Below, piece by piece: positions 1 through 64,000 of a stretch of 64,000 nt of DNA (position 1 is its first letter; each line of letters begins with the position of its first letter). Made by a program: the position numbers and the translations under genes. The stretch covers positions 2,379 through 66,378 of the forward strand of contig JAYENW010000020.1 in the NCBI GenBank assembly GCA_034722275.1, in the 5' to 3' direction. This DNA comes from Chloroflexota bacterium (lineage in GTDB: Bacteria; Chloroflexota; Dehalococcoidia; GIF9; AB-539-J10). Below the pieces are notes generated by a model. It had not been told where the DNA came from. It did no database searches and worked only from the letters and a program-made list of their open reading frames with translations.

Positions 1-821
1 TCTAGGGTTGTTGTCAGTATCATTGAATTGTACCCGAATTTTTCAGCAGTTTTTCTAGCGGCTTCGCAGGATATAAGAATGCTGCCAATTATCCTTGTTG
101 TAACATTTTCCAGCGATTTTGGTGTCTCTTTTTTCAAAGCATTCAAAACTCTAGGGGGAAGCTGTATGTCATACTTTTTAATTACACTCAGAGCATCTTG
201 GGAAGTTGTACTATCAGGATAAGTGGGGCCTGAAGCAATGGTGTCTAGTCTATCGCCAAGAACATCAGATAAGATGAGGGAAAAGATCTTAGCGGGTTTG
301 ACAATTTCAGCAAAACGTCCTCCCTTAACTTGGGAAAGGTGTTTTCGCACTGTATTTATCTCTGAAATTGCTGCTCCGGACTTTAAAAACTGGTCAGTTA
401 TATTTATTAAATCCTCAAGTTCAACATTCTCGGCAGGGAGTTCAAAAAGGGAAGAACCACCGCCAGAGACTAGAAAGAGTAAGAGGTCCCTTTCTTTGAG
501 GTCTTTTACGATATCTAGCGCTCTCTTTGTTGCCATAATACTGTTTTTATCTGGCGTTGGGTGACCGGCTTCAAATATTTCAAACCCTTCGATGTCTCCC
601 ATTGAATAACCATACTTCGTTATGACGATACCCTCGGAAATGTGATCTTTTAGACTTTGCCTTGCAGCCTCTGCCATTCTCCAGGCGGCTTTTCCTATGG
701 CTATGACTTTTATTCTTCCTTCGCTTTCGAAATTTTTTAGTGCTTTTTTAACTGCTTTTTCAGGATAAACTGCCTCGATGGCTTCATCAATAATTTTTAG
801 GGCATCTTCCTTTATATTCAT
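1..821 (-). CDS. glycerate kinase (MOFRL family, glycerate 2-kinase-like). 5' of gene at 819-821, C-terminus runs off the window edge.
   Basis: The reverse-strand frame is open from the ATG at 819-821 (reverse complement of 'cat') to position 1, preceded in frame by a stop (reverse complement of 828-830). The translation begins MNIKEDALKIIDEAIEAVYPEKAVKK...GKAAWRMAEAA...LVSGGGSSLFELP...QVKGGRFAE, which resembles the N-terminal MOFRL domain of glycerate kinases. Only short, likely spurious ORFs occur on the + strand here. Confidence 0.55.
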   Translation of the reverse strand, partial: MNIKEDALKIIDEAIEAVYPEKAVKKALKNFESEGRIKVIAIGKAAWRMAEAARQSLKDHISEGIVITKYGYSMGDIEGFEIFEAGHPTPDKNSIMATKRALDIVKDLKERDLLLFLVSGGGSSLFELPAENVELEDLINITDQFLKSGAAISEINTVRKHLSQVKGGRFAEIVKPAKIFSLILSDVLGDRLDTIASGPTYPDSTTSQDALSVIKKYDIQLPPRVLNALKKETPKSLENVTTRIIGSILISCEAARKTAEKFGYNSMILTTTL

Positions 822-1008
822 AATAATCTATCTCAAGGTTTATAAAAGTATAGCCTAATTTTGCCCTTATTGATTCAAGGATGTAGTAGATAGATCAAGC
901 TCATTTTGGAGAAATAGAAGCTTTCCTTTCCAAGGAAGGGCTTGAATAAGCCGAGTTCTATCAATTAGGGATGACAAGTTTCGCTGTTTTGGCATGCTTA
1001 TGGGCTGA

Positions 1009-2025
1009 CTAGATATATCTGCCCACCGACCTGGCAATTGGCCTGAGTTCTTTCATCAACCTGGCGAAGTCCGACGGAGTGAGGGACTGAAGTCCATCCA
1101 CTAAGGCTTCCTTGGGGTTAGGGTGAACTTCGATAAGTAGCCCATCAGCACCAGCGGCCACAGCTGCCTTAGCTATAGCGGGAACAAGGGAATAGTGGCC
1201 GGCAGCATGACTGGGATCGACGATTAAAGGCAGGTGGCTAGATTTTTTCACCACGGGTATAGAACTGATATCAAGGGAAAAGCGGATGCTGTTCTCAAAG
1301 GTCCTGATACCTCTCTCGCACAGAATGACTTGGCTGTTACCCTCCGCCAGCAGATAGTCAGCTGCTGTGAGCCATTCAGCAACGGTGGATGATAGCCCTC
1401 GCTTCAGGATGACAGGGCACCTGCTTTTGCCTATCTGAGTCAACAGGGCAAAGTTTTGCATATTTCGGGCCCCGACTTGAAGGATATCAACATACTTGGA
1501 TATCTGTCTGACATCGTGGGTGTCTACCACTTCGGTGACCACAGGCATGCTGAACTGCTCCCTGGCTCGCGCTAACAACTCCAGCCCAGCCTTCTCCAGG
1601 CCGTGAAAGCTAAAGGGGGAAGTACGTGGTTTGAAGGCGCCGCCGCGCACAATACAGGCCCCAGATTTCTTTACAGCCTTGGCCGCTTCCATAAGCTGCT
1701 CTTCACTTTCTACGGCACAGGGCCCTGCCATAACCACAACGCGCTTACCCCCAATCTCGATTCCGTTAATGGAAACGAGGCTATCCTCTGCCTTGAATTC
1801 CCGAGAGGCAAGTTTGTATGGTTTCATGATCCGGGACGCGCTCTCCACCCCAGGGAGCACAGCGAAGGTGTCTATAGATAGTTTTCCTGTGTTACTTCCC
1901 AGTATGGCCACTACTGTTTTGTCGGTGCCCAAATTTAGCTGGACGCTCAGTCCCAGTGATTTGGCCCGCTGTACCACCTCATCTATCTCCTCTGAAGTGG
2001 CACCCTTTCTCATCTCTACTATCAT
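1009..2025 (-). CDS. aroF: 3-deoxy-7-phosphoheptulonate (DAHP) synthase, type I-beta, with N-terminal regulatory domain
   Basis: The 338-aa ORF has a KDSA/AroG-type TIM-barrel core with recognisable motifs (GPCAVES, KPRTSPFSFHGL, ILQVGARNMQNF, DPSHAAG). The N-terminal ~70 aa form a ferredoxin-like/ACT regulatory extension, as in Thermotoga-type DAHP synthases. Confidence 0.85.
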   Translation of the reverse strand: MIVEMRKGATSEEIDEVVQRAKSLGLSVQLNLGTDKTVVAILGSNTGKLSIDTFAVLPGVESASRIMKPYKLASREFKAEDSLVSINGIEIGGKRVVVMAGPCAVESEEQLMEAAKAVKKSGACIVRGGAFKPRTSPFSFHGLEKAGLELLARAREQFSMPVVTEVVDTHDVRQISKYVDILQVGARNMQNFALLTQIGKSRCPVILKRGLSSTVAEWLTAADYLLAEGNSQVILCERGIRTFENSIRFSLDISSIPVVKKSSHLPLIVDPSHAAGHYSLVPAIAKAAVAAGADGLLIEVHPNPKEALVDGLQSLTPSDFARLMKELRPIARSVGRYI

Positions 2026-2157
2026 AGTGCCTCCAATGATACGTACTATCTGCCTTTTTGTCCAGTTTTCTCAAGTAAGTGAATGTGAAAGCAACAGGTC
2101 GACGAAATGGGCGAGAGTCATAGACGAACGCCAGATAATTATCATATTACCAATAAT

Positions 2158-3345
2158 CTAATCTCTTCTTATCTTGATTCTTAGTATGAGGGCTGTTATT
2201 GTTATCAGCAAGGCGAAGATGGATAAAAAGATAAAACTTATTTCGTATGAGCCTGTTTTATCTCTGACTAGGCCAGCTATGTATGGGCCGAAAAACATTC
2301 CTATGCTGCTGACCATGGAGAGGATGCCAAAGCCTAATCCCAAATTCTCAGGTTCCAAAATCTTTGATGTAAAAGAGTAGACTGGAGCTGGGATAAATGC
2401 CCCTGCCACCGCTATAATAATCATTGGGAGGAGGAAATCGGTTGACCTGGTAACAAGATAGATTGCGGCCGCTATAATTACTCCACCCACTCCGATGAAA
2501 AGATCCTCATTGTCGACCTTATCCACTAAACGACCAATTATTGGGCTTATGCCTAATGCCCCCCACATAGGTAAGCTGGCAAGGGAGCCAGCAGCGCCGA
2601 TACTGTATCCCTTTGATACGAAAAAGTCTGGTGCAAAGGTCGAAAATGAAATGACGACCGCATTAAACCACATCCAACAAAACCCCACTAACCACATCAA
2701 TATCCCAACTTTTAGCAAGCTTGAGAACAATCCTGTTGACTTTTTCCGATTATTAAAGTTTATTTTTTGCGCTGGGTTTGGAGTGGGTTTATAGAGGAAC
2801 AGAAAGGCTGCTAGCACTGCTACACTTATTATCCCAGTAATAAAAATTGGCATTCGCCAGCCCAAACTTTCACCCAGCCTGCCAAAAGTTGTAAAGCATA
2901 TGATTGTACCCACAGGCACTGCAGTATTATAAATTCCCATTGCCGTTCCTACTTTATATTCTCTAAACCACTGCGAAAGCACTTGCGCCGCCACTATAGA
3001 AATAGTTACAGCTCCAATACCGGCAATGACTCTCCCTAAAGCAGCGTAAAGAAAGGTATCACTAATGGCAAAGATTAACGTTCCTATAATTACGAGGACT
3101 AGAGAAATCACACCAGTCTTGAAGGGTCCCCAACGGTCAGAAAGCAGGCCAGCTAAAATCGCTAAAAATATGGCTGGCAGTGCAAAAAGACTCATTAGTA
3201 AACCAGCCTCAGCATGGCTTAATTTCAATTCCTCGATAATCAAGGTGAGGATGGGTGGTAGAGACTGTAATGGTAAAGCAAACCCCAGCAGACAACAGAG
3301 GTAAGACAGGATTAAGATAACCCAGCGATATCTACTTGCCGGCAT
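2158..3345 (-). CDS. MFS transporter
   Basis: The 395-aa product is hydrophobic with about 12 predicted transmembrane segments. A GRLSDRWGP-like motif in loop 2-3 is typical of the major facilitator superfamily. Confidence 0.7.
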   Translation of the reverse strand: MPASRYRWVILILSYLCCLLGFALPLQSLPPILTLIIEELKLSHAEAGLLMSLFALPAIFLAILAGLLSDRWGPFKTGVISLVLVIIGTLIFAISDTFLYAALGRVIAGIGAVTISIVAAQVLSQWFREYKVGTAMGIYNTAVPVGTIICFTTFGRLGESLGWRMPIFITGIISVAVLAAFLFLYKPTPNPAQKINFNNRKKSTGLFSSLLKVGILMWLVGFCWMWFNAVVISFSTFAPDFFVSKGYSIGAAGSLASLPMWGALGISPIIGRLVDKVDNEDLFIGVGGVIIAAAIYLVTRSTDFLLPMIIIAVAGAFIPAPVYSFTSKILEPENLGLGFGILSMVSSIGMFFGPYIAGLVRDKTGSYEISFIFLSIFALLITITALILRIKIRRD

Positions 3346-3549
3346 ATTTCATCATCAATATTCCTTACTTTTTGTAAGTGTTTAGTTTAGAACAATTCCC
3401 CCTTGTTCAAATCCAGCCCCCTTACCAAGAAATGCAAGAAGGTAGGATAACTTTAAGGTCATCTTGCCTTTTCTATTTGTGCGGGTAGTGCTATTGGCCT
3501 TCGGGGTAATTCTGTGGTGGTTGGCTTTAGGTTGACTCATAAAGTAGCT

Positions 3550-5007
3550 TTACCTGCTTTTGTCAATCATGATGGATACAATCATTGCATCGGTATTAAC
3601 CATTGCTTGGGAGATTTTCCCAATATTTTGTATTGTATCCTCTACTTTTTCAGCGACAATTCCATTATCCGGCGCAACCTGGATTCTCTTTGTAGCGAGC
3701 AAAGCGCTTTGTATTGCTACAGAAGCAGAGGTTGTCAATTTTAAAGAGCAACCATCTTTAGCTCCATCACAGATAAGCCCTGGTATGTTTCCGGCCAGGT
3801 TCTGGATTGCCATTTCAACTTTATCTGGTGACCGGGTTAAGAAATAGGTGATGCCAGCGGTGGCGCCAAGCCCTGCTTTCACAGTACAGCCGCAGAAAGC
3901 TGATAGGTAATTTGTGTGGTAGGTCACATAACAAGTGACGAGAGCGGACAGTGCAAGTGCCTTCACGAGCTTGTTGAGTTTCTTTTTGTCCCCCTTAGAT
4001 ATTTGCCCACTGCGCCTCTGTTCTAATAATCGCTTTACATCGTAGCCATTCTTTTGAGCAACAGCTATGATTGGCAGACTGCAGGCGATTCCATGATTTC
4101 CTGAGCCAGCGCAACTCATCACTGGATAGTTAGCACCACCCATTCTGGCGTCCGCTGCAGAGGCAACCATAATCTGTGCCGAACTGATGAGATCGTTGCC
4201 TAAGTATCCTTCTTTCACCAGGTTATTTAACTTAGCACCAATTCCTAGACCCTTTGTCCCCTTTAATCCTTCCTCTGAGATGGCAATATTCATCTCCATC
4301 ATTTCTATCATCTTTTCCATAACATCCCTGGGAAGTGTTTCAACTGCCGTAACAATCTCGGAGATCTTCATTCTCTTCAATCTATCTTTTACACTATCAT
4401 TATTCTTATATGGTTCTGGCTTTTTCACAGAAGGAAATTCTCTTACTCGACCTAAGGAATCATAAACGGTAATTGATGTTACATTGCTATGTCCCTTTTC
4501 AATACTTGCCACACATCCAATCGTTCTTGTTGGAAGCCCCTTGTGTTTTACCTCAATCGAGGCCTTTATTTCAATATCTTCACCTTTCTCCCATCCTTCA
4601 ATCAGCCTGATCTTTACTTTTTCTGCCAATGCTTTGGCTTTGCTTAAATCTTGTGGTTGAAGAGTTTCAAACAATGTCATCTCTTTCCCTTCTGCTTCAG
4701 GGAAACAAAATACTCCCATTGCAGCAGCGATAATCATTCCCTTTTGCCCCCCAGATCTGGGAATTCCCACCGCCAGCGCATTTTTAAATGTTCCTCGGTC
4801 GACCGCTACTTCTATTGTGTTAATCTCTATATCTTCCTGTTGGACATCAGTAACATATCCAATTGGTATCTTGCCCTTCAGCCACACAGGAACTCTTCCT
4901 AAGATAGCATTATAGGCTAAAGATGTTGCGTACCCCACAGCAACAGGTTCGGTAACTCCTAACGCTGGTTTAATTTCAATCTCAATAAGTTTTGAAATAT
5001 CAAACAT
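3550..5007 (-). CDS. serine dehydratase-like / L-cysteine desulfidase family protein (UPF0597)
   Basis: The 485-aa product is soluble. It has a conserved Cys-rich segment (MSCAGSGNHGIA) and glycine-rich segments typical of the Fe-S L-Ser dehydratase-like / CdsB family. The exact subfamily cannot be assigned from sequence alone. Confidence 0.5.
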   Translation of the reverse strand: MFDISKLIEIEIKPALGVTEPVAVGYATSLAYNAILGRVPVWLKGKIPIGYVTDVQQEDIEINTIEVAVDRGTFKNALAVGIPRSGGQKGMIIAAAMGVFCFPEAEGKEMTLFETLQPQDLSKAKALAEKVKIRLIEGWEKGEDIEIKASIEVKHKGLPTRTIGCVASIEKGHSNVTSITVYDSLGRVREFPSVKKPEPYKNNDSVKDRLKRMKISEIVTAVETLPRDVMEKMIEMMEMNIAISEEGLKGTKGLGIGAKLNNLVKEGYLGNDLISSAQIMVASAADARMGGANYPVMSCAGSGNHGIACSLPIIAVAQKNGYDVKRLLEQRRSGQISKGDKKKLNKLVKALALSALVTCYVTYHTNYLSAFCGCTVKAGLGATAGITYFLTRSPDKVEMAIQNLAGNIPGLICDGAKDGCSLKLTTSASVAIQSALLATKRIQVAPDNGIVAEKVEDTIQNIGKISQAMVNTDAMIVSIMIDKSR

Positions 5008-5473
5008 TCCTCCTACCTCTAAAGGAATTATAACCAGTGTCGCGGGCGTTGGGAAGTGCTCATCTGGGAAATATTGACATTGTTATGAAATACAAAGTTG
5101 CCGAGTCTAGTCTTGAACTTATCTTGGCTGCTGTGCAGGGACTGAAGTCAAACCAGTGTACTTCGGGAAGCTCCGTCTTCCGAAGCTCGTTGGTTCAAAT
5201 CCATTCCTCATTACTGAAACCTCTCTTAAAAAGCTCTCTCACCATGCCATTGATTTTTTGCCAATACTCTATGTTTAGCAATGATATAATCTTCTCTGCT
5301 TAATAACTCGCCGGTTGCGGTTATCATACTCAATGCAGTATGTTTATGTTAGGTACACCGAGGGTCAGTTGAGTTAGCTGCAAAGCAAGCTCCGCAAATT
5401 AACTGCTGAGGTTACTTGGTACTTCGCACCTATTATAAAGATGTGACATGAGCGAGGAAGGAGATTTATATTT

Positions 5474-6697
5474 GTGTGGTTAACCATAGAACGTCTGCGC
5501 AGGAAGGTTTTCAGTCGTTTCGATAGAGGTATATGGATTGTAACTGCGATTCAACTTCTCACTGCTGCTAGTTTCTCTATCTGCCTTCCTTTTCTCGCGC
5601 TGTATTTATATCAAGACCGTGGTCTTTCTATGACCATGGTTGGGGTTGTTATTCTGATTGCTGGTCTTTGCTCTGCTACCACCCAGATTATCAGTGGGTG
5701 GCTTTCTGACCGCTTTGGTCGCCGGCCGCTTCTGCTTGGAGCCACGGGGATAAGTATATTCCTATATTCTGGTCTGGCGGCCTTAATTGGGTTTTCCGCC
5801 CCAATATGGGCTATCGCAGTTGTCTACACTGTTGGACAGTCAGTGAGAATGACGACCCGCCCAATTACCTCGGCAATGGTGACGGACCTTTCCCCGAAGG
5901 AGCGCCTGACGGAGAATTATGGGTTTCTGCGAGTGGGACAGAACTTGGGCTGGGCCGCTGGCCCGGCGGTTGGGGGATACTTGGCGACTTTCCTCCCCTA
6001 TGCCTGGCTTTTCGGATTGGCAGCTCTATTGAATGCCGTTACCTTTTGTCTTATTCTGCTCTCCCTTAAAGAGTCCTTTCATGGTGCTACTGAGCAGGTA
6101 GGCTTTCGCAGCATGTTTTACGTCGCCACCAATCGAATCTTTGTGATATTCACCGGGTTAAGCCTCATAGTCTTTGTAGTTATGGGGCAGCTTGGCAGTA
6201 CTCTCTCGGTTTTCAGTGTAGACCGTCTGGGGTTTTCAACAGCGCAGTATGGCCTCCTGCTTACTATGAACGGCTTGATTGTGGTCTTCTTCCAGTACCC
6301 GGTGGCCCGTGGCCTCAACCGCTTGGCGAAACCCACAGCCATTATCTTGGGGAGTCTTCTCTACGGGCTTGGGTACCTATCCTTGGGCTGGGTTGGAAGT
6401 TTCGCCTGGGCCCTTGCGGCGGTGGCGATTATCACGGCTGGTGAAATTATCTTTTCCCCCACAGCACTTTCGGTGGTAGGTGAGCTTTCTCCTCAAGATC
6501 AGCGAGGTCGGTATATGGGGGTCTTCGGATTGAGTGATATCCTGGGCATGTCGATTGGGCCATTAATAGGTGGTATCTTACTCGATGTTTTCCCGACTGG
6601 TCCCCAGTTCATCTGGGGAACAATTGCCTTTCTGGCATTCATGGCTGCGGCAGGGTTCCACCGCTGGGGCATAGCTCACCAGGCGAGCCACACATGA
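5474..6697 (+). CDS. MFS transporter
   Basis: The 407-aa product has 12 predicted transmembrane helices and a GWLSDRFGRRP MFS signature between TM2 and TM3. Confidence 0.75.
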   Translation: MWLTIERLRRKVFSRFDRGIWIVTAIQLLTAASFSICLPFLALYLYQDRGLSMTMVGVVILIAGLCSATTQIISGWLSDRFGRRPLLLGATGISIFLYSGLAALIGFSAPIWAIAVVYTVGQSVRMTTRPITSAMVTDLSPKERLTENYGFLRVGQNLGWAAGPAVGGYLATFLPYAWLFGLAALLNAVTFCLILLSLKESFHGATEQVGFRSMFYVATNRIFVIFTGLSLIVFVVMGQLGSTLSVFSVDRLGFSTAQYGLLLTMNGLIVVFFQYPVARGLNRLAKPTAIILGSLLYGLGYLSLGWVGSFAWALAAVAIITAGEIIFSPTALSVVGELSPQDQRGRYMGVFGLSDILGMSIGPLIGGILLDVFPTGPQFIWGTIAFLAFMAAAGFHRWGIAHQASHT

Positions 6698-7419
6698 GCA
6701 ATTCAGCTACACAACAGTCCGTTTTATTTATCTTTTATCTACGGATGCCCGTGCATAATGTAATTACAATGTCACTGGTTCAAAAATCATCTGTCCCACA
6801 TTTCCCCTGCTACTCTATGGCATCTGGCTAATATACCCTGAGTGAGAATACAAGTGAAACGAAAAAGTTGCTGACTATGACCGAAGGGTCACGTCATGCA
6901 GTCTGAGTAAATTCTGAAAAATAGTCCCATTATTACTTCTACCTGGTCTCAAATAAAAGGCATCATCTTTTTTGTCTTCCCATCACTCAAACAGGAAGGC
7001 ATGGTCCTGTAATTGCTTAGGAAAGGCAGTAAAAAATGCGCAATATGAAATTCGATTTAGCCGATCTGAGATAATCACCCAGGGCAAATAAGGGTGCCTA
7101 TGGCTGGTATAAAAAGATTGCCCCAAGCAACCTCACTTCATTCTTAGTTTCCGCCCTCCTCCTTCCGGCTCTCACCTGCTTTGTATTAGGCTTTGGCTTC
7201 CCAACGCATTTCGATTTTTTCTTACTTGGTAACTGGTTCCTCGTCCCCCAAGTTTCTGCTTGATTATTTGGAACGTAGTTAATGTATCATATCCGCCAAA
7301 AATGTCCTAAGCCTCTATCCTTCTTGGGCCCATGGATGGTGCCATTTTTAAGAGATTTTTCGGATAGAAAATAGGGAAGGATGGTACAGATACAGGTCGG
7401 GCAAGATACCCGCAAGGTT

Positions 7420-7866
7420 TCACACCTCCGTGGAGTAATCTATAAGACGGCCGCGACGGAACCCCATGCTCTTGAAGAAGCCCTGTAGTTCACTGTCGTT
7501 TTGATCGACCATCACACGAATCGTCTTTATCCCGTCGGAGCGACACTTCTCCAATAACATCCGGGTTAGCTTGGTGGCAATACCTTGCCGCCAGTGGTCA
7601 GGGTCGACGCCTAGAATTTGAATCGTACACGCCTCTGTAACCTGTTCAGCAACATACATGAGCGAAGCTAGGACAAAACCAATAACCTGACCATTGATCT
7701 CCGCTACAAAGCTGCGGTCAATTTGTCCTCCTATAACCCCATGAATCAAATCTTTATAAGTGATAGCCCTCTGCCTACCACTTATCTTCCGATCGATGGC
7801 AAAAATAGCATCAATATCCTCCGGCTCCATAGACCGAACTTGCACCTTTTGTTGTGTGTTTGTCAT
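7420..7866 (-). CDS. GNAT family N-acetyltransferase
   Basis: The 148-aa product carries an acetyl-CoA binding motif (RRQGIATKL...) typical of the GNAT fold (motif A Q/RxxGxG/A). Confidence 0.75.
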   Translation of the reverse strand: MTNTQQKVQVRSMEPEDIDAIFAIDRKISGRQRAITYKDLIHGVIGGQIDRSFVAEINGQVIGFVLASLMYVAEQVTEACTIQILGVDPDHWRQGIATKLTRMLLEKCRSDGIKTIRVMVDQNDSELQGFFKSMGFRRGRLIDYSTEV

Positions 7867-7908
7867 TATATCACCTCCCTCCTATAAGCAACTTCTTAAG
7901 TTAATAAA

Positions 7909-8199
7909 CTATATACCTTCGTCTATCCACTTTGTCAATAGGCCTATTGCTTGAAACAAAAAATAATACCTTAAGGTCCTTGCGACCACAATTGCAGGGC
8001 CCCTTATTATCTTCTTGCTGGAGCCACTTCCCGTTCTAATGTTGCGATTAATTCCACACGGACACTCATGAAGGATGTAATTGAATATCTTGTCAGCAAT
8101 GACCATGTCTGGATTCTGCTCTCGCGCAGGAATGGATATTTTCTGTTTAATAACATCTGTAACGAATTCCTTTAGGGCACTATCTTTACCACCACTCAA
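7909..8199 (-). CDS. hypothetical small protein with PP-loop-like N-terminus (SGGKDSA), possibly a truncated ATP pyrophosphatase
   Basis: The 96-aa ORF begins MSGGKDSALKEF, a PP-loop signature, but is far too short for a complete PP-loop enzyme (about 200 aa). It also has a CPCG motif. It overlaps the upstream gene's 3' end by 14 nt, suggesting co-transcription. Confidence 0.3.
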   Translation of the reverse strand: MSGGKDSALKEFVTDVIKQKISIPAREQNPDMVIADKIFNYILHECPCGINRNIRTGSGSSKKIIRGPAIVVARTLRYYFLFQAIGLLTKWIDEGI

Positions 8200-9577
8200 T
8201 GACGGATGCCATTCTCTTTAGAGTAAGCCCTTCGTTTCTCTCCAGTTCTCTCGCCCAGTCACCTAACCCGCAGGCATGATGGATAATTAAGGGGGTGCTC
8301 ATCGGGGGAAGAATATCCTGATTCAGCCCGTAGGCAAATATAACGCTATTCATTTCTCGCTCAGTCTCTGCTGAGTCCCATGGAGTGGGGTGGATGAAGC
8401 CGTGGCTTGCCCCTTCGTCTGTAGAATAAAACCAGTTCTCGGGGAACTCTTCCTTTAGCTGTCTTATGAGCTTGATGGCAGAGAGGTTGGTATCTACAGA
8501 ATAACCCTTGTTCAAATTCCTTAAGATGGAATTAGAAAAAGATTCAAATCCTGCTGCTGAGAGAAAAATACGCACCTCCATCGTTTTAGCCAGGTTTAAG
8601 GAGGCTCTGATGTTTTCCTCTCCTATTACCAGCCAATCAGCGCGGCTGACCAGATTTAGCTGAGAGATGTTGATTCCCTGCTGTTTAATAGTCAGTAACA
8701 AGTTAGGTAATGTTGGCAGGGGTGCCTCATTTATCAGCTCAAAGGGGATTTTTCTTCCTTCAGCATCATTGGGCAAGTTGGTTATCTGCATCAGCACACT
8801 CTCCAATGGCAGGTTGCCACCAAAACCCTTATCCCGAGCTACATCGCAGAAGCTGCAGCCATGAAGGTTGAAGGATATCTTGCCCTTCTTGGAGAAGGAA
8901 GTATCTTTCAGGTTAGTTGGATAATCAAGGCTAACCTTTACCTCTTTAGCAGCGTAAGGACACCCTATCTGCTGCACTACCTGAGCGTTGGAAATAGATA
9001 CTGGCTTAAGGCCTGATGAATCCAGGTGATATAAATTTTCCCAATTAACCTTGGCTAAAAAATCCGCATTCCATCTATTTTGCTCATTCATCTGGCATTT
9101 GCCGTTCCCGATGAATAGTGCACCATAGATTTTCTCAGGCTCCTTCTTCTCTTGAGAATTAAGAAAGGGGATTAGTTGTTCGGCAGGTCCCTGGAGAGCA
9201 AAACTGAAGTTGTCCCTGACTCCGGGAAATCGGTGATGGTGTTTTTCCCAACCTATCTCGCCGGAATAATCGACATCGGCTTGAGGGCCACCCAGAATAG
9301 TTATAATCCCTTCTGCTTTCAACTCTTTAGCCAGTGCCCACAACTCAGGACGACCTCCAAGGTTGCTAAAGCCGATAATTGGTCTATCGCCACAAGCAAG
9401 CCGGACTATGTTTTTCTTGACGATATCCTTATCAAAATTGTGGCCGACTGCTACTACCACACACTCATAGTCACTATTATCCTGGATAATAGTAGCTGCC
9501 ACCTGTGGGCCCAGCAGGCCGTAGTTTTCCTCAGTATCGGCATAATTAACTAAAATAGGTATTAACTTTTTCATCAC
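8186..9577 (-). CDS. B12-binding-domain / radical-SAM-like protein with non-canonical cysteine motif
   Basis: The 463-aa product has an N-terminal Rossmann-like domain arranged like the B12-binding domains of the two class-B radical SAM proteins in this window. At the expected CxxxCxxC position it reads GCPYAAKEV, so two Cys are replaced. A GCSFCDV motif follows about 45 aa later. Confidence 0.45.
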   Translation of the reverse strand: MMKKLIPILVNYADTEENYGLLGPQVAATIIQDNSDYECVVVAVGHNFDKDIVKKNIVRLACGDRPIIGFSNLGGRPELWALAKELKAEGIITILGGPQADVDYSGEIGWEKHHHRFPGVRDNFSFALQGPAEQLIPFLNSQEKKEPEKIYGALFIGNGKCQMNEQNRWNADFLAKVNWENLYHLDSSGLKPVSISNAQVVQQIGCPYAAKEVKVSLDYPTNLKDTSFSKKGKISFNLHGCSFCDVARDKGFGGNLPLESVLMQITNLPNDAEGRKIPFELINEAPLPTLPNLLLTIKQQGINISQLNLVSRADWLVIGEENIRASLNLAKTMEVRIFLSAAGFESFSNSILRNLNKGYSVDTNLSAIKLIRQLKEEFPENWFYSTDEGASHGFIHPTPWDSAETEREMNSVIFAYGLNQDILPPMSTPLIIHHACGLGDWARELERNEGLTLKRMASVIEWW

Positions 9578-9738
9578 GCATAACCATCTTATAATAGCGG
9601 TGAAGTGCTGGCTATATCAAGGGCAAGTTTGAGATCATTCATTCTGCTATCATACCAATCCTGCTAATAAGGCTTTTGGGTGAATTTGTGTACTGGCATG
9701 GCTACAGCCAGACGACAGAAATCCCGGCAGTATCAAAT

Positions 9739-10203
9739 CTATGAGGCGTCCTTTACTTCTATGAGAATGCTCAGGAAATATCCTATGGCGATTGAACCCA
9801 AAACTGTGAGCACAGTCAGTATTATCACGTATTGCCATCCGAAATAAGAAATCATAATGGGAAGCAGGAATGGTTTAACAGCCCTGCAGTATAGAAATAC
9901 CGCAATCGGGAATAATCCAGCTCCCTTTTCCCTAAGTTCCTTGAGCAGAGGGTACCATGCATAGATGGGGCCCATTGATATGATTCCTGCTGTCGCTGAC
10001 AGCAGGAAACCCTTGATGCTTGATTTTGTGCCAAGAAACTTTACAATGTGCACCGGCTTTAAGAGAAGATTCAAAATCAGCATGAAAGCGAAGACTAGGC
10101 TCAGGGGCATAAGTATATTGAGAAAAATATTACTGCTGCTTTTGAGAGCCGCAGAAGCCTTGTCAGGTATGGTGGCAAAAAGTATCCCGTAGATTACCAG
10201 CAC
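9739..10203 (-). CDS. permease small subunit (membrane protein, second piece of a two-component permease)
   Basis: The 154-aa product is hydrophobic with 4-5 predicted transmembrane segments. It lies directly downstream of the permease-domain gene at 10285-11076 on the same strand. Confidence 0.45.
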   Translation of the reverse strand: MLVIYGILFATIPDKASAALKSSSNIFLNILMPLSLVFAFMLILNLLLKPVHIVKFLGTKSSIKGFLLSATAGIISMGPIYAWYPLLKELREKGAGLFPIAVFLYCRAVKPFLLPIMISYFGWQYVIILTVLTVLGSIAIGYFLSILIEVKDAS

Positions 10204-10284
10204 GGAAGTTGGGAAAAGGACTATACGAATTACAGATGCTGGACTTTTGATTTTTGGGACTTATCGCTGCTCAAAGAATTCACC

Positions 10285-11076
10285 TTATATGATATTTAAG
10301 ATTGCCACCGTGAGGATGGCAATGGGTATTGATATGGTAAAGCACAGGGCATTTCGCAAGAGTGCGAATTTTTTGCCTAAGGCTGCTATCTCGGCAGGCA
10401 ATTGCACTAGGCCTACAGTTACCCATGTGATAATGATGGCGGTCACAGCAAACAAGCTGACGCCATGGTTCGACAAGTCTCCCCCGATAACATAGCTGTT
10501 AATAGAGTTTCCAGCGAGGATACTGCCAAAGCACACTCCCCAAAGAGCATCCAATGCCAAATTGCCTGAGAAAATTGATGCTAGAAAATCTTTTGGAATA
10601 AATATATTAAACAACCCTATGAGCAGCACGACACCTACTAATATAGGCAGCATGTTGACAAACTGTTTAGCAGAACTTTTAAATGCCTGAGCTAAAGCAA
10701 CTTTATTAACTTGACTCCCACTTGTCTCGGGTTTAGCTCCAACCTCCATGCGTTTCTGTAAGCTGCTCTCCTTATACTTCTCCATCACATCTCTCACTGT
10801 GCCGCTGAGGCCGGTCAAGACTTCTATGCCATTTGCTTTAAGCTGGCTGCAGGTAGCAGGGCTGCAATAGCCAGTCAAGACAGCTTTGGCATCTTTACTG
10901 ATGGCAAGCACAACAGCTTGCATACCAGCTCCGCGTTGGCCTGAAGCACCGGGATTTGGCACTGCCTCAAAATCGTTGCTATCTAGGTCAACAATTACAA
11001 AGTACTGTGAGGTTCCGAACTTGTGTGCCACTTTGGCCTCTAAATCCGTACCTTCGGCTGAGATCACAATTTTCAT
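10285..11076 (-). CDS. NifX/NafY-like (dinitrogenase FeMo-cofactor-binding family) domain fused to a membrane permease domain
   Basis: The N-terminal ~110 aa (MKIVISAEG...KFGTSQYFVIVD...GIEVLTGLSGTVRDVM) match the Nitro_FeMo-Co / NifX-NafY small-domain family. The C-terminal ~150 aa are polytopic membrane segments of the predicted-permease type. Confidence 0.55.
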   Translation of the reverse strand: MKIVISAEGTDLEAKVAHKFGTSQYFVIVDLDSNDFEAVPNPGASGQRGAGMQAVVLAISKDAKAVLTGYCSPATCSQLKANGIEVLTGLSGTVRDVMEKYKESSLQKRMEVGAKPETSGSQVNKVALAQAFKSSAKQFVNMLPILVGVVLLIGLFNIFIPKDFLASIFSGNLALDALWGVCFGSILAGNSINSYVIGGDLSNHGVSLFAVTAIIITWVTVGLVQLPAEIAALGKKFALLRNALCFTISIPIAILTVAILNII

Positions 11077-11127
11077 CTTTATTTTTTACAGAAAGTAGGG
11101 AGTTTCAATTTTTCCTTCCTAGCTGCG

Positions 11128-11790
11128 CTATCTTCTAGGTGATGGTCTGCCAGCCAGGATCACCGTGAACCCGGCATTACGGGAAAATCCCGGTTGAGGT
11201 GGTTCAGCATGTTTTACTTCACCAGGATTTTGAAACAACGTTGAGATAACGTTTTCGACAGAAAATCCAGTTTGCTTTAGGAGCTTATCAAGTTCGTCAT
11301 AGCGATAGAATGTGGCATACCTGTAAAAGTAGTGTCCTGCATCTTTCTTTCTTTGGTAGAGTTGCCCCCAGGGGCTTTCTTTTAACATCAGCCCCAGCAC
11401 CACCTTTCCTTCACTTCTGAGGAGGCGAGCGACCTCGCATAAAACTCCTCTAGGTGAGTTAACAAAACACAAGGTGGCGATGAGAAAAACTGCTCCAAAA
11501 ACTCCGCTCTTAAATGGCGTTTGCTCGCCTCTGCCCAGAGATAGCCTTACGCCTCTATTTTGGGCTATCTCCAAGAGTTTGATTGATGGGTCTAGGCCAG
11601 TATCTATGTCTAAGGTCTGGGTGAAGCGACCGCTGCCTGCCCCAATTTCGAGCCAGGGTTTGGGCAGCAAAGGCAAAAGTTGCTGCAAGGCTTTGACTTC
11701 TGAAGCAAATATAAATCTACCTTCTTGATCAAACCATGCATCATAGGCTGCTGCCTGAGAATCGAAAACAGAAATCTCCAAGCTCAACAC
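11128..11790 (-). CDS. class I SAM-dependent methyltransferase
   Basis: The 220-aa product has motif I (WLEIGAGSGRF) plus an acidic motif II and motif III (VFLIATLCFV). Confidence 0.7.
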   Translation of the reverse strand: MLSLEISVFDSQAAAYDAWFDQEGRFIFASEVKALQQLLPLLPKPWLEIGAGSGRFTQTLDIDTGLDPSIKLLEIAQNRGVRLSLGRGEQTPFKSGVFGAVFLIATLCFVNSPRGVLCEVARLLRSEGKVVLGLMLKESPWGQLYQRKKDAGHYFYRYATFYRYDELDKLLKQTGFSVENVISTLFQNPGEVKHAEPPQPGFSRNAGFTVILAGRPSPRR

Positions 11791-11897
11791 TTACATATTA
11801 TCGCTGCATTGCTTCCAAGACAAGACTTGAGGGTTCATTTTAGTAGTTTTTCCTTTATATTGATAAGCATTTCCATAGCTGAAGCTGGAAAAAGCTG

Positions 11898-12194
11898 GTG
11901 GATGTTGCTATAAATTTATGTATGGATTGTATCGAGCTTTATCCTGCTCTTTCTCATTGTATAGAGGCTGTAGCTAAGGAAGAATACTGGAATTTGGCAA
12001 ACCAGCTTATGAAGGGTGGAGAAGAAAGCCAAGAATTGCAACAGAAGCTCAACCTGCTCGAGCACTTTCTGGAATCAGCAGAACTTGCGAAGCTTCGCAG
12101 TGAAAGTGAGAGATACTTAATAAAAGGCAAGAAAGTAAAATTTATAATCTACTGGAGAGAAGCTGAGCCAATTTATGAGATGGAAGTGATTTAG
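11898..12194 (+). CDS. hypothetical protein (small, CxxC-containing)
   Basis: A 98-aa ORF fills the gap between the methyltransferase and serS. It has no recognisable family and ends convergently, overlapping the serS stop by 4 nt. Confidence 0.25.
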   Translation: MDVAINLCMDCIELYPALSHCIEAVAKEEYWNLANQLMKGGEESQELQQKLNLLEHFLESAELAKLRSESERYLIKGKKVKFIIYWREAEPIYEMEVI

Positions 12195-13447
12195 CTTTTT
12201 GCTAGCTGCATATAAGGTGCCAATACCTCTGGTATCAATATAGTTCCATCGGACTGCTGGTAGTTTTCCAATAAGGCGATGAAGAGGCGCGGTAATGCTA
12301 ATCCGGAGCCGTTGAGTGTGTGGACGAATTGTGTTCTGGCATCGGTTTTGGGGCGATAACGAATATTGGATCGCCTCGCCTGGAAATCGCTGCAATTGCT
12401 GCAGGAGCTGACCTCGAGCCATTCATCGCAGCCGGGGGCCCATAGTTCAATGTCGTATGTTTTGCAGGCAGCAAAGCCCAAATCACCAGTACATAGCTGT
12501 ACAACACGGTAAGGCACGTTTAAGCGGCGACAGATATCCTCGGCATCGGCTGTCAGTTTTTCTAGTTCCTCGTCGGAGTTTTCCGGACTCGTAATCTTAT
12601 AAAGTTCCACTTTATCAAATTGATGCCCACGTTTAATACCTCTGGTGTCTTTACCTGCTGCCATCTTCTCCCGGCGAAAGCAAGCGCTATAAGCGACATA
12701 GCGGATAGGCAAGCTTTCAGCATTTAATATCTCATCACGATGAAGATTGGTTAGAGGCACTTCTGCTGTGGGAATAAACCAAAAGTCATCCTCGTTGTCA
12801 TGATACAGGTTATCTCCAAACTTGGGCAGATTCCCTGAACCTATCATACATTCTCTCTTGACCATGAATGGGGGGTAGATTTCCTGGTAGCCATGCTCTC
12901 TTATATGGATATCAAGCATGAAGGAAATCAAGGCTCGTTGCAGGTGTGCCCCCAGGCCTTTAAGTACGTAGAAACGGGTTCCCGAAAGCTTAACGCCTCT
13001 TTTGAAATCGATTATGCCTAAATTGTCTCCCAGCTCCCAATGGGGTAGTGGTTTGAAGGGAAACTTTCTTGGCTCACCCCAGGTTCGCACCACGGTGTTA
13101 TCGCCAGCATCTTTGCCCAGAGGCACGCTCTCATGTGGGATGTTAGGTAACTGGAGCAGTAAGGATTCCAGCTTGCCTTTAGCTTCGCTGGCTTCTTCTT
13201 GTAAGGTAGATATTTCCTCTCCCAGCTTGCGGAGCTCGGTCATAAACTCTTGAGACCTCTCTCTGAGTTTGCCCATTTGCTTGCTCATCTTGTTATGCTG
13301 CGCACGGAGTTGTTCTGAGCACTGCAGCGATTTCCGGTAGCAAGCATCAATTTTGAGGATTTCATCCAGGGTGAAGATATCGCCTCTTCTTTGCAATGAC
13401 TGTTGAACAAAGGCGGGATTCTCGCGAATCAGTTTAATATCAATCAT
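12191..13447 (-). CDS. serS: seryl-tRNA synthetase
   Basis: The 418-aa product has an N-terminal coiled-coil arm and a class II core with motifs 2 and 3 (FRRE...AGKDTRG; GSGLALPRL). Confidence 0.9.
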   Translation of the reverse strand: MIDIKLIRENPAFVQQSLQRRGDIFTLDEILKIDACYRKSLQCSEQLRAQHNKMSKQMGKLRERSQEFMTELRKLGEEISTLQEEASEAKGKLESLLLQLPNIPHESVPLGKDAGDNTVVRTWGEPRKFPFKPLPHWELGDNLGIIDFKRGVKLSGTRFYVLKGLGAHLQRALISFMLDIHIREHGYQEIYPPFMVKRECMIGSGNLPKFGDNLYHDNEDDFWFIPTAEVPLTNLHRDEILNAESLPIRYVAYSACFRREKMAAGKDTRGIKRGHQFDKVELYKITSPENSDEELEKLTADAEDICRRLNVPYRVVQLCTGDLGFAACKTYDIELWAPGCDEWLEVSSCSNCSDFQARRSNIRYRPKTDARTQFVHTLNGSGLALPRLFIALLENYQQSDGTILIPEVLAPYMQLAKS

Positions 13448-14909
13448 TTTTCTTCTTTAGTTGTGGGAAAAGTATTACATCGCGGATGGATTGCTGTCCA
13501 GTAAGCAGCATCACCGCACGATCGATGCCAATCCCCAATCCCCCTGTGGGAGGCATGCCATACTCTAAAGCTTGAAGAAAATCCTCATCGGCAACTTCAA
13601 CTTCTTCATCGCTAATGCGTTCTTTGACCTGTCGTAGAAAGCGCTCTCTCTGGTCTACCGGGTCGTTAAGTTCGGTGAAGGCATTAGCAATTTCTATCCC
13701 AGCGATAAATCCTTCAAAGCGCTCTACTAAGCGCGCGTTACCTCGCTTTTTCTTGGCCAGAGGTGACATTTCCACAGGGTAATCCAGAAGGAAAGTCGGT
13801 TGTGTGAGATTTGGCTCAACGAAGGTGGAAATCAAATCATCTATGAGCCTTCCTCTTTCCTTGGCAGGGTCGACTTCCATCCCCAATGCTGCCATCTGCT
13901 GCCTTAAGGTAACGACGTCAGGGTAGTTCTCAAAGTCGATACCACAGTGAGTTTTAATTGCCTCACGCAGATTGAGTCTTTGCCAGGGAAGAGTGAAGTT
14001 GACAGTTTTGCCATTATAATCTATCCTGGTGTTGCCCAGAACTTCCTGGGAGATGTAAGCAAACATTTCTTCAACCAGGTTCATCATATCAAAATAATCA
14101 GTGTATGCTTGATAACATTCTAGTAAGGTAAATTCTGGGTTGTGTCTGACTGAGATACCTTCATTGCGGAAAACACGTCCCAGCTCGTAAACTCTATCAA
14201 AGCCACCTATTATCAATCTCTTGAGGTGGAGTTCTAAGGCAATGCGCAAATAGAGGTCTTCGTCAAGGGAGTGATGATGAGTGATGAAGGGACGAGCTAG
14301 TGCGCCACCAGCTTGTGGCTGGAGCACCGGAGTTTCCACTTCTATGAAGCCTCTGTTATTGAGGAAGTTCCTTATGCCAGCGATGATCTGACTGCGAAGC
14401 ACAAAGACATCCCTCATCCCTTTATTACAGATGAGGTCGAGGTAGCGCTGCCGGTAACGTATCTCGATATCGGCTAAGCCATGCCATTTCTCTGGCAAAG
14501 GGCGAAGAGATTTAGATAGCATAGTGAAATCAGTTACTTCCAGGGTTATTTCTCCCGTTTTAGTTTGGAAAAGACTGCCCTGTGCACCCATGAAATCGCC
14601 GATATCAAATTCTTTAAGTAATTCGTATTTCTCTTTTCCCAGCAAATCATGCCGAAAGCAGAGTTGTATTTTCCCTTCACCATCATGAACGTCAGCAAAA
14701 GTCATTTTACCCATGGAGCGTTTGGCCATAATGCGGCCTGCAAGTGAGACATGATGTAAATTCTCTCTCTGCTTCTGGTAAAGAGCTATGGTTTCTTTGA
14801 TGCTATGGCTGGGATGATAGGAATGTGGGTAAGGATCTATGCCATGAGCCCGAATCCTATTCAAGCTCTCTAGCCGTTGTTCGGTTATATGCTCTAATCT
14901 TGAGGTCAT
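13440..14909 (-). CDS. lysS: lysyl-tRNA synthetase (class II)
   Basis: The 489-aa product has an N-terminal OB anticodon-binding domain and a class II catalytic core (motifs FRNEG, GGLGIGIDR). It overlaps serS by 8 nt, so the two are probably co-transcribed. Confidence 0.9.
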   Translation of the reverse strand: MTSRLEHITEQRLESLNRIRAHGIDPYPHSYHPSHSIKETIALYQKQRENLHHVSLAGRIMAKRSMGKMTFADVHDGEGKIQLCFRHDLLGKEKYELLKEFDIGDFMGAQGSLFQTKTGEITLEVTDFTMLSKSLRPLPEKWHGLADIEIRYRQRYLDLICNKGMRDVFVLRSQIIAGIRNFLNNRGFIEVETPVLQPQAGGALARPFITHHHSLDEDLYLRIALELHLKRLIIGGFDRVYELGRVFRNEGISVRHNPEFTLLECYQAYTDYFDMMNLVEEMFAYISQEVLGNTRIDYNGKTVNFTLPWQRLNLREAIKTHCGIDFENYPDVVTLRQQMAALGMEVDPAKERGRLIDDLISTFVEPNLTQPTFLLDYPVEMSPLAKKKRGNARLVERFEGFIAGIEIANAFTELNDPVDQRERFLRQVKERISDEEVEVADEDFLQALEYGMPPTGGLGIGIDRAVMLLTGQQSIRDVILFPQLKKKND

Positions 14910-15124
14910 GGAATTCCTAAAATTTCTCGAGCTTCTTTGGCTAAGTGTGCTGGTACCATTATTTTCACCTCACCCAGGCCATTTATGGTGAGTCCATAAA
15001 CTAATCCGGCGCTCTCATAGCTTAACATAGCTGGGATACCTTCACTCTCCAGATGTCCTTTAATTATTTCTGCTTCTCCTTGTCTACTGATACAGATGGT
15101 AACTAAAGTTTCCTTGTCTGTCAT
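14906..15124 (-). CDS. small hypothetical protein (DUF2007-like putative signal-transducing fold)
   Basis: The 72-aa ORF is translationally coupled to lysS by an ATGA overlap. It has no catalytic motifs. Confidence 0.35.
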   Translation of the reverse strand: MTDKETLVTICISRQGEAEIIKGHLESEGIPAMLSYESAGLVYGLTINGLGEVKIMVPAHLAKEAREILGIP

Positions 15125-15198
15125 AGTTATTATTTAGATATTTTAGCAGAATTACTCAAGCTAAGTATTGCTAAAAGAAGCAATTATATATAAAATTT

Positions 15199-15621
15199 GT
15201 GCTGTTGCCTGGGGGCAACAAGAATATAAAGGAGGCAGGTGATTTGCATGCACTGGGAAGACATCTGTTACTAGAATTAAAAAATTGCGATAAGGAGGCG
15301 TTAGATGACATAGATTTTCTGAGAAATTGTCTTAATGAGGCTGCTGTTCGATGTGGTGCTACTGTAGTGGGTGAATCTTTCTATCACTTCTCTCCACAGG
15401 GGGTCAGTGGAGTGGTCAATATTGCTGAATCGCATATCTCTGCTCATACTTGGCCTGAATATGCCTACGCTGCTGTAGATGTTTTTACTTGCGGAGAAGA
15501 TGTGGAGCCTGAAAAAGCAGTTGAGGTGATAACGCAAAGGTTAGGAAGCGATAGTTATTCTGTGATTGAATTTCGCAGAGGCATTATGGTGGATAGCCAC
15601 ATCAAGTGTATGGTGAAATGA
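15199..15621 (+). CDS. speH: S-adenosylmethionine decarboxylase proenzyme (small prokaryotic SpeH type)
   Basis: The 140-aa product has a self-processing ES motif region and a VDVFTCGE signature typical of class 1b AdoMetDC. Confidence 0.8.
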   Translation: MLLPGGNKNIKEAGDLHALGRHLLLELKNCDKEALDDIDFLRNCLNEAAVRCGATVVGESFYHFSPQGVSGVVNIAESHISAHTWPEYAYAAVDVFTCGEDVEPEKAVEVITQRLGSDSYSVIEFRRGIMVDSHIKCMVK

Positions 15622-16541
15622 AAGACGACAACCCTGACAAACATAGATGGTTCCATGATTATCTCAGCCCTGATCTTACTATGTTATATAGTATCAAGAG
15701 GCTGATATATTCGGGACGGACTAAGTATCAATCGGTAGATATTGTCGATACCGGCTGCTTCGGAGTCTGTCTTGTTCTGGATGGCAAGATCCAATCGAGC
15801 GAGAGCGATGAATTCATTTACCACGAAGCTCTGGTGCATCCGGCTATGCTTGTTCATCCTAAACCTGTGAAAGTACTTGTTGTTGGAGGTGGCGAAGGGG
15901 CTACTCTGCGAGAAATTCTGGCGCATAACACGGTTGAGATAGCTACCATGGTGGATATAGATGAAGAAGAGGTGAATCTCTGCCGCCGCTTTCTACCTTC
16001 ATTTCATCAAAATTCCTTTGGTGATGCTCGCACAAAGCTCTACTTTTGTGATGCCAGAAAATACTTGGAGGAAAGCGGAGATAAATTCGATGTCATCGTT
16101 ATTGACCTGGTTGATCCTTTGGCCGCCGGGCCGGCGCGCTTTTTATATACGCTCGAGTTTTATCAACTGGTACGACGAAAACTTGAACCTCATGGCATTA
16201 TGTCTGTCCAGGCTGAACCTGCGGGCTGGAGTGACTCAGAAAATTTTGTTGCCATTGTTAACACTTTAAAAACTATATTTCCTGTTGTCTGTCCTTATCA
16301 TGTTCATATACCTGCTTTTAATACCTTGTGGGGATTCGCTTCTGCTTCGGAAAAGCTTAACCCTGTGAACTTAACACCTGAAGAAATTGATTCCAGAATT
16401 TCAACAAGATTATCTAAAGAATTGAAATCTTACGATGGGCTGACTCACCAAGCTATGTTTACCATTCCCAAGCATATCCGCCATCAATTGGCTACAACAA
16501 CAAGAGTCATTACTGATAAAGAACCTATATCTGCCTACTGA
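15606..16541 (+). CDS. speE: spermidine synthase (polyamine aminopropyltransferase)
   Basis: The 311-aa product has VLVVGGGEGATLRE and DLVDP motifs. It overlaps speH by 16 nt, giving a speH-speE operon. Confidence 0.85.
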   Translation: MYGEMKDDNPDKHRWFHDYLSPDLTMLYSIKRLIYSGRTKYQSVDIVDTGCFGVCLVLDGKIQSSESDEFIYHEALVHPAMLVHPKPVKVLVVGGGEGATLREILAHNTVEIATMVDIDEEEVNLCRRFLPSFHQNSFGDARTKLYFCDARKYLEESGDKFDVIVIDLVDPLAAGPARFLYTLEFYQLVRRKLEPHGIMSVQAEPAGWSDSENFVAIVNTLKTIFPVVCPYHVHIPAFNTLWGFASASEKLNPVNLTPEEIDSRISTRLSKELKSYDGLTHQAMFTIPKHIRHQLATTTRVITDKEPISAY

Positions 16542-16616
16542 GTTGGCTGGCTCTTTAAACCTGAGGTAATTCCGGTCCTGATTATTTCTTATCCTGGAGA
16601 ATTTCTGTTGTAGGCA

Positions 16617-17474
16617 CTACTTTTGAGTGTAGTCGTAGACCCCTCTACCAGTTTTTCGTCCGTAGTAACCGGCGTTTACCAGTTTAGCTAGAAGCGGAGA
16701 TGGTCTGTATTTATCACCTAAGGTCTTCTGAAAACCTTCACAGACATGGAACACAATATCCAGGCCTATCAGGTCAGCTAAAGCCAGAGGTCCTATGGGC
16801 TGGTTGCAGCCCAAAACCATTCCTTTATCGATATCCTCGGCACTGGCTACACCTTCATCAAGGACATAAAAGGCTTCATTCATCATAGGGCATAATATTC
16901 TATTGACGCAAAATCCGGGAGATTCTTTAACTACAATGGGCTCTTTGCCTATTTTCCTTCCCAACTCTACCACAACATTCAAAGTCTCATCTGAAGTGTT
17001 TATCCCTTTGATTATTTCCAGTAGTCGCATCACTGGTACGGGATTGAAAAAGTGCATCCCGATGCATTTCTCTGGTTTCTTGGTTACCGCCGCCATTTCT
17101 GAGATACTGAGTCCTGATGTATTACTGGCAAATATAATATTGGCAGGGCAGATTTCATCCAGCTCTTTTAAGATATCCTTTTTCAATTCTATAATTTCCG
17201 GGGCAGCTTCGATTATTAAATCTGCATCCTTGACTGCCTCCTTCACATCAAGTGTGGTGCTAATTCTGCCTAGAGTAGCATCCATGTCATTTTGACTTAT
17301 CTTCTGTTTTTCCACACTGCGCCCCAGATTTTTCTTAATAGTATTCATGCCACTATCGATGAATCTCTGCTCGATGTCTCGCATAGATACGGTGTAACCT
17401 GCCTGCGCACAGACTTGAGCGATACCATTTCCCATTAACCCTGCTCCTAAGACACAGATCCTTTTAACTGTCAT
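16617..17474 (-). CDS. hbd: 3-hydroxybutyryl-CoA / 3-hydroxyacyl-CoA dehydrogenase
   Basis: The 285-aa product has an N-terminal NAD-binding motif ([14 protein letters not shown]) and a C-terminal 3HCDH domain. Confidence 0.85.
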
Positions 17475-17632
17475 AAAGACCTCCTTATATTTTGTTTTAG
17501 CTTAATCAAGAAACCAAGCTATTCTATTATATCCCTGGGGGAATTGCGAATCCTCTACGTTTTGTTTGCATCATCAGGTCCGAATCACATTGCTTGGGGG
17601 TTTTTCTACTCGATGTTATAATACAAAAGCGT

Positions 17633-19780
17633 ATGGATACTCTCGCTGGGCTTAATTCTGCTCAAAAACAAGCTGTAGAAACAATTGAGGGCCCGTTGCT
17701 CGTTTTAGCTGGCCCTGGCAGTGGTAAAACCAGAGTAATTACACATCGTGTGGCTTACTTGGTTGAGGATTGTGATGTCGATCCTCGCCAAATTATGGCA
17801 GTCACTTTCACCAATAAGGCTGCCCAGGAAATGAAAGAGAGATTGGAAAGGCTCATAGGTCAGGCGTGTGAGGCTTTGACTGCGGGCACTTTTCATGCTA
17901 TCTGCGCCCGGGTTCTTCGTCAGCAGGGGAAAGCTACAGGACTCGATTCCAGGTTTGTTATCTACGATGAGGAGGATCAACTAAATTTGGTAAAACAGAT
18001 TCTTCAAGAATTAAACATCGACCACAAACAATACTCTCCTCGTGTTCTGCACTCAGCTATCAGTGCTGCCAAGAGCCGCCTTATTGATCCTGAGCACTAC
18101 GCTGGGCAGGTTAACAGCTATTTTGAAGAGATAGTTCAGCGGGTTTATCAGCGCTATCAACAGTTGCTTGCTCAAAGTCGGGCAGTAGATTTTGATGATC
18201 TGTTGATGAAGGCAGTACAGTTGTTTGATAAGCATCCTCAAGTTCTGAATAGATATCAGTCGCGCTATGTTTATATATTAGTTGACGAGTTTCAGGATAC
18301 CAACATTGCCCAGTATGCACTTGTAAAACAACTGAGTGGGAAATATCACAATATTTGTGTGGTTGGTGACCCTGATCAATCTATTTACTCCTGGAGGTTT
18401 GCTGATTTACGCAACATTTTGAATTTTGAAAAAGATTATCCTCAGGCTAAAGTGGTGCTTTTGGAGCAAAATTATCGCTCCACCAAGACTATCCTGGAAG
18501 TGGCTTCAGATGTTATCTCGGCAAACTCACAGCACAAGCCGAAGGGTTTGTGGACGGAGAATGAAGATGGCCCCAGAGTCTCTCTTATTGAGAATTATAG
18601 TGGGGAAGAAGAAGCCCAATGTGTGGTTAACGAGATAGAAAAGCTGATTAGTCAGGATGATTTGGTTTTCAAAGACTGTGCTGTGATGTATCGGGTTAAT
18701 GCCCAGTCACGCGAATTTGAAGAAAGCTTTGTGCGTTATGGTGTGCCCTACAAGCTTGTTGGTGGCACTCGCTTTTATCAAAGGCAGGAAATTAAGGATA
18801 TCATTGCCTATATCAGACTCATTCAAGATGTGCAGGATGATGTGAGTTTGATCCGGGTAATAAATGTGCCCAAGCGTGGCATTGGCCACAACACTCTTGC
18901 TAAACTTCAAGATTGGGCTAGGGTTCATGAGGTTTCCTTGTATGAGGCGGTGAAGGTGCTGGTCAAAGGAAAAGCTTTTTCTTCGCACATTGTTCAAGCC
19001 CTGGCAGCCTTTTTAACCTGCGTTGATAATCTCAATAATAAAAGCTGCCAATTAAGTCCTGTGAGCTTATTGGAAGAGATACTGGAGCGTACTGGGTACA
19101 GGGAGTATATTCTGGGCCAGGAAGATGGAGAAGAGCGTTGGGAGAATATTATGGAATTGAAGAGTGTCGCTGGAGAATATGGTGGGCTTGAGCCCGGAGA
19201 GGCCTTGACCACTTTCCTGGAGAATGTCAGTCTGGTAGCGGATATAGATGAATTGGATGAGGTGGCCAATGCAGTGACTTTGATTACCTTACATCAAGCT
19301 AAGGGGCTGGAATTTCCTGTGGTCTTTATTGTTGGTATGGAAGAGGGTGTTCTCCCTCACCGGAAATCCTTTGATTCCCCGCAGGAAATGGAGGAAGAAC
19401 GGCGCCTCTGTTATGTTGGGATAACCCGAGCTCAAAGTCGGCTCTACTTATTATACAGCCGCTATCGTAATATGTTTGGTAGTAATACAACAACTCAATG
19501 CTCTCGTTTTCTCCAGGATATTTCACCTCGTTTGATAACTATGAGCGAACCTGCAAAAAAGGGTCTGAGCACTGTATCTCGTGTTCCTCAGACATCTTCT
19601 TATCGCTCTGGCAGCAGCCTGGATTTAAAGGTGGGAGACCATGTACGCCATAGAAATTTTGGCTGTGGCGTAGTAATGAATTGCCTCTTCAATCGAGGCG
19701 ACCAGGAGATAACCGTAGCCTTTGAAGAAGCTGGAGTGAAGAGGCTTTTGCTCAGTATGACACCTTTGGAGAAGCTTTGA
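17633..19780 (+). CDS. pcrA: ATP-dependent DNA helicase PcrA/UvrD (superfamily 1)
   Basis: The product has Walker A (GPGSGKT), DEFQDTN, motifs III-VI and a C-terminal Tudor-like domain. The ORF track opens at a TTG at 17594. The ATG at 17633 gives an N-terminus (MDTLAGLNSAQKQAV) of canonical UvrD length, so the start is ambiguous within 40 nt. Confidence 0.85.
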   Translation: MDTLAGLNSAQKQAVETIEGPLLVLAGPGSGKTRVITHRVAYLVEDCDVDPRQIMAVTFTNKAAQEMKERLERLIGQACEALTAGTFHAICARVLRQQGKATGLDSRFVIYDEEDQLNLVKQILQELNIDHKQYSPRVLHSAISAAKSRLIDPEHYAGQVNSYFEEIVQRVYQRYQQLLAQSRAVDFDDLLMKAVQLFDKHPQVLNRYQSRYVYILVDEFQDTNIAQYALVKQLSGKYHNICVVGDPDQSIYSWRFADLRNILNFEKDYPQAKVVLLEQNYRSTKTILEVASDVISANSQHKPKGLWTENEDGPRVSLIENYSGEEEAQCVVNEIEKLISQDDLVFKDCAVMYRVNAQSREFEESFVRYGVPYKLVGGTRFYQRQEIKDIIAYIRLIQDVQDDVSLIRVINVPKRGIGHNTLAKLQDWARVHEVSLYEAVKVLVKGKAFSSHIVQALAAFLTCVDNLNNKSCQLSPVSLLEEILERTGYREYILGQEDGEERWENIMELKSVAGEYGGLEPGEALTTFLENVSLVADIDELDEVANAVTLITLHQAKGLEFPVVFIVGMEEGVLPHRKSFDSPQEMEEERRLCYVGITRAQSRLYLLYSRYRNMFGSNTTTQCSRFLQDISPRLITMSEPAKKGLSTVSRVPQTSSYRSGSSLDLKVGDHVRHRNFGCGVVMNCLFNRGDQEITVAFEEAGVKRLLLSMTPLEKL

Positions 19781-19937
19781 AGACAGCGCCTTACATTTGA
19801 AAGTCAGACCCTGCTGTCAAAATATGTGGAATCCAAATCGCAGCATGTTCAGCTTTTTTATATGCTTGTGTATAGAAACTGCTTGATAAATCGGTTAGGA
19901 TTTGTGGAGAAGATAGAGCACTGTTTTCGGGATTTCA

Positions 19938-21122
19938 TCATAAGGCTTGATATTTATCGAAATCCTCCTGTATGGCACTTGCGAATTTCTTGATATTCGA
20001 CTTCTTTGGTGGCGCATTAATGTGAACAGGAGATGGTTCTTCCCCCTCCTTGATAATTCCCTGGTGAACTAGCGCATCCAAAATTGCCTCTTTCAGTTCC
20101 TCTTCGCAGAGAGGTGAGTGGTAGATAGTACTCAATGCGGATAAGAGCATCTCCTTGAGATGTTTATCTCCCTTGTCTTCATGAAGATGAGGATTTCTGG
20201 TCTCAATTTGGAATATGTCTATGCCTTGTTCCATTACTTTACGATCCTTAGTGGGCAGGATGCCGCCAAAATTTTCGAAGATAGACACTAATTCTTGCGG
20301 TTCCACAGCATATCCTGAGGCATAAGGTAAAATCTCTGCCAATTTCATACTTATGGCGTGTTCTCCAGCATTGCCAGTTCTTACCACTTCAGTTTCAAAT
20401 CCTGTTTTGGAGAGTATCAAATCGTTCAAGTATTTATTGGTGATCTCTGACACTCTTCCCCACTTTTTGAAATATACCCCGCCTGAGATTTTGGGCTTAT
20501 AATGCCATAGTATCCTCACCATACTATAATCAGATTTGGCCTGGCTGAAACCGGCGGCGTAATTTCTCACATACTCCAGTATTGCGCTGGGGAAATAGTT
20601 ATCAGCGTCTACGAAGCCAACATACTCTTTCCCCGCTGTCATAGCCAGGAGCAATCCTATCACCATAGCTTCGCTCTTACCATCACGTACCAGTCCATCT
20701 TCGCCGAAGAGGTCGTTGTAATCAGCTTCTGCCAGAGCTTCAGCAATAGCGGGGTCTTTCTGATGAACGATCAAAGCATCACGGGATGTGAAGCGGCAAA
20801 TCTGGTTTAGGGCATCTCCTTCCATTCTGAATCTGTCAACCCTCTCTATTTGGCTGTTGGAAACCACTATCGCCAGGCAGTCATGTGGTATGCCACTGAT
20901 CACTCCCTCAAAAAGTTTGAGTTTCTCATTTTTGATGGGAATGACAATCGCCATCTTGTCCTCAAAATGCTTTATTGTTTCTTCATCTATCTTCATTACT
21001 CCCATGGCGCCGTGAAGCGGCAATTCACTCTTCGCTCCTGAGTCTAAAGCTACTACTCTCTGTACATGATTCATCCTGACTGAACCAAAGCGCTCGGTGT
21101 ATCTGGGACTCTCTATATACAT
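19938..21122 (-). CDS. mpgS: mannosyl-3-phosphoglycerate synthase (GT55), stand-alone and not fused to the phosphatase
   Basis: The 394-aa product has conserved blocks characteristic of archaeal and bacterial MPGS: IVIPIKNEKL, GFVDADNY, KKWGRVSEITN, GNAGEHA and IFQIETRNPHLHEDKG. Confidence 0.7.
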   Translation of the reverse strand: MYIESPRYTERFGSVRMNHVQRVVALDSGAKSELPLHGAMGVMKIDEETIKHFEDKMAIVIPIKNEKLKLFEGVISGIPHDCLAIVVSNSQIERVDRFRMEGDALNQICRFTSRDALIVHQKDPAIAEALAEADYNDLFGEDGLVRDGKSEAMVIGLLLAMTAGKEYVGFVDADNYFPSAILEYVRNYAAGFSQAKSDYSMVRILWHYKPKISGGVYFKKWGRVSEITNKYLNDLILSKTGFETEVVRTGNAGEHAISMKLAEILPYASGYAVEPQELVSIFENFGGILPTKDRKVMEQGIDIFQIETRNPHLHEDKGDKHLKEMLLSALSTIYHSPLCEEELKEAILDALVHQGIIKEGEEPSPVHINAPPKKSNIKKFASAIQEDFDKYQAL

Positions 21123-21343
21123 CGTCCTGCCTCCTTACTGTGGATAATATCAAATCCATTTTGCACCGACAAGTTGTACTCGTCAACGTCTTGGTGTTGT
21201 TTATCAGCTTGTGTGGGCTCACTGAGGAATAAACCTTGAATTGGGCCTGAAGATTTGAGAGAATTAGTCAGTTATTTGAACTCAGCGAGATTAATAACGT
21301 CAGCCTATCAGCTAATAGGCGCAGGTGCGTAAAGTAGAATTAA

Positions 21344-23011
21344 ATGCCTATCAAGGTTTTAGCCCCGGATGTAACTTCAAGAATCGCTGCTGGTGAGGTA
21401 ATTGAGAGACCAGCTTCGGTGACAAAAGAGTTAATAGAGAATTCTCTGGATGCTGGTGCCAGTCAGATTACTGTTGAAGCCCAGGGCGGCGGTGCGGAGT
21501 TGATTAAAGTAAGCGACAACGGGGAGGGCATCCCTGTAGCGGAAGCTGAGTTAGCTTTTTATAGATATAGCACCAGCAAGATTACCAATTTAGACGATTT
21601 GGAAAGAATCTCCAGCATGGGTTTTCGTGGTGAGGCACTGCCCAGTATTGCTGCTGTTGCTGAAGTAGAAATTTTCACTAAAGCGATTTCAGAGAACATT
21701 GGCAGTTTTCTCTATTTGAAAGATGGCAAGGTCGTTCGTCAGGAAAGTCGCAGCCGTTCTCAGGGAACTACCATAAGTGTTTCTCATTTATTCCAGCAGT
21801 TTCCTGCCCGACGCAAGTTTCTCAAATCAGAGAGTACCGAGAGTAGCCATATCACTCATGTGGTAAATCAATACGCACTGGCTTTCCCTGGGGTTAAGTT
21901 CGCTTTGTTTCTTGATCATCGCCTGAACTTACAAACGGAAGGGGATGGTGACTTACGCCAAGTGATGAGTAAGGTTTATGGGCTGGAAGTAGCTCAGGAA
22001 ATGCTTGATGTAGTAGGAAGAGATGCTCTCCTCGAAGTTATCGGACTAACAAGTCCGCTTTCTCTGGTGCGTTCTAATCGCAGCTATCTCAGTCTTTTTG
22101 TCAACCGCCGTTGGGTATATAGTCCCTTGCTAGCCAGGGCAATTGGGCAAGCTTACCATGGGTTGCTTATGGTGGGTAGGTATCCCATTACGGTAATCAA
22201 CATATCATTACCGGCTCAGGAAGTTGATGTGAATGTGCATCCTGCCAAAACTCAGGTGAAATTTCATCATGAACAAATTATCTTCTCGGACGTGGAGAAG
22301 GCAATAAAGGGAGCGTTGGAGAGAACTCCCGTAGCTAAGCTGAAAGCTGTAGCCTCACAGGATATCGCCTGGCAGTGGTCAAATCTCGAGGTCAAAGATA
22401 GGGAGCCAGTTTTTGCTGCTCCGCTGCTTCCACTGAAGTTGCCTGTTTTGCGTGTCCTGGGACAGATAGCCAGTACCTACATCATTGCTGAGGGACCTGA
22501 TGGGCTGTATATAATTGATCAACATGCCGCTCATGAACGTATCCTCTATGATAAGATTATGGCTCAGTGGTTACAGAGGGAAGTTGAAGTCCAGGGATTG
22601 CTGCAGCCAGTAACTGTAGAGCTTAGCCTCAAAGATGAGGAAATTCTAAGAGCCAATATGGAAAATTTGACTCAGTTTGGTTTTGTGGTTGAGTCCTTTG
22701 GCAATAGGAATTACCTTATACGTAGTGTGCCACTGTTGCTGGGCGAGACAAAAATTACCGCGGCCATAGATCTATTACTGGATACTCTCAGTAATAAGGA
22801 GGATTCTGTGCCTTGGGAAGAGAAAGTTGCTCAATCTCTTGCCTGCCATAGTGCTATCAAAGCAGGGCAACAGCTAAGCAGTGATGAGATAAGAGAGTTA
22901 TTAAGGCAGATGGAGCAAACTCAGCAGCCGCGCACCTGTCCTCATGGTAGGCCTACAGTGATTCATATCAATTCATATCAACTTGAGAAAGACTTTGGCA
23001 GGAGAGGCTAG
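21344..23011 (+). CDS. mutL: DNA mismatch repair protein MutL
   Basis: The 555-aa product has an N-terminal GHKL ATPase (IENSLDAGA, DNGEGI, GFRGEAL) and a C-terminal dimerisation/endonuclease domain. Confidence 0.9.
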   Translation: MPIKVLAPDVTSRIAAGEVIERPASVTKELIENSLDAGASQITVEAQGGGAELIKVSDNGEGIPVAEAELAFYRYSTSKITNLDDLERISSMGFRGEALPSIAAVAEVEIFTKAISENIGSFLYLKDGKVVRQESRSRSQGTTISVSHLFQQFPARRKFLKSESTESSHITHVVNQYALAFPGVKFALFLDHRLNLQTEGDGDLRQVMSKVYGLEVAQEMLDVVGRDALLEVIGLTSPLSLVRSNRSYLSLFVNRRWVYSPLLARAIGQAYHGLLMVGRYPITVINISLPAQEVDVNVHPAKTQVKFHHEQIIFSDVEKAIKGALERTPVAKLKAVASQDIAWQWSNLEVKDREPVFAAPLLPLKLPVLRVLGQIASTYIIAEGPDGLYIIDQHAAHERILYDKIMAQWLQREVEVQGLLQPVTVELSLKDEEILRANMENLTQFGFVVESFGNRNYLIRSVPLLLGETKITAAIDLLLDTLSNKEDSVPWEEKVAQSLACHSAIKAGQQLSSDEIRELLRQMEQTQQPRTCPHGRPTVIHINSYQLEKDFGRRG

Positions 23012-23066
23012 GATAGAGCGAATGGGTTATAATAAGCGTTCATCAAAATAACGTGCAATAAAAAAG

Positions 23067-23756
23067 ATGTGGTCTATGTTAGAGAGTCGAATTTCGAAAC
23101 AGTCAGGATTATTGACTGAGGTTGAGTCCAAAGAACTTTTAAAACGGTGGGGAATACCTGTTGTTGAAACCAAGCTAGCAGGGAATAAAAAAGAAGCTGT
23201 TTCTATCAGCAAAAAAATTGGTTTCCCTGTAGTGCTGAAGATAAGCTCATCGGATATTGTTCACAAAAGTGATGCCGGCGGGGTCAAATTGGCCTTGTTC
23301 AACGCTGCCCAGGTGGGCAGAGCTTATACCGAGATCACATCGTCTGCTAGAGAAAGATATCCCCAGGCTCAAGTTCAAGGTGTGTCAGTGCAGAAGATGG
23401 CACCAGAAGGAATAGAGGTCATCGTAGGCATGAGTAAAGATTCACAATTTGGGCCTGTGCTTATGTTTGGACTTGGTGGCGTATTGGTAGAAGTGTTGAA
23501 GGATGTTTCCTTTAGAGTGGTCCCGGTTACCGAAAGTGACGCCGCTGAAATGATCAAAGAAATAAAAGGGTATCCTGTACTGCAAGGTTATCGAGGTAAG
23601 AAGCCGGTTAGTATCCCAGCACTGGAAAAGATAATAGTTGAGATATCTCAGTTTGTTGAGCAGAACTCTCGGATCAAAGAACTCGACCTCAATCCCGTGT
23701 TTGCTTACGAGGATGGGGCTGTGGTTGTTGATGCCAGAATAGTTATGGAGGGATAG
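23067..23756 (+). CDS. ATP-grasp domain protein related to the beta part of ADP-forming acetate/acyl-CoA ligases
   Basis: The 229-aa product has an ATP-grasp_5-like arrangement (KELLKRWGIPV...VVLKI.S.DIVHKSDAGGVKL...LNPVF). It has no CoA-binding alpha domain, so a partner subunit is expected elsewhere. Confidence 0.5.
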   Translation: MWSMLESRISKQSGLLTEVESKELLKRWGIPVVETKLAGNKKEAVSISKKIGFPVVLKISSSDIVHKSDAGGVKLALFNAAQVGRAYTEITSSARERYPQAQVQGVSVQKMAPEGIEVIVGMSKDSQFGPVLMFGLGGVLVEVLKDVSFRVVPVTESDAAEMIKEIKGYPVLQGYRGKKPVSIPALEKIIVEISQFVEQNSRIKELDLNPVFAYEDGAVVVDARIVMEG

Positions 23757-23802
23757 CAAGTGAGGCCAGATTGTGAAATTGTCTAAGGTAATTTAAGTAC
23801 TG

Positions 23803-24690
23803 ATGGCTAAATTAATTGATGGCAGCAAGATAGCCAATGATATTTATGCTGAACTCAAAGTTGAGATAAAGCAGTTAGGGAAAGAGGGTATAACCCCAGG
23901 CTTGGAGGTAGTGCTGGTGGGGGATGACCCTGCCTCACTTTCCTATGTCAGCAACAAAACAAGAGCCTGTGAGCAGGTGGGTATATATGAAGAGACAACG
24001 CATCTGCCAGGAGATATTCCTGAGAGGGAAATTTTACAACTCATTGACAGGGTTAACAACGACTCTCGTTTTCATGGCATTTTAGTGCAGCTACCTTTGC
24101 CCCAGCATATCTCTGTGGAGAAGCTAAATAAACGAATCTGTCCTGAAAAGGATGTGGACGTATTCCATCCGGTCAATATGGGGAAACTGGTTTGTGGAGA
24201 ACCTTATTTGTTGCCTTGTACGCCACACGGTATTTTACAACTTCTGGTAAGGAGTGGTTACTCTCTTGAAAACAAGCATATAGTTATCTGTGGCCGCAGC
24301 AACATTGTGGGAAAGCCCTTGGCAGCTATGCTAACGCAGAGGGGTATGGAGACTAACGCGGTTACTATGTGTGATACTTTAACAAAGGACCTGGCTTCCA
24401 TAACCAGGCTGGCAGACATTTTAATAGTGGCTGTGGGCAATCCTAAGGTGATAACTGCGGATATGGTTAAACCGGGGGCAGTGGTTATAGATGTTGGCGT
24501 TAACCGTGTAAGAGACCCTATGTCAAAAAATGGTTACCGTTTAGTGGGTGATGCTGATTTTGAGGCTATCAGAGAGGTGGCAGAGGCAATAACACCTGTT
24601 CCTGGTGGAGTGGGGCCTATGACGGTAGCCATGCTTTTGTATAATGTAGTAGCAGCGGCTAAGAAACATGGACATTCTCAGCAATATTGA
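23803..24690 (+). CDS. folD: bifunctional methylene-THF dehydrogenase / methenyl-THF cyclohydrolase
   Basis: The 295-aa product has a YVSNKTRAC-type active-site region, a GRSNIVGKP Rossmann motif and a PGGVGPMT C-terminal motif. Confidence 0.9.
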   Translation: MAKLIDGSKIANDIYAELKVEIKQLGKEGITPGLEVVLVGDDPASLSYVSNKTRACEQVGIYEETTHLPGDIPEREILQLIDRVNNDSRFHGILVQLPLPQHISVEKLNKRICPEKDVDVFHPVNMGKLVCGEPYLLPCTPHGILQLLVRSGYSLENKHIVICGRSNIVGKPLAAMLTQRGMETNAVTMCDTLTKDLASITRLADILIVAVGNPKVITADMVKPGAVVIDVGVNRVRDPMSKNGYRLVGDADFEAIREVAEAITPVPGGVGPMTVAMLLYNVVAAAKKHGHSQQY

Positions 24691-26383
24691 AATCGCTCAG
24701 AAAACAAAGCTTTGGCCCATCTCAGAGATTGCGAAGAAATTGAGACTTCTTGCTGAGGAAATTGAGCCTTGCGGCAATTACATGGCTAAGGTTGATTATA
24801 CCAAGGTGCTGCGGAGATTGAAAAGTAAGCCTGTGGGTAAGTTTATTGTAGTAACGGGCATGACTCCCACGCCCTTAGGAGAGGGTAAAACAGTTACTAG
24901 CATTGGTCTGGGACAAGCTTTAGCCAGACTTGGCTTCAGTGTATGTAATACCTTACGGGAGCCATCAAAGGGACCTAACTTTGGCATTAAAGGTGGTGGT
25001 TGTGGGGGGGGGTATTCTCAAATGCTGCCGATGGAAGAAATTAACCTCCACTTCACCGGTGACATTCCTGCTGTTGAGGCAGCACAAAACTTATGCGCTG
25101 CGGCTATAGATAACAGCATATTTTTCGGAAATCACTTAGGTATTGCTCCACTTAGTATTAACTGCCCACGCTGCATTGATATAAACGATAGAGCATTGCG
25201 TAGCATCATTGTTAGCTCTGATGGCAAAGTCAATGCTGATTCTCAAAAAAGTAGCTGTGTTATTACCGCTGCTACTGAGGCGGCAGCAATTCATAGTTTA
25301 GCTATGAATCTGGCTGACTTAAGGGATAGATTTAGTCACTCAGTTATTGCTTTCACTTACAAAGGTGATCCCGTAACCTGTGAACAGCTAAAAGTTGCTG
25401 GAGCCATGACTGCTTTACTGGTGGATGCTATCAAACCAAACCTGGTGCAATCCACAGAGCATCATCCTATCTTATGTCATGGATTCCCTTTTGCCAATAT
25501 AGCTCATGGGAATAGTTCAGTACTGGCTGATTTGATAGGTTTGAGGCTTTGTGACTACGTAGTCAGCGAAAGTGGCTTTGGTACCGACTGCGGTTTTGAG
25601 AAACTAATGAATGTTAAAGTCAGGCAAAGTGGTATTAATGTAGATTGTGCTGTGATTGTGGCCTCGATAAGAGCTCTGAAGCAGCATGGTGGTGCCTTTC
25701 ACCTTCGCCCCGGGATGCCCTATGATTCTGTGAAAGAGATGGCTGAGAAAGAAAATCTTGGTGCTGTGGATAGGGGCTGCCAAAATTTAGCCGCTCATAT
25801 AAGGATCGTCAAATCTTTCAATATTCCCGCCATAGTAGCTATTAATAGGTTTCCTAGGGATACTGAGCAGGAGCTGAATTTAGCTTGCCAGGCAGCTTTG
25901 GCTGCAGGAGCTGATGCTGCCGTAATTCATGAAGCTTGGGCTGAAGGTGGGAAGGGTGCTATTGAATTGGCTAGGGCGGTGATAAAGATAATGGCAAAGC
26001 CGATAAAAAACAAGTTTTTCTATTCTGAAAATGCTTCTATAGAGGAAAAAATTGAACTTACTGCCACGAAGGTCTATGGTGCTGACGGAGTTGATTATGC
26101 TCCGTTGGCTAAAGATAAAATTAAGCTATATAATGAACTGGGTTACAGGGACTTATGTCTTAATATGGCGAAAACCCAGTTCTCATTGACCCATGATCCC
26201 AATATGCTGGGGGCTCCCAAAGGGTGGAGGTTGCCTATTCAGGATGTCAAAGTCTTTGCTGGTGCTAAATTCTTCTGCCCCTTAACTGGCAATTTTCTAA
26301 CTATGCCTGGGCTCCCCGCCGCACCATCATTTGCTTCGATAGATGTTGACCTGAGTACGGGCAAAATCAAAGGGATTTTTTAA
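24668..26383 (+). CDS. fhs: formate-tetrahydrofolate ligase
   Basis: The 571-aa product has a PTPLGEGKTVTSIGL P-loop and an FTHFS signature. It overlaps folD by 23 nt, giving a folD-fhs C1 operon. Confidence 0.9.
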   Translation: MDILSNIEIAQKTKLWPISEIAKKLRLLAEEIEPCGNYMAKVDYTKVLRRLKSKPVGKFIVVTGMTPTPLGEGKTVTSIGLGQALARLGFSVCNTLREPSKGPNFGIKGGGCGGGYSQMLPMEEINLHFTGDIPAVEAAQNLCAAAIDNSIFFGNHLGIAPLSINCPRCIDINDRALRSIIVSSDGKVNADSQKSSCVITAATEAAAIHSLAMNLADLRDRFSHSVIAFTYKGDPVTCEQLKVAGAMTALLVDAIKPNLVQSTEHHPILCHGFPFANIAHGNSSVLADLIGLRLCDYVVSESGFGTDCGFEKLMNVKVRQSGINVDCAVIVASIRALKQHGGAFHLRPGMPYDSVKEMAEKENLGAVDRGCQNLAAHIRIVKSFNIPAIVAINRFPRDTEQELNLACQAALAAGADAAVIHEAWAEGGKGAIELARAVIKIMAKPIKNKFFYSENASIEEKIELTATKVYGADGVDYAPLAKDKIKLYNELGYRDLCLNMAKTQFSLTHDPNMLGAPKGWRLPIQDVKVFAGAKFFCPLTGNFLTMPGLPAAPSFASIDVDLSTGKIKGIF

Positions 26384-26385
26384 AC

Positions 26386-27183
26386 GTGTCAGCGCAAATA
26401 TTACGAAGCAAAAACCTGGCTACTAAATTCCAGATATTGCTGGAGATAGCAGCTAATCAACCCAACATACAACAAAAAGATGTTGCTAAAAGACTGAGTA
26501 TAACTTCTCAGGCGGTCTCCGAATATGTTAAAGAACTGGTAAAAGATGGTTGGCTTAGTTCTCGTGGTCGTTCGCGATATAGGGTAACCAGAAAGGGTGT
26601 GGACTGGATTTTAAAGATGTCCCGGCAATTACAAAACTACTCCTCCTTTGTGAACAAGGTGATAAGTGATATAGCGACTTCTACTGCGATAGCTGATAGC
26701 GATTTATCAACCGGTCAAAGAGTTTCCCTATATATGAAAGATGGGGTGTTATTTACCTCTGATGCTCTGAGCGGTGAGGGAGCTGAAGGGATAACTGTTT
26801 CTGAAGCTAAAAAAGGCGAAGGTGTTGGTGTTTCTGGGATAGAGGGGGTGATAAAGCTTACAACTGGCAGGATAACTATAGGGAAAGTTCCTGGTGTGCA
26901 GGAAGGAGGTTCACGGAATACTGACCTTACCCGATTGAAAAATGAGGTAGGTAAAGCCAAGCTAATAGGAGCTATTGGGCTTGAAGCTTTGGTGGCCTTA
27001 AAACAGACAGATAAGCTCCCTCAATATTTTTATGGTGTCAAAGAAGCAGCGATAGAGGCAGCTTATTGTGGCCTGTCTTTTTTCATTGTTTGTAGCGAAG
27101 ATAATATTGCAGCATTAGTAGGGAAATTAGAAGAGGAAAACTTGAATTACAATATTGTCGATTTTGGAAAAGGTGTTAGCTAA
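26386..27183 (+). CDS. winged-helix (HTH) domain protein of unknown function
   Basis: The 265-aa product has an N-terminal HTH (KDVAKRLSITSQAVSEYVKELVKDGWL). The glycine-rich C-terminal domain has no assignable family. Confidence 0.4.
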   Translation: MSAQILRSKNLATKFQILLEIAANQPNIQQKDVAKRLSITSQAVSEYVKELVKDGWLSSRGRSRYRVTRKGVDWILKMSRQLQNYSSFVNKVISDIATSTAIADSDLSTGQRVSLYMKDGVLFTSDALSGEGAEGITVSEAKKGEGVGVSGIEGVIKLTTGRITIGKVPGVQEGGSRNTDLTRLKNEVGKAKLIGAIGLEALVALKQTDKLPQYFYGVKEAAIEAAYCGLSFFIVCSEDNIAALVGKLEEENLNYNIVDFGKGVS

Positions 27184-27898
27184 TATATTTTTGCTCTTGG
27201 GTGGTTATTTTTTGGGTGCTCTTCCTTTTGTTGTTGCCTTAGCCAGGACATCTGGATTGGATGCATCTCAAGAAGAAGATTTACATATTGCCTTATGGCA
27301 CAAGGCAAGCAAAAAAAAGGCTATACTGGCAGGAGGGGTGGATTTCCTTAAAGGAATCATTATTATACTCATTGGCTTTGGCTTTGGTTTACCGGCTATG
27401 GTGGTTGTTTTCTCTGGTGTGGCTGTTGTGGCAGGACAAATGTGGCCGCCTTTTCGTATTTGCCACGGGGAGAGGGGGAATCTGGTTGGTGTGGGTCTAG
27501 TATTTACCTTGCCCTTGCTTTACGGTGAATACTGGGTTCTGCTCTCTCTCATATTTTTTGCTGCCGGCGCTGCTCTGAAATATTACTATGAGAATCGTGG
27601 CAGTATGATTATTGAGACACGGGATAAGCATACTGGATTCTCCAACTTTGCCCATCGCATGACTCTGAGTTTACCTCTAGGTATGCTCCTGGGATTTGTT
27701 GCTGCTCCTGTAGTTTCTTGGTGCTCTGGTGGGCTAAAGGGCTTAACTCTGGGCTTTTTTGTCTTGTTTATTCTTATTGTAGTGCGGCGCTTAACTGCTG
27801 ACCTCAAGGATGATATAGGGAAAGGTAATTGTACTATAAAGGTGCTGTTTAATCGTTTTCTTTTTGACCAACCATTTATCGGTGAAGGAGTGGAGTAA
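27155..27898 (+). CDS. PlsY-family membrane protein, divergent paralog A (lacks canonical GSGNxGATN motif)
   Basis: The product is homologous over its whole length to the canonical PlsY at 56640-57260. It keeps the conserved blocks DFLKG and AGQMWPPFRICHGERGN (compare DIAKG, AGHSFPIFLQFRGGKG). Motif 1 is replaced by ALWHKASKKK. The TTG start at 27155 overlaps the upstream gene; a GTG at 27176 is an alternative start. Confidence 0.5.
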   Translation: MSILEKVLANIFLLLGGYFLGALPFVVALARTSGLDASQEEDLHIALWHKASKKKAILAGGVDFLKGIIIILIGFGFGLPAMVVVFSGVAVVAGQMWPPFRICHGERGNLVGVGLVFTLPLLYGEYWVLLSLIFFAAGAALKYYYENRGSMIIETRDKHTGFSNFAHRMTLSLPLGMLLGFVAAPVVSWCSGGLKGLTLGFFVLFILIVVRRLTADLKDDIGKGNCTIKVLFNRFLFDQPFIGEGVE

Positions 27899-27918
27899 TA
27901 TAGTCTCCTTGAAGGTGA

Positions 27919-28590
27919 TTATGCTGTATTCTTTATTCGCCGAAAAGTAACATATCCCACAATAGCCCCCACAGTAATCATCACTACTATCCATATGATG
28001 AGTATATTGGGGTAAAGTTGGGGATTGAAAAATTTTGATACTCTGCCCCCCAAAGCTCCCAATGCCAGAAAAAGCATTTCCCAGAGCAGCACATGTGCCA
28101 TCACAGCGATGAAAAAGTGTTTGTGGCCAATTTTAGCGATACCGCAGGCAATAGTGCTGATAACTGAAAATCCCGGTGTAAACCGCGCTGCAATTATACT
28201 GGGTATGGCAAGTGACCCCAGCTTTTGCCTCCCCAGGGCAAGGCGTTCCGGAGTGATGCGAACATATTTGCCGAATTTGTCTATGATGGTGCCTCCGAAG
28301 GAAGACGAAAGCTGGTAAGCAGATGTGGAACCACACAAACGCCCAATGCCTGCTATCGCCAGAAATGGCACCGACGCTATGAAATACCCGCTGTGAACGA
28401 TCTGAAAGCCGGTAAACAGCAGCATACTTTCCAAAATTGGGCTGGTTACCGGCAACCCTAGTTCGCCAAGCGCGGCTAATGAGAAAACGATACCCAACCA
28501 TAACAAGCCACCTGCAGTAACTGCAGCGAGAATTTGCCATATAGTATTCGCCATAGCTATATTACAATTATAGCTTGATTTTTCCCTCAT
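27919..28590 (-). CDS. DedA/TVP38 family membrane protein
   Basis: The 223-aa product has 5-6 predicted transmembrane helices and a DedA-type re-entrant motif region (IAARFTPGFSVISTIACGIAKIGHKHFF). Confidence 0.55.
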   Translation of the reverse strand: MREKSSYNCNIAMANTIWQILAAVTAGGLLWLGIVFSLAALGELGLPVTSPILESMLLFTGFQIVHSGYFIASVPFLAIAGIGRLCGSTSAYQLSSSFGGTIIDKFGKYVRITPERLALGRQKLGSLAIPSIIAARFTPGFSVISTIACGIAKIGHKHFFIAVMAHVLLWEMLFLALGALGGRVSKFFNPQLYPNILIIWIVVMITVGAIVGYVTFRRIKNTA

Positions 28591-28698
28591 GACTAGATTA
28601 TCATAAATATCAATGTTTACCTATCTTGTGTTACGATACAGCGGAAAATCTGGAAAGGGAACTATAGCGTAAATTCATACTCCGCCTAGCTGGTAAAA

Positions 28699-29829
28699 GT
28701 GGAGAAGATAGTTCTTATTAACCTCACTGGTGGACCAACACTGAAAGAGGATGGCATTTATTTCACTGAGGGTGGTTTAGTACACGCCTTGTTTGCTTTA
28801 GCTAACCTGACTTCAGATTATGATATCACGATTCTCTGCCCTAACCTGCCGGGAAATAACCATAAACAGGAGATTAAATATCGAGGGGTTAATATCTTAT
28901 GCCTGGGAAGCTCCAGATGGATAAGGTGGATGCACAGTGGCGATTTATCTTTCCTTGAAGAAGCTAGAAACTACATTGTTGAAGAGAAACCAGACATCTT
29001 AATTGGGAATGGTGTTTCAGCATCGTTTCTTCTCCGCTTTATTCCCACAAGAGCCTGTAAAGTAGGGGTTGTTCACCACTTATACCACACTGCGTCTGTT
29101 GATGGCTCATCCAAGCGTGCATTCTCGGGGATTGGGATGCTGGAGAGACTGGCACTTAATTTAACTAAACTGGATAAGGTTGCCGTGATTAATCCTATGG
29201 TTAAAGGTAGTCTGGTAAAAGAAAGATTTGGCTCAGATGAGATTGTAGTTGTAGGCAATGGTGTTGATGTCGAACGCTATTTCTTCGTTGAAAATAAGGT
29301 GCCTTACAGTTTAATTTATATTGGGAGGTTGACTGAACTCAAGAGGGTGTGCTCTCTTGTTGGTGTTGTCGCCATGGTAAAGGAAAAAATTCCTGATGTA
29401 GTATTACACATTATTGGTGATGGTCCCAAACATAAAGAAGTAAGCCAGCGAATCGAAGACTTAGAGTTATCGCGGAACGTTATCATGCATGGCTATCTAC
29501 CCGAAGAAGAAAAGATTGAACTGTTGTCGAGCTCTGCCATCTATCTTTCTAACTCTGCTTTCGAAGGATTTGGCATTCCTTTGGTTGAAGCTATGGCTAC
29601 CGGTGCTGTTCCCATAGTTAGCGATATTGATGCCCACAGGTTCATTTTTCAAGGAGAAGATGTTGGTTGTTTAGTGGGAAATGAAGAGAAAATGGCGGAA
29701 AAGATTGTTGAACTGCTTGCTGATGAAACAGAACGGCTGAGATTAGCTTGGAATGGACGCAAGCTTGTGGAGGAAAGATGGACTTGGGCAAAAGTGGGTG
29801 AAAAGTATAAAGAGCTTCTTGGAAGATAA
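28699..29829 (+). CDS. glycosyltransferase family 4 (GT-B, GT1-like)
   Basis: The 376-aa product has a C-terminal EGFGIPLVEAMATG motif, the E-x7-E signature of retaining GT4 enzymes. Confidence 0.75.
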   Translation: MEKIVLINLTGGPTLKEDGIYFTEGGLVHALFALANLTSDYDITILCPNLPGNNHKQEIKYRGVNILCLGSSRWIRWMHSGDLSFLEEARNYIVEEKPDILIGNGVSASFLLRFIPTRACKVGVVHHLYHTASVDGSSKRAFSGIGMLERLALNLTKLDKVAVINPMVKGSLVKERFGSDEIVVVGNGVDVERYFFVENKVPYSLIYIGRLTELKRVCSLVGVVAMVKEKIPDVVLHIIGDGPKHKEVSQRIEDLELSRNVIMHGYLPEEEKIELLSSSAIYLSNSAFEGFGIPLVEAMATGAVPIVSDIDAHRFIFQGEDVGCLVGNEEKMAEKIVELLADETERLRLAWNGRKLVEERWTWAKVGEKYKELLGR

Positions 29830-30106
29830 TGGAGTGCACCCCTATATTGGCATAGAAAGGGGTAGGAGGGTTTGATGGGGTGCTTCATTATTTTGTTGAA
29901 CAAGTGCCAATTCCTCAAAATCATTTGGTGAAGGGTACCCCAATACTGAAACCTCTCTGATTCTTCATGGCAAGGGTCTTTCTAACCATTATTATAGGGT
30001 GCTCTGACCCTGCCGAACCTTCCTGCCATAAACTATCCAGTTCTAAGGGTCGCTCTAGATTGACCTGTTTACTGTTTACATAATGATTTGGCTGAATCAA
30101 GTTTAC

Positions 30107-30135
30107 TTGTTTATAATAAAATTAAGCTGTAGAAT
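30107..30135 (+). promoter_or_regulatory. candidate sigma70-type promoter for the corrinoid salvage operon (TTGTTT - 17 nt - TAGAAT)
   Basis: A -35 TTGTTT lies at 30107-30112, a 17-nt AT-rich spacer follows, and a -10 TAGAAT lies at 30130-30135, about 47 nt upstream of the btuF start. Confidence 0.3.
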
Positions 30136-30145
30136 ATAAATTGTG

Positions 30146-30156
30146 TGCCATTGGCA
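30146..30156. promoter_or_regulatory. perfect palindrome TGCCA-T-TGGCA overlapping the predicted transcription start, a candidate operator
   Basis: An 11-nt inverted repeat lies immediately downstream of the -10 element. The decamer ATTGGCATAG also occurs at 29847-29856. Confidence 0.25.
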
Positions 30157-30181
30157 TAGGCAATTTTAGGAGTCAAGTCTT

Positions 30182-31105
30182 ATGAGAGACGTAAGATTTT
30201 TTTTGTTGTTTTTAGTTCTGGTTCTTGTCTTCTCAATAGCCTGTTCTACTGCTGCGCCTCCAGGAGCCGTAGTTGATGATCTGGGAAGAGCAATCAATAT
30301 TGAACGAATACCTCAGAGGATTATCTCTTTAGCTCCTTCCAACACTGAGACACTATTTGCGTTAGGTCTAGGGGATAAAGTCGTGGGGGTGACGGAGTAT
30401 TGCAACTACCCGCCTGAAGCTCTGGATAAGGAAAAGATAGGGGGATATTCCACACCCGATATTGAAAAGATAATCGCACTGCAGCCTGATTTAGTACTGG
30501 CTAGTAGCATTCATGCCAAGGAATTTATTCCTGCTCTGGAGGAGAGAGGCCTCACGGTGTTTGCGTTGGCGCCAGAAAATCTAGGCGGGATACTCGAAGA
30601 TATCCGAATGGTGGGGGAAGTAACCGGAAAAGAGGAAGAAGCAAGTGAACTTGTAACCCGGATGGACAATAGGATTGAGGCAGTAACGAATAAAACCAAA
30701 AATATGCGAGAAAAACCAAGGATTTTCTTTATCACCTGGCATGAGCCCTTATGGACTGTTGGCTCGGGGACTATTATCCAGGAACTGATTGGGAAAGCAG
30801 GCGGAGTTAATATTTTCCAGGATATTAGTGGGCACAGCACAGTCGATCTTGAGGAAGTTATCTTTCGTGATCCTGAGGTAATTATTACTTGTACTGGGCA
30901 TGGAGATGCTAAAGGTAAACCTTTTGAGTGGGCAAAAAGTGAACCAAGGCTTCAGGTTACCAAGGCTAGAAAGAGTAGTAGGATATATCAAGTTGACGCT
31001 GATTTGGTTAATCGTGCTGGCCCCAGAGTGGTTGATGCTTTGGAGTGGTTTGCTTATTTTATTCATCCTGAAGTTTTCGGTAATCCGAAGGAGGTGATCA
31101 AGTGA
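30182..31105 (+). CDS. btuF: ABC transporter periplasmic substrate-binding protein, cobalamin / Fe3+-siderophore (BtuF-like) family
   Basis: The 307-aa product has a signal peptide with lipobox-like Cys (FSIACS) and a class III SBP fold (RIISLAPSNTETLFALGL...VVGVT). A GGAGG ribosome-binding site precedes it. It is the first gene of the corrinoid salvage cluster. Confidence 0.75.
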   Translation: MRDVRFFLLFLVLVLVFSIACSTAAPPGAVVDDLGRAINIERIPQRIISLAPSNTETLFALGLGDKVVGVTEYCNYPPEALDKEKIGGYSTPDIEKIIALQPDLVLASSIHAKEFIPALEERGLTVFALAPENLGGILEDIRMVGEVTGKEEEASELVTRMDNRIEAVTNKTKNMREKPRIFFITWHEPLWTVGSGTIIQELIGKAGGVNIFQDISGHSTVDLEEVIFRDPEVIITCTGHGDAKGKPFEWAKSEPRLQVTKARKSSRIYQVDADLVNRAGPRVVDALEWFAYFIHPEVFGNPKEVIK

Positions 31106-31737
31106 AGGTTTTTTCTTCCTGGAGTGGTGGAAAGGAATCTGCCCTGGCGACTTATAAGGCAATTTCACAAGGCCACGAAGTTTTGTATTTGGTCAATTTC
31201 GTCTCTGAAGATGGAAAGAGATCTAGGTCTCATGGGATCAAGGCTAATGTTTTGGCTTTACAGGCGGAAGCTATGGGCATTCCCTTAATTCAGGTAAAAA
31301 CATCTTGGGAAGATTATGAAGAGAATTTTAAAAAAGTTGCAACGCGGCTCAAGAAGAAAGGAATAGAGGGTGGAATTTTTGGCGATATGGAATTGGAGGA
31401 GCATCGGGAATGGATAGAAAGGGTCTGTGGTGAACTAAAAATAAAGGCGTTTTTGCCACTTTGGGGGATAGAGGCTGAGGAGCTGATCGATGAGTTTCTC
31501 AAGCTAGGATTTAAGGCTATGGTGATAGCTACTAAATTAGATGAGAATTTACTGGGGAAAGTTTTAGATGAGGCTCTTTTGAACCAAGTTATTCGACTTG
31601 GCTCCCACCCGTGTGGGGAAAATGGAGAATACCACACTTTTGTCACTTCAGGACCCACTTTCAAGAAGCCATTCGAAGTTGCTTTGGGGAAAAAAGAAGA
31701 AAGAGATGATACATGGTTTTTGGAAGTTTTGGCTTAA
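31102..31737 (+). CDS. PP-loop ATP pyrophosphatase of the MJ0570 / diphthine-ammonia ligase (ATP_bind_4) family
   Basis: The 211-aa product has a SWSGGKESA PP-loop and is colinear with MJ0570-like proteins (EVLYLVNFVSE, HTFVTSGP). A GTG start overlaps the btuF stop by 4 nt, preceded by an AAGGAGG ribosome-binding site. Confidence 0.7.
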   Translation: MKVFSSWSGGKESALATYKAISQGHEVLYLVNFVSEDGKRSRSHGIKANVLALQAEAMGIPLIQVKTSWEDYEENFKKVATRLKKKGIEGGIFGDMELEEHREWIERVCGELKIKAFLPLWGIEAEELIDEFLKLGFKAMVIATKLDENLLGKVLDEALLNQVIRLGSHPCGENGEYHTFVTSGPTFKKPFEVALGKKEERDDTWFLEVLA

Positions 31738-31765
31738 TACAATAAAGATTAATGAAGGGAGTAAG

Positions 31766-32296
31766 ATGAAAGAGAAAGGTTTAACTCAAATATATACTGG
31801 AGATGGTAAAGGAAAGTCTACCGCTGCTGTTGGTCAAGCAGTTCGTGCTGCCGGTCACGATTTAAAAGTGGGCTTGGTCACTTTCTTTAAAGATCCCGAG
31901 GTATTTGGATATGGAGAATATCGATCTCTGCAAAGGCTGGGGATAAAAACATTTCACTTTGCCAGGAAGCATCCTCATTTTTATAAGGAAGTGAGCATGG
32001 ATGAAGTCAGGGAAGAATGCCTAGAAGGCGTGGAGTTTATTGAGGAACTTTTCAAAGATAAGTCCTGGGATATACTGGTTTTGGATGAAATAAACATTGC
32101 TGTGCGCGATGGCTTCTTGAAGGAAGAGGAGGTTCTTTCTCTTTTGGAGGCGAAGCCGGAGAAATTGGAGCTTATCTTAACGGGTCGTGGAGTTTCAGAA
32201 AAGATTATAGAGAAGGCAGATTTGGTTAGCGAGGTTAAGAAGATAAAACATCCTTATGATCAGGGAATACAAAAAAGAGAAGGCATTGAATATTAG
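31766..32296 (+). CDS. cobA: cob(I)yrinic acid a,c-diamide / cob(I)alamin adenosyltransferase (CobA/BtuR type)
   Basis: The start is an ATG at 31766 with an AGGGAG ribosome-binding site. The product begins MKEKGLTQIYTGDGKGKSTAAVG with the CobA P-loop and has the downstream ILDEIN motif. The longer ORF-track start at 31598 would overlap the preceding gene and is rejected. Confidence 0.8.
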   Translation: MKEKGLTQIYTGDGKGKSTAAVGQAVRAAGHDLKVGLVTFFKDPEVFGYGEYRSLQRLGIKTFHFARKHPHFYKEVSMDEVREECLEGVEFIEELFKDKSWDILVLDEINIAVRDGFLKEEEVLSLLEAKPEKLELILTGRGVSEKIIEKADLVSEVKKIKHPYDQGIQKREGIEY

Positions 32297-32346
32297 TATA
32301 GATTACCTGGAATGTGCTCTTGGAGCTTTGTGTCTGAGGGTTAACG

Positions 32347-33450
32347 ATGTTGTTACATGCGGTGTCAGAATCAATCAGTGAGCCTGCTATACCTTATGCT
32401 CTTCATTGGAGGGGCAAGCTTTATGCCCTGATAGGGGTTTTGGGATTGCTTGTGGCAACAGTTATATTTGCCACTACCCTGGGAAGTGCTCATATACCTT
32501 TTTCTACTTGTCTTCAGGTTCTTCTTTCCCAGATACCTTTTTTACACATCAGCCTATCCTGTCCAGCGACTCTTAATATAGCAACCTTGAATACGATAAT
32601 CGTGGATATCAGGCTGCCGCGGATTCTTCTGGCGGGCTTGGTGGGAGCAGCCTTGGCGGTAGCTGGGGCTACTTACCAGGGATTATTTCGTAATCCCTTG
32701 GCTGATCCCTATCTTCTTGGTGTTGCCTCGGGGGCTGGATTGGGAGCTACCGTTGCTTTCCTCATTCCCTTCGCTATCTCTTGGATGAGCCTTGGTGCAG
32801 TTCCTTTATTTGCTTTCATTGGCGCTATGGGTGCTGTGGCTGTAGTCTATTCATTAGCTCGTGTGGGCAAGACCCTGCCAGCAACCACCCTTATCCTGGC
32901 TGGAGTAGCTTTGGGTGCTTTTCTATCTTCAATCACCTCTTACCTTATGACTATTTGTGGGGAGGAACTGCATGGGATTGTATTTTGGCTGATGGGGGGA
33001 CTTTCCCTGACTAAATGGTCTGAAGTATGGACGGTTCTGCCTTGTGTATTGGTGGGCATTGTAATCATCTGTCTTCATGCTCGGCCTCTTAATGTGATGC
33101 AGCTTGATGAAGAGCAGGCACAGCAATTGGGCATTAATGTGGAGAGAGTCAAGCTTATCTTGATGAGCGCAGCCACTTTAATTACTTCTGCTGCAGTTTG
33201 CTTCACGGGTCTAATAGGTTTCGTTGGTATCATTGTTCCCCATGCGGTGAGGCTTATTTGGGGTCCTGACTATCGTTTCTTGCTCCCCTTGTCTGTTTTA
33301 GTTGGTGCTGTATTCCTCATCCTTGCTGACACCTTGGCGCATACATTGCTTTCTCCTACAGAGATTCCGGTGGGTATAATCACCGCTTTCTGTGGAGCCC
33401 CCTTCTTTCTTTATTTATTGCGACGAAAAAAAGGACTTGCTTTCTTTTAA
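32347..33450 (+). CDS. btuC: FecCD-family ABC permease (corrinoid/siderophore type)
   Basis: The 367-aa product has about 9-10 transmembrane helices, a conserved RLPRILLAGLVGAALA segment and a C-terminal EIPVGIITAFCGAPFFLYLL motif. Confidence 0.8.
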   Translation: MLLHAVSESISEPAIPYALHWRGKLYALIGVLGLLVATVIFATTLGSAHIPFSTCLQVLLSQIPFLHISLSCPATLNIATLNTIIVDIRLPRILLAGLVGAALAVAGATYQGLFRNPLADPYLLGVASGAGLGATVAFLIPFAISWMSLGAVPLFAFIGAMGAVAVVYSLARVGKTLPATTLILAGVALGAFLSSITSYLMTICGEELHGIVFWLMGGLSLTKWSEVWTVLPCVLVGIVIICLHARPLNVMQLDEEQAQQLGINVERVKLILMSAATLITSAAVCFTGLIGFVGIIVPHAVRLIWGPDYRFLLPLSVLVGAVFLILADTLAHTLLSPTEIPVGIITAFCGAPFFLYLLRRKKGLAFF

Positions 33451-33485
33451 AGAGGCTATATTTAAGCAAAATAGGGTAAAGTGTC

Positions 33486-34292
33486 ATGATTGAACTAAAG
33501 GACGTCAGTTTAGGCTATAACCATCGGGCTGTCCTGAATAATATAAACCTGGAGGCGGTGCCAGGTAAGATGTTGGGGCTCATTGGACCTAATGGTTCGG
33601 GGAAGTCAACATTGATCAAGGGGATGACTAGGGTGATCAATCTTTTCTCCGGGCATATTTTTATTGATGGTCATGAAATAGCTAGTATGAAGAGAGAGGA
33701 GCTTGCTAAATTTGTGGCTGTTGTACCCCAAAATCCTGTTTTGCCTGAAGCTTTCACTGCCTTTGAAATGGTGCTCATGGGGCGGACGCCTCATCTGGGG
33801 CTTCTTCGCTATGAAGGGGGAAAGGATATAGCTATTGTCTGGCAAGCGATGAAAATGACACAAGCGGAATTTCTCGCGGAACGCAGAGTGGGGGAGCTTT
33901 CTGGAGGAGAAAAGCAGAGACTTGTTATCGCTCGGGCTTTAACTCAGCAGTCAGAGGTGCTTCTTCTTGATGAGCCCACTGCACAGTTAGACATAAATAA
34001 CCAAATTGAGATTCTAGACTTGATCAAGAGACTGTCCCTTGAGCATAGTTTGACTGTTATTGTTGCCTTGCATGACCTCAATTTGGCAGCTCAATATTGC
34101 GATTGGCTGGTCATGCTGAAGGAAGGAAAGATTTATACTGAGGGTATACCCCAAGATGTACTTGTTCCTCACAATATCAAAGATGTATATGGAGCTGAAG
34201 TAAGCGTCCTTCCTCATCCGGTCAATGGTTTGCCGGTGACGCTTATTACAAGCAGTGAAGGCAACAAAGAAAAGGACTACATTCGCTATTAA
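33486..34292 (+). CDS. btuD: ABC transporter ATP-binding protein (BtuD/FepC type)
   Basis: The 268-aa product has Walker A (GPNGSGKST), an ABC signature (LSGGEKQR) and Walker B (LLLDEPT). Confidence 0.85.
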   Translation: MIELKDVSLGYNHRAVLNNINLEAVPGKMLGLIGPNGSGKSTLIKGMTRVINLFSGHIFIDGHEIASMKREELAKFVAVVPQNPVLPEAFTAFEMVLMGRTPHLGLLRYEGGKDIAIVWQAMKMTQAEFLAERRVGELSGGEKQRLVIARALTQQSEVLLLDEPTAQLDINNQIEILDLIKRLSLEHSLTVIVALHDLNLAAQYCDWLVMLKEGKIYTEGIPQDVLVPHNIKDVYGAEVSVLPHPVNGLPVTLITSSEGNKEKDYIRY

Positions 34293-34300
34293 GGAAAGCT

Positions 34301-35233
34301 GTGGAAGTTTTATTTGTCTTTCTTCTGGCCCTGGTTCTCGACTTTTTTGTGGGTGAGCCACCTCGACCTGTGCATCCTGTTGTCTGGATGGGAAAGCTGA
34401 TATCTCTATTGGAGCGAATCGCCTTTCCCCGTGATTCTCGAGCACAATTCATCTATGGCAGCATAATGTGCTTGCTTACTATTCTTGTCTTTGTCTTACC
34501 AGTCTATTTTCTCTTGTCCTTTCTCCATGATTTAAATTCTATAGCTTATGTATTTTTAGCTGCTTTGTTGTTAAAAAGTACTTTTGCCTTTAGAGAATTG
34601 CGACAGACTGCTTTGATGGTCAAATCATTTCTTTCTCAAGATAATTTAAAGAAAGCTCGTGCTGCTATGCCGGCTTTAGTTAGCCGTGACACTCAAGGCA
34701 TGGGGAAGCCCGAGCTGGTATCAGCAACGATAGAATCTGTGGCAGAGAACATTTGTGATAGTTTCATTGCTCCCTTATTTTACTTCTTGTTTCTTGGGGT
34801 GTCTGGTGCCATAGCTTATCGTGTGGTCAATACGTTAGATGCCATGATTGGTTATCATGGGGAATGGGAATATTTGGGCAAATTTGCTGCCAGGCTGGAT
34901 GATATCCTGAATTTCGTCCCGGCACGAATCTCGGGATTATTGCTGGTAGCGGCAGCATATCTATATCATAAAGATGGCAAAAGTGCCTGGCGAATTATGC
35001 TTCGTGACCACTATAAAACGGAAAGTCCTAATGCTGGGTGGACTATAAGCGCTATGGCAGGGGCGCTTGGGACACGATTGGAAAAGAGAGCTTACTATAC
35101 TTTAGGTGATAGCAGCAATCCCTTGTCAAATCAACTGATTGGCTCTGGAGTGAGATTGCTTGATATCTCTGCCCTGCTTTGGGTTGGCCTTTACTTCATC
35201 ATGGAGGTAATGTTTTTTGTCTTTATCGCCTAA
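34301..35233 (+). CDS. cbiB: adenosylcobinamide-phosphate synthase CbiB/CobD
   Basis: The 310-aa membrane protein has a conserved HPV..MG N-terminal motif (PPRPVHPVVWMGK) and CbiB-family topology. Confidence 0.85.
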   Translation: MEVLFVFLLALVLDFFVGEPPRPVHPVVWMGKLISLLERIAFPRDSRAQFIYGSIMCLLTILVFVLPVYFLLSFLHDLNSIAYVFLAALLLKSTFAFRELRQTALMVKSFLSQDNLKKARAAMPALVSRDTQGMGKPELVSATIESVAENICDSFIAPLFYFLFLGVSGAIAYRVVNTLDAMIGYHGEWEYLGKFAARLDDILNFVPARISGLLLVAAAYLYHKDGKSAWRIMLRDHYKTESPNAGWTISAMAGALGTRLEKRAYYTLGDSSNPLSNQLIGSGVRLLDISALLWVGLYFIMEVMFFVFIA

Positions 35234-36344
35234 ACAAGTATCATGGAGACCTACCCCTAGCCGTGTGGGTCTAATGCCTGCTACGCATGGAGGTATTGAT
35301 TACGCTGAGCTAGAGATGCTGGGTATTGCCTCTCAGGAGGTTCTCGATTTCAGTGCTAACTTAAACCCTTTTGGGCCACCGCCGGGGATAATGGAGGCAA
35401 TAAACGAAATGGACGTCTCTCATTATCCTGATTCTGAGTCTACCTCTTTGAGGCGCTCCTTAAGCAGCAGTTTGGGGATAAAGGAGAATAATATAATAGT
35501 GGGCAATGGTTCTACTGAGCTTATACGCCTTGCTGCTCTGGCATATTTGGACAAGGAGGACAAAGTGCTCGTTATTGAGCCCACATTTGGCGAGTATGAG
35601 CTTGCTTGCCAACTTGCCGGGGCATCTGTGATAAAACAACAGTTGTTGCCGGAAGATGTTTTCCGCTTAGATGTAAAGGAAACCCTTGCCTTAATTCAGC
35701 GCCATGGTATTACAGGGGTCTTTATTGCTAATCCCAATAATCCCAGTGGGCAATATATCTCACAGATAGAGTTTGAGAAAATTCTGGATGCGGCTAAGAA
35801 TGCTTTAGTAGTTCTGGATGAGGCTTATATTAGCTTTGTCGAGAATAGCTGGACTTCTTTCGATTTCATCCTTGCTGGTAACTTGCTCGTTTTACGCTCT
35901 ATGACAAAAGATTATGCCATGGCTGGGCTTCGTCTCGGCTATGGAGTGGCAAGTGAGGAAATTATCGCTAACTTGCATAATATCTCTTTGCCCTGGAATG
36001 TCAATGCTCTAGCGCAAAAAGCAGGGATTGTGGCTTTGGAAAATGAAGACTATCTTAATCATTGTCGGGCAGAGCTTGAGAAAGCAAAAAGCTATCTGAT
36101 AACGGAGCTTTCCACTCTTGGTTTATCTCCACTTCCTTCAAAGGCAAATTTCTTTCTGGTAGAAGTTGGTGATGCCAGGATATTCCGCACGGAGTTGCTT
36201 AAACGAAAGATATTGGTACGTGATTGCACTTCGTTTGGTCTTCCCCATTACATTCGCATTGCTCCTCGTACTTTACCTGAATGTCAAAAATTAATTGCCT
36301 CAGTTAAAGAGATAATGAAAGGAAAAAGGAGGATAGGACTTTGA
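35217..36344 (+). CDS. cobD: L-threonine-O-3-phosphate decarboxylase (class I/II aminotransferase fold)
   Basis: The 375-aa product has a PLP-lysine region (SMTKDYAMAGLRLGY) and HGG near the N-terminus. The TTG start at 35217 sits 8 nt after a GGAGG. The ATG at 35274 is an alternative start. Confidence 0.75.
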   Translation: MSLSPKQVSWRPTPSRVGLMPATHGGIDYAELEMLGIASQEVLDFSANLNPFGPPPGIMEAINEMDVSHYPDSESTSLRRSLSSSLGIKENNIIVGNGSTELIRLAALAYLDKEDKVLVIEPTFGEYELACQLAGASVIKQQLLPEDVFRLDVKETLALIQRHGITGVFIANPNNPSGQYISQIEFEKILDAAKNALVVLDEAYISFVENSWTSFDFILAGNLLVLRSMTKDYAMAGLRLGYGVASEEIIANLHNISLPWNVNALAQKAGIVALENEDYLNHCRAELEKAKSYLITELSTLGLSPLPSKANFFLVEVGDARIFRTELLKRKILVRDCTSFGLPHYIRIAPRTLPECQKLIASVKEIMKGKRRIGL

Positions 36345-37414
36345 GTATCTCTCTTTATCAGGTACTGAAAGAAATAAAGCCCATGGATGTAGAGGCTATG
36401 AAGACAGCTCAGACTCGTCAGGATGAGCTGACCAAACCAGGGGGAAGTTTAGGCCGATTGGAGGAACTATCTATTCAAATGGCTGGTATTAAAGGCAAGG
36501 TAATATCGGGCTTTCAGCACAAAGCCATTATCACTATGGCTGCTGACCATGGTGTAGTAAATGATGAGGTCAGTCTTTACCCTCAGGAAGTTACCAGGCA
36601 GATGGTGTTTAATTTCCTTGCTGGGGGTGCTGCCATAAATGTTCTGGCTCGTCTCGTAGGCGCTCGCGTTGTCATCGTCGATATGGGAGTGATTGGAGGG
36701 GTTGAGCCGCATCCTGGCCTTATCTGCAAGATGATTGATTTTGGCACCAAAGATATGACTAAAGGGCCGGCAATGACGAGAGGGCAAGCACTGGATTCAA
36801 TTCAAGCTGGAATTGAAGTCATAGAAGGCGAAATCGCTAAAGGTCTTGATATTGTAGGCACTGGGGATATGGGTATTGGTAATACTACTGCCAGTAGTGC
36901 TATATGTGCTGCTATTACAGGAGACCTGGTGGAGAATGTGACTGGGTATGGTGCCGGGCTCAGTGATAAACAGCGTGCTCATAAGATTAAGATGATTAAA
37001 CAGGCTTTGGAGCTTAACAAACCTGATTCCAAAGACCCTATTGATGTATTAAGTAAAGTCGGAGGTTTTGAAATTGGAAGCTTAGCTGGGGTTATGCTTG
37101 GGGCAGCAACTCATCGAATCCCTGTGGTCATCGATGGTTTTATCTCGGGAGCTGCGGCACTCATAGCTACTGAACTTGCGCCTGTGTTAAAGAATTATCT
37201 TATCGCGGCACATCTTTCTGCTGAAGGTGGACATAAGAGATTGCTGGAATATTTAGGATTGGTTCCTCTTCTAAACTTGGGAATGCGCCTTGGCGAGGGG
37301 ACAGGGGCGGTACTGGGAATGGCAATTGTAGAAGCGGCAGTGAAAACTTTGAATGAGATGGCTACTTTTGCTGAAGCTGGTGTTTCACAGAGCAAGGAAG
37401 ACTCGTTATCTTGA
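36341..37414 (+). CDS. cobT: nicotinate-nucleotide--dimethylbenzimidazole phosphoribosyltransferase
   Basis: The 357-aa product has an LTKPGGSLGRLEEL N-terminal motif, a GDMGIGNTT signature and a catalytic Glu region. A TTG start follows an AAGGAGG ribosome-binding site. Confidence 0.85.
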   Translation: MSISLYQVLKEIKPMDVEAMKTAQTRQDELTKPGGSLGRLEELSIQMAGIKGKVISGFQHKAIITMAADHGVVNDEVSLYPQEVTRQMVFNFLAGGAAINVLARLVGARVVIVDMGVIGGVEPHPGLICKMIDFGTKDMTKGPAMTRGQALDSIQAGIEVIEGEIAKGLDIVGTGDMGIGNTTASSAICAAITGDLVENVTGYGAGLSDKQRAHKIKMIKQALELNKPDSKDPIDVLSKVGGFEIGSLAGVMLGAATHRIPVVIDGFISGAAALIATELAPVLKNYLIAAHLSAEGGHKRLLEYLGLVPLLNLGMRLGEGTGAVLGMAIVEAAVKTLNEMATFAEAGVSQSKEDSLS

Positions 37415-37498
37415 ATATAGGTAAAGCTCCAGGACTCTTTGTTGTGCTCGGAATGGTAGAATGCCGCAGTGAAAATTCAAAGAAAGAGGAATGACTAA

Positions 37499-38266
37499 GT
37501 GAGATTCTGGACTGCTTGGCAGTTTCTTACCATAATACCTCCTCCCCACCGTTCTGAATATACTTCTGGTGATATGAGTAAGTCGCTAATCTTTTTCCCC
37601 ATAGTGGGGCTTTTCTTGGGGTTGGTACTGTTGGGTTTGGATTTTCTCCTGGGATTATTTTTGCCACCTATCTTGATCAATGTCTTGCTTCTGGTTGTTT
37701 TGGTTGTCCTCACGGGGGCTTTACACCTCGATGGTTTCATTGATACCTGTGATGGCCTCGCAGTCAAGAGTTCGGTTCGGGAAAAGTTATATGTTATGAG
37801 TGATAGTCGTGTTGGTGGTTTTGGAGTCGTGGGAGGCTGCTGCCTCATCCTGGCTGAATTTGCCTCATTGGTTGCCCTGCCGGAGGGATTAAGGTCGAGC
37901 GCTCTCGTGCTTATGCCTCTTTTGAGTCGCTGGGGAATGGTCTATGCTATTTTTAGCTTCCCTGCGGCTAAGAAAGAAGGGGTGGGATGGGCTATTAAGC
38001 AAGGGGCTGATTGGAAAGAAATGGCTTTAGCAACAGTGATTTCTTTGATGATTGCGTTGGCTTTATTCAGTTGGTGGGGAGCAGTGCTTCTGGCAGCAAT
38101 TTGTCTGCTTATCCTGCTGTTTTCAAAATATCTTTACTCCCGGTTTGGAGGTCTCACCGGAGATAACTATGGTGCTATAAATGAGTTTGCTGAAGTAGCC
38201 GTGCTCCTTTTAATTTTTATAATAGGTAAATTGGGAGGTGCTAGCTGGCTGAGTGCATTCTTATAA
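37499..38266 (+). CDS. cobS: adenosylcobinamide-GDP ribazoletransferase (cobalamin synthase)
   Basis: The 255-aa polytopic membrane protein has conserved Asp residues (LHLDGFIDTCDG). Confidence 0.8.
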   Translation: MRFWTAWQFLTIIPPPHRSEYTSGDMSKSLIFFPIVGLFLGLVLLGLDFLLGLFLPPILINVLLLVVLVVLTGALHLDGFIDTCDGLAVKSSVREKLYVMSDSRVGGFGVVGGCCLILAEFASLVALPEGLRSSALVLMPLLSRWGMVYAIFSFPAAKKEGVGWAIKQGADWKEMALATVISLMIALALFSWWGAVLLAAICLLILLFSKYLYSRFGGLTGDNYGAINEFAEVAVLLLIFIIGKLGGASWLSAFL

Positions 38267-38310
38267 ATTGATAGGTTTTATTTTCATGACCTTGGCAGAA
38301 AAGCGATCTC

Positions 38311-38886
38311 ATGGCTAAGAATTTTATCCTTATTCTTGGTGGAATTCGCAGTGGCAAGAGCAGGTTTGCCCAGAGCATGGCAGCAAAACTTGGGAAGAAG
38401 GTACTTTTTGTAGCTACTGCAGAAGCTCTTGACGCTGAAATGACTTTCAGGATCAGGGAGCATAAAAAGGTGCGCCCTAAGGACTGGCGGACACTGGAGA
38501 TTAATATCAATGTGGGGCAGAAGTTGGGAAGGCAGATTGCTGATGCCGATGTCGTTTTGCTTGATTGTTTAACCTTGCTCGTCTCTAATGTGATAATTGG
38601 AGATAGCAAAAGCCCTGCCTCTGTAGCACAGAAACGCGTCGTGTCTGAGATAGAAGATTTAGTTAAGTGTATTGATAAATGTGAAGGTACCTTTATCATA
38701 GTTTCTAACGAAGTGGGTTTGGGCCTGATGCCTGCGAATAAATTAGGTCGGCTTTACTGCGATTGTCTGGGCAGAGCCAATCAACTTCTAGCCCGGCATG
38801 CAAGCCATGTTTACTTTATGGTCTCAGGTATTCCAATCGCAATAAAAGGTGAAGTACATCAGGAATGTGAAAGAGGTTGGGAATAA
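38311..38886 (+). CDS. cobU: adenosylcobinamide kinase / adenosylcobinamide-phosphate guanylyltransferase
   Basis: The 191-aa product has a P-loop (ILGGIRSGKS) and the CobU family C-terminal region. Confidence 0.85.
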   Translation: MAKNFILILGGIRSGKSRFAQSMAAKLGKKVLFVATAEALDAEMTFRIREHKKVRPKDWRTLEININVGQKLGRQIADADVVLLDCLTLLVSNVIIGDSKSPASVAQKRVVSEIEDLVKCIDKCEGTFIIVSNEVGLGLMPANKLGRLYCDCLGRANQLLARHASHVYFMVSGIPIAIKGEVHQECERGWE

Positions 38887-39791
38887 CCGCAAGTTCGGCA
38901 GTGATATTTGCCCATGCTCGCCCCACAGCAGGGGCATTTAATTTCGTTACCTCTGGCCTGGAGAATTTCTCCCACTACTTCATTATAGATATGATAATAA
39001 AAGCAATGTTCTTTATTTATAAAAGCTATGCCTGTCTTCTTTTTGGCAAGCTGAAATTCTTCCTCAGGGACCATATCGCTGATGATGTTGTGAAGTATGT
39101 GGGATCCGGAGCCATATTCTATGGGTTCCTTTTTCCTCCAGATTATCTCTGCTGGAATCAGGTTTTCAAAGCTCTTTCTCAAGATATATTTTCCGATGCC
39201 TTCTTTGACTTTGAGTTCTGAACTTATGTCTAAAGCGAAGCGAACAAAGTCATCATCAAGGAAAGGCTGTTTTACTTTGATACCGAGTGCTTTGCCAATA
39301 TCTATGGAAGAAAAGTGCCAGTTTTGTGAAAGTTCTCTTATGTATCTATCAAGATGTTTGGGTAAAAGTTTTGTCATGTAAGAATAGCCGGCAAAGAGCT
39401 CATCGCTTCCGTCCCCAGTCATGACAGAGTGGACATTCTTTTCTCTGGCAAGCCTGAGAGCAAAATATATGGAGAGGTCATTGGGCAGGGCGAGGTCGAA
39501 AGTTTTTAATATTCGAATAACCTCGGGGAGTATATTCAGTGCCTCTGCCACGGTGAATTCCTTTTTCTTATGCTCCATCTCCAGGGAAGTGGATACTTTT
39601 TCTGCATAAAGAGGGTCAAGAGCCTGAGAATCTTTTAAAGCCGCTGTAAAGGCTATCTTGGGCTTTGCCGTAAAGGCCAAAATGCTGGTATCCAGTCCTC
39701 CTGACAGCAATATAGCATCAGCTTTATTCTTGTTGACAGCCTTCATAAAGTTATCTCTGAGACAATGATAAATATCCATAGTGAATATCAA
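38859..39791 (-). CDS. asparagine-synthetase-like PP-loop protein lacking the glutaminase domain, with C-terminal zinc ribbon
   Basis: The 310-aa product has an AsnB C-domain PP-loop (ILLSGGLDTSILAF). It has no N-terminal Ntn glutamine amidotransferase domain. The C-terminus reads CPCCGASMGKYHCRTCGY. The gene is convergent with cobU and overlaps it by 28 nt. Confidence 0.6.
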   Translation of the reverse strand: MIFTMDIYHCLRDNFMKAVNKNKADAILLSGGLDTSILAFTAKPKIAFTAALKDSQALDPLYAEKVSTSLEMEHKKKEFTVAEALNILPEVIRILKTFDLALPNDLSIYFALRLAREKNVHSVMTGDGSDELFAGYSYMTKLLPKHLDRYIRELSQNWHFSSIDIGKALGIKVKQPFLDDDFVRFALDISSELKVKEGIGKYILRKSFENLIPAEIIWRKKEPIEYGSGSHILHNIISDMVPEEEFQLAKKKTGIAFINKEHCFYYHIYNEVVGEILQARGNEIKCPCCGASMGKYHCRTCGYSQPLSHS

Positions 39792-39941
39792 TCTGCAGTA
39801 ATTTATAATTATACCTCAGCATGAAATTTCTATAATCTCGAAGTGTTGACAAGTATCAGGGATTAGTGGTAATTATATTAGCTAATACCTTGTATAGCGA
39901 TATAGTTGGAATCGACTTGAATTAGTTGTGGGATATGGTCA

Positions 39942-40352
39942 GTGACAGATAAAAGCGGCGATAAAGCAGGCATGACTTTTGAAGAATTGACTCCAGGCTA
40001 CGAGTTTCCCGCTGTCAATTATGAATTGAGCGCCTCTCTTATCTCCAGGTACCTGAAGGCGGTGGATAGTGTTGGCGGTGAGTTTGTTCCTCCGTTGGCT
40101 ATAGCAGCATATGCCATGACTGCTATGACGAACTTTCTCTCTGTACCTTCTGGCGCGATACATGCTTCCCAGGAACTGGAGTTTTTCAAGCTGGTGCCTG
40201 TGGGAAGTCAGGTGAAATGCCAGGCTAAGGTAGCTCGGAAAATAGCTCGCAGCCAAATACGTATGCTGGTGCTGGAATTGAATGTCTGGGATCAACATAA
40301 TGAGAAGGTGCAGTTGGGCAGGGCTATGGTGGTATTACCAACTCAGGTTTAA
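39942..40352 (+). CDS. hot-dog fold protein (MaoC N-terminal-like; probable non-catalytic partner subunit)
   Basis: The 136-aa product has a hot-dog fold but lacks the D-x-N-P-x-H catalytic motif. It lies immediately upstream of a catalytic MaoC-like gene. Confidence 0.5.
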   Translation: MTDKSGDKAGMTFEELTPGYEFPAVNYELSASLISRYLKAVDSVGGEFVPPLAIAAYAMTAMTNFLSVPSGAIHASQELEFFKLVPVGSQVKCQAKVARKIARSQIRMLVLELNVWDQHNEKVQLGRAMVVLPTQV

Positions 40353-40357
40353 TGTAG

Positions 40358-40795
40358 ATGAGCGCAAAAGTTTACCAGGGCGAAATTCTTTCTCCTGTGG
40401 TAAGGAATATCACGCAGGAGAAAATCAATCTCTATGCTGAAGCCTCGGGCGATTTTAATCCCATTCATGTGGATGAATCTTTTGCTGCCCAGACACCTCT
40501 TGGTGGCACTATTGCCCATGGTATGCTTATCTTGGCTTATGTCTCGGAAATAATGATACAAAGCTTTGGCTATGGTTGGCTTGGTCGAGGTAAGCTTTCA
40601 GCGCGCTTTAAGACAGCAGCACGCCCTGGAGATACTCTCACTGTTACTGGCAAGGTTGATTCACTTGAGGAGAGAAATGGTGTATCATATGCAACTTGTA
40701 GCCTCGAGTGCTGCAATCAAAAAGGTGAGACTATAGTTACAGCTGAAGCGGTATCTGAGCTTGTAGAAGAAAGAGAAGCGCATGACCGAAAGTAA
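40358..40795 (+). CDS. MaoC-like (R)-specific enoyl/3-hydroxyacyl dehydratase (hot-dog fold, catalytic)
   Basis: The 145-aa product has the hydratase 2 motif DFNPIHVDESFA with catalytic Asp/His. It overlaps plsX by 14 nt. Confidence 0.7.
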   Translation: MSAKVYQGEILSPVVRNITQEKINLYAEASGDFNPIHVDESFAAQTPLGGTIAHGMLILAYVSEIMIQSFGYGWLGRGKLSARFKTAARPGDTLTVTGKVDSLEERNGVSYATCSLECCNQKGETIVTAEAVSELVEEREAHDRK

Positions 40796-41810
40796 GAAAG
40801 TGAGGGTGGCACTTGATGCTATGGGTGGTGATTTTGCCCCTGAAGAGATAGTCAAAGGAGCAGTTCTGGCGGCGCAAAGAAATGACGTCGAGGTTATTTT
40901 AACTGGTCCTGGTGATGTATTGAAAAGGGAGTTAGGCAAATATAAGTTTTCTCAGAATTTGCCCATTCGCTGCGTCGAAGCCAAACAAGTTATCAGCGAG
41001 GATGAGCCGCCCGCTTCGGCAGTCCGTCGCAAGCCTGATTCTTCTATAGTCATGGCAGCGAAGCTGGTGAAATCGGGTGAGGCTGATGCTTTAGTGAGTG
41101 CTGGGTCCAGCGCTGCAGTAGCAGTTAGTGCTATCCAGTATATAGGCATGGTAGAAGGAATAGAGCGTCCCGCGGTTGGTGGAAATTTGGGTAGCTTCGC
41201 ACCTGATATAGTGATTATGGATATGGGTGTCAATGTTGATTGTAAGCCACAGCATCTTTTGGCCTTTGCCATTGAGGGTTGTGTTTTTGCTGAAAAGTTG
41301 CTCAATGTTTCCGACCCTACTGTAGGTTTATTGAGTACTGGTGTTGAGGAGAGCAAAGGAAATGAGGCAGTGCGCGAAGCTTACTCTTTGCTTCGGAGTG
41401 GGAACTTGAATTTTATTGGTAAGATAGAGGGCAATGAAATATTGAGCGGGCGGGCTAATGTCATCGTTTGCGATGGATTTGTGGGCAATGTGCTGTTGAA
41501 ATTTTATGAAAGTATAGGAGACTGTGCGAAAACCTATGTAAAGCGAAGATTAAGATTCCCTCCATTGAGGGCGGTAGCTGGCTTGCTATTTGGTAGTTTG
41601 TTTCCTGTAACCAAAATAGCTTATGAAGGTGAAGAAGAGGGTGGTGGTATTCTATGGGGTATCAACGGGGTTGTCAGAATAGCACATGGCAGCGGTAAAG
41701 CTCCTCATATCGCTCATGCTATAGCAAGCGCCAAGAAAGCTTTTGAAGCTGACATCGTTGATTCCTTGAAGGCTAGATTAGCTGAGTTCAAAAATGAAAG
41801 CAGATTATGA
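40782..41810 (+). CDS. plsX: phosphate:acyl-ACP acyltransferase PlsX (copy 1)
   Basis: The 342-aa product has a VALDAMGGD N-terminal motif and PlsX family conservation throughout. Confidence 0.85.
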   Translation: MTESKKVRVALDAMGGDFAPEEIVKGAVLAAQRNDVEVILTGPGDVLKRELGKYKFSQNLPIRCVEAKQVISEDEPPASAVRRKPDSSIVMAAKLVKSGEADALVSAGSSAAVAVSAIQYIGMVEGIERPAVGGNLGSFAPDIVIMDMGVNVDCKPQHLLAFAIEGCVFAEKLLNVSDPTVGLLSTGVEESKGNEAVREAYSLLRSGNLNFIGKIEGNEILSGRANVIVCDGFVGNVLLKFYESIGDCAKTYVKRRLRFPPLRAVAGLLFGSLFPVTKIAYEGEEEGGGILWGINGVVRIAHGSGKAPHIAHAIASAKKAFEADIVDSLKARLAEFKNESRL

Positions 41811-41874
41811 AAGTGGTTTTCACCAAGACTCAGGATGAAAGTAATAATCAAATAACCACAAAGGAGGTATTTAT

Positions 41875-42117
41875 ATGTCTGTTGAAGAGGAAATAAAGGA
41901 TATCGTGGCTGGTATTGCCCATGTTGACAAGAGCCTCATTGCTCGAGAAAGTACCTTTAAGGATATAAAGGCGGATTCGCTGGATATGGTACAGGCAATG
42001 GTGGCGGTGGAAGATAAATTCACTATTGAGATTCCTGATGAGGAAGCTCAGAAGTTCCAGAATTTTGGCGATTTTGTCGCTTATGTAGAAAGTCAAGTAA
42101 AGGGAGGAAAATCTTAG
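41875..42117 (+). CDS. acpP: acyl carrier protein
   Basis: The 80-aa product has the DSLD phosphopantetheine attachment motif (KADSLDMVQAM). A GGAGG ribosome-binding site precedes it. Confidence 0.85.
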   Translation: MSVEEEIKDIVAGIAHVDKSLIARESTFKDIKADSLDMVQAMVAVEDKFTIEIPDEEAQKFQNFGDFVAYVESQVKGGKS

Positions 42118-42119
42118 GC

Positions 42120-42896
42120 ATGTCTTCCGAGAACAAACTGGCTCTGGTGACCGGGAGCGGACGAGGCATAGGCCGAGCTATTGCGCTCAAGCTGGCTTCA
42201 CAGGGAACTGATATCATCGTCAATTTCTTTCGTCGCCGTGGGTCTGCTGAACAAACAGCCAGAGATATTGAAGCTCTGGGGGTAAAAGCTGAGATTATCC
42301 GGGCTAACCTTGCTGACCCGGCTAAGATCGATGAGATGTTTGACACGATTGCCAGTAAGTTTGGATACCTTGATATTCTCATTAACAATGCTGCCTCCGG
42401 TGTTGGTCGCTCCGTTATGGAAATTGATGCCAAAGCCTGGGATTGGACTATGGATATCAATGTCAAGGCTGCCTTATTTTGTGCTCAACACGCAGCCAAG
42501 TTGATGGATGGTAGAAATGGCAAAATAGTGAATATCTCCAGTTTAGGCTCTTCCTTTGTATTGCCTACCTATGCCATTGTTGGCATGTCTAAAGCTGCCC
42601 TGGAAGCCTTAACTCGCTACCTGGCGATAGAATTGGCTCCCAGGAATATTTGTGTCAATGTGGTCTCTGCCTCTGCTGTGGAGACAGAGGCACTCAAGTT
42701 TTACATCAAGGAAGGTTTGATAAAGGACACGCGCCAGGCGACGCCAGCCGGGAGAATGGTGATTCCTGAAGATGTGGCTAATGCAGTGGCTTTTCTCTGT
42801 AGTGAAGAGGCTTTTATGATCAGGGGGCAGACGATCATTGTTGATGGCGCTACATCCGCAGCGCCCTTTATCAACATTGGGAGTGAAGAACAGTGA
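42120..42896 (+). CDS. SDR-family enoyl-[ACP] reductase, FabL-like (Y-x6-K catalytic spacing)
   Basis: The 258-aa product has TGSGRGIG cofactor motif. Its active site is YAIVGMSKAALEALTRYLAIELAP, with the Tyr-x6-Lys spacing typical of FabI/FabL enoyl reductases, not the Y-x3-K of FabG. Its position between acpP and fabF fits this role. Confidence 0.55.
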   Translation: MSSENKLALVTGSGRGIGRAIALKLASQGTDIIVNFFRRRGSAEQTARDIEALGVKAEIIRANLADPAKIDEMFDTIASKFGYLDILINNAASGVGRSVMEIDAKAWDWTMDINVKAALFCAQHAAKLMDGRNGKIVNISSLGSSFVLPTYAIVGMSKAALEALTRYLAIELAPRNICVNVVSASAVETEALKFYIKEGLIKDTRQATPAGRMVIPEDVANAVAFLCSEEAFMIRGQTIIVDGATSAAPFINIGSEEQ

Positions 42897-44125
42897 AAAT
42901 GCCCCGAATTGTCGTTACCGGAATGGGTACTGTTAATCCTCTGGGCTTAAATGTGGAGGAATTCTGGTCGGGGCTGGTTGCTGGGAAGTCAGGAATTGCT
43001 CCCATTACCCGATTTGATGCCAGCAAGTTCTATGTCAAGGTAGATGCTGAAGTGAAAGGCTTTGACCCGGCGAAGTATATGGACTTGAAGATGGTAGATC
43101 GCAATCCACGGGCCGTTCAGTTTGGTATTGCCGCTGCTAAAGAGGCGATAAGCTCAGCTAAGCTGGATATGTCCCAGGAAATCCCTGAACGAGTGGGAGT
43201 CAGTACTGCTTGCATGGTGGAAAGCGATTATATTATCAAACAAAATGAGCTACTTAATACCAGAGGGCCGCGGAGAGTTGAGCCTCTTTTCGTTGCCAAA
43301 TCAAGTCCCAGTGCAGTTTCAATGCAGGTGGGCATGATGCTGGGGGCTAAGGGGCCCAACTCCAGCGTGAATAGCCTTTGTGCCAGTGGGGCTGATGCCA
43401 TAGGTACAGCACTGAATTTTATCCGGTTGGGTTATGCTGATGTTATGATAGCTGGGGGAGCTGATTCTAGTTTGAGTCCTGTTGGCATAGCTGGAATTGA
43501 TATGGTAGGAGCTGTATCACGCGAGGCTGACCCACTTAAGGCTTCCCGCCCCTTTGACCTTAACCGTAATGGCTTTGTCTACGGCGAAGGTGCTGGAATA
43601 CTTGTCCTGGAAAGTTATGAACATGCCAGGAAGCGTGGTGCGCTGGTTTTGGCTGAGGTTGCTGGTGTTGGATGGTCTTTCGATGCCTATGACCAGACTG
43701 CTCCCGCTCCTGAAGCCGAGGCTTTTGCCATGAGAAGTGCTCTGGAAAATGCTGGCGCAAAGCCTGAAGAGGTTGACTATATCAATGCGCATGGTACCAG
43801 CACCAAGCTGAATGATGCTAATGAAACCAGGGCTATTAAAATGGTCTTCGGGAAGCAGTCTTCTGAAATTCCTATAAGTTCTACCAAATCTATGATTGGT
43901 CATATAATAACGGCTGCCGGCGCTATTGAGGCTATCACCTCTATAATGATTATCAATAAAGGAATCATCCACGCTACCATAAATTATGAAACTCCTGACC
44001 CTGAATGCGATTTGGATTATGTCCCCAATGTAGCCAGGCAGGCGCAGGTAAATGTGTGTCTTAGCAATAGCTTTGGTCTGGGTGGTGAGAATTGCTGTCT
44101 CGTGCTGAAACGATTTAAGAAGTAA
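42893..44125 (+). CDS. fabF: 3-oxoacyl-ACP synthase II (KAS II), copy 1
   Basis: The 410-aa product has an active-site Cys (SLCASGA), the His/His catalytic pair (NAHGTST, GHIITAAGA) and a C-terminal NSFGLGGEN motif. Confidence 0.85.
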   Translation: MKMPRIVVTGMGTVNPLGLNVEEFWSGLVAGKSGIAPITRFDASKFYVKVDAEVKGFDPAKYMDLKMVDRNPRAVQFGIAAAKEAISSAKLDMSQEIPERVGVSTACMVESDYIIKQNELLNTRGPRRVEPLFVAKSSPSAVSMQVGMMLGAKGPNSSVNSLCASGADAIGTALNFIRLGYADVMIAGGADSSLSPVGIAGIDMVGAVSREADPLKASRPFDLNRNGFVYGEGAGILVLESYEHARKRGALVLAEVAGVGWSFDAYDQTAPAPEAEAFAMRSALENAGAKPEEVDYINAHGTSTKLNDANETRAIKMVFGKQSSEIPISSTKSMIGHIITAAGAIEAITSIMIINKGIIHATINYETPDPECDLDYVPNVARQAQVNVCLSNSFGLGGENCCLVLKRFKK

Positions 44126-44190
44126 CAGACGTCATAGTGATTTGTCGTTCTGAGGGGAAAAATCTTGAAGTGAAAGATGAAGGAAGTGAA

Positions 44191-44946
44191 ATGGAATTAG
44201 AAGGTAAAATAGCGCTGGTCACCGGAGCTTCTCGTGGTATGGGGAGAGCTATTGCCTTGAAGCTTGCCAGCCTTGGCTCTAAAGTCGCGGTTAATTATGT
44301 GAACATAGAGGCTGGTAATGAAGCTGACGCTGATGATGTAGTTGAAACTATAATACATGGTAAGGGAGAAGCTTTGAAAATTGAAGCTGATGTTCGGAAT
44401 GGTGAGGCTGTGAAAGCCATGATGGGACAAATCATTACTCAGTGGGGCAGAATAGACATCCTGGTAAACAACGCTGGTATTACCAGGGATAACCTGCTGT
44501 TGAGAATGTCTGAAGATGCCTGGGATGATGTAATGGCAACGAATTTGCGTAGCGCTTATCTGTGTACCAAGTTCGCTCTGCGGTCCATGGTAAGGCAAAG
44601 ATGGGGACGTATTATCAGCATTGCTTCTATTGCTGGATTGATGGGGAATTCTGGGCAGACTAATTATGCAGCCTCTAAAGCGGGGTTGATTGCCTTTACC
44701 AAGAGTGTGGCTCGTGAAATGGGCTCACGTAACATCACAGCCAATGCAGTAGCCCCGGGCTTCATCAAGACCAGAATGACTGAAAACCTGTCTGATGAGG
44801 TAAAAAAGTCCATTTTATCCATGATATCTCTATCCCGCTTTGGAGAACCAGAAGATGTAGCTGAGCTGGTGGCATTCCTGGCCAGTGATAGAGCTGGCTA
44901 TATTACAGGACAGGTTATCTGCATAGATGGTGGGGTATCTATGTGA
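44191..44946 (+). CDS. fabG: 3-oxoacyl-ACP reductase
   Basis: The start is an ATG at 44191 after a GAAGGAAG ribosome-binding site. The product has TGASRGMGRAIA, NNAGI and YAASKAG (Y-x3-K) motifs. The ORF-track start at 44137 adds 18 aa that are probably not translated. Confidence 0.85.
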   Translation: MELEGKIALVTGASRGMGRAIALKLASLGSKVAVNYVNIEAGNEADADDVVETIIHGKGEALKIEADVRNGEAVKAMMGQIITQWGRIDILVNNAGITRDNLLLRMSEDAWDDVMATNLRSAYLCTKFALRSMVRQRWGRIISIASIAGLMGNSGQTNYAASKAGLIAFTKSVAREMGSRNITANAVAPGFIKTRMTENLSDEVKKSILSMISLSRFGEPEDVAELVAFLASDRAGYITGQVICIDGGVSM

Positions 44947-45065
44947 GCATTCGTCGTTTCTCTGAGCATATCGCCTTGCGACATATTGACAATGGAGCGA
45001 CCTGATGATGCATAATATCTCCACATATATGTAGAGTGGGAGTTCTTACTCACCTTAGGGGTGAT

Positions 45066-46067
45066 ATGAATGATAAAATGGTGAAGATAGCTGTTGATGC
45101 TATGGGAGGTGATTACGCTCCTCCAGAAATAGTCAAAGGAGCAATTCAGGCAGCCAGAGAACAGGAAGTGGAAATTATTCTGGCAGGTCGTGAGGAAGTT
45201 ATCAAGGGGGAGGTTGCCAAGTACAATACTTCGAAACTTCCCTTTAGTATCATAAACGCCAATGATGTCATACAGGATGGCGAATTCCCAGTGACAGCCC
45301 TGCGTTTCAAGCCGGATGCTTCCATTCTGGTAGCTACCAGAATGGTGAAGGAAGGTGAAGCTGATGCTGTAGTAAGCATGGGCTCTACTGGCGCAGTTAT
45401 GGTGAGCGCGATAGAAATCCTGGGAAAACTGGAAGGTATAAAGCGTCCCAGTGCCGGTGGTTTTCTTTGTGGATTTGCCCCCGAGACAATGGTGTTTGAC
45501 ATGGGCCCAAACGCTGATTGTAAGCCACGAGATTTGTTGAATTTTGCCATTATAGGTTCTGTTGTTGCTCAAAAGATATTGCATATCAGTAAACCCACAG
45601 TAGCCCTTCTGAGCAACGGCGCTGAAGAAGGAAAGGGGAATCTTCTGGTAAAGAAAGCTTATCCTTTGTTTAAGGAAAGTCACCTTAACTTTATTGGCAA
45701 TGTAGAGGGAGGCGGCATTCCTTTTGGCAGGGCGAATGTTGTTGTTTGTGATGGGTTCATTGGGAATATTTTGTTAAAATTCTGTGAAGGTTTAGGCGTG
45801 GCTGTGGTTGAGCGATTGAAGACTGTTTTGGATAAGCAAATTCCAGAGGAACAAATAAAGGCTATCACCAATGACTTATTTGCCCTTACTCATAGTGCAG
45901 AAGCGGGTGGTCCCATTTTTGGGGTAGATGGCGTCGTGGTGATCGGGCATGGTCGTTCTAAAGCTCCACAGGTGGCCGATGCTATACGCATGGCAAAAAT
46001 GATGGTGGAAACTAATTTGGTGGAGGAATTAAAATTGGAGCTGGGGAGAGTAAAGAGTGAAGGTTAA
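45066..46067 (+). CDS. plsX: phosphate:acyl-ACP acyltransferase PlsX (copy 2)
   Basis: The product is a paralog of copy 1, roughly 50% identical by eye over aligned N-terminal blocks (IAVDAMGGDYAP). The ATG at 45066 was chosen to match the N-terminal length of copy 1. Confidence 0.8.
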   Translation: MNDKMVKIAVDAMGGDYAPPEIVKGAIQAAREQEVEIILAGREEVIKGEVAKYNTSKLPFSIINANDVIQDGEFPVTALRFKPDASILVATRMVKEGEADAVVSMGSTGAVMVSAIEILGKLEGIKRPSAGGFLCGFAPETMVFDMGPNADCKPRDLLNFAIIGSVVAQKILHISKPTVALLSNGAEEGKGNLLVKKAYPLFKESHLNFIGNVEGGGIPFGRANVVVCDGFIGNILLKFCEGLGVAVVERLKTVLDKQIPEEQIKAITNDLFALTHSAEAGGPIFGVDGVVVIGHGRSKAPQVADAIRMAKMMVETNLVEELKLELGRVKSEG

Positions 46068-46263
46068 AATTTTGGAGGCACACGGCTCCACCTTTCGAGA
46101 ATGAAATCAAGGAGCAAGCTGAGGAATTAGCCAAAGAGCTGGATGCCCAAATTAGCCTTGGCTATGAAGGAATGGAGATTGAAGTCTAAGGAATATCTTG
46201 ATAAAGTAGAAGGAATTCTCGCTGAAGTGCGAATGGTAAAGAATTATAATCTGGAGGTGAATT

Positions 46264-47103
46264 ATGTCAATAGCTGTGCTTGTTGATAGTGTTTCTGGTA
46301 TTACCAAAGAAATTGCCGATGAATACCATATGCGGCTGGTTCCTTTGCACCTGATATGGGATAAGGAGGAATACGCTGACTGGGTGGACATAACCCCAAA
46401 GGAATTTTACGCTCGGTTGAAGACAGCAAAGACCTGGCCCACTACCGATGGCGCGGTTCAAGGGGAGTTCTATGATGCCTTCGAGGAGCTGCGAGGCAAG
46501 GTTGATGGCGTAGTTGCCATTACCCTCAGCCCCAATACCCCTTCAGCAGGTTACCGCTCGGCTTTAATGGCAAAAGATATGGTCGAAGGCATCCCCATTG
46601 AGGTTGTTGACTCTCACTTTGTTATAGTAGCTGAGGGTTTGGTAGCCACTGCTGCTGCTAATGCTGCCACTGCCGGTGGCAGCCTGGAGGAAGTAATCAA
46701 GGCGGCTGAGAGTGTTATCCCTAAAATGAATGTTTTTCTTAATCCTGGCTCGATAAGTTATTTTCTACGTCTTGGGCGTGTTGCTGAATCTGAGATAGCT
46801 TCAAGAGAGAATAGCTGTATTATCACCATCAAGGAAGGCAAAATTACCGCATCTGGGGAGGAATATGTTACCAGGGAAAAAGCGCGCCACCGCCTCAAGG
46901 AATTGGTGAAGGAAAAAGCGAGAAAGGATACGCCACTTCACGCTGCCATAATTCATGCTGCGGCATTGGAGGAAGCTGAGGAATTCAAAAAATGGATTGC
47001 ATCTCAATACAACTGTGTTGAGCTCTGGATAGGAGAAGCTTCTCCAGCAATAGCAATTCATCTCAGCCCAGAATCGCTTGGGGTAGCTTTTCATAACGAA
47101 TAA
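46264..47103 (+). CDS. DegV family fatty-acid-binding protein (FakB-like), copy 1
   Basis: The 279-aa product is in the DegV/EDD fold family (IAVLVDSVSGITKE...). A GGAGGTG ribosome-binding site precedes it. Confidence 0.8.
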   Translation: MSIAVLVDSVSGITKEIADEYHMRLVPLHLIWDKEEYADWVDITPKEFYARLKTAKTWPTTDGAVQGEFYDAFEELRGKVDGVVAITLSPNTPSAGYRSALMAKDMVEGIPIEVVDSHFVIVAEGLVATAAANAATAGGSLEEVIKAAESVIPKMNVFLNPGSISYFLRLGRVAESEIASRENSCIITIKEGKITASGEEYVTREKARHRLKELVKEKARKDTPLHAAIIHAAALEEAEEFKKWIASQYNCVELWIGEASPAIAIHLSPESLGVAFHNE

Positions 47104-47117
47104 AGCAGGAGGCGACC

Positions 47118-48041
47118 ATGGCAGCAGTAACGGAAGTAGAGCTGGATGGGCAGGATTTGAAGAAGGCATTGGAGGGGGCGAAGGATTATATCGAGCGACA
47201 TATAGATGAAGTAAACGAATTGAATGTTTTTCCTGTTCCCGATGGAGATACCGGCATAAATATGTTTCTCACTATGAAGTCGGCGCTGGAGGCAACAGAG
47301 AAAGCAGACCCTTCTGTGGAAGCTATTGCTGCTTCTGCAGCTAAAGGGGCCCTCATGGGGGCAAGAGGCAATTCTGGGGTCATCCTTTCTCAGATGCTGA
47401 GAGGGGTGGCTAAAGGATTGGAAGGGAAAACGACTTTCTCCTTTGCTGACTTTGCTCATGCCCTTCATATTGCCTCAGAGCAAGCCTATAAAGTCGTTGA
47501 CAAACCGGTTGAGGGGACTATTCTCACTGTTATCAGGGAAGTTTCTGAAGAGGCATCACGGGTGACACAGAAGAAAGCCAGTTTTGTGCGTGCCATAAGT
47601 GCCGTTGTCTTGAGAGCCAGGAAAACAGTTAAGCGAACGCCAGAGATGCTTCCCGTGCTGAAAGAAGCTGGGGTTGTAGATGCTGGAGCCAAAGGTTTGT
47701 ATTATTTCTTTGCGGGGATGGAAAATGTTATCTGCCGAATACCTGATAAGCTTCACTCTGAGAGAAAATCCTCCGCTGCTGCCTCTACAAAGAAGGAAAC
47801 AAGGGTCTACGGCTTTGACGTGCAATTTTTGCTTGCGGGCGAAGATTTGCCGGTGGGAGAAATAAAAGAGAGAGTTGTTGCTGCTGGTGAATGCCCTCTC
47901 GTGGTTGGTGATGAAGAGCTTTTGAAAGTTCATGTCCATACCATGAATCCTGATGATATTTTAACCTATGCTCGCAGCAAAGGGTCAGTGAAGGATATCG
48001 TAGTCGAGGATATGGACTTGCAGGTGCAGAAGTTCAAATAA
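47118..48041 (+). CDS. DAK2-domain protein (FakA-like kinase N-terminal domain only)
   Basis: The 307-aa product has a Dak2 ATP-binding domain (PDGDTGINM, GARGNSG). It lacks the about 250 aa C-terminal DegV-like/FakB-interaction region of full-length fatty acid kinase A. An AGGAGG ribosome-binding site precedes it. Confidence 0.65.
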   Translation: MAAVTEVELDGQDLKKALEGAKDYIERHIDEVNELNVFPVPDGDTGINMFLTMKSALEATEKADPSVEAIAASAAKGALMGARGNSGVILSQMLRGVAKGLEGKTTFSFADFAHALHIASEQAYKVVDKPVEGTILTVIREVSEEASRVTQKKASFVRAISAVVLRARKTVKRTPEMLPVLKEAGVVDAGAKGLYYFFAGMENVICRIPDKLHSERKSSAAASTKKETRVYGFDVQFLLAGEDLPVGEIKERVVAAGECPLVVGDEELLKVHVHTMNPDDILTYARSKGSVKDIVVEDMDLQVQKFK

Positions 48042-48072
48042 TTCTCCCTTTCCTGGCTGGAGAAACATTTTA

Positions 48073-48100
48073 AAGTCCTCTCCTGTCAGGAGAGGACTTT
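48073..48100 (+). terminator. intrinsic-terminator-like hairpin (13-bp perfect stem) downstream of the DAK2 gene
   Basis: AAGTCCTCTCCTG-tc-CAGGAGAGGACTT is followed by TTCATAAT, a short and imperfect U-tract. It lies 31 nt after the stop and 20 nt before the fabF2 ribosome-binding site. Confidence 0.45.
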
Positions 48101-48119
48101 CATAATCGGAGGTGTTCAG

Positions 48120-49385
48120 GTGAATGAAATGAAAAGGAGAGTAGTTGTTACCGGGGTTGGTGCGGTTACTCCTCTGGCTACTGGAGCTGAAAAATCCTGG
48201 CAGGCACTGTGCCAGGGAAAATCGGGTGTGGGGAAAATCACCAAGTTTGATGCTTCAGGTTTCCATGTGCAAATTGCTGCTGAGTTGAAGGATTTCCATC
48301 CGGAGGATTTTCTGGACAAGAAGAAAATTCGCCGTACTGACCCTTTTATTCACTATGCTTTGGCAGCGGCACGCATGGCGCTGGAAGATTCTGGATTAGT
48401 TATCAATCAAGGCAATTGCGATAGAGTAGGAACGGTGGTGGGCACATGTGCCGGTGGCATGCTTACCTATGAAAAGAATGTCCTTGCTCTTGCAACGGGA
48501 GGACCGAATAGCATTTCCCCCTTCTTTATCCCTGGATTTATAGCTAACATGGCAGCGGGAGAAGTTTCCATCATTTTTGGTGCCAAAGGTCCCAGCAAAT
48601 GTGTGGTTACTGCCTGTGCTACTGGCAGCCATTCTATTGGTGATGCTTTCCGACTGATTCAATATGGAGAGGCTGATGCCATGATTGCTGGAGGGAGCGA
48701 GGCTTACATTATCCCTATGGGAATTGCCGGCCTGGATAGGATAAGGGCAATATCAAGGCGAAATGATGAACCTGAAAAAGCCAGTCGTCCTTTTGAAAAA
48801 AACCGTGATGGTTTTGTAGTGGGGGAAGGAGGGGGTATTGTCATCCTGGAAAAGCTTGAATCAGCCATAAAAAGAGGGGCTAAAATTTACGCTGAAATCG
48901 TGGGCTATGGCTCTAATATTGATGGTTTTCACATAACTGAGCCAGATTGGGAGAATCAGACTCGCTGCATCAGGCTGGCTTTGCGTGATGCTGGTATCTC
49001 ACCTGATAGTGTTGACTATGTCAATGCTCATGGCACATCCACTATCCTCAATGACCTGGCTGAGACGAAAGCCATAAAGGCTACCCTGGGAGAACATAGC
49101 AAAAAGATATCTGTAAGCTCCATCAAATCAATGACGGGTCACCTGTTGGCGGCAGCCGGCGCTGTGGAAGCCATTTCCACTGTTTTAACCATGAGAGATA
49201 GTATTATCCCGCCCACCATAAACTATGAGACTCCTGATCCTGAATGCGATTTGGACTATGTCCCCAATGTAGCTAGAAAGGCAGAGGTCAACATAGCTAT
49301 TTCCAATTCTTTTGGCTTTGGTGGTGCTAACGCTGTGCTGGTTTTCAAGAAGTTCAGAGAAGCACGAGATTACATTTCCCAGTAA
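48120..49385 (+). CDS. fabF: 3-oxoacyl-ACP synthase II (KAS II), copy 2
   Basis: The 421-aa product has a Cys-His-His triad (ACATGSHS, NAHGTST, GHLLAAAGA). A GTG start lies 7 nt after a GGAGG. The 3' end is nearly identical at nucleotide level to copy 1. Confidence 0.85.
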   Translation: MNEMKRRVVVTGVGAVTPLATGAEKSWQALCQGKSGVGKITKFDASGFHVQIAAELKDFHPEDFLDKKKIRRTDPFIHYALAAARMALEDSGLVINQGNCDRVGTVVGTCAGGMLTYEKNVLALATGGPNSISPFFIPGFIANMAAGEVSIIFGAKGPSKCVVTACATGSHSIGDAFRLIQYGEADAMIAGGSEAYIIPMGIAGLDRIRAISRRNDEPEKASRPFEKNRDGFVVGEGGGIVILEKLESAIKRGAKIYAEIVGYGSNIDGFHITEPDWENQTRCIRLALRDAGISPDSVDYVNAHGTSTILNDLAETKAIKATLGEHSKKISVSSIKSMTGHLLAAAGAVEAISTVLTMRDSIIPPTINYETPDPECDLDYVPNVARKAEVNIAISNSFGFGGANAVLVFKKFREARDYISQ

Positions 49386-49506
49386 GGCAAGCAAAATTCG
49401 AGCTTCATTTAGCTTTAAGCCTTTTGTTTTTGGCGTGCCGCTTAGAAACCAGCTTTATACGCGTGGCGTGTTTTTCAAAAGGCTCTATTTTGCCATGTGT
49501 AACGAT

Positions 49507-50853
49507 TTATTTGGGCTCAATGAGGTCACCCTTTGCCTTAACTAGGTTATGGTAATTGATGTTTGAGCTATAAGACAATGCTGCGGCAGCGAGACTCTTG
49601 GTGGCCTGTAAGGTCTTAACAAACTTGAGTCGAATAGAGTGATGGGAGTAAATACGGCGAGCGCCTTCCAGCGCTGCAGTTGAAAACTCTTGTGGTGTCA
49701 TTAAGGTCGGTCTGTAGGTAACTTCTGATAGGTCATAGTGTTCCCAGTCAGTCGGGAAATTGGTGTAGAGCAAGCGCCCCTCATCCCATAGCTTGTTGAA
49801 CAGCCGTGTCCCTGGCAACGGTGTCAAATAGCTCATCTGTACCGCATCAACCCCGCTGTGCAGGATATAATCGGTGCGGCGGCGTAGTTTTTCTGGCGTG
49901 TCGTTATCCATCCCGTAGATGAAGGCACCCAATACGGCAATGCCATGGTGGTCAATGCGTCGGAAGACTTCTTTGTAGTTATCCACGCCCTTCTTCAAGT
50001 TTACCTTCTTGTCTATCTCCTTAAGCATATCGTTATCCTCTGCTTCCACCCCGAGAAAAACCATGAGGCAGCCGCTTCTGGCAGCGTATTTCAGTACTTC
50101 CTCGTTGTCAGCGAAGTTCATTGATGCCTGGCACCACCAATCCTTTTTAATGCCCCGTTCGGTAATCCCCTTGAATAATGCGATAGCTCTCTTCTCAGCT
50201 TTCTTACTCCATCCAATGATATTATCGTCAACGAAGAAAACTCTTTTTTTCGGAATGGTTTCCAATTCATCCAGTACCTCATCTACTGGCCGCTGGCGGT
50301 AGTGGTGACCGTTAAAGGCAGTCACGGAGCAGAACTCGCAATTCATAGGACAGCCCCTGGAAGTCTGAATGGTGTCAAACATATACTTGGGTGAAAAGAG
50401 GTCACGCCGTGGCTTAACCATCCCCGCCAGGTCCAGCCAATTTCCCTGATAGACATGTTGCATCCCACCAGCCATAAAATCAGTGATTACCTGAGGCCAG
50501 ATACTCTCTGCTTCACCAATGACTACGGTATCCACATAGCGCAGTGCCTCTTCGGGAAGCATTGAGGCATGAATACCACCTATCACGGTGGGGATACCTT
50601 GTTCTCGATAGATGCTGGCAATCTCATAGGCTCGAGGAGCAGCAACAGTGAAGGCAGTTAGACCAACAAGATCAGCCTCCTGATACTTGAAGGGCTCAAA
50701 GTTCTCATCAACTAAGGTTATTTCCCACTCAGCAGGTGTCAAGGCGGCTATGACTCCCAGTGCCAGTGGTGGGAAACAGGAGCTAGGATTTACAGTTAGC
50801 CCGGCGTGATGAGGATTAACAGGATTAATTAGAAGCAATTTCCGCCTGTTCAT
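49507..50853 (-). CDS. B12-binding radical SAM protein (class B)
   Basis: The 448-aa product has an N-terminal cobalamin-binding Rossmann domain and the radical SAM motif SRGCPMNCEFCSV. Confidence 0.8.
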   Translation of the reverse strand: MNRRKLLLINPVNPHHAGLTVNPSSCFPPLALGVIAALTPAEWEITLVDENFEPFKYQEADLVGLTAFTVAAPRAYEIASIYREQGIPTVIGGIHASMLPEEALRYVDTVVIGEAESIWPQVITDFMAGGMQHVYQGNWLDLAGMVKPRRDLFSPKYMFDTIQTSRGCPMNCEFCSVTAFNGHHYRQRPVDEVLDELETIPKKRVFFVDDNIIGWSKKAEKRAIALFKGITERGIKKDWWCQASMNFADNEEVLKYAARSGCLMVFLGVEAEDNDMLKEIDKKVNLKKGVDNYKEVFRRIDHHGIAVLGAFIYGMDNDTPEKLRRRTDYILHSGVDAVQMSYLTPLPGTRLFNKLWDEGRLLYTNFPTDWEHYDLSEVTYRPTLMTPQEFSTAALEGARRIYSHHSIRLKFVKTLQATKSLAAAALSYSSNINYHNLVKAKGDLIEPK

Positions 50854-51226
50854 ACTATCTCTTAGCCTTTACTCACAAATTGCTATACTTAGACTCAACC
50901 TCTGCCCCAGCTCTGCCTAACATCCAGATTGCACGATGTTAAGTTCAGCTAATCAGCGCATTTCTAATTTATACTGTATAGAGGGATATTGTAAATAGTG
51001 AATGGAGAAGTCGTGTTTCATATTTGCATTTTACCATTTTATTCGATATGAAGGGCAAATCCACAATTACCGCGCTTTCTTGCAAAGACACAGGATGAAT
51101 ATTTACGGAATATTTTTCAATATTTGTTGTATAATGCCTCGAATAGTGATATATTACTGTAGTATTAGTAGCAGAAATGTTGATGGGACAGATATCTGTC
51201 TTTAGTATGCTGAGAGGAGGTAAGAA

Positions 51227-52708
51227 GTGAATCTGAAGGAGATGCTGGAGGGAACTGCCCGCGAAGTACCACAAAAGACGGCTATTGTTCTTGATTCCCA
51301 CAGGGTTACTTATGGAGAATTAGAGGAAACTTCCAACAGGGTGGCTAATGCGCTCATAGAGCTTGGGGTGGAGAGAAATGACCGTGTAGCTATTTTGATG
51401 TCTCATAGCCCTGGGTGGGTCATCAATTATTTCGGTGTTATTAAAGCTGGTGGGGTAGCTGTTCTGCTAAGTTCCATGCTCAAAGCGCCCGAGCTTGATT
51501 CTTTCTTGCGTGACTCTGATACTGAAATCCTGATAACGGAAAAAAGCTTTCTGCCAATTCTTCCCACGAGTTTGCCTGCTGCGGTAAAGCAGGTTCTCGA
51601 GGTGGATGGAAATCATTATCAAATGATGCTAGCCAGGAGTTCTGCTATATCGCCTGATATTGATATAAAGGATGACGATGAAGCTACTGTCATGTGCGTC
51701 GCTGGTGTGCTGGGAAAACAGAGGGGTGTAGTGCATACGCATGCTTCTCTCACAGGGCCTCTTAGTATAATTTCCACGGGCATAGGACGGAGCAGAGAAG
51801 ATGTCGTCGTAGACCCCATTCCCTTTTTCTATCTTCTGGGATTGGGTGAGGTTCTTCTGGGTTCCATTAAGGAAGGGTCCACTATAGTAATCGTTCCTCA
51901 TTTCAGCCCGAGAGAGGTTTTGGAAGTCATAGAGAGAGAAAGAGGCAGCATCCTTTTCGGAGTTCCGGCAATATATAATACTCTGGCCATGGTGCGTGAT
52001 GAGGTTATCAAGAACTATGACATCAGTTCATTACGAGTAGCTTCCAGCGCAGGCGCAAAATCGTCTCCAGACCTGATGAAGATGCTGGAAGATAAATTCA
52101 ATTTAGTTTTTTGTGAGACATATGGTCTTTCTGAAAGCTTTGTTGTCTCTATGAGTACTCTTGATAACCATAAACTGGGGGCGGTAGGCAAGCCAATTTG
52201 TAGCCTCAAGATAGTGGATGATGATGGAAACGAAGTTACTCAAGGTGAAATAGGGGAAGCTGTCTTCAAAGTCCCCTGGATAGTGAAGGGATATTATAAG
52301 GCGCCTGATCTCACCGCCCAGGTTATCAGAAATGGTTGGTTTCATACCGGAGATTTGGTCAGGATGGATGAAAATGGTTATCTTGAGTATGTGGAGAAGA
52401 AGTCATTTGTAATAGTGACTCCAAAAGGGCTGAAAATTTCTCCCTGGGAGGTTGAAGATGTGCTTTTGAGGTATCCTGCTGTGTCTGCAGCAGCCTGTGT
52501 GGGTGTTAAAAATGGACGGGTTGATGAGATTCCCACAGCTTTCATAGTGCTTAAAGAAGGACAAAATGTTACTGTAGAAGAGTTAGCCAGTTTTTGCCAG
52601 CAAAATCTGGCTAATTTTAAGCAGCCAGAACAAATCAAGTTTGTGGATAGCATACCCAAGACTGGCTCGGGAGAAATTGATAGGCGGTGGCTTAAAGAGA
52701 AAGGGTAG
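51227..52708 (+). CDS. AMP-dependent synthetase/ligase (long-chain acyl-CoA synthetase-like)
   Basis: The 493-aa product is in the ANL superfamily, with TGD...GYLEYVEKKS and C-terminal Lys motifs. A perfect TATAAT lies about 95 nt upstream (51130-51135). Confidence 0.8.
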   Translation: MNLKEMLEGTAREVPQKTAIVLDSHRVTYGELEETSNRVANALIELGVERNDRVAILMSHSPGWVINYFGVIKAGGVAVLLSSMLKAPELDSFLRDSDTEILITEKSFLPILPTSLPAAVKQVLEVDGNHYQMMLARSSAISPDIDIKDDDEATVMCVAGVLGKQRGVVHTHASLTGPLSIISTGIGRSREDVVVDPIPFFYLLGLGEVLLGSIKEGSTIVIVPHFSPREVLEVIERERGSILFGVPAIYNTLAMVRDEVIKNYDISSLRVASSAGAKSSPDLMKMLEDKFNLVFCETYGLSESFVVSMSTLDNHKLGAVGKPICSLKIVDDDGNEVTQGEIGEAVFKVPWIVKGYYKAPDLTAQVIRNGWFHTGDLVRMDENGYLEYVEKKSFVIVTPKGLKISPWEVEDVLLRYPAVSAAACVGVKNGRVDEIPTAFIVLKEGQNVTVEELASFCQQNLANFKQPEQIKFVDSIPKTGSGEIDRRWLKEKG

Positions 52709-52860
52709 GCTAAATTCTCCTTCATCACATATACTGTAGTGACCAGGATTGATTGTTCCCAGCCCTTCATAGAGCTTGGCATTAGAGGCCTTCAACAGGA
52801 TAAATCTCGCTGTGTTAAAGCTGTTTGGGGTTTTAGCGAATTGATTTCTGATGAAGTAAT

Positions 52861-53550
52861 TTGATGTTAATTAACGTTGCATTTATTGCAGGCAGTTACC
52901 TTTTCGGCGCTCTTCCCTTTACGACTGCTCTGGCTAAAGCGAGTGGTTTGGATTTGTCTCAGGAAAGAGACTTGCATATTGCCTTGCAGCGTAAAGTAAG
53001 CAAGTTTCGTGCTTCACTCGCAAGCTTTGTTGATTTTATTAAAGGAAGTATCGCTGTGCTTATTGGTTTTGGCTTTAATTTGTTGCCTGCCGTCGTTGTT
53101 TTGTCCGGCGTAGCTGTCGTAGTGGGACAAATGTGGCCTCCATTTCGCAGTTGCCATGGAGAAAAAGGGAATAGTACCGGCAGCGCCGTAATAATTACCC
53201 TGGCTTTGATATATGAGGCATATATTGTTTTGATTTGCCTTGCATTCTTCGCCGTAGGTTCTGGCTTGAGGCTTATTACCTATCGACGATTTCCTGACCC
53301 CACTCATCCTGTAGCTCTGGCTTTGCCCGCAGGTATGTTTCTGGGTTTTGCTGCAGCTCCTTTGGCTTCCTGGTGTTCCGGGCAGCCAAAGAGTATCACT
53401 TTAGGACTCCTTGCTTTATTTATCATCATCGTCGCACGGCGTTTAACTACTTACCTCAAGGCAGATCTTAAAGCAAATCGCAGCATTTCACAAATACTGG
53501 TCAATCGTCTTCTTTTCGACCAGTCATTTCTGGAGAAAGCACAGAAGTAA
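52861..53550 (+). CDS. PlsY-family membrane protein, divergent paralog B
   Basis: The product is roughly 60-65% identical by eye to paralog A at 27155-27898 (GALPFTTALAKASGLD, FIKGSIAVLIGFGF, VGQMWPPFRSCHGEKGN). It likewise lacks the GSGNxGATN motif 1. Confidence 0.5.
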   Translation: MMLINVAFIAGSYLFGALPFTTALAKASGLDLSQERDLHIALQRKVSKFRASLASFVDFIKGSIAVLIGFGFNLLPAVVVLSGVAVVVGQMWPPFRSCHGEKGNSTGSAVIITLALIYEAYIVLICLAFFAVGSGLRLITYRRFPDPTHPVALALPAGMFLGFAAAPLASWCSGQPKSITLGLLALFIIIVARRLTTYLKADLKANRSISQILVNRLLFDQSFLEKAQK

Positions 53551-53626
53551 CTCTTGTAATCGCTCTTTCTTGACAGATTAATTCCTTCGAGCTAACCTAT
53601 TTACCTAGTTATTCGAGGTATAAAGT

Positions 53627-54490
53627 ATGGATAAGGTAGCTATCGTTACTGACAGCGCTGCCTGCTTGCCTGAAGATGTGGTAAGAGAGTATGGCATCGA
53701 AGTTGTGCCTCTGAGATTTATCTATGCTGGTAAAGTTTACCGGGATGGGATAGATATAACCCCAGACAAAATCTATCGCATCTTTCCTCGAGCCAAGAAT
53801 TTGCCTACTACTTCGTCGCCTTCTCCAGGAAATTATTATGAGGCTTTAGAAAAAGTAGCTCAAAAACATAGCAAAGTTTTAGTAATAACACTGTCTTCTA
53901 AATTCAGCATGGCATTTGATTCAGCGAAAATTGCTGCCAAGATAGCTGAGGAAAAGCTGAAAAACATTGTTGTTGAAGTGGTTGATTGTGGTACTGCTGC
54001 TGGAGCTCAAGGACTTGTTGTTTTAGCAGCGGCTAAAGCAGCGAGAGTAGAAGGAAGCCTGACCAAGGTGACCGAAGTCGCCAAAAATGTTATGTCTCGG
54101 GTTAATTTAATAGCTTTCTTGGATACGCTTTATTATCTAGCTAAAGGCGGTCGTGTGCCCAGAGTTGTTGCTTGGGCAAATTCTTTAGTTAAAATTAAGC
54201 CTATCTTTCAGATTGCTCCGCTATCGGGTGAAGCCAGCATTATGAAAATAGTCAGGACTAGGCCTGAGGCTATAAAGCAATTACTGGAGCTGGTGAAGGA
54301 AAAGGTGGAGGGAAAATCTATCCATGCTATAGTTATGCATAGCCAGAGTTTGGCTGAAGCAGAAAACTTAAAGGAACGTCTTGTGTCTCATTTCCTCTGC
54401 GACGAAATCTATATCAGTGATTTCACTCCAGTCATGGGAATACACACAGGCCCAGGTGTTTTAGGCATCGCTTTTTACACTGATGACTAG
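53627..54490 (+). CDS. DegV family fatty-acid-binding protein (FakB-like), copy 2
   Basis: The 287-aa product has the DegV fold (VAIVTDSAACLPEDV...). Confidence 0.8.
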   Translation: MDKVAIVTDSAACLPEDVVREYGIEVVPLRFIYAGKVYRDGIDITPDKIYRIFPRAKNLPTTSSPSPGNYYEALEKVAQKHSKVLVITLSSKFSMAFDSAKIAAKIAEEKLKNIVVEVVDCGTAAGAQGLVVLAAAKAARVEGSLTKVTEVAKNVMSRVNLIAFLDTLYYLAKGGRVPRVVAWANSLVKIKPIFQIAPLSGEASIMKIVRTRPEAIKQLLELVKEKVEGKSIHAIVMHSQSLAEAENLKERLVSHFLCDEIYISDFTPVMGIHTGPGVLGIAFYTDD

Positions 54491-54645
54491 ATAGTATATC
54501 CAAGACTAACTCGGGGAAGATTATAGCGAGTGCCATAGTAAGGGCAGACTAAACAAATAACGATAGTTCGACTTTGGGGACATACATAAGGAAGTGTTAG
54601 TGTATTGTGGTATTATCGGTCAGATTGTGCTGAAAGGAGCGTAAC

Positions 54646-56178
54646 TTGAAAATACTCTTTGTTTATCCACAGTATCCAGATACCTTCTGGAGTTTTAAGC
54701 ATGCTTTAAGATTCATTTCTAAGAAGGCAAGTTTTGCCCCTTTGGGTCTACTAACTGTAGCCGCAATGCTTCCCGATGAGTGGGAGAAAAAACTTGTAGA
54801 TATGAATACAGTAACCCTGACTGATAAAGACCTCAAGTGGGCTGATTATGTGTTTATCAGCGCTATGGCAGTGCAACAAGATTCGGCGAGGGAAGTCATT
54901 ACTAGGTGTAAGAAATTCGGGACTAAGACTGTTGCCGGTGGTCCTCTTTTTAGCGCCGGATACGAAGAGTTTGGTTTTGATGATATAGACCATCTTATAT
55001 TTAATGAGGCTGAAAATATACTGCCGCTCTTTTTAGAAGATCTAGAGAAGGGATGTGCCAAGCATATTTACACATCTGAGGAACGACCAGATATAACAAA
55101 AACTCCTGTACCTTTATGGTCACTTATCGACAAGAAGAAATACCAATTAATGAGTATCCAGTATTCTCGAGGCTGCCCTTTCAACTGCGAGTTCTGTGAT
55201 ATCGTTGTAATAAACGGGCATAGACCACGAACCAAAGACAAAAATCAGATAATAGCCGAACTGGACACATTATACAATTTGGGGTGGCGAGGTACCGTAT
55301 TCTTTGTTGATGATAATTTTATCGGCAACAAGCAAAAATTAAAGTCGGAAATTCTACCGACAATAATTGAATGGATGAAAGAAAAAAACAGCCCCTTTTC
55401 ACTTTTTACGGAAGCATCTATAAATCTTGCCGATGATGAAGAGCTAATGCGGCTGATGGTAGAGGCAGGATTTAATATGGTATTTGTTGGCATCGAAAGC
55501 CCGAATGCAAAAAGCCTAGTTGAATGTAACAAAATGCCAAATAAAAATCGTGATTTACTGGCATCAGTTAAAAAGCTTCAAAACCACGGCTTGCAAGTGC
55601 AGGGAGGGTTTATTGTAGGTTTTGATAGTGACCCACTTTCAATTTTCAAGAGCCAAATCAGCTTCATTCAAAAGAGTGGAGTCGTTACCGCTATGGTGGG
55701 TGTGCTAATGGCTCCTCCGGGAACAAGACTATACAAACGTCTAAAAAAGGAGAAGCGCCTGCTGCCAGGAGGTACTGGTGACAATACAGACGGTTCAACT
55801 AATTTCATTCCTAAAATGGGCCGCGAAACACTTGCTAAGGGCTATAAGCACATCTTGAGTACAATCTATTCGCCCAAGCCATACTACGAACGTATTAAAA
55901 CCTTTCTAAAAGAGTATAAACCTAAAAGCGAAAGAAAAGGTAATATTAGCCCTCGCTATATCGGAGCATTGATTAAATCTATGTGGGTTCTGGGTATCAA
56001 GGAAAAAGGGAGAAGGTACTATTGGAGGCTGTTTGTCTGGACCCTGCTGAAAAAACCCAAGTCTTTCCCTTTATCCATAACCCTTGCTATTCAGGGATTT
56101 CATTTCCGCAAAGTCACCGAGAAAATACATGTACCCCCAATTAGGGATATCCGCTGGCTAGAGCAAACAAGAACCTAA
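54646..56178 (+). CDS. B12-binding radical SAM protein with C-terminal DUF4070-like extension
   Basis: The 510-aa product has an N-terminal B12-binding domain and the motif YSRGCPFNCEFCDI. Its long C-terminal tail is typical of the DUF4070 subgroup. Confidence 0.8.
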   Translation: MKILFVYPQYPDTFWSFKHALRFISKKASFAPLGLLTVAAMLPDEWEKKLVDMNTVTLTDKDLKWADYVFISAMAVQQDSAREVITRCKKFGTKTVAGGPLFSAGYEEFGFDDIDHLIFNEAENILPLFLEDLEKGCAKHIYTSEERPDITKTPVPLWSLIDKKKYQLMSIQYSRGCPFNCEFCDIVVINGHRPRTKDKNQIIAELDTLYNLGWRGTVFFVDDNFIGNKQKLKSEILPTIIEWMKEKNSPFSLFTEASINLADDEELMRLMVEAGFNMVFVGIESPNAKSLVECNKMPNKNRDLLASVKKLQNHGLQVQGGFIVGFDSDPLSIFKSQISFIQKSGVVTAMVGVLMAPPGTRLYKRLKKEKRLLPGGTGDNTDGSTNFIPKMGRETLAKGYKHILSTIYSPKPYYERIKTFLKEYKPKSERKGNISPRYIGALIKSMWVLGIKEKGRRYYWRLFVWTLLKKPKSFPLSITLAIQGFHFRKVTEKIHVPPIRDIRWLEQTRT

Positions 56179-56200
56179 CGGCTAAACGAAATTAGCCGTT
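56177..56200 (+). terminator. stable hairpin (9-bp stem AACGGCTAA / TTAGCCGTT) immediately after the radical SAM stop codon
   Basis: The structure was seen directly. It is followed by an A-run, not a U-tract, so function as an intrinsic terminator is uncertain. Confidence 0.3.
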
Positions 56201-56639
56201 AAAATAGTACTCAATCAAAGCGCACGGTTTGTTGAAAGAACTCTTGATCTGGTTCATATGATTAGACACACCTCAGCTCCTTTCTTCTATTTTGCGGAGA
56301 TTGTCTCAGAAACTCCTGTGGGGTGAGGTATCCCAGTGGCGGCTCAGTTCTCGTAGAGGTGCTAGGAAGGCTCATATATCTTGGCACGATTCAAAGCTAA
56401 ACAGCAAGGGCAAACGGTGTCCCGTTCTCCAAGATGCTGGGAATCGGAGGTAATGTGGTTGAGCGAGAGTGGTTATCTGATTTGAATTTTACCCCACCTG
56501 GTGACGCGACCAAGCAAGATGTTTTCCAAGAAGAAGGAAGCAGCCCATGCTTCCTGAGGAGGAGCTCTTTACCAGTGCATTGATAGAACAAGGGGATTGC
56601 TTGGCGTTCAGGACAATATTAAAATATGACATCATTGAA

Positions 56640-57260
56640 ATGCTAAACATCGTTATCAGCATCATAGCTGCCTATCTGCTGGGGTCTATTCCTTCAGCAT
56701 ATATTGCAGGCCGACTGAAAAAGGGGATAGATATTCGCAAAGTGGGCAGCAAGAACATGGGGACATTGAATGTTTACTATGAGGTGGGATTGGCAGAAGC
56801 AGTTCTGGTACTTATAGTTGATATAGCTAAAGGTATAGGAGCGATTCTCCTGTCCCGCTGGCTGGGACTCCCCGTGATATGGCAACTTGTCACTGGATTT
56901 ATGAGTGTAGCCGGTCATAGCTTCCCCATTTTCCTTCAGTTTCGTGGTGGCAAAGGCGGAGCTCCCGCTCTGGCTATCCTTCTTTTCCTCATGCCCATAG
57001 CAATCCCCATCTTCGTCGCCGTTGCCGTGATAGCTCTAATTGTTACCCGTAACTACACCTTCTGCTACAGTGTCGCCCTTATTACCTTTCCCTTTGCCGC
57101 TTGGCTGATTTATGGCTCCCAACCACTTATATTTTTCTCCATTGCGCTACTGCTCTTTCTGGGCACAAATTACATTCCCCGGTTCAAGGAAATGCATACA
57201 AAGACTGGCGGCAGGTGGTACAAGGTCGTCAAACGAAGGAACCTCAAGGAAAGACTATAG
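56640..57260 (+). CDS. plsY: glycerol-3-phosphate acyltransferase PlsY (acyl-phosphate dependent), canonical
   Basis: An ATG at 56640 gives a 206-aa protein with all PlsY motifs: GSKNMGTLNV (motif 1), DIAKG, and AGHSFPIFLQFRGGKGGA. The longer ORF-track start at 56547 adds an unlikely soluble 31-aa extension. Confidence 0.8.
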   Translation: MLNIVISIIAAYLLGSIPSAYIAGRLKKGIDIRKVGSKNMGTLNVYYEVGLAEAVLVLIVDIAKGIGAILLSRWLGLPVIWQLVTGFMSVAGHSFPIFLQFRGGKGGAPALAILLFLMPIAIPIFVAVAVIALIVTRNYTFCYSVALITFPFAAWLIYGSQPLIFFSIALLLFLGTNYIPRFKEMHTKTGGRWYKVVKRRNLKERL

Positions 57261-57473
57261 CAAGTTGTCTATTCTTCCACCCTTCTCCTTTTGACCTAAT
57301 CCCACCCCCCTTTTGGTTTTCTTATTCAACATCGTTATGTCCTCCATGTGATGAGCTTTTCACAAACATTTATAGAGGGACAAGACCGTACAAAACGACA
57401 TCTCCAACATCAAAATACGAAAAATGCTCTCCGCAAATGTGAAGATTGATGCTCCATCCATTCGATTGCCTAG

Positions 57474-58316
57474 CTACCTCTTATCTCCCAGTATAGCTAC
57501 CAGCAAGAGACCAGGCCCGGTATGTGTGCCGATTGCTGGAGTCATTTTTGACCGATAGATACGCTCCTTGGGGAATTTAGCGCTAAGTTGCTCAAGCAGT
57601 GTCTCCGCTTCGTCGGGACAAGCAGTGTCTTCCACAGCCATGTCCTCGATGCAGGAATAGTTCATAGCGAAGCCACGTAAGTGTTTTATCGCTTTAGCTC
57701 GAAAGTATGCTCTGCCTGCGGGTTCAACCACACCATCCCTTAGGGTGATTAGTGGATTCACCCTAAGTACTGACCCTAGAAAAGTTTGAGCCTTACCAAT
57801 ACGACCACCTCTGCGGAGATAGTCCAGGGTATCAAAAGTGCATAGAAAATCCACACGGGGAATAGTCTTTCGGGTTATCTCTATCACCTCGTCAAGGCTA
57901 GCGCCAGCCTGAGCTGCTTTGGCTGCCTTCATGACTATGAATCCCTCTGCCATAGTAGCCCATTCTGAGTCAATCACTTCTACCCTGCATTTTTTCTTCA
58001 TCAGCCCAACGCTTTGTTTCGCTACCTCATAGGTGCCACTGAGCTTGGAACTAAGAGTGATAGCAAGGACTTCATCCGTGTCTTCAGCCAGCTTGTCATA
58101 TGCCTCAGCGAAGGTTCCAGGCGATGGTACTGAGGTACCTGGAAGGGTCTTGCTCTGCTTTAGTTTCTTATAGAACTGCTCAGCAGTCAAGTCAATGCTA
58201 TCGCGGTAAACCTTTTCTCCAAAGCGAACAAGTATGGGAATCACCGTAATCCCCAGCTCTTTAACCACATCAGATGGCAAATCCGCAACGCTGTCAGTTA
58301 CAATCTTCACTGTCAT
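57474..58316 (-). CDS. DegV family fatty-acid-binding protein (FakB-like), copy 3
   Basis: The 280-aa product has the DegV fold (VKIVTDSVADLPSDV...). Confidence 0.8.
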   Translation of the reverse strand: MTVKIVTDSVADLPSDVVKELGITVIPILVRFGEKVYRDSIDLTAEQFYKKLKQSKTLPGTSVPSPGTFAEAYDKLAEDTDEVLAITLSSKLSGTYEVAKQSVGLMKKKCRVEVIDSEWATMAEGFIVMKAAKAAQAGASLDEVIEITRKTIPRVDFLCTFDTLDYLRRGGRIGKAQTFLGSVLRVNPLITLRDGVVEPAGRAYFRAKAIKHLRGFAMNYSCIEDMAVEDTACPDEAETLLEQLSAKFPKERIYRSKMTPAIGTHTGPGLLLVAILGDKR

Positions 58317-58595
58317 GACTTCTTAAAGTGGCGACAGGTGAGCCTGGCATTGTAAAATTGTGGAAGTTGTAGTAATCAAACCATTTGAGTCTTTGCCTGG
58401 GCTTCTTTGATAACCTGGGGGTGTTTGCCAAATATTTATATCCTGGCATCCTGCTATAAACATTTATAGTGCAGCCATTATAACACCCTTTGATAGTCTA
58501 TGTGTGTCACCCATCTATCTGGACTAGCTCAGATACGAAGTAATTTGTTTACTGCATTTCGTGCCGCAGCATTCGTAGTAATAATGATTAACATG

Positions 58596-58623
58596 TTGTA
58601 TTTGTGAGCGGAGAAGATAATAT
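58596..58623 (+). promoter_or_regulatory. candidate sigma70 promoter for the MFS gene (TTGTAT - 16 nt - TAATAT, with an adjacent TGTAGAAT extended -10-like element)
   Basis: Hexamers were read directly. The site lies about 40 nt upstream of the 58663 start, within a 346-nt divergent intergenic region. Confidence 0.25.
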
Positions 58624-58662
58624 GTAGAATGGTGTAGTTCAGCCAATAGCGATAATCTGAGA

Positions 58663-59835
58663 ATGAGCAAGCGTGAAACGCCGAAAAGGTTAGCTTTTCA
58701 GTTTATTATACTTTTAGGGATCGTCAGTTTATTTGGCGATGTTACCTACGAAGGGGCCAGGAGTATTACCGGCCCTTATTTGGCTACACTGGGAGCAAGT
58801 GCCAGCATTGTTGGATTGGTAGCTGGCATTGGTGAATTTGTTGGCTATGCCTTGCGTCTTGCCTCCGGCTATTTAGCTGACCGTACCAAAGCGTACTGGG
58901 TCTTCACATTTCTTGGCTACGGACTACTAATTTTCGTTCCTCTGCTCGCTTTTGCTGGCTATTGGCAACTTGCCGCCGTCTTCATTATCCTGGAGCGGAT
59001 GGGGAAAGCTATTAGAAGTCCGGCGAGAGATACTATACTCTCGTATGCTACCAAAGAGGTGGGGAGAGGTTGGGGATTTGGTATTCACGAGGCATTGGAT
59101 CAGGTTGGCGCCATAATTGGCCCTCTTATCTTTTCCCTTGTTTTTCTTCTTAATGGAGGCTATCGCGAAGGTTTTACTATCCTGTGGATACCTGCCTTGC
59201 TCACTTTGGCTATCCTTGCGCTAGCCAGACGGAAAGTTCCAGCACCAGAGAAGCTCGAACTTCCCAGCCAAATAGACAAACAGAATCATAAAGGCAAGCT
59301 CCCCAGGGTTTTCTGGCTCTATACTTTGTTTACTTTCTTTTCCGTGGCTGGATTCGCCAACTTCCAGTTGATTTCCTACCATCTTAAAGTCCAGTCGGTT
59401 ATCCCCCTTGTGCAAATTCCCATATTTTATGCCATTGCCATGGGAGTGGATGCCTTAGTTGCCCTTATCATTGGCAAAACATACGATAAAATTGGGCTGA
59501 CATCGCTGCTGGCTGCTCCCTTACTGGCGTTGCCTATTCCTTTCCTTGCCTTTTCATATAGCTATAGTCTTGTGCTGATAGGTATCGTGTTTTGGGGGAT
59601 GGTGATGGGCATTCAGGAAACTATCATGCGCGCTGCGATTGCTGATTTAACTCACATCGAGCGCAGGGGATTTGCCTATGGCATCTTCAATACGGCTTAC
59701 GGGGCGTCCTGGTTTTTGGGGAGTTTTATTATGGGGATGTTGTATGACTTTTCCCTGACTTACTTAATCCTCTTTGCAATTGTGATGGAGTTGATTTCAG
59801 TGCCGGTATTAGTTCTGGTTAGAAGGGCAGCTTAG
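58663..59835 (+). CDS. MFS transporter
   Basis: The 390-aa product has 12 predicted transmembrane helices and an MFS loop motif (GYLADRTK). Confidence 0.7.
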   Translation: MSKRETPKRLAFQFIILLGIVSLFGDVTYEGARSITGPYLATLGASASIVGLVAGIGEFVGYALRLASGYLADRTKAYWVFTFLGYGLLIFVPLLAFAGYWQLAAVFIILERMGKAIRSPARDTILSYATKEVGRGWGFGIHEALDQVGAIIGPLIFSLVFLLNGGYREGFTILWIPALLTLAILALARRKVPAPEKLELPSQIDKQNHKGKLPRVFWLYTLFTFFSVAGFANFQLISYHLKVQSVIPLVQIPIFYAIAMGVDALVALIIGKTYDKIGLTSLLAAPLLALPIPFLAFSYSYSLVLIGIVFWGMVMGIQETIMRAAIADLTHIERRGFAYGIFNTAYGASWFLGSFIMGMLYDFSLTYLILFAIVMELISVPVLVLVRRAA

Positions 59836-60034
59836 CCGTTTATTAAGCTTTAAACAGCGAAGTTAGGTGATAATATATGTTACTTCCTATTGCGGAACAC
59901 AAGTGCTCTTGTCCTCATCTGGTTGATAAAATATGGCCTGGCTTTAATAGTGACCCTCTTTTAAACAATGAGGGTTTGACATATTAGTAGGAAAAATCAT
60001 ACAATACTGATATAATTTGTTGCAGGAGGGAAAG

Positions 60035-60325
60035 ATGGAGCAGGCAAACAAGCGTGCAGTGGGTAAATGCTTTGGCTCTACCGCGGTCGGTCCTCGTGGG
60101 CAACTGGTGATTCCAGCAGAAGCCCGAAAAGAGCTGGGCATAGATGTTGGTACCAAGCTCCTGGTTTTCAGTCATTTCCAGGGCAAGGGGCTTATCTTTG
60201 TCAAGGTTGAGGCAGTGGAGGAGTTACTTAATACCATGAGCCGCAGAGTCGAAGAATTTGCCAGTTTGCTGAGGAAAAGTGAAACTGATGATATAGGAGC
60301 AAAGAGTGAAAGCCATCAAGGTTGA
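60035..60325 (+). CDS. SpoVT/AbrB-domain small DNA-binding protein (AbrB/MazE-like)
   Basis: An ATG at 60035 follows a GGAGGG ribosome-binding site. The swapped-hairpin motif reads GQLVIPAEARKELGIDVGTKLLV. The 3' end overlaps the first ABC ATPase by 20 nt. Confidence 0.55.
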   Translation: MEQANKRAVGKCFGSTAVGPRGQLVIPAEARKELGIDVGTKLLVFSHFQGKGLIFVKVEAVEELLNTMSRRVEEFASLLRKSETDDIGAKSESHQG

Positions 60326-61247
60326 TAATTTGACCAGAACCTTTGGCCATCTTGTTGCTGTGAACCATATCTCTTTTGAAGTTGGAGAAGGAGAGATTTT
60401 TGGTTTTCTGGGCGCCAATGGAGCTGGCAAAACGACTACTATGATGATGTTAGCCACAGCGCTCATTCCTACATCTGGTTCAGCTACAGTATGTGGATAT
60501 GATATCCTCAAAAAGAAGAATAAAGTCAGAGAATCTATGAGCATTGTCTTTGAGGAATTGAGCCTGGATATTAATCTTACCGGCAGAGAGAATCTCGACT
60601 TTCATGCCAGAATGTATCACCTTCCCAGAAAAGTCAGGGAAGAGAGAGTAAACCAGGCTTTGGATTTGGTGGGATTGAGAAATAAACAAAACATACTGGC
60701 CAAACACTATTCTGGTGGCATGCAGCGCAGACTTGAGATAGCCAGGGGGATGCTCAATTGTCCCGAAGTCTTATTTCTGGATGAGCCGACTTTAGGTCTG
60801 GATGTGCAGACGAGAAGGATGTTATGGGACTATGCCAGGAAGTTGAATAGAGAGTTTGGTGTCACCATATTGTTAACTACGCATTATGTGGAAGAGGCTG
60901 ATTATCTCTGTGGTAAGATAGCTATTTTAGAGCAGGGTAAGATTGTGATAACAGGTACCCCTGACGAATTAAAGAATTCTCTTGGTGATAGCCTGTTGTC
61001 TATCAAACTTTCCCGTGGCTCAAGCAGCGATATGGTGAAGCTGCTTGGTCAGGTGAGTTGGGTCAAAAAGGTTAGCCTGCGTGATGGCTGGCTGGATTTG
61101 GCTGTGGAGTCTGAAGGGACAAAGATACCCGAAATAGTTAAATTTGCCAGAGACCATGGATTTGCTGTTTCCTCTGTCAGTCAGCATAAGCCAAGTTTAG
61201 AGGATGCCTTTTTATATTATGCTGGGAAAAGGTTAGAAAATGAGTGA
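60306..61247 (+). CDS. ABC transporter ATP-binding protein (ABC-2/DrrA-like), subunit 1
   Basis: The 313-aa product has Walker A (GANGAGKTT), a signature (YSGGMQRR), Walker B (LFLDEPT) and a C-terminal regulatory domain. Confidence 0.85.
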   Translation: MKAIKVDNLTRTFGHLVAVNHISFEVGEGEIFGFLGANGAGKTTTMMMLATALIPTSGSATVCGYDILKKKNKVRESMSIVFEELSLDINLTGRENLDFHARMYHLPRKVREERVNQALDLVGLRNKQNILAKHYSGGMQRRLEIARGMLNCPEVLFLDEPTLGLDVQTRRMLWDYARKLNREFGVTILLTTHYVEEADYLCGKIAILEQGKIVITGTPDELKNSLGDSLLSIKLSRGSSSDMVKLLGQVSWVKKVSLRDGWLDLAVESEGTKIPEIVKFARDHGFAVSSVSQHKPSLEDAFLYYAGKRLENE

Positions 61248-62235
61248 AATTGTAGAAATTGAAAATCTGACCAGGGAATTTGATGGCCTCGTAGCAGTAG
61301 ACCATATCAACTTGAGCATAAAAGAAGGGGAGATATTTGGCTTTCTTGGCCCCAATGGAGCTGGGAAGACAACTACTACCAAGGTGCTGTGCACTTTGCT
61401 TAATCCCACCTCAGGCTGGGCGAAGGTCTGTGGTTATGATGTTGTGCGAGATAGAAATAGTGTCCGGGAATGCATGGGAATTGTCTTTCAGGATTCCTGC
61501 AGTGATAAATTCCTTACTGGTAGGGAGAATCTGGATTTTCATGCCCGTATGTATCATATGGACAGGAAAACCAGGGAAGAAAGGATAACGGAAGTACTGG
61601 ACTTGCTGGAGCTAAAGGGGAAAGAAAATATCAAGATCAGCGATTGTTCTGGCGGCATACAACGCAGGTTTGAGGTTGCCAGGGGCTTTATGAATCATCC
61701 CAAAGTCTTGTTTTTAGATGAGCCAACCCTGGGCCTGGATATACAAACTAGAAGAAATTTATGGGAGTATATCCGAATGCTCAATCAAAAAGAAGGCACA
61801 ACGATAGTTCTCACCACTCACTATATAGAAGAAGCAGAGCGTCTCTGTCACCGTGTGGCGGTTATTGACCACGGGAAAATAGCAGTTGTAGATAGCCCCA
61901 ATAAGTTGAAGAAAGCGGTTGGTGTTAATTTGATTTCATTACAGGTCGCCAGTGGAATAAGCGATGGTTTGCTGGATTTGTTGAATGGACTTGATTGGAT
62001 AAAGGAAGTTACGATGTATAATAGTTCGCTGGAACTGAGTATTGAGGGAGGTGAAGAAAGAGTTCCTCAGCTTGTTGACTTTACCGATGAGTGTGGAATG
62101 GTCATAGCATCCATTGATTTACACGAACCCAGTTTGGAGGATGCCTTTCTGCACTATACCGGAAGAGCGATAAGGGAAGAAGAAGGAAGTGTAAAGAAGC
62201 TGCGGAAAGTAAGAAGGGCCAGGAGGAGAAGCTAA
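61240..62235 (+). CDS. ABC transporter ATP-binding protein (ABC-2/DrrA-like), subunit 2
   Basis: The 331-aa product is a paralog of subunit 1 (GPNGAGKTT, CSGGIQRR, LFLDEPT) with a basic C-terminal tail. It overlaps subunit 1 by 8 nt. Confidence 0.85.
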   Translation: MSEIVEIENLTREFDGLVAVDHINLSIKEGEIFGFLGPNGAGKTTTTKVLCTLLNPTSGWAKVCGYDVVRDRNSVRECMGIVFQDSCSDKFLTGRENLDFHARMYHMDRKTREERITEVLDLLELKGKENIKISDCSGGIQRRFEVARGFMNHPKVLFLDEPTLGLDIQTRRNLWEYIRMLNQKEGTTIVLTTHYIEEAERLCHRVAVIDHGKIAVVDSPNKLKKAVGVNLISLQVASGISDGLLDLLNGLDWIKEVTMYNSSLELSIEGGEERVPQLVDFTDECGMVIASIDLHEPSLEDAFLHYTGRAIREEEGSVKKLRKVRRARRRS

Positions 62236-62239
62236 CAAT

Positions 62240-63037
62240 ATGCCAGCGCTGAGAGCGACAAAATTAATTGACCCACTGCCGATTTACACCATGTGGCTGA
62301 GGCAGATAAAGAGATTCTTAAGAGTGAAGGCTCGTCTCGCCAGTTCAATATTGATGCCATTTCTCTTTCTTGCTTTTCTGGGGCTGCCGTTGAGCTTTAT
62401 GCCTGCCAGAGAGATACCGGGAATGCCAGCGGGCATGAGTTTCCTTGATTTTCTAGCTCCGGGCATAGTGGGCATGACTCTGTTGTTTGCTGCCACGATG
62501 TCAGGAGCCTCAGTTATCTGGGATAAGGAGTTTGGCTTTCTCAAAGAGGTACTTGTAGCTCCAGTTAACCGCTTTTCAATCATATTGGGCAGGAGTTTGG
62601 GGGGCATGACTACAGCCATCATACAGGCTCTCATCATAATAGGCATAGCAGTGGCTATGGGGGTTAAGTTAACCGGAGTCTCGGGCTTTTTCCTGTCAAT
62701 CGTCTTTATGATTCTTACTTGTGCTACTTTTACCGGATTTGGCTTGATTCTGGCTACCAGGCTGGGTGATACGGAAGGTTTTATGTCTATAATGAACTTG
62801 ATAGTGATGCCCATATTTTTCCTCTCTGGTGCCTTTTTCCCCTTGCAAACTATGCCAGCAGGAATCAGATACATAATGTATCTTGACCCGCTCACATATG
62901 GAGTGGATGGATTAAGGGGCACTTTAGTTGGTGGCGCTGCCTTCCCTTTATGGCTGGATTTTGTGGTTCTTTTCGTCTTATCAATAATCTTGGCAGGTTT
63001 AGGTGCTTATTTCTTTTCTAAAATGGAGGCTGATTAA
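62240..63037 (+). CDS. ABC-2 type transporter permease
   Basis: The 265-aa product has 6 predicted transmembrane helices in an ABC-2 family arrangement. It is the only permease gene next to the two ATPase genes. Confidence 0.75.
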   Translation: MPALRATKLIDPLPIYTMWLRQIKRFLRVKARLASSILMPFLFLAFLGLPLSFMPAREIPGMPAGMSFLDFLAPGIVGMTLLFAATMSGASVIWDKEFGFLKEVLVAPVNRFSIILGRSLGGMTTAIIQALIIIGIAVAMGVKLTGVSGFFLSIVFMILTCATFTGFGLILATRLGDTEGFMSIMNLIVMPIFFLSGAFFPLQTMPAGIRYIMYLDPLTYGVDGLRGTLVGGAAFPLWLDFVVLFVLSIILAGLGAYFFSKMEAD

Positions 63038-63085
63038 AGGGAAATAAGAGATAAGTATATCTTACGGGGTATATTTGTGAGGTAA

Positions 63086-63511
63086 ATGATGAGGAAAAGA
63101 AAAGGATACACTGTATATACCATTTTAACTACCCTGGCTGAAGAAGCAGCTCTGGCAGCAATTGTGCTCCTAGGATTACCTTTGCTGGGGATAAACATCC
63201 CCTGGTGGGGGCTAGTTCTAATGATGGCTGCCGTGGCTGCTTGTTCCTATATAACCTATTGGCTTTGCCAGAGGACGCTGCACAAGGAAGCAATAGTTGG
63301 ACCTGAGACGATGATTGGCGCTAAGGGCAAGGCAACCTGCCAAATTGCTCCGGAGGGCTATGTGCGAGTTGAGGGTGAATTATGGAAAGCAGTGTCAGCT
63401 GGTATATCTGTGGATGTGGGTGAGGAAGTTATTGTCGTGGGACGCGACGAACTTACTTTAGTGGTAACTCTTTTGACTGAGGATGATAAGAGCACATATA
63501 ATTACTCCTAA
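63086..63511 (+). CDS. NfeD-like membrane protein (short form, C-terminal OB-fold)
   Basis: The 141-aa product has two N-terminal transmembrane helices and a C-terminal beta-rich domain (GYVRVEGELWKAVS...VGEEVIVVGRDELTLVV) typical of NfeD short homologs. Confidence 0.55.
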   Translation: MMRKRKGYTVYTILTTLAEEAALAAIVLLGLPLLGINIPWWGLVLMMAAVAACSYITYWLCQRTLHKEAIVGPETMIGAKGKATCQIAPEGYVRVEGELWKAVSAGISVDVGEEVIVVGRDELTLVVTLLTEDDKSTYNYS

Positions 63512-64000
63512 AATAGACACATGTTTATTGAAAGCAGTCTTTCAAAGATATTTTGTCCTCCTGCTAATACTTTGGGTGCTTTTTGTGCTCTATCCCAACC
63601 CCTTAAAACTGGGTATTAGTGTCCAAAGGCTTTTTAGCCCGGATATCGATCCTGACACTGTTGAAACTGTACTGGGGGATTTTCCCTCTGAGCCTGGAGC
63701 TATAGAAAAAATGGTTCTGGCTGAAATACCTTACCGCTATGACTGGGAAATTCATGGCATGCCCTGGTATTTCCCTACGGTTGGAGAGATATTGAAGAAA
63801 GAAGAGGGGGATTGCAAGGCCCGCGCCATAGTTCTCGCCTCCATTCTGGAAGCAAAAAACATTCCCTATCATCTCAATTGTTCACCAATACATGTTTGGG
63901 TAGAATACGAGGGTAAACCTGAGACTTCGCTGGAGAATGCCAGTGTCAAGTTTTATCAGCAGGACCCCGCGACAGGTGAAAGATGGTTCCAATTTCCTGA
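63483..64000 (+). CDS. transglutaminase-like cysteine-protease-fold membrane protein (5' part; continues beyond window)
   Basis: The frame is open from an ATG at 63483 (alternative TTG at 63528) to the window end. The product has an N-terminal transmembrane helix (YFVLLLILWVLFVLY) followed by a transglutaminase core motif (EEGDCKARAIVLASIL with catalytic Cys). Confidence 0.45.
   Translation, partial: MIRAHIITPKIDTCLLKAVFQRYFVLLLILWVLFVLYPNPLKLGISVQRLFSPDIDPDTVETVLGDFPSEPGAIEKMVLAEIPYRYDWEIHGMPWYFPTVGEILKKEEGDCKARAIVLASILEAKNIPYHLNCSPIHVWVEYEGKPETSLENASVKFYQQDPATGERWFQFP

Follow-up and report, generated by a model that had tools for sequence, protein, structure and literature searches.

In most bacteria PlsY catalyses the committed step of phospholipid synthesis, and the residues of its active site are considered almost invariant. 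In the Dehalococcoidia, a class with high abundance in sediment, aquifer and subsurface settings, one genome carries a stretch of DNA of 64,000 nucleotides (the window) that encodes three PlsY-related proteins, and in two of them, A and B, the first acyltransferase motif is replaced. The question raised by the locus is whether A and B still acylate glycerol-3-phosphate (G3P), have acquired another substrate or role, or are duplicates in decay.

Family membership and fold of A and B

The open reading frames of A (27155-27898, listed with 247 amino acids) and B (52861-53550, 229 amino acids), both on the forward strand, are intact, and a first-pass annotation had correctly placed them in the PlsY family. 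Both pass the Pfam model PF02660 (G3P_acyltransf; gathering cutoff 24.1), A with 40.9 bits (E = 3e-10) and B with 51.0 bits (E = 2e-13), and both match Aquifex PlsY 5xj5 (E = 7e-8 and 2e-7). Judging from the N-termini of family members and from the DNA, the true starts are likely the GTG at 27173 for A (241 amino acids) and the ATG at 52864 for B (228 amino acids). A and B are 51% identical (BLASTP, E = 3e-75) rather than 60-65% as estimated earlier. Their homology to the third PlsY-type protein, here called C-type (56640-57260), holds, though it is distant (22-27% identity, E = 8e-5 and 8e-7). In order of appearance the characteristic motifs are DLHIALW, DFLKG, GQMWPPF, GERGN, RRLT and LFDQ in A, and DLHIALQ, DFIKG, GQMWPPF, GEKGN, RRLT and LFDQ in B.

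The AF2 model of A (pLDDT 86.7, pTM 0.83) has a helix layout similar to that of PlsY, with approximately seven long helices plus short ones. When the PDB was searched with this model using Foldseek, the top three matches were the PlsY entries 5xj8_B, 5xj7 and 5xj8_A (probability 1.0, TM 0.72-0.76 normalised to the target); no significant match other than PlsY was obtained in that search, the remaining matches all having E > 2. We confidently predict that both A and B keep the PlsY fold.

The TIGR00023 equivalog model for PlsY (cutoff 137.2) was missed by A (13.2 bits), by B (34.4 bits) and by six distant relatives of theirs (29-50 bits), and none of the NCBIfam models reaches its cutoff for any of these proteins. 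Among the curated models, A, B and every relative tested score highest with NF010993/PRK14417, a 'membrane protein' clade of Chloroflexota, whose cutoff of 249 bits is missed by A (58.8), B (66.7) and other members of the A/B family (69-103).

Replacement of the active site

Residues of A and B were mapped by alignment to Aquifex PlsY (aaPlsY), and roles were assigned after the Aquifex structure paper (PMC5700162). In aaPlsY, S35 and R45 form the phosphate clamp, N37 attends to the oxyanion, and the acyl-phosphate carbonyl is held by the backbone of A40 and T41 together with the hydroxyl of T41; H92 binds the phosphate of acyl-phosphate, the motif-2 loop with K104 makes up the 'phosphate hole', and H177 and N180 of motif 3 take part in binding the 2-OH and the phosphate of G3P (PMC5700162). 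Single substitutions at S35, R45, N180 or H177 abolish more than 90% of the activity, and canonical PlsY has no catalytic base (PMC5700162).

In the A/B family motif 1, GSGNxGATNxxR, has become (E/D)DLHIA---LW(H/R), with DLHIALWHKASK in A and DLHIALQRKVSK in B at the motif position and a 3-residue deletion relative to GSGNVGATNVTR. The replacement of GSGNxGATN noted earlier is confirmed and reads DLHIAL(W/Q)(H/R)K; S35 is aligned with D42 and N37 with H44, A40-T41-N42 are deleted, and R45 is variable. The loss goes far beyond motif 1, to which the earlier description referred. H92 is replaced by Q95 (GQMWP); in the motif-2 loop F-x-GGKG, G103 is E106 and V106 is N109, with G102 and G105 kept and K104 remaining K or R; and motif 3, R-H177-x-x-N180, reads R-R-L-T-A instead, so that H177 corresponds to R212 and N180 to A215. 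According to the alignment, essentially all side chains through which the Aquifex enzyme contacts G3P or acyl-phosphate are replaced in A and B, with the exception of K104. The D..KG motif is common to the A/B family and PlsY. The A/B family further has one more helix at the C-terminus (R..L(F/Y)D), which carries Arg234 and Asp238, and its TM5 and TM6 are separated by a variable insertion.

The new residues are themselves highly conserved. Among 199 non-identical family members, with identities down to about 31%, conservation was 100% for D42, 98.5% for H44, 99% for Q95, 95.5% for E106, 98% for N109, 99.5% each for R212, T214 and D238, and K66 and R211 also belong to this new polar set, conserved to 95-100%. 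As far as the alignment indicates, most of the set occupies canonical active-site positions. Intermediate forms also exist, in which motif 1 is intact and GQxWP, GGRGN and RRLT are nevertheless present; they form a graded series having GQxWP and GGRGN with motif 1 either intact or degenerate, and this series connects the A/B family with the PRK14417-type clade. Since some intermediates retain an intact motif 1, stepwise remodelling rather than decay is indicated.

Distribution and selection

Conservation of the subfamily in related genomes, proposed earlier as a check, was found on a broad scale: the A/B family, with its invariant motifs, occurs in at least 136 species-level genomes, and the 80 loci listed are all from Chloroflexota, mostly Dehalococcoidia. 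Searching 1.84 billion representatives with a profile yielded 61 clusters at 50% identity (E <= 1e-30) and no informative domain fusion, the longer matches being terminal extensions or partial matches. With a Dehalococcoidaceae member as query, 773 clusters at 90% identity were obtained (E <= 1e-10), and the best 120 matches to this query were exclusively metagenome or MAG proteins, with no cultured host among them. A and B represent sister lineages within a family that extends across the class Dehalococcoidia, and they are not peculiar to the source genome. Orthologues with 94%, 78%, 70% and 62% identity come from independent samples; B is 99.6% identical to an independently recovered protein (P0071) and 70% identical to two others (P0067 and P0072).

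Compared with its 94%-identical orthologue (95.6% nucleotide identity), A has a dN/dS of 0.29; the neighbouring genes for DedA, GT4 and FTHFS have values of 0.15-0.22, a range into which A was taken to fall. A and B are under purifying selection. The idea that they are decaying, pseudogene-like duplicates restricted to one strain has in its favour the loss of the textbook motifs and nothing further. It is contradicted by the intact reading frames, the dN/dS value, the independent orthologues, the spread over at least 136 species genomes and the 95-100% motif conservation, and we consider its chance negligible.

The JGI and NCBI pipelines name relatives of A and B PlsY. Full-text literature searches retrieved no report of divergent PlsY paralogues or DegV-PlsY modules in Chloroflexota or Dehalococcoidia, and a paper on a Dehalococcoides metabolic model does not discuss PlsY or PlsC.

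Surroundings of B and the link to DegV

After a gap of 76 bp, B is followed by a forward-strand gene for a DegV/FakB-type fatty-acid-binding protein (DegV2, 53627-54490), the ligand of which we take to be a free fatty acid. Of the 80 loci listed, 22 have a DegV gene no more than 4 kb from the family member, and in 16 it immediately precedes the family member in the same orientation (gaps of -82 to +127 bp); these 16 loci are spread over distant clades of the family tree. By both identity and score, DegV2 is the closest of the window's DegV proteins for 24 of the 25 DegV genes found beside family members elsewhere (36-52% identity, versus 26-38% for DegV1 or DegV3). The borderline case, from locus L024, is 30% identical to DegV2 versus 32%, and its best score is still to DegV2. 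On these comparisons DegV2 is assigned as the orthologue of the DegV that accompanies the A/B family elsewhere, and this dedicated paralogue is the strongest functional clue. Pairing of DegV genes with membrane proteins of unknown function has a precedent in Chloroflexi (bioRxiv 10.1101/2021.02.16.431466).

Upstream of B, on the forward strand, an AMP-binding enzyme of the acyl-CoA-ligase type is encoded (51227-52708). The first-pass annotation rightly had this ligase and a DegV beside B; as a conserved partner the ligase was rejected, being found only in L060 and L068 and there far from the gene. In scans of the DNA around B, sigma-70 promoter and terminator sites were no more numerous than in shuffled sequence. 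Genes for acyl-phosphate supply are also present in the window, with two PlsX, one FakA-like kinase and three DegV. The two PlsX paralogues (40782-41810 and 45036-46067, forward strand) flank FabG, FabF and SDR genes, and this region (40782-46067) supplies acyl-phosphate from acyl-ACP. DegV1 is followed by a FakA-like kinase with Dak2 and FakA middle domains (46264-48041, forward strand), and the two likely generate acyl-phosphate out of free fatty acid.

Surroundings of A

The lipid genes reported near A were likewise recovered. A DedA/VTT-domain membrane protein (27919-28590, reverse strand) is encoded tail-to-tail with A, a convergent pairing seen in 10 genome loci and additionally in L081-L085 and L091, and adjoining it is a GT4 glycosyltransferase (28699-29829, forward strand), which is kept together with DedA in A's clade. 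This DedA/GT4 neighbourhood marks A's clade and not the whole family. On the other side, the 3' end of a gene for a protein with a MarR-type wHTH and DUF7839 (26386-27183, forward strand) overlaps the start of A, so co-transcription is probable; the overlap recurs in L081-L083 and L091. Several other neighbours were considered as family-wide partners and set aside as clade-restricted synteny, namely DnaB/DnaD/DnaC, a CBS protein, a COG2509-like FAD protein, a LuxR response regulator, MeaB, an AAA_33 kinase and PrsA.

The C-type PlsY of the window

The C-type protein (56640-57260, forward strand) has GSKNMGTLNVYY as motif 1 together with GHSFPIF and GGKGG, and is presumed to be the housekeeping enzyme. 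Unlike A and B it keeps S35, N37, N42, H92 and GGKGG, and its nearest NCBIfam model is NF010990/PRK14414. It had been described as canonical, which proved inaccurate: in the alignment it has no equivalents of aaPlsY T41, R45, H177 and N180, and its TIGR00023 score of 116.5 is below the cutoff of 137.2. The C-type PlsY is a Dehalococcoidia-specific variant. Because it too lacks these four residues, their loss is a weaker argument against G3P acylation in Dehalococcoidia.

Orthologues of the C-type gene are located between gatC and gatA in more distant genomes, or after a DegV3-type gene, and the gatC-plsY-gatA arrangement points to a housekeeping context. In the window, DegV3 (57474-58316, reverse strand) is convergent with the C-type gene; in L089 and L090 its orthologue (86% identical) is directly upstream of a C-type PlsY. 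The C-type and A/B proteins, which share genome and Pfam family, are thus each sometimes preceded by a DegV paralogue of their own. A rule of one DegV paralogue per PlsY paralogue is only partly supported, the distant C-type genes lying between gatC and gatA.

Possible functions of A and B

Building on the established fold, residue replacements, purifying selection, taxonomic spread and operon link to one type of DegV, we suggest that A and B are neofunctionalised membrane enzymes of PlsY fold that work with fatty acid bound to DegV, or with acyl-phosphate, and use a compound other than G3P as acceptor, a reading to which we give not quite an even chance. Both proteins keep the PlsY fold and the glycines that frame the loop of the phosphate hole, and the side chains for G3P and carbonyl binding have been exchanged for Asp42-x-His44, Gln95, Glu106, Asn109, Arg211-Arg212-x-Thr214 and a helix with Arg234 and Asp238. 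The DegV partner would bind a fatty acid, which FakA would phosphorylate to acyl-phosphate, and an enzyme of the A/B family would then transfer the acyl group to its acceptor, with the Asp-His pair as a putative general base of the kind that canonical PlsY can dispense with. A phosphomonoester is an improbable acceptor, since the former phosphate clamp now holds two acidic residues. The donor may also differ: with A40/T41 deleted, H92 lost and a Glu beside the phosphate hole, it may not be acyl-phosphate. Of the two lineages, A retains its clade's MarR/DedA/GT4 surroundings, and B is located next to DegV2 in a large lipid cluster. A point against the proposed function is that only about a quarter of the loci listed have a DegV neighbour.

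The database annotation implies that A and B are simply isozymes of acyl-phosphate:glycerol-3-phosphate acyltransferase, using the same substrates through different residues. The Pfam membership, the fold and the names given to relatives agree with this, as do the retained K104 and loop glycines, the deviation of the C-type protein at four 'essential' positions and the intact motif 1 of PRK14417-type relatives. Nevertheless, Asp in place of S35 would put a negative charge into the phosphate clamp, N37, T41, H92, H177 and N180 are all replaced, and substitutions at S35, R45, N180 or H177 cost aaPlsY more than 90% of its activity (PMC5700162). With TIGR00023 scores of 13 and 34 bits versus a cutoff of 137, and a C-type PlsY in the same genome, we find such isozymes improbable. 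The residues D42, H44, E106, K66, R211, R212 and T214 resemble hydrolytic or phosphoryl-transfer sites more than canonical PlsY, and it is conceivable, if unlikely, that A and B are hydrolases or phosphatases on the PlsY scaffold, where a His/Asp(/Glu or Thr) centre and an Arg-Arg binder of phosphate or carboxylate would cleave a lipid. Deacylation of a lyso-lipid, or dephosphorylation of (lyso)phosphatidate or acyl-phosphate, would then yield fatty acid for DegV2 or diacylglycerol for the neighbouring GT4, in keeping with free fatty acid as the DegV ligand and with GT4 and DedA adjoining in A's clade. However, the likeness is one of residue inventory only, the GT4 link is limited to one clade, and neither sequence nor a Foldseek search with the A model revealed similarity to a known hydrolase or phosphatase.

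It had also been proposed that A and B either use a different acceptor or serve a non-catalytic role. As both are conserved and not decaying, a changed substrate or role was a reasonable inference; conservation of the replacements at 95-100% argues against the other part, a merely non-catalytic remnant. In a more specific form, A and B could be membrane partners that dock DegV2, present or extract fatty acids, or regulate lipid synthesis. The canonical catalytic and substrate-binding side chains are indeed all gone except K104, the operon linkage to a soluble fatty-acid carrier is tight, and Chloroflexi DegV genes provide a precedent (bioRxiv 10.1101/2021.02.16.431466). Pseudoenzymes, in contrast, usually lose conservation at the old site, and here the new polar residues are 95-100% conserved over about 31-100% identity and the loop of the phosphate hole still has its glycine scaffold; we regard such a partner role as quite unlikely.

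A bolder reading is that the A/B family is a new class of intramembrane enzyme on the PlsY scaffold, with a centre of Asp42-His44, Glu106, Arg211-Arg212 and Thr214 and its own FakB-type carrier, carrying out a bacterial lipid reaction without an assigned gene; this is doubtful, though we see a real prospect of it. Candidate reactions would be the acylation, with acyl-phosphate as donor, of a head group that is not phosphorylated or that bears an amine, as in glycolipid or aminolipid synthesis, or a deacylation/reacylation step in remodelling.

Dehalococcoidia carry a PlsY-fold protein whose active site was rebuilt throughout and then fixed by selection, and which is linked to a fatty-acid-binding partner of its own. 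The name 'glycerol-3-phosphate acyltransferase PlsY' is probably wrong for hundreds of database entries, and metabolic reconstructions of uncultured Dehalococcoidia would be distorted as a result. A new reaction would add a step to the poorly known lipid biochemistry of these bacteria and provide an example of a substrate-assisted acyltransferase evolving different chemistry; a new enzyme class would amount to a Dehalococcoidia-specific branch of membrane-lipid synthesis.

Comparison with known systems

The closest described group is the PRK14417 clade, which like A and B has RRLT instead of RHxxN and carries the helix LL(F/Y)D(R/Q) at its C-terminus. Its near-cutoff intermediates P0338 (243 bits) and P0358 (228 bits, cutoff 249) keep GSGNVGATN, R45 and H92, whereas A and B are without motif 1 and H92 and have E106. 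For the proposed chemistry a parallel is found elsewhere. In HX4D enzymes of the PlsB/PlsC family, a His with a nearby Asp acts as general base in acyl transfer. These acyltransferases have no sequence or fold relation to A and B, and the order and spacing differ (H-x4-D versus D-x-H); as a functional analogy only, their conserved His and nearby Asp correspond to what we propose for D42-x-H44.

Identity and fold of the A and B proteins

The PlsY-like paralogues A (27155-27898, + strand) and B (52861-53550, + strand) are open reading frames of 247 and 229 aa, as the first-pass annotation had it, and family N-termini considered together with the DNA suggest true starts at GTG 27173 (A) and ATG 52864 (B). 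Both are members of Pfam PF02660 with a PlsY fold, scoring 40.9 bits (A, E = 3e-10) and 51.0 bits (B, E = 2e-13) with a gathering score of 24.1, and both match the Aquifex aeolicus PlsY (aaPlsY) entry 5xj5 at E ~1e-7, to our knowledge the only solved PlsY. An AlphaFold2 model from a 44-sequence alignment (pLDDT 86.7, pTM 0.83) gave significant PDB matches to PlsY entries only (probability 1.0, target-normalised TM 0.72-0.76), all non-PlsY matches having E > 2. A and B are clearly homologous (BLASTP E = 3e-75), with an identity of 51% in place of the 60-65% first estimated, and both are related to the third PF02660 gene, C (56640-57260, +), but remotely (22-27% identity, E = 8e-5 to 8e-7). An independently assembled protein is 99.6% identical to B and two others 70%; relatives of A were found at 94%, 78% and 62% identity.

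Remodelling of the active site

In aaPlsY the G3P phosphate is clamped by S35, R45, K104 and N180, and the 2-OH is bound by S142 and H177 (PMC5700162). The acyl-phosphate is held by H92, by the side chain of T41 and by the A40/T41 backbone; N37 stabilises the oxyanion, and the phosphate hole is made up of the K104-A107 backbone (PMC5700162). The Aquifex sequence to residue 192 was recovered from alignments, and residues were mapped with alignment A2. The reported replacement of GSGNxGATN was confirmed, with DLHIALWHKASK in A, DLHIALQRKVSK in B and a three-residue deletion; the loss is not confined to this motif 1, however, but reaches the positions of H92, G103, V106, H177 and N180. In the wider family of A and B (the A/B family) S35 is replaced by D42, N37 by H44, H92 by Q95, G103 by E106, V106 by N109, H177 by R212 and N180 by A215, while A40-T41-N42 is deleted, R45 is variable and K104 is K or R. 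The D..KG motif and the loop glycines G102 and G105 are retained. The fold is thus that of PlsY, yet the canonical substrate-contacting side chains are nearly all lost; of the residue-level PlsY features testable here, the family lacks all but the loop scaffold, itself altered at G103 and V106. A and B fall below all curated equivalog cutoffs, and no curated NCBIfam model accepted A, B or six distant relatives.

The protein encoded by C, matched at 100% identity by an NCBI entry of a Chloroflexota MAG, had been taken as canonical but is atypical: by alignment it is without T41, R45, H177 and N180, and it scores below the TIGR00023 cutoff. Its own Dehalococcoidia family has GS(K/R)NMGxxNVYY, GHxFPxF and GGKGG and the C-terminus Y-x-P-(R/K)-(L/F)-(K/R)-E-M. 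Orthologues of C are either flanked by gatC and gatA or follow a DegV3-type gene in the ispD-ispF interval, which makes C probably the housekeeping PlsY. In this class a presumed working PlsY thus also departs from the "invariant" residues, and an argument from residue loss alone carries less weight than it usually would. In a relative's locus, L040, a gene at 5080-5688 (+), 2 kb from the A/B family member, encodes a fourth PlsY type (GDHNPGAAN, GHAWSP, GGKA), so that PlsY paralogues have radiated in Dehalococcoidia.

Conservation and origin of the A/B family

A database search with A as query yielded 162 relatives, and D-x-H-x-A-L-W is present in nearly all of the 120 listed. The 80 loci returned by a separate scan, with one genome per species, all come from Chloroflexota, most of them carrying the label Dehalococcoidia, Dehalococcoidales or Dehalococcoidaceae, with 31-54% identity to A, and most retain GQMWP, GE(K/R)GN, RR(L/V)T and (F/Y)D(R/Q). 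The alignment and phylogeny proposed as a check show a conserved subfamily. Over 199 non-identical full-length members, conservation is 100% for D42, 98.5% for H44, 99.5% for K66, 99% for Q95, 99.5% for W97 and P98, 95.5% for E106, 98% for N109, 98% for R211, 99.5% for R212 and T214, 97% for D220, 98% for R234 and 99.5% for D238. For this family, pseudogene-like decay restricted to one strain is refuted, with a probability of practically nil, by its occurrence across no fewer than 136 genomes in the one-per-species scan and by a dN/dS of 0.29 for A against a 95.6%-nucleotide-identical orthologue (0.15-0.22 for its neighbours DedA, GT4 and FTHFS). Neighbour joining recovers the family as a monophyletic group with a long stem, with A and B in two sister lineages that both include other organisms. 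One MAG, CAWJIA01, carries two copies (loci L045 and L052) with 88% mutual identity and similar CBS/response-regulator contexts, indicating that a family gene was duplicated more than once.

Among 1.84 billion representatives, a profile search retrieved 61 clusters at E <= 1e-30 and 316 at E <= 1e-10; none of the fusions encountered was informative. Intermediates just below the core family keep motif 1 (e.g. GSGNVGGSNLWQ) but already have GQ(M/C)WP, GGRGN, RRLT and a C-terminal LL(F/Y)DR helix; in further intermediates motif 1 is degenerate, and one intermediate stems from an Anaerolineae MAG. The most canonical, the proteins P0338 and P0358 (motif 1 GSGNVGATN / GTGNVGMSN; GHxWP; GGRGV), score 243 and 228 bits with NCBIfam NF010993/PRK14417 (cutoff 249), named only "membrane protein" by NCBI. 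Apparently the RRLT form of motif 3 and the C-terminal helix arose first, followed by the replacement of H92 by Q; the shifts of motif 1 to D-x-H and of G103 to E came last, on the Dehalococcoidia branch.

Genomic context

ORFs were called in the 80 loci and labelled by window proteins, and the remainder were clustered. DegV is the family-wide context signal, with a gene within 4 kb in 22 of the 80 loci (16 of the 57 that extend 2 kb or more to each side). It directly precedes the family gene in the same orientation, with gaps of -82 to +127 bp, in 16 loci spread over distant clades of the tree. DegV2 (53627-54490, +), which starts 76 bp downstream of B, is by identity and score the closest window DegV for 24 of 25 DegV genes in relatives' loci (36-52% identity, versus 26-38% to DegV1 or DegV3), that of L024 being a borderline case. 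Its sequence is that of an ordinary DegV/FakB (B. subtilis DegV, E = 1e-31; FakB1, E = 1e-25), retaining the TTS, LSS, GGR and H-x-G-x-G stretches, which in FakB bind the fatty-acid carboxylate.

Genes of acyl-phosphate metabolism abound in the window. Within 40.8-58.3 kb lie two PlsX, FabG, an SDR, two ketoacyl synthases of FabF type, DegV1 together with a FakA-like kinase, DegV2, DegV3 (57474-58316, -) and two B12-radical-SAM genes. The full-length PlsX paralogues (40782-41810 and 45036-46067, both +) are 3 kb apart; FabG/FabF/SDR come after one of them, DegV1 and the kinase after the other. The FakA-like gene (46264-48041 unit, +) encodes 307 aa with Dak2 and FakA middle domains only, no C-terminal FakA domain being detected in it; the separate DegV1 gene is directly 5', and FabF follows within 80 bp. 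The B12-binding radical-SAM genes (49507-50853, -; 54646-56178, +; one with DUF4070), embedded between FabF, ligase, B/DegV2 and the C-type PlsY, may have a lipid-modifying role.

The neighbours claimed for A (DedA/VTT, GT4) and B (AMP-binding ligase, DegV) are all present. In the clade holding A and B the family gene stands tail-to-tail with DedA and has GT4 nearby. Further neighbours vary between loci: a DegV2-type gene plus SDR, a methyltransferase of CMAS type, or a set of radical-SAM, GT2 and hydrolase genes. The CMAS-type (cyclopropane/methyl-branch fatty-acyl) gene, inserted between DedA and GT4 in relatives of A at the loci L081 (11378-12139, -), L082 and L083, is absent from the window. 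A gene for a MarR-type wHTH with C-terminal DUF7839 (26386-27183, +) overlaps the start of A and is conserved within its lineage; its dN/dS is 0.84 against a close orthologue at very low divergence (dS 0.02). The ligase is not a conserved neighbour and was rejected as a family partner, as were DnaB/DnaC, CBS, FAD protein, MeaB, AAA_33 kinase and PrsA, which track phylogeny in the manner of synteny. A cobalamin uptake/salvage cluster (30182-38886; BtuF-like binding protein, FecCD permease, CobS, CobU, Diphthami_syn_2 protein) immediately follows the A-DedA-GT4 group on its downstream side, an arrangement also conserved in L081 and L091. A 463-aa ORF (8186-9577, -) had no Pfam match at E <= 1e-5.

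Proposed function

The A/B family has a PlsY fold with a rebuilt and strongly conserved polar set at the canonical active-site positions, keeps the loop glycines that shape the phosphate hole, is under purifying selection and has an operon link to one DegV paralogue. It is very probably conserved, neofunctionalised and not a standard G3P acyltransferase. Pipelines annotate it as "glycerol-3-phosphate acyltransferase PlsY", and a true PlsY isozyme is improbable. Our best reading, put forward tentatively at a little under an even chance, is a DegV2-linked membrane enzyme that would use FakA-made acyl-phosphate and an acceptor other than G3P. Somewhat more likely than a PlsY isozyme, though still unlikely, is a hydrolase or phosphatase on the PlsY scaffold; a non-catalytic DegV partner or regulator, for which the pairing of DegV with unknown membrane proteins in Chloroflexi is a precedent (bioRxiv 10.1101/2021.02.16.431466), falls between the two.

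In the favoured reading the protein would act on the acyl group carried by DegV2. Most economically, DegV-bound fatty acid would be phosphorylated by FakA and the acyl group of the resulting acyl-phosphate passed to the acceptor, a specific acyl-transfer model that we hold with more reserve than the reading as a whole. By alignment, the former phosphate clamp now holds two acidic residues, D42 and E106, so that the acceptor is more plausibly neutral or cationic than a phosphomonoester. A general base could come from D42-x-H44; canonical PlsY, whose catalysis is substrate-assisted, has no need of one (PMC5700162).

Divergent enzyme paralogues of this kind are common, and the function of the A/B family is proposed only; we found no paper on the family, its motifs or its DegV linkage. 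Among named groups the uncharacterised PRK14417 clade is its closest relative. The family is nonetheless a solid, testable lead into lipid biochemistry in an important class of uncultured bacteria.

What the first reader, a model, noticed from the sequence alone, without database searches (positions are those of the whole stretch)
31102..31737. MJ0570/Dph6-family PP-loop amide ligase embedded in the corrinoid salvage operon, with a second glutaminase-less AsnB-like PP-loop enzyme capping the operon
PP-loop enzymes of these families adenylate a carboxylate and transfer ammonia to it. The diphthine-ammonia ligase and asparagine synthetase C-domains are the established examples. The first is translationally coupled between btuF and cobA. 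The second (38859-39791) converges on cobU.

No cbiA or cbiP amidotransferase genes occur in the cluster. A plausible but unproven role is ammonia-dependent re-amidation of imported, incompletely amidated corrinoid side chains during salvage.
Basis: inference. Interest (0 to 1): 0.6.

Follow-up and report, generated by a model that had tools for sequence, protein, structure and literature searches.

The report
Two adenylating enzymes tied to B12 salvage
A vitamin-B12 uptake and salvage operon of an uncultured Dehalococcoidia bacterium carries a Dph6-like enzyme already predicted in 2012 to act in B12 salvage, and an asparagine-synthetase-like neighbour that recurs with B12 genes in bacteria, archaea and eukaryotes; what either enzyme does is still untested.

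Summary
Both genes are real and at the stated coordinates.

**First gene.** ORF 31102-31737 is a PF01902 PP-loop protein. It carries the GENGEYHT motif that defines the "DUF71-B12" subgroup (de Crécy-Lagard 2012, PMC3541065). It is not a diphthine-ammonia ligase. Its place in a btuF-DUF71-cobA-btuCD-cbiB-cobD-cobT-cobS-cobU operon is therefore a published association. I found no later experimental work on its function.

**Second gene, apparently new.** The gene at 38859-39746(-) belongs to a distinct clade of asparagine-synthetase-like proteins with no glutaminase domain and a C-terminal zinc ribbon.
- It sits at the 3' end of this operon in 17/17 related loci with at least 8 kb of flank.
- It lies next to DUF71 in Archaeoglobi, in another archaeon, and in the same gene string in Omnitrophota.
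- It is fused to a CobY-like domain in archaea.
- It is fused, on a weak match, to an MMACHC/CblC-like domain in Aphanomyces oomycetes.

**CbiZ.** CbiZ sits in the same operon as DUF71 in four bacterial loci. This weakens the 2012 idea that DUF71-B12 replaces CbiZ.

**Interpretation.** ATP/NH3-dependent amidation of corrinoid carboxylates is the best-fitting mechanism. It is inferred, not shown.

The parts
30182..31105 (+). btuF: corrinoid ABC-transporter substrate-binding protein, first gene of the operon
   Evidence: PF01497 E 6e-38. BtuF NF002894 E 1e-31, below its cut-off.
31090..31105 (+). Shine-Dalgarno GGAGGTGA plus GTGA stop/start overlap that couples btuF to the DUF71 gene
   Evidence: Sequence read directly.
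31102..31737 (+). DUF71-B12-type PP-loop ATP pyrophosphatase (PF01902). PP-loop SGGKES; signature GENGEYHT.
   Evidence: The motif definition comes from PMC3541065.
31766..32296 (+). cobA: ATP:corrinoid adenosyltransferase
   Evidence: PF02572 E 2.5e-56. Gene call of 176 aa.
32347..33450 (+). btuC: permease
   Evidence: PF01032 FecCD.
33486..34292 (+). btuD: ABC ATPase
   Evidence: PF00005.
34301..35233 (+). cbiB: adenosylcobinamide-phosphate synthase
   Evidence: PF03186 E 1e-90. TIGR00380 scores 293.5, above its cut-off of 165.9.
35217..36344 (+). cobD: L-threonine-phosphate decarboxylase-like PLP enzyme
   Evidence: PF00155. TIGR01140 scores 266 against a cut-off of 290, so it is just below.
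36341..37414 (+). cobT: NaMN:base phosphoribosyltransferase
   Evidence: TIGR03160 scores 440, above its cut-off of 319.
37499..38266 (+). cobS: cobamide synthase
   Evidence: TIGR00317 scores 134.9, above its cut-off of 110.
38311..38886 (+). cobU: adenosylcobinamide kinase/guanylyltransferase. The public gene call starts at 38377.
   Evidence: NF004469 scores 188.9, above its cut-off of 161..
38859..39746 (-). Glutaminase-less AsnB-like PP-loop enzyme with a C-terminal zinc ribbon. It is convergent on cobU and overlaps its 3' end by 28 nt. The ORF could extend to TTG 39791.

Best explanation
The window holds a corrinoid uptake and salvage operon of a Dehalococcoidia bacterium. Two non-canonical PP-loop ATP pyrophosphatases are attached to it.

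**The two enzymes.** The first is a member of the DUF71-B12 subgroup of the MJ0570/Dph6 family. It is translated as part of the operon. The second is a member of a separate clade of asparagine-synthetase C-domain proteins with no glutaminase domain and a C-terminal zinc ribbon. It is transcribed on its own, convergent on the last operon gene.

**Proposed mechanism.** Each enzyme binds ATP at its SGGxD/ES loop and adenylates a free carboxylate of an imported corrinoid. That carboxylate could be a deamidated acetate or propionate side chain of a cobamide, cobinamide or cobyric-acid-like precursor. Free ammonia then displaces AMP, and the amide that downstream enzymes and B12-dependent enzymes need is restored. 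The two enzymes would cover different side chains or different substrates.

**Shown here:**
- the family memberships;
- the operon structure;
- the conserved association of both genes with corrinoid genes in bacteria and archaea;
- fusion of the AsnB-like clade to B12-handling domains in archaea and in oomycetes.

**Inferred:**
- the substrate is a corrinoid;
- the chemistry is carboxylate adenylation;
- the nucleophile is NH3.
For: **Family and motifs**
- PF01902 E 9e-54 and PF00733 E 4e-43.
- PP-loops are intact in both proteins. The Lys equivalent to ASNS Lys-466 is kept in the AsnB-like protein (PMC6748925).
- Neither protein has a glutaminase domain, and no glutaminase gene lies in the operon.

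**DUF71-B12 signature**
- GENGEYHT aligns to GEGGEFET of Dph6 PF0828.
- Every DUF71 relative retrieved, from Dehalococcoidia to Bacteroidota and archaea, keeps the [YF]-H-T core of this motif.
- The published association is that 75/102 members lie next to btuFCD (PMC3541065).

**Synteny**
- btuF-DUF71-cobA-btuC is conserved in most Dehalococcoidia loci.
- In loci found with the AsnB-like protein as bait, the btu/cob operon lies convergent downstream in 17/17 loci with at least 8 kb of flank and 23/24 with at least 5 kb. No B12 gene lies on the other side in 0/33 loci.

**Independent lineages**
- Archaeoglobi L030 and L035 have overlapping DUF71 and AsnB-like genes between cobD and cbiB.
- Omnitrophota L036 has AsnB-like, radical SAM, DUF71, btuFCD and cobA in one string.
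- Archaeon L128 has a CobY-like::AsnB-like fusion followed 19 nt later by DUF71, with CbiZ, CbiB and CobD nearby.

**Fusions**
- A CobY-like domain is fused to AsnB-like in P0263, P0312 and P0395.
- An MMACHC-like domain is fused to AsnB-like in Aphanomyces, in 10 cluster members.

**Clade structure**
- The zinc-ribbon clade separates from the nearest glutaminase-bearing AsnB with 100/100 NJ bootstraps. Its corrinoid-linked members are spread over its three main branches.

**Against the CbiZ-substitute alternative**
- CbiZ shares the operon with DUF71 in bacterial loci L003, L021, L024 and L054.
Against: - No biochemical or genetic data exist for either family. I found none in the literature.
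- No substrate is identified, and a corrinoid has never been shown to bind either protein.
- Five of seven archaeal AsnB-like genes sampled have no B12 neighbours. One lies next to gatB. The clade may therefore have more than one function, or may simply make asparagine in some organisms.
- The MMACHC match is below Pfam's cut-off (20-24 bits against 27). It rests on weak but exclusive hits.
- Within Dehalococcoidia the AsnB-like/operon synteny could be inherited rather than selected. Insertions of up to 5.9 kb, including a restriction-modification methylase, split the two.
- Many DUF71-B12 loci have no AsnB-like gene within 10 kb, for example Bacteroidota L041 and L042.
- No cobalamin riboswitch was found in the window or in eight related loci.
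- That deamidated corrinoids are a relevant environmental pool is an assumption.
Confidence: 0.42

Rival explanations
1. The 2012 hypothesis: DUF71-B12 does the job of bacterial CbiZ. It either cleaves adenosyl-pseudo-B12 or cobinamide to adenosylcobyric acid, or it gives another route for salvaging cobamides with the wrong lower ligand, so that CbiB has a substrate.
For: - The 2012 paper reported a distribution in which nearly all CbiB genomes have either CbiZ or DUF71-B12, with strict anticorrelation in bacteria (PMC3541065).
- This operon has cbiB and cobD but no cbiZ, and no CbiZ occurs in the 64 kb window.
Against: - CbiZ (PF01955, E 1e-39 to 1e-50) sits in the same operon as DUF71 in four bacterial Dehalococcoidia loci, L003, L021, L024 and L054. 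It also sits near DUF71 in archaeal L030 and L128.
- From my own knowledge of the superfamily, PP-loop enzymes adenylate substrates and build C-N or C-S bonds. None is known to hydrolyse an amide.
- Many related operons contain only btuF-DUF71-cobA-btuCD, with no cbiB nearby.
Confidence: 0.12
2. One or both enzymes activate the f-propionate carboxylate of cobyric acid as an acyl-adenylate and pass it to an amine other than ammonia, such as aminopropanol, aminopropanol phosphate or another linker. They would be helping or bypassing CbiB in rebuilding the nucleotide loop.
For: - DUF71 and AsnB-like lie between cobD and cbiB in Archaeoglobi.
- AsnB-like is fused to a CobY-like domain, and CobY acts one step after CbiB.
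- The 2012 paper found 18/102 DUF71-B12 genes next to cbiB.
- From my own knowledge, AsnB-family enzymes can use amine nucleophiles other than NH3, as beta-lactam synthetase and lasso-peptide cyclases do. Those families appear as weak hits.
Against: - To my knowledge, most CbiB-containing organisms have neither family.
- Many operons here carry DUF71 with transport genes only.
- The AsnB-like clade occurs in eukaryotes (oomycetes, chytrids, a dictyostelid). To my knowledge these have no CbiB/CobS pathway. In Aphanomyces it is fused to MMACHC, which handles complete cobalamin.
Confidence: 0.15
3. The AsnB-like gene has nothing to do with B12. It is an ammonia-dependent asparagine synthetase, or another housekeeping amidoligase, that happens to lie next to the operon. 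Only the DUF71 gene belongs to the salvage system.
For: - It is on the opposite strand with its own promoter region.
- In relatives it is separated from the operon by up to 5.9 kb of unrelated genes.
- Most archaeal homologues sampled lie in unrelated contexts, and one lies next to gatB.
- Residues equivalent to ASNS Asp-367, Glu-368 and Lys-466 are kept.
Against: - The association is one-sided: 23/24 against 0/33 loci.
- The gene is adjacent to, or overlaps, DUF71 in two distant archaeal lineages, and lies in the same gene string in Omnitrophota.
- It is fused to CobY-like and MMACHC-like domains.
- ASNS residues Glu-364, Asp-400 and Arg-403 are replaced by Asp, Trp and Ser (PMC6748925).
- Scores are far below the AsnB equivalog cut-offs.
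Confidence: 0.15
4. Like Dph6, the DUF71 protein, possibly together with the AsnB-like protein, amidates a protein carboxylate rather than a small molecule. The target could be a corrinoid-binding or trafficking protein.
For: - The only characterised members of PF01902 act on a protein, EF-2 diphthine (PMC3541065).
- The zinc ribbon on the AsnB-like protein could mediate protein contacts. This is inference.
Against: - According to the 2012 paper, residues predicted to bind EF-2 all differ in the DUF71-B12 subgroup, and the catalytic Glu is replaced by His (confirmed for this protein).
- No candidate target protein is conserved across the loci apart from transport and biosynthetic enzymes.
Confidence: 0.06

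Closest known systems
DUF71-B12 subgroup of COG2102/PF01902 (e.g. P. furiosus PF0295; de Crécy-Lagard et al. 2012, PMC3541065)
   Same: It has the same domain, the same PP-loop and the same ENGE[FY]H signature with His in place of the Dph6 Glu. It shows the same clustering with btuFCD, cobA and cbiB.
   Different: In this lineage, CbiZ is found in the same operon in close relatives, contrary to the reported anticorrelation in bacteria. A second PP-loop enzyme, the AsnB-like protein, travels with it. The 2012 paper did not report that partner in B12 clusters. It noted only GATase-AsnB-DUF71 fusions in a few archaea and read them as an ammonia supply for Dph6.
Dph6 diphthine-ammonia ligase (EC 6.3.1.14; PF0828, PDB 3rjz; yeast YLR143W)
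   Same: It has the same fold family (phmmer E 3e-33 to 3rjz) and the same ATP-binding residues. It probably uses the same adenylate-then-ammonia chemistry.
   Different: The host is a bacterium, and bacteria lack diphthamide (PMC3541065). Glu188 is replaced by His. The score is 133.8 against the TIGR03679 cut-off of 197.3. NCBI's name for it, 'diphthine--ammonia ligase', is a mis-annotation.
Asparagine synthetase B / human ASNS (EC 6.3.5.4; PDB 1ct9, 6gq3)
   Same: The synthetase (PP-loop) domain, the SGGLDTS loop and the Lys-466 equivalent are kept. The beta-aspartyl-AMP mechanism is the model for carboxylate adenylation followed by NH3 attack.
   Different: - It has no N-terminal glutaminase domain.
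- It has an added C-terminal zinc ribbon.
- Glu-364 becomes Asp, Asp-400 becomes Trp and Arg-403 becomes Ser.
- It forms a separate clade (100/100 NJ bootstraps).
- It is linked to corrinoid genes.
CbiA/CobB and CbiP/CobQ, the corrinoid side-chain amidotransferases of de novo B12 synthesis
   Same: They carry out the proposed net reaction: ATP-dependent conversion of corrin side-chain carboxylates to amides.
   Different: They are not homologous. To my knowledge, CbiA and CbiP are CbiA-family ATPases with a fused glutaminase, and they yield ADP + Pi. The proteins here are PP-loop enzymes that should yield AMP + PPi and use free NH3. No cbiA or cbiP lies in the cluster.
CbiZ adenosylcobinamide / pseudo-B12 amidohydrolase
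   Same: It shares the genomic niche: corrinoid salvage operons next to btuFCD and cbiB.
   Different: It has an unrelated fold and the opposite chemistry, hydrolysis. It co-occurs with DUF71 in four related bacterial operons, so the two are not simple substitutes.

Membership tests
DUF71-B12 subgroup (PMC3541065) | PF01902/COG2102 domain over the whole protein | tested here: met
   PF01902 E 9.4e-54, residues 1-209 of 211.
DUF71-B12 subgroup (PMC3541065) | PP-loop SGGKD/ES ATP-binding motif | tested here: met
   SWSGGKES at residues 6-13, aligned to SGGKDS of PF0828.
DUF71-B12 subgroup (PMC3541065) | ENGE[FY]H signature, with His replacing Glu188 of Dph6 | tested here: met
   GENGEYHT aligns to GEGGEFET of 3rjz. 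The same His is present in all retrieved relatives.
DUF71-B12 subgroup (PMC3541065) | Physical clustering with btuFCD and/or cbiB | tested here: met
   The gene lies between btuF and cobA-btuCD-cbiB. The arrangement is conserved in most Dehalococcoidia loci.
DUF71-B12 subgroup (PMC3541065) | Strict anticorrelation with CbiZ in bacteria | tested here: not met
   No CbiZ occurs in this window, and the whole genome is not available. In related bacterial loci L003, L021, L024 and L054, CbiZ (PF01955) lies in the same operon as DUF71. This is a reported distribution pattern rather than a structural criterion.
Dph6 diphthine-ammonia ligase | Score at or above the TIGR03679 equivalog cut-off | tested here: not met
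   133.8 bits against a cut-off of 197.3.
Dph6 diphthine-ammonia ligase | EGGE/DxE motif with catalytic Glu188 | tested here: not met
   His is at that position.
Dph6 diphthine-ammonia ligase | Host makes diphthamide (EF-2, Dph2, Dph5) | not testable with these tools
   The source is a Chloroflexota/Dehalococcoidia MAG. Bacteria lack diphthamide according to PMC3541065. The full genome could not be searched.
Asparagine synthetase B (glutamine-hydrolysing) | N-terminal class II glutaminase domain | tested here: not met
   Only PF00733 matches, and the protein begins about 10 residues before the PP-loop.
Asparagine synthetase B (glutamine-hydrolysing) | Score at or above the equivalog cut-offs | tested here: not met
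   NF006949 scores 149.9 against 499. TIGR01536 scores 136.6 against 267.1.
Asparagine synthetase B (glutamine-hydrolysing) | Conserved synthetase-site residues Glu-364, Asp-367, Glu-368, Asp-400, Arg-403 and Lys-466 (human numbering, PMC6748925) | tested here: inconclusive
   Asp-367, Glu-368 and Lys-466 are kept. Glu-364 becomes Asp, Asp-400 becomes Trp and Arg-403 becomes Ser (alignment; roles).
Zinc-ribbon, glutaminase-less AsnB-like clade (delimited here) | About 300 aa, PF00733 only, C-terminal CxxC...CxxC | tested here: met
   CPCCG...CRTCG in this protein. The four Cys are invariant in alignments A1 and A2. Most of the 150 best representatives have the ribbon.
Zinc-ribbon, glutaminase-less AsnB-like clade (delimited here) | Monophyly against the nearest glutaminase-bearing AsnB | tested here: met
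   NJ tree of 53 sequences, 100/100 bootstraps for the split. Distance method only.
Zinc-ribbon, glutaminase-less AsnB-like clade (delimited here) | Association with corrinoid genes | tested here: met
   Synteny in 23/24 loci. Next to DUF71 in L030, L035 and L128, and in the same gene string in L036. CobY-like and MMACHC-like fusions. Not universal: five of seven archaeal contexts are unrelated to B12.
CbiA/CbiP corrinoid amidotransferases | CbiA-type ATPase domain plus GATase_3 glutaminase domain | tested here: not met
   Neither protein matches those Pfam families, and no such gene is on record in window ~22.4-41.7 kb.

The most novel reading that the evidence does not exclude
The zinc-ribbon, glutaminase-less AsnB-like clade is a previously unrecognised family of corrinoid-dedicated amide synthetases found in bacteria, archaea and eukaryotes. 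Together with DUF71-B12 it forms a B12 repair and salvage module that re-amidates deamidated cobamides (cobalamin carboxylic acids) or under-amidated precursors, using ATP and free ammonia. In oomycetes the enzyme is fused to MMACHC, so that incoming cobalamin is repaired while it is being processed. This would be a non-homologous counterpart of CbiA/CbiP and a new step in eukaryotic B12 handling.
Probability: 0.25. Interest if true: 0.8.

Novelty: new variant of a known kind. Interest (0 to 1): 0.55.

Why it matters
DUF71-B12 has been a "function unknown, B12 salvage" family since 2012. It is routinely mis-named diphthine-ammonia ligase in bacterial genomes, including this one.

Three observations narrow the possible chemistry to something done to the corrin ring itself:
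- DUF71-B12 travels with a second adenylating enzyme.
- It coexists with CbiZ in the same operon in related bacteria.
- Its partner's clade is fused to CobY-like and MMACHC-like domains and reaches into eukaryotes.

This gives a short list of substrates to test. If the enzymes re-amidate damaged or incomplete corrinoids, there would be consequences in three areas:
- It would add a repair step to B12 metabolism.
- It would change how corrinoid cross-feeding is modelled for Dehalococcoidia and other B12 auxotrophs, including organisms relevant to bioremediation.
- It would suggest an unknown function in B12-using eukaryotes.

If the enzymes do not do this, the result is still useful. It corrects an annotation and removes the CbiZ-substitute hypothesis for this lineage.

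Tried and rejected
- **Cobalamin riboswitch.** Rfam found nothing at gathering score in the whole window. It found nothing relevant at E up to 10 in 29600-30400, and nothing in eight related loci. A regulatory link to B12 could not be shown.
- **Metagenome scan.** A scan with a cross-phylum AsnB-like alignment returned only close Dehalococcoidia relatives, 62-95% identity. It was useful for counting synteny but not for breadth. Breadth came from the representative search and its follow-ups.
- **AlphaFold model.** The model of the Aphanomyces fusion P0376 without an alignment was unusable, with mean pLDDT 33. The MMACHC assignment therefore rests on weak sequence hits only. No fold search was run.
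- **Extra domains.** I looked for a DUF71 domain in the longest Aphanomyces member (P0518, 854 aa) and found none.
- **Gap genes.** I checked whether the genes between the AsnB-like gene and btuD in relatives are B12-related. They are a restriction-modification methylase and unknowns.
- **Dph6 reading.** Rejected on motif, score and host.
- **Ordinary AsnB reading.** Rejected on the missing glutaminase, low scores, changed site residues and separate clade.
- **Literature.** Searches for experimental work on DUF71-B12, or for any AsnB-like/B12 link, found only the 2012 paper and citations of it.
Full report
**1. What is in the window**

The region 30182-38886 (+) is one tightly packed gene string. 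Its genes are btuF (PF01497), a PF01902 gene, cobA (PF02572), btuC (FecCD), btuD (ABC ATPase), cbiB, cobD, cobT, cobS and cobU.

The PF01902 ORF runs from 31102 to 31737 and encodes 211 aa. It matches the family over its full length (E 9.4e-54). Its GTG start overlaps the btuF stop (GTGA) and lies 8 nt after GGAGGTGA. cobA begins at ATG 31766, 28 nt after the PF01902 stop.

An ORF on the minus strand at 38859-39791 matches only the asparagine-synthase C-domain PF00733 (E 4e-43). It has no glutaminase domain and ends in CPCCG...CRTCG. The public gene call and the nearest homologue are 295 aa, so ATG 39746 is the likely start. Its 3' end overlaps that of cobU by 28 nt.

No CbiA/CbiP-type gene is on record for window ~22.4-41.7 kb. 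No CbiZ is detectable in the 64 kb window. The identical protein is deposited from a Chloroflexota MAG under the name "diphthine--ammonia ligase", and the closest loci are Dehalococcoidia MAGs.

**2. The first gene is a DUF71-B12 protein, and that link is published**

De Crécy-Lagard et al. 2012 (PMC3541065) split DUF71/COG2102 into two groups: true Dph6, and a bacterial and second-archaeal-copy group they called DUF71-B12.
- 75/102 of the DUF71-B12 genes lie next to btuFCD-type transporters, and 18/102 lie next to cbiB.
- The group is defined by an ENGEF/YH motif in which His replaces the Dph6 catalytic Glu188.

The window protein reads SWSGGKES ... GENGEYHT. These align to SGGKDS ... GEGGEFET of Dph6 PF0828 (3rjz, E 3e-33). 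It scores 133.8 bits against a Dph6 equivalog cut-off of 197.3. All relatives I retrieved keep the [YF]-H-T core of the motif, from Dehalococcoidia to Bacteroidota, Omnitrophota, ANME-1, Archaeoglobi and Jordarchaeales.

So it is a member of DUF71-B12 and not of Dph6. A 2016 review still lists the group as "function unknown, B12 salvage". My searches found no later experimental work.

**3.

Among 45 genome loci that encode relatives, most Dehalococcoidia loci carry btuF-DUF71-cobA-btuC, usually followed by btuD. Some carry the full cbiB-to-cobU block. More distant loci keep DUF71 beside btu or cob genes: Chloroflexi L038, Bacteroidota L041 and L042, and Omnitrophota L036.

**4. The second gene is the more informative part**

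I used the AsnB-like protein as bait and recovered 80 metagenome loci, all Dehalococcoidia at 62-95% identity.
- The btu/cob operon lies convergent on the bait's 3' side in 17/17 loci with at least 8 kb of flank, and in 23/24 with at least 5 kb.
- None of 33 loci with at least 3 kb on the other side has a B12 gene there.
- The nearest operon gene is btuD (26 loci), cobU (10) or cobA (2).
- The gap ranges from -21 to 5931 nt.
- The larger gaps hold unrelated genes such as a restriction-modification methylase. This is conserved neighbourhood, not an operon, and within one class it could be inherited.

Evidence from outside the class is what counts.
- **Archaeoglobi (L030, L035).** DUF71 (GESGEYHT) and the AsnB-like gene overlap. 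They lie between cobD and cbiB, with cobS, a CobY-like gene, CbiZ and btuF nearby.
- **Omnitrophota (L036).** The order is AsnB-like, radical SAM/SPASM, DUF71, btuF, btuC, btuD, cobA, then a large outer-membrane-receptor-like ORF that I did not annotate.
- **An archaeon (L128, GCA_015520475.1).** A CobY-like::AsnB-like fusion is followed 19 nt later by DUF71 (GENGEFHT). A CbiZ-PgpA fusion, CbiB and a CobD-type aminotransferase lie within 6 kb.

**5. Extent of the AsnB-like clade, and its fusions**

An exhaustive search of 1.84 billion cluster representatives gave 114 clusters at E up to 1e-30. Most are 295-345 aa and end in CxxC...CxxC. The longer ones are informative.
- P0263, P0312 and P0395 carry an N-terminal MobA-like nucleotidyltransferase. 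Its best specific matches are TIGR00454 and the CobY model NF045495, both below their cut-offs.
- P0376 carries an N-terminal domain whose only Pfam hit is MMACHC (E 4.5e-5, 23.6 bits against a cut-off of 27). Its only PDB hits are MMACHC/CblC structures (E 4e-4 to 7e-3).

P0376 and nine cluster mates come from Aphanomyces oomycetes, on contigs of up to 2.5 Mb. Unfused members occur in two chytrids and in the dictyostelid Acytostelium.

In an NJ tree, the zinc-ribbon proteins separate from the nearest glutaminase-bearing AsnB in 100/100 bootstraps. The corrinoid-linked members fall in three different branches: Dehalococcoidia plus Archaeoglobi; eukaryotes with the MMACHC fusion; and archaea with the CobY fusions.

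The association is not universal. Of seven archaeal genes whose contexts I read, one is the L128 cluster. One sits beside a DUF4430 protein, a domain found at the C-terminus of transcobalamins (PMC4350170). Five have unrelated neighbours, one of them gatB.

**6. What the proteins probably do**

Both proteins keep the ATP-binding PP-loop. The AsnB-like protein keeps the equivalent of ASNS Lys-466. That residue contacts the phosphate of the acyl-adenylate intermediate and is essential in AsnB. Neither protein has a glutaminase domain, and none is encoded in the operon.

From my own knowledge of the superfamily (AsnB, NadE, GuaA, QueC, Dph6), such enzymes adenylate a carboxylate or carbonyl and replace AMP with a nitrogen or sulfur nucleophile.

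In the AsnB-like protein three conserved ASNS synthetase-site residues are changed: Glu-364 to Asp, Asp-400 to Trp and Arg-403 to Ser. Asp-367 and Glu-368 are kept. Aspartate as the substrate is therefore doubtful but not excluded.

The simplest reading that fits every association is ATP- and ammonia-dependent amidation of corrinoid side-chain carboxylates. The associations it must fit are transport genes, cobA, cbiB, CobY, MMACHC, and eukaryotes that (to my knowledge) take up complete cobalamin and do not rebuild its nucleotide loop. It remains an inference, and I put it at about 0.4.

**7. The published alternative is weakened**

The 2012 paper proposed that DUF71-B12 replaces bacterial CbiZ. 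Its basis was strict anticorrelation between the two in bacteria. In four bacterial Dehalococcoidia loci (L003, L021, L024, L054), a bona fide CbiZ (PF01955, E 1e-39 to 1e-50) lies in the same operon as DUF71. Amide hydrolysis is also not PP-loop chemistry. I keep this rival at about 0.12.

The other rivals are scored in the report sections:
- an adenylate-forming helper or bypass for CbiB that uses an amine other than ammonia;
- an unrelated asparagine synthetase lying next to the operon by chance;
- a protein-modifying role.

**8. Novelty and verdict**

The DUF71 gene is a new member of a known, functionally uncharacterised subgroup. What I did not find in the literature is the recurring partnership with a zinc-ribbon AsnB-like clade, that clade's fusions to CobY-like and MMACHC-like domains, its reach into eukaryotes, and the co-occurrence of DUF71 with CbiZ. 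I therefore rate the whole as a new variant of a known kind, of moderate interest. It is not surprising in itself. But it turns a 14-year-old "function unknown" into a short, testable list of substrates.

**9. Limits**

- There is no experimental evidence.
- The source genome is not available, so presence or absence of CbiZ, CbiA and CbiP elsewhere in it is unknown.
- The MMACHC and CobY assignments are below curated cut-offs.
- The tree is distance-based.
- No riboswitch or other regulatory tie to B12 was found.
- The structure prediction for the fusion failed.

Noticed in passing
L029:9977-16325 and L044:10001-16322 (ANME-1 / Methanophagales): In these loci a His-type DUF71 (GEHGEYHT) is the first gene of a string of overlapping genes: DUF71, DUF2162 (predicted transporter), a MotA/ExbB-like protein, DUF2149, and a 1322-aa CobN/Mg-chelatase homologue. 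No btu or cob salvage genes lie nearby. This is a second, different tetrapyrrole context for the family.
   Followed up: partly
P0376 and cluster mates (Aphanomyces cochlioides / A. euteiches); P0322 (Acytostelium); P0367, P0521 (chytrids): The zinc-ribbon AsnB-like clade occurs in eukaryotes. In Aphanomyces oomycetes it is fused to an N-terminal MMACHC/CblC-like domain. The match is weak: Pfam 20-24 bits against a cut-off of 27, and the only PDB hits are MMACHC.
   Followed up: partly
L003:12657-13472, L021:12017-13105, L024:1482-2210, L054:9049-9789: CbiZ genes (PF01955) lie inside the same Dehalococcoidia operons as DUF71-B12. This contradicts the strict anticorrelation in bacteria reported in 2012.
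   Followed up: yes
window 29830-30181, and loci L003, L010, L011, L013, L022, L030, L036, L128: No cobalamin riboswitch, and no other Rfam family, was found upstream of btuF or anywhere in these corrinoid salvage loci. How the operon is regulated is unknown.
   Followed up: yes
L036:820-2232: In the Omnitrophota B12 uptake cluster, a radical SAM/SPASM protein of 470 aa lies between the AsnB-like gene and DUF71.
   Followed up: no
L030:3173-5548: A 791-aa predicted surface protein lies just upstream of btuF in Archaeoglobaceae. It combines a DUF4430 domain (the kind found at the C-terminus of transcobalamins) with prenyltransferase/squalene-cyclase-like repeats. It may be a corrinoid-capture protein.
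   Followed up: no
L128:6181-7341 and L128:3097-4816: A CbiZ-PgpA fusion gene sits next to cbiB. The F420 genes cofC and cofD sit directly after DUF71 in the same archaeal locus.
   Followed up: no
window 40782-41810 and 45075-46061: There are two plsX paralogues, 49% identical, about 3 kb apart. They flank a fatty-acid synthesis block (acyl carrier protein-like ORF, short-chain reductase, ketoacyl synthase-like ORF; names by eye, not scanned). Two MaoC-like dehydratase genes lie at 39942-40795.
   Followed up: no
window 23803-27898: folD and formate-tetrahydrofolate ligase are followed by a MarR/HTH-DUF7839 regulator and a PlsY-type acyltransferase, upstream of the B12 operon. The regulator is the nearest candidate transcription factor, but I did not examine it.
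   Followed up: no
window 38859-38886: The convergent genes cobU and AsnB-like overlap by 28 nt at their 3' ends. There is no room for separate terminators. In related loci the gap varies from -21 to 5931 nt.
   Followed up: partly
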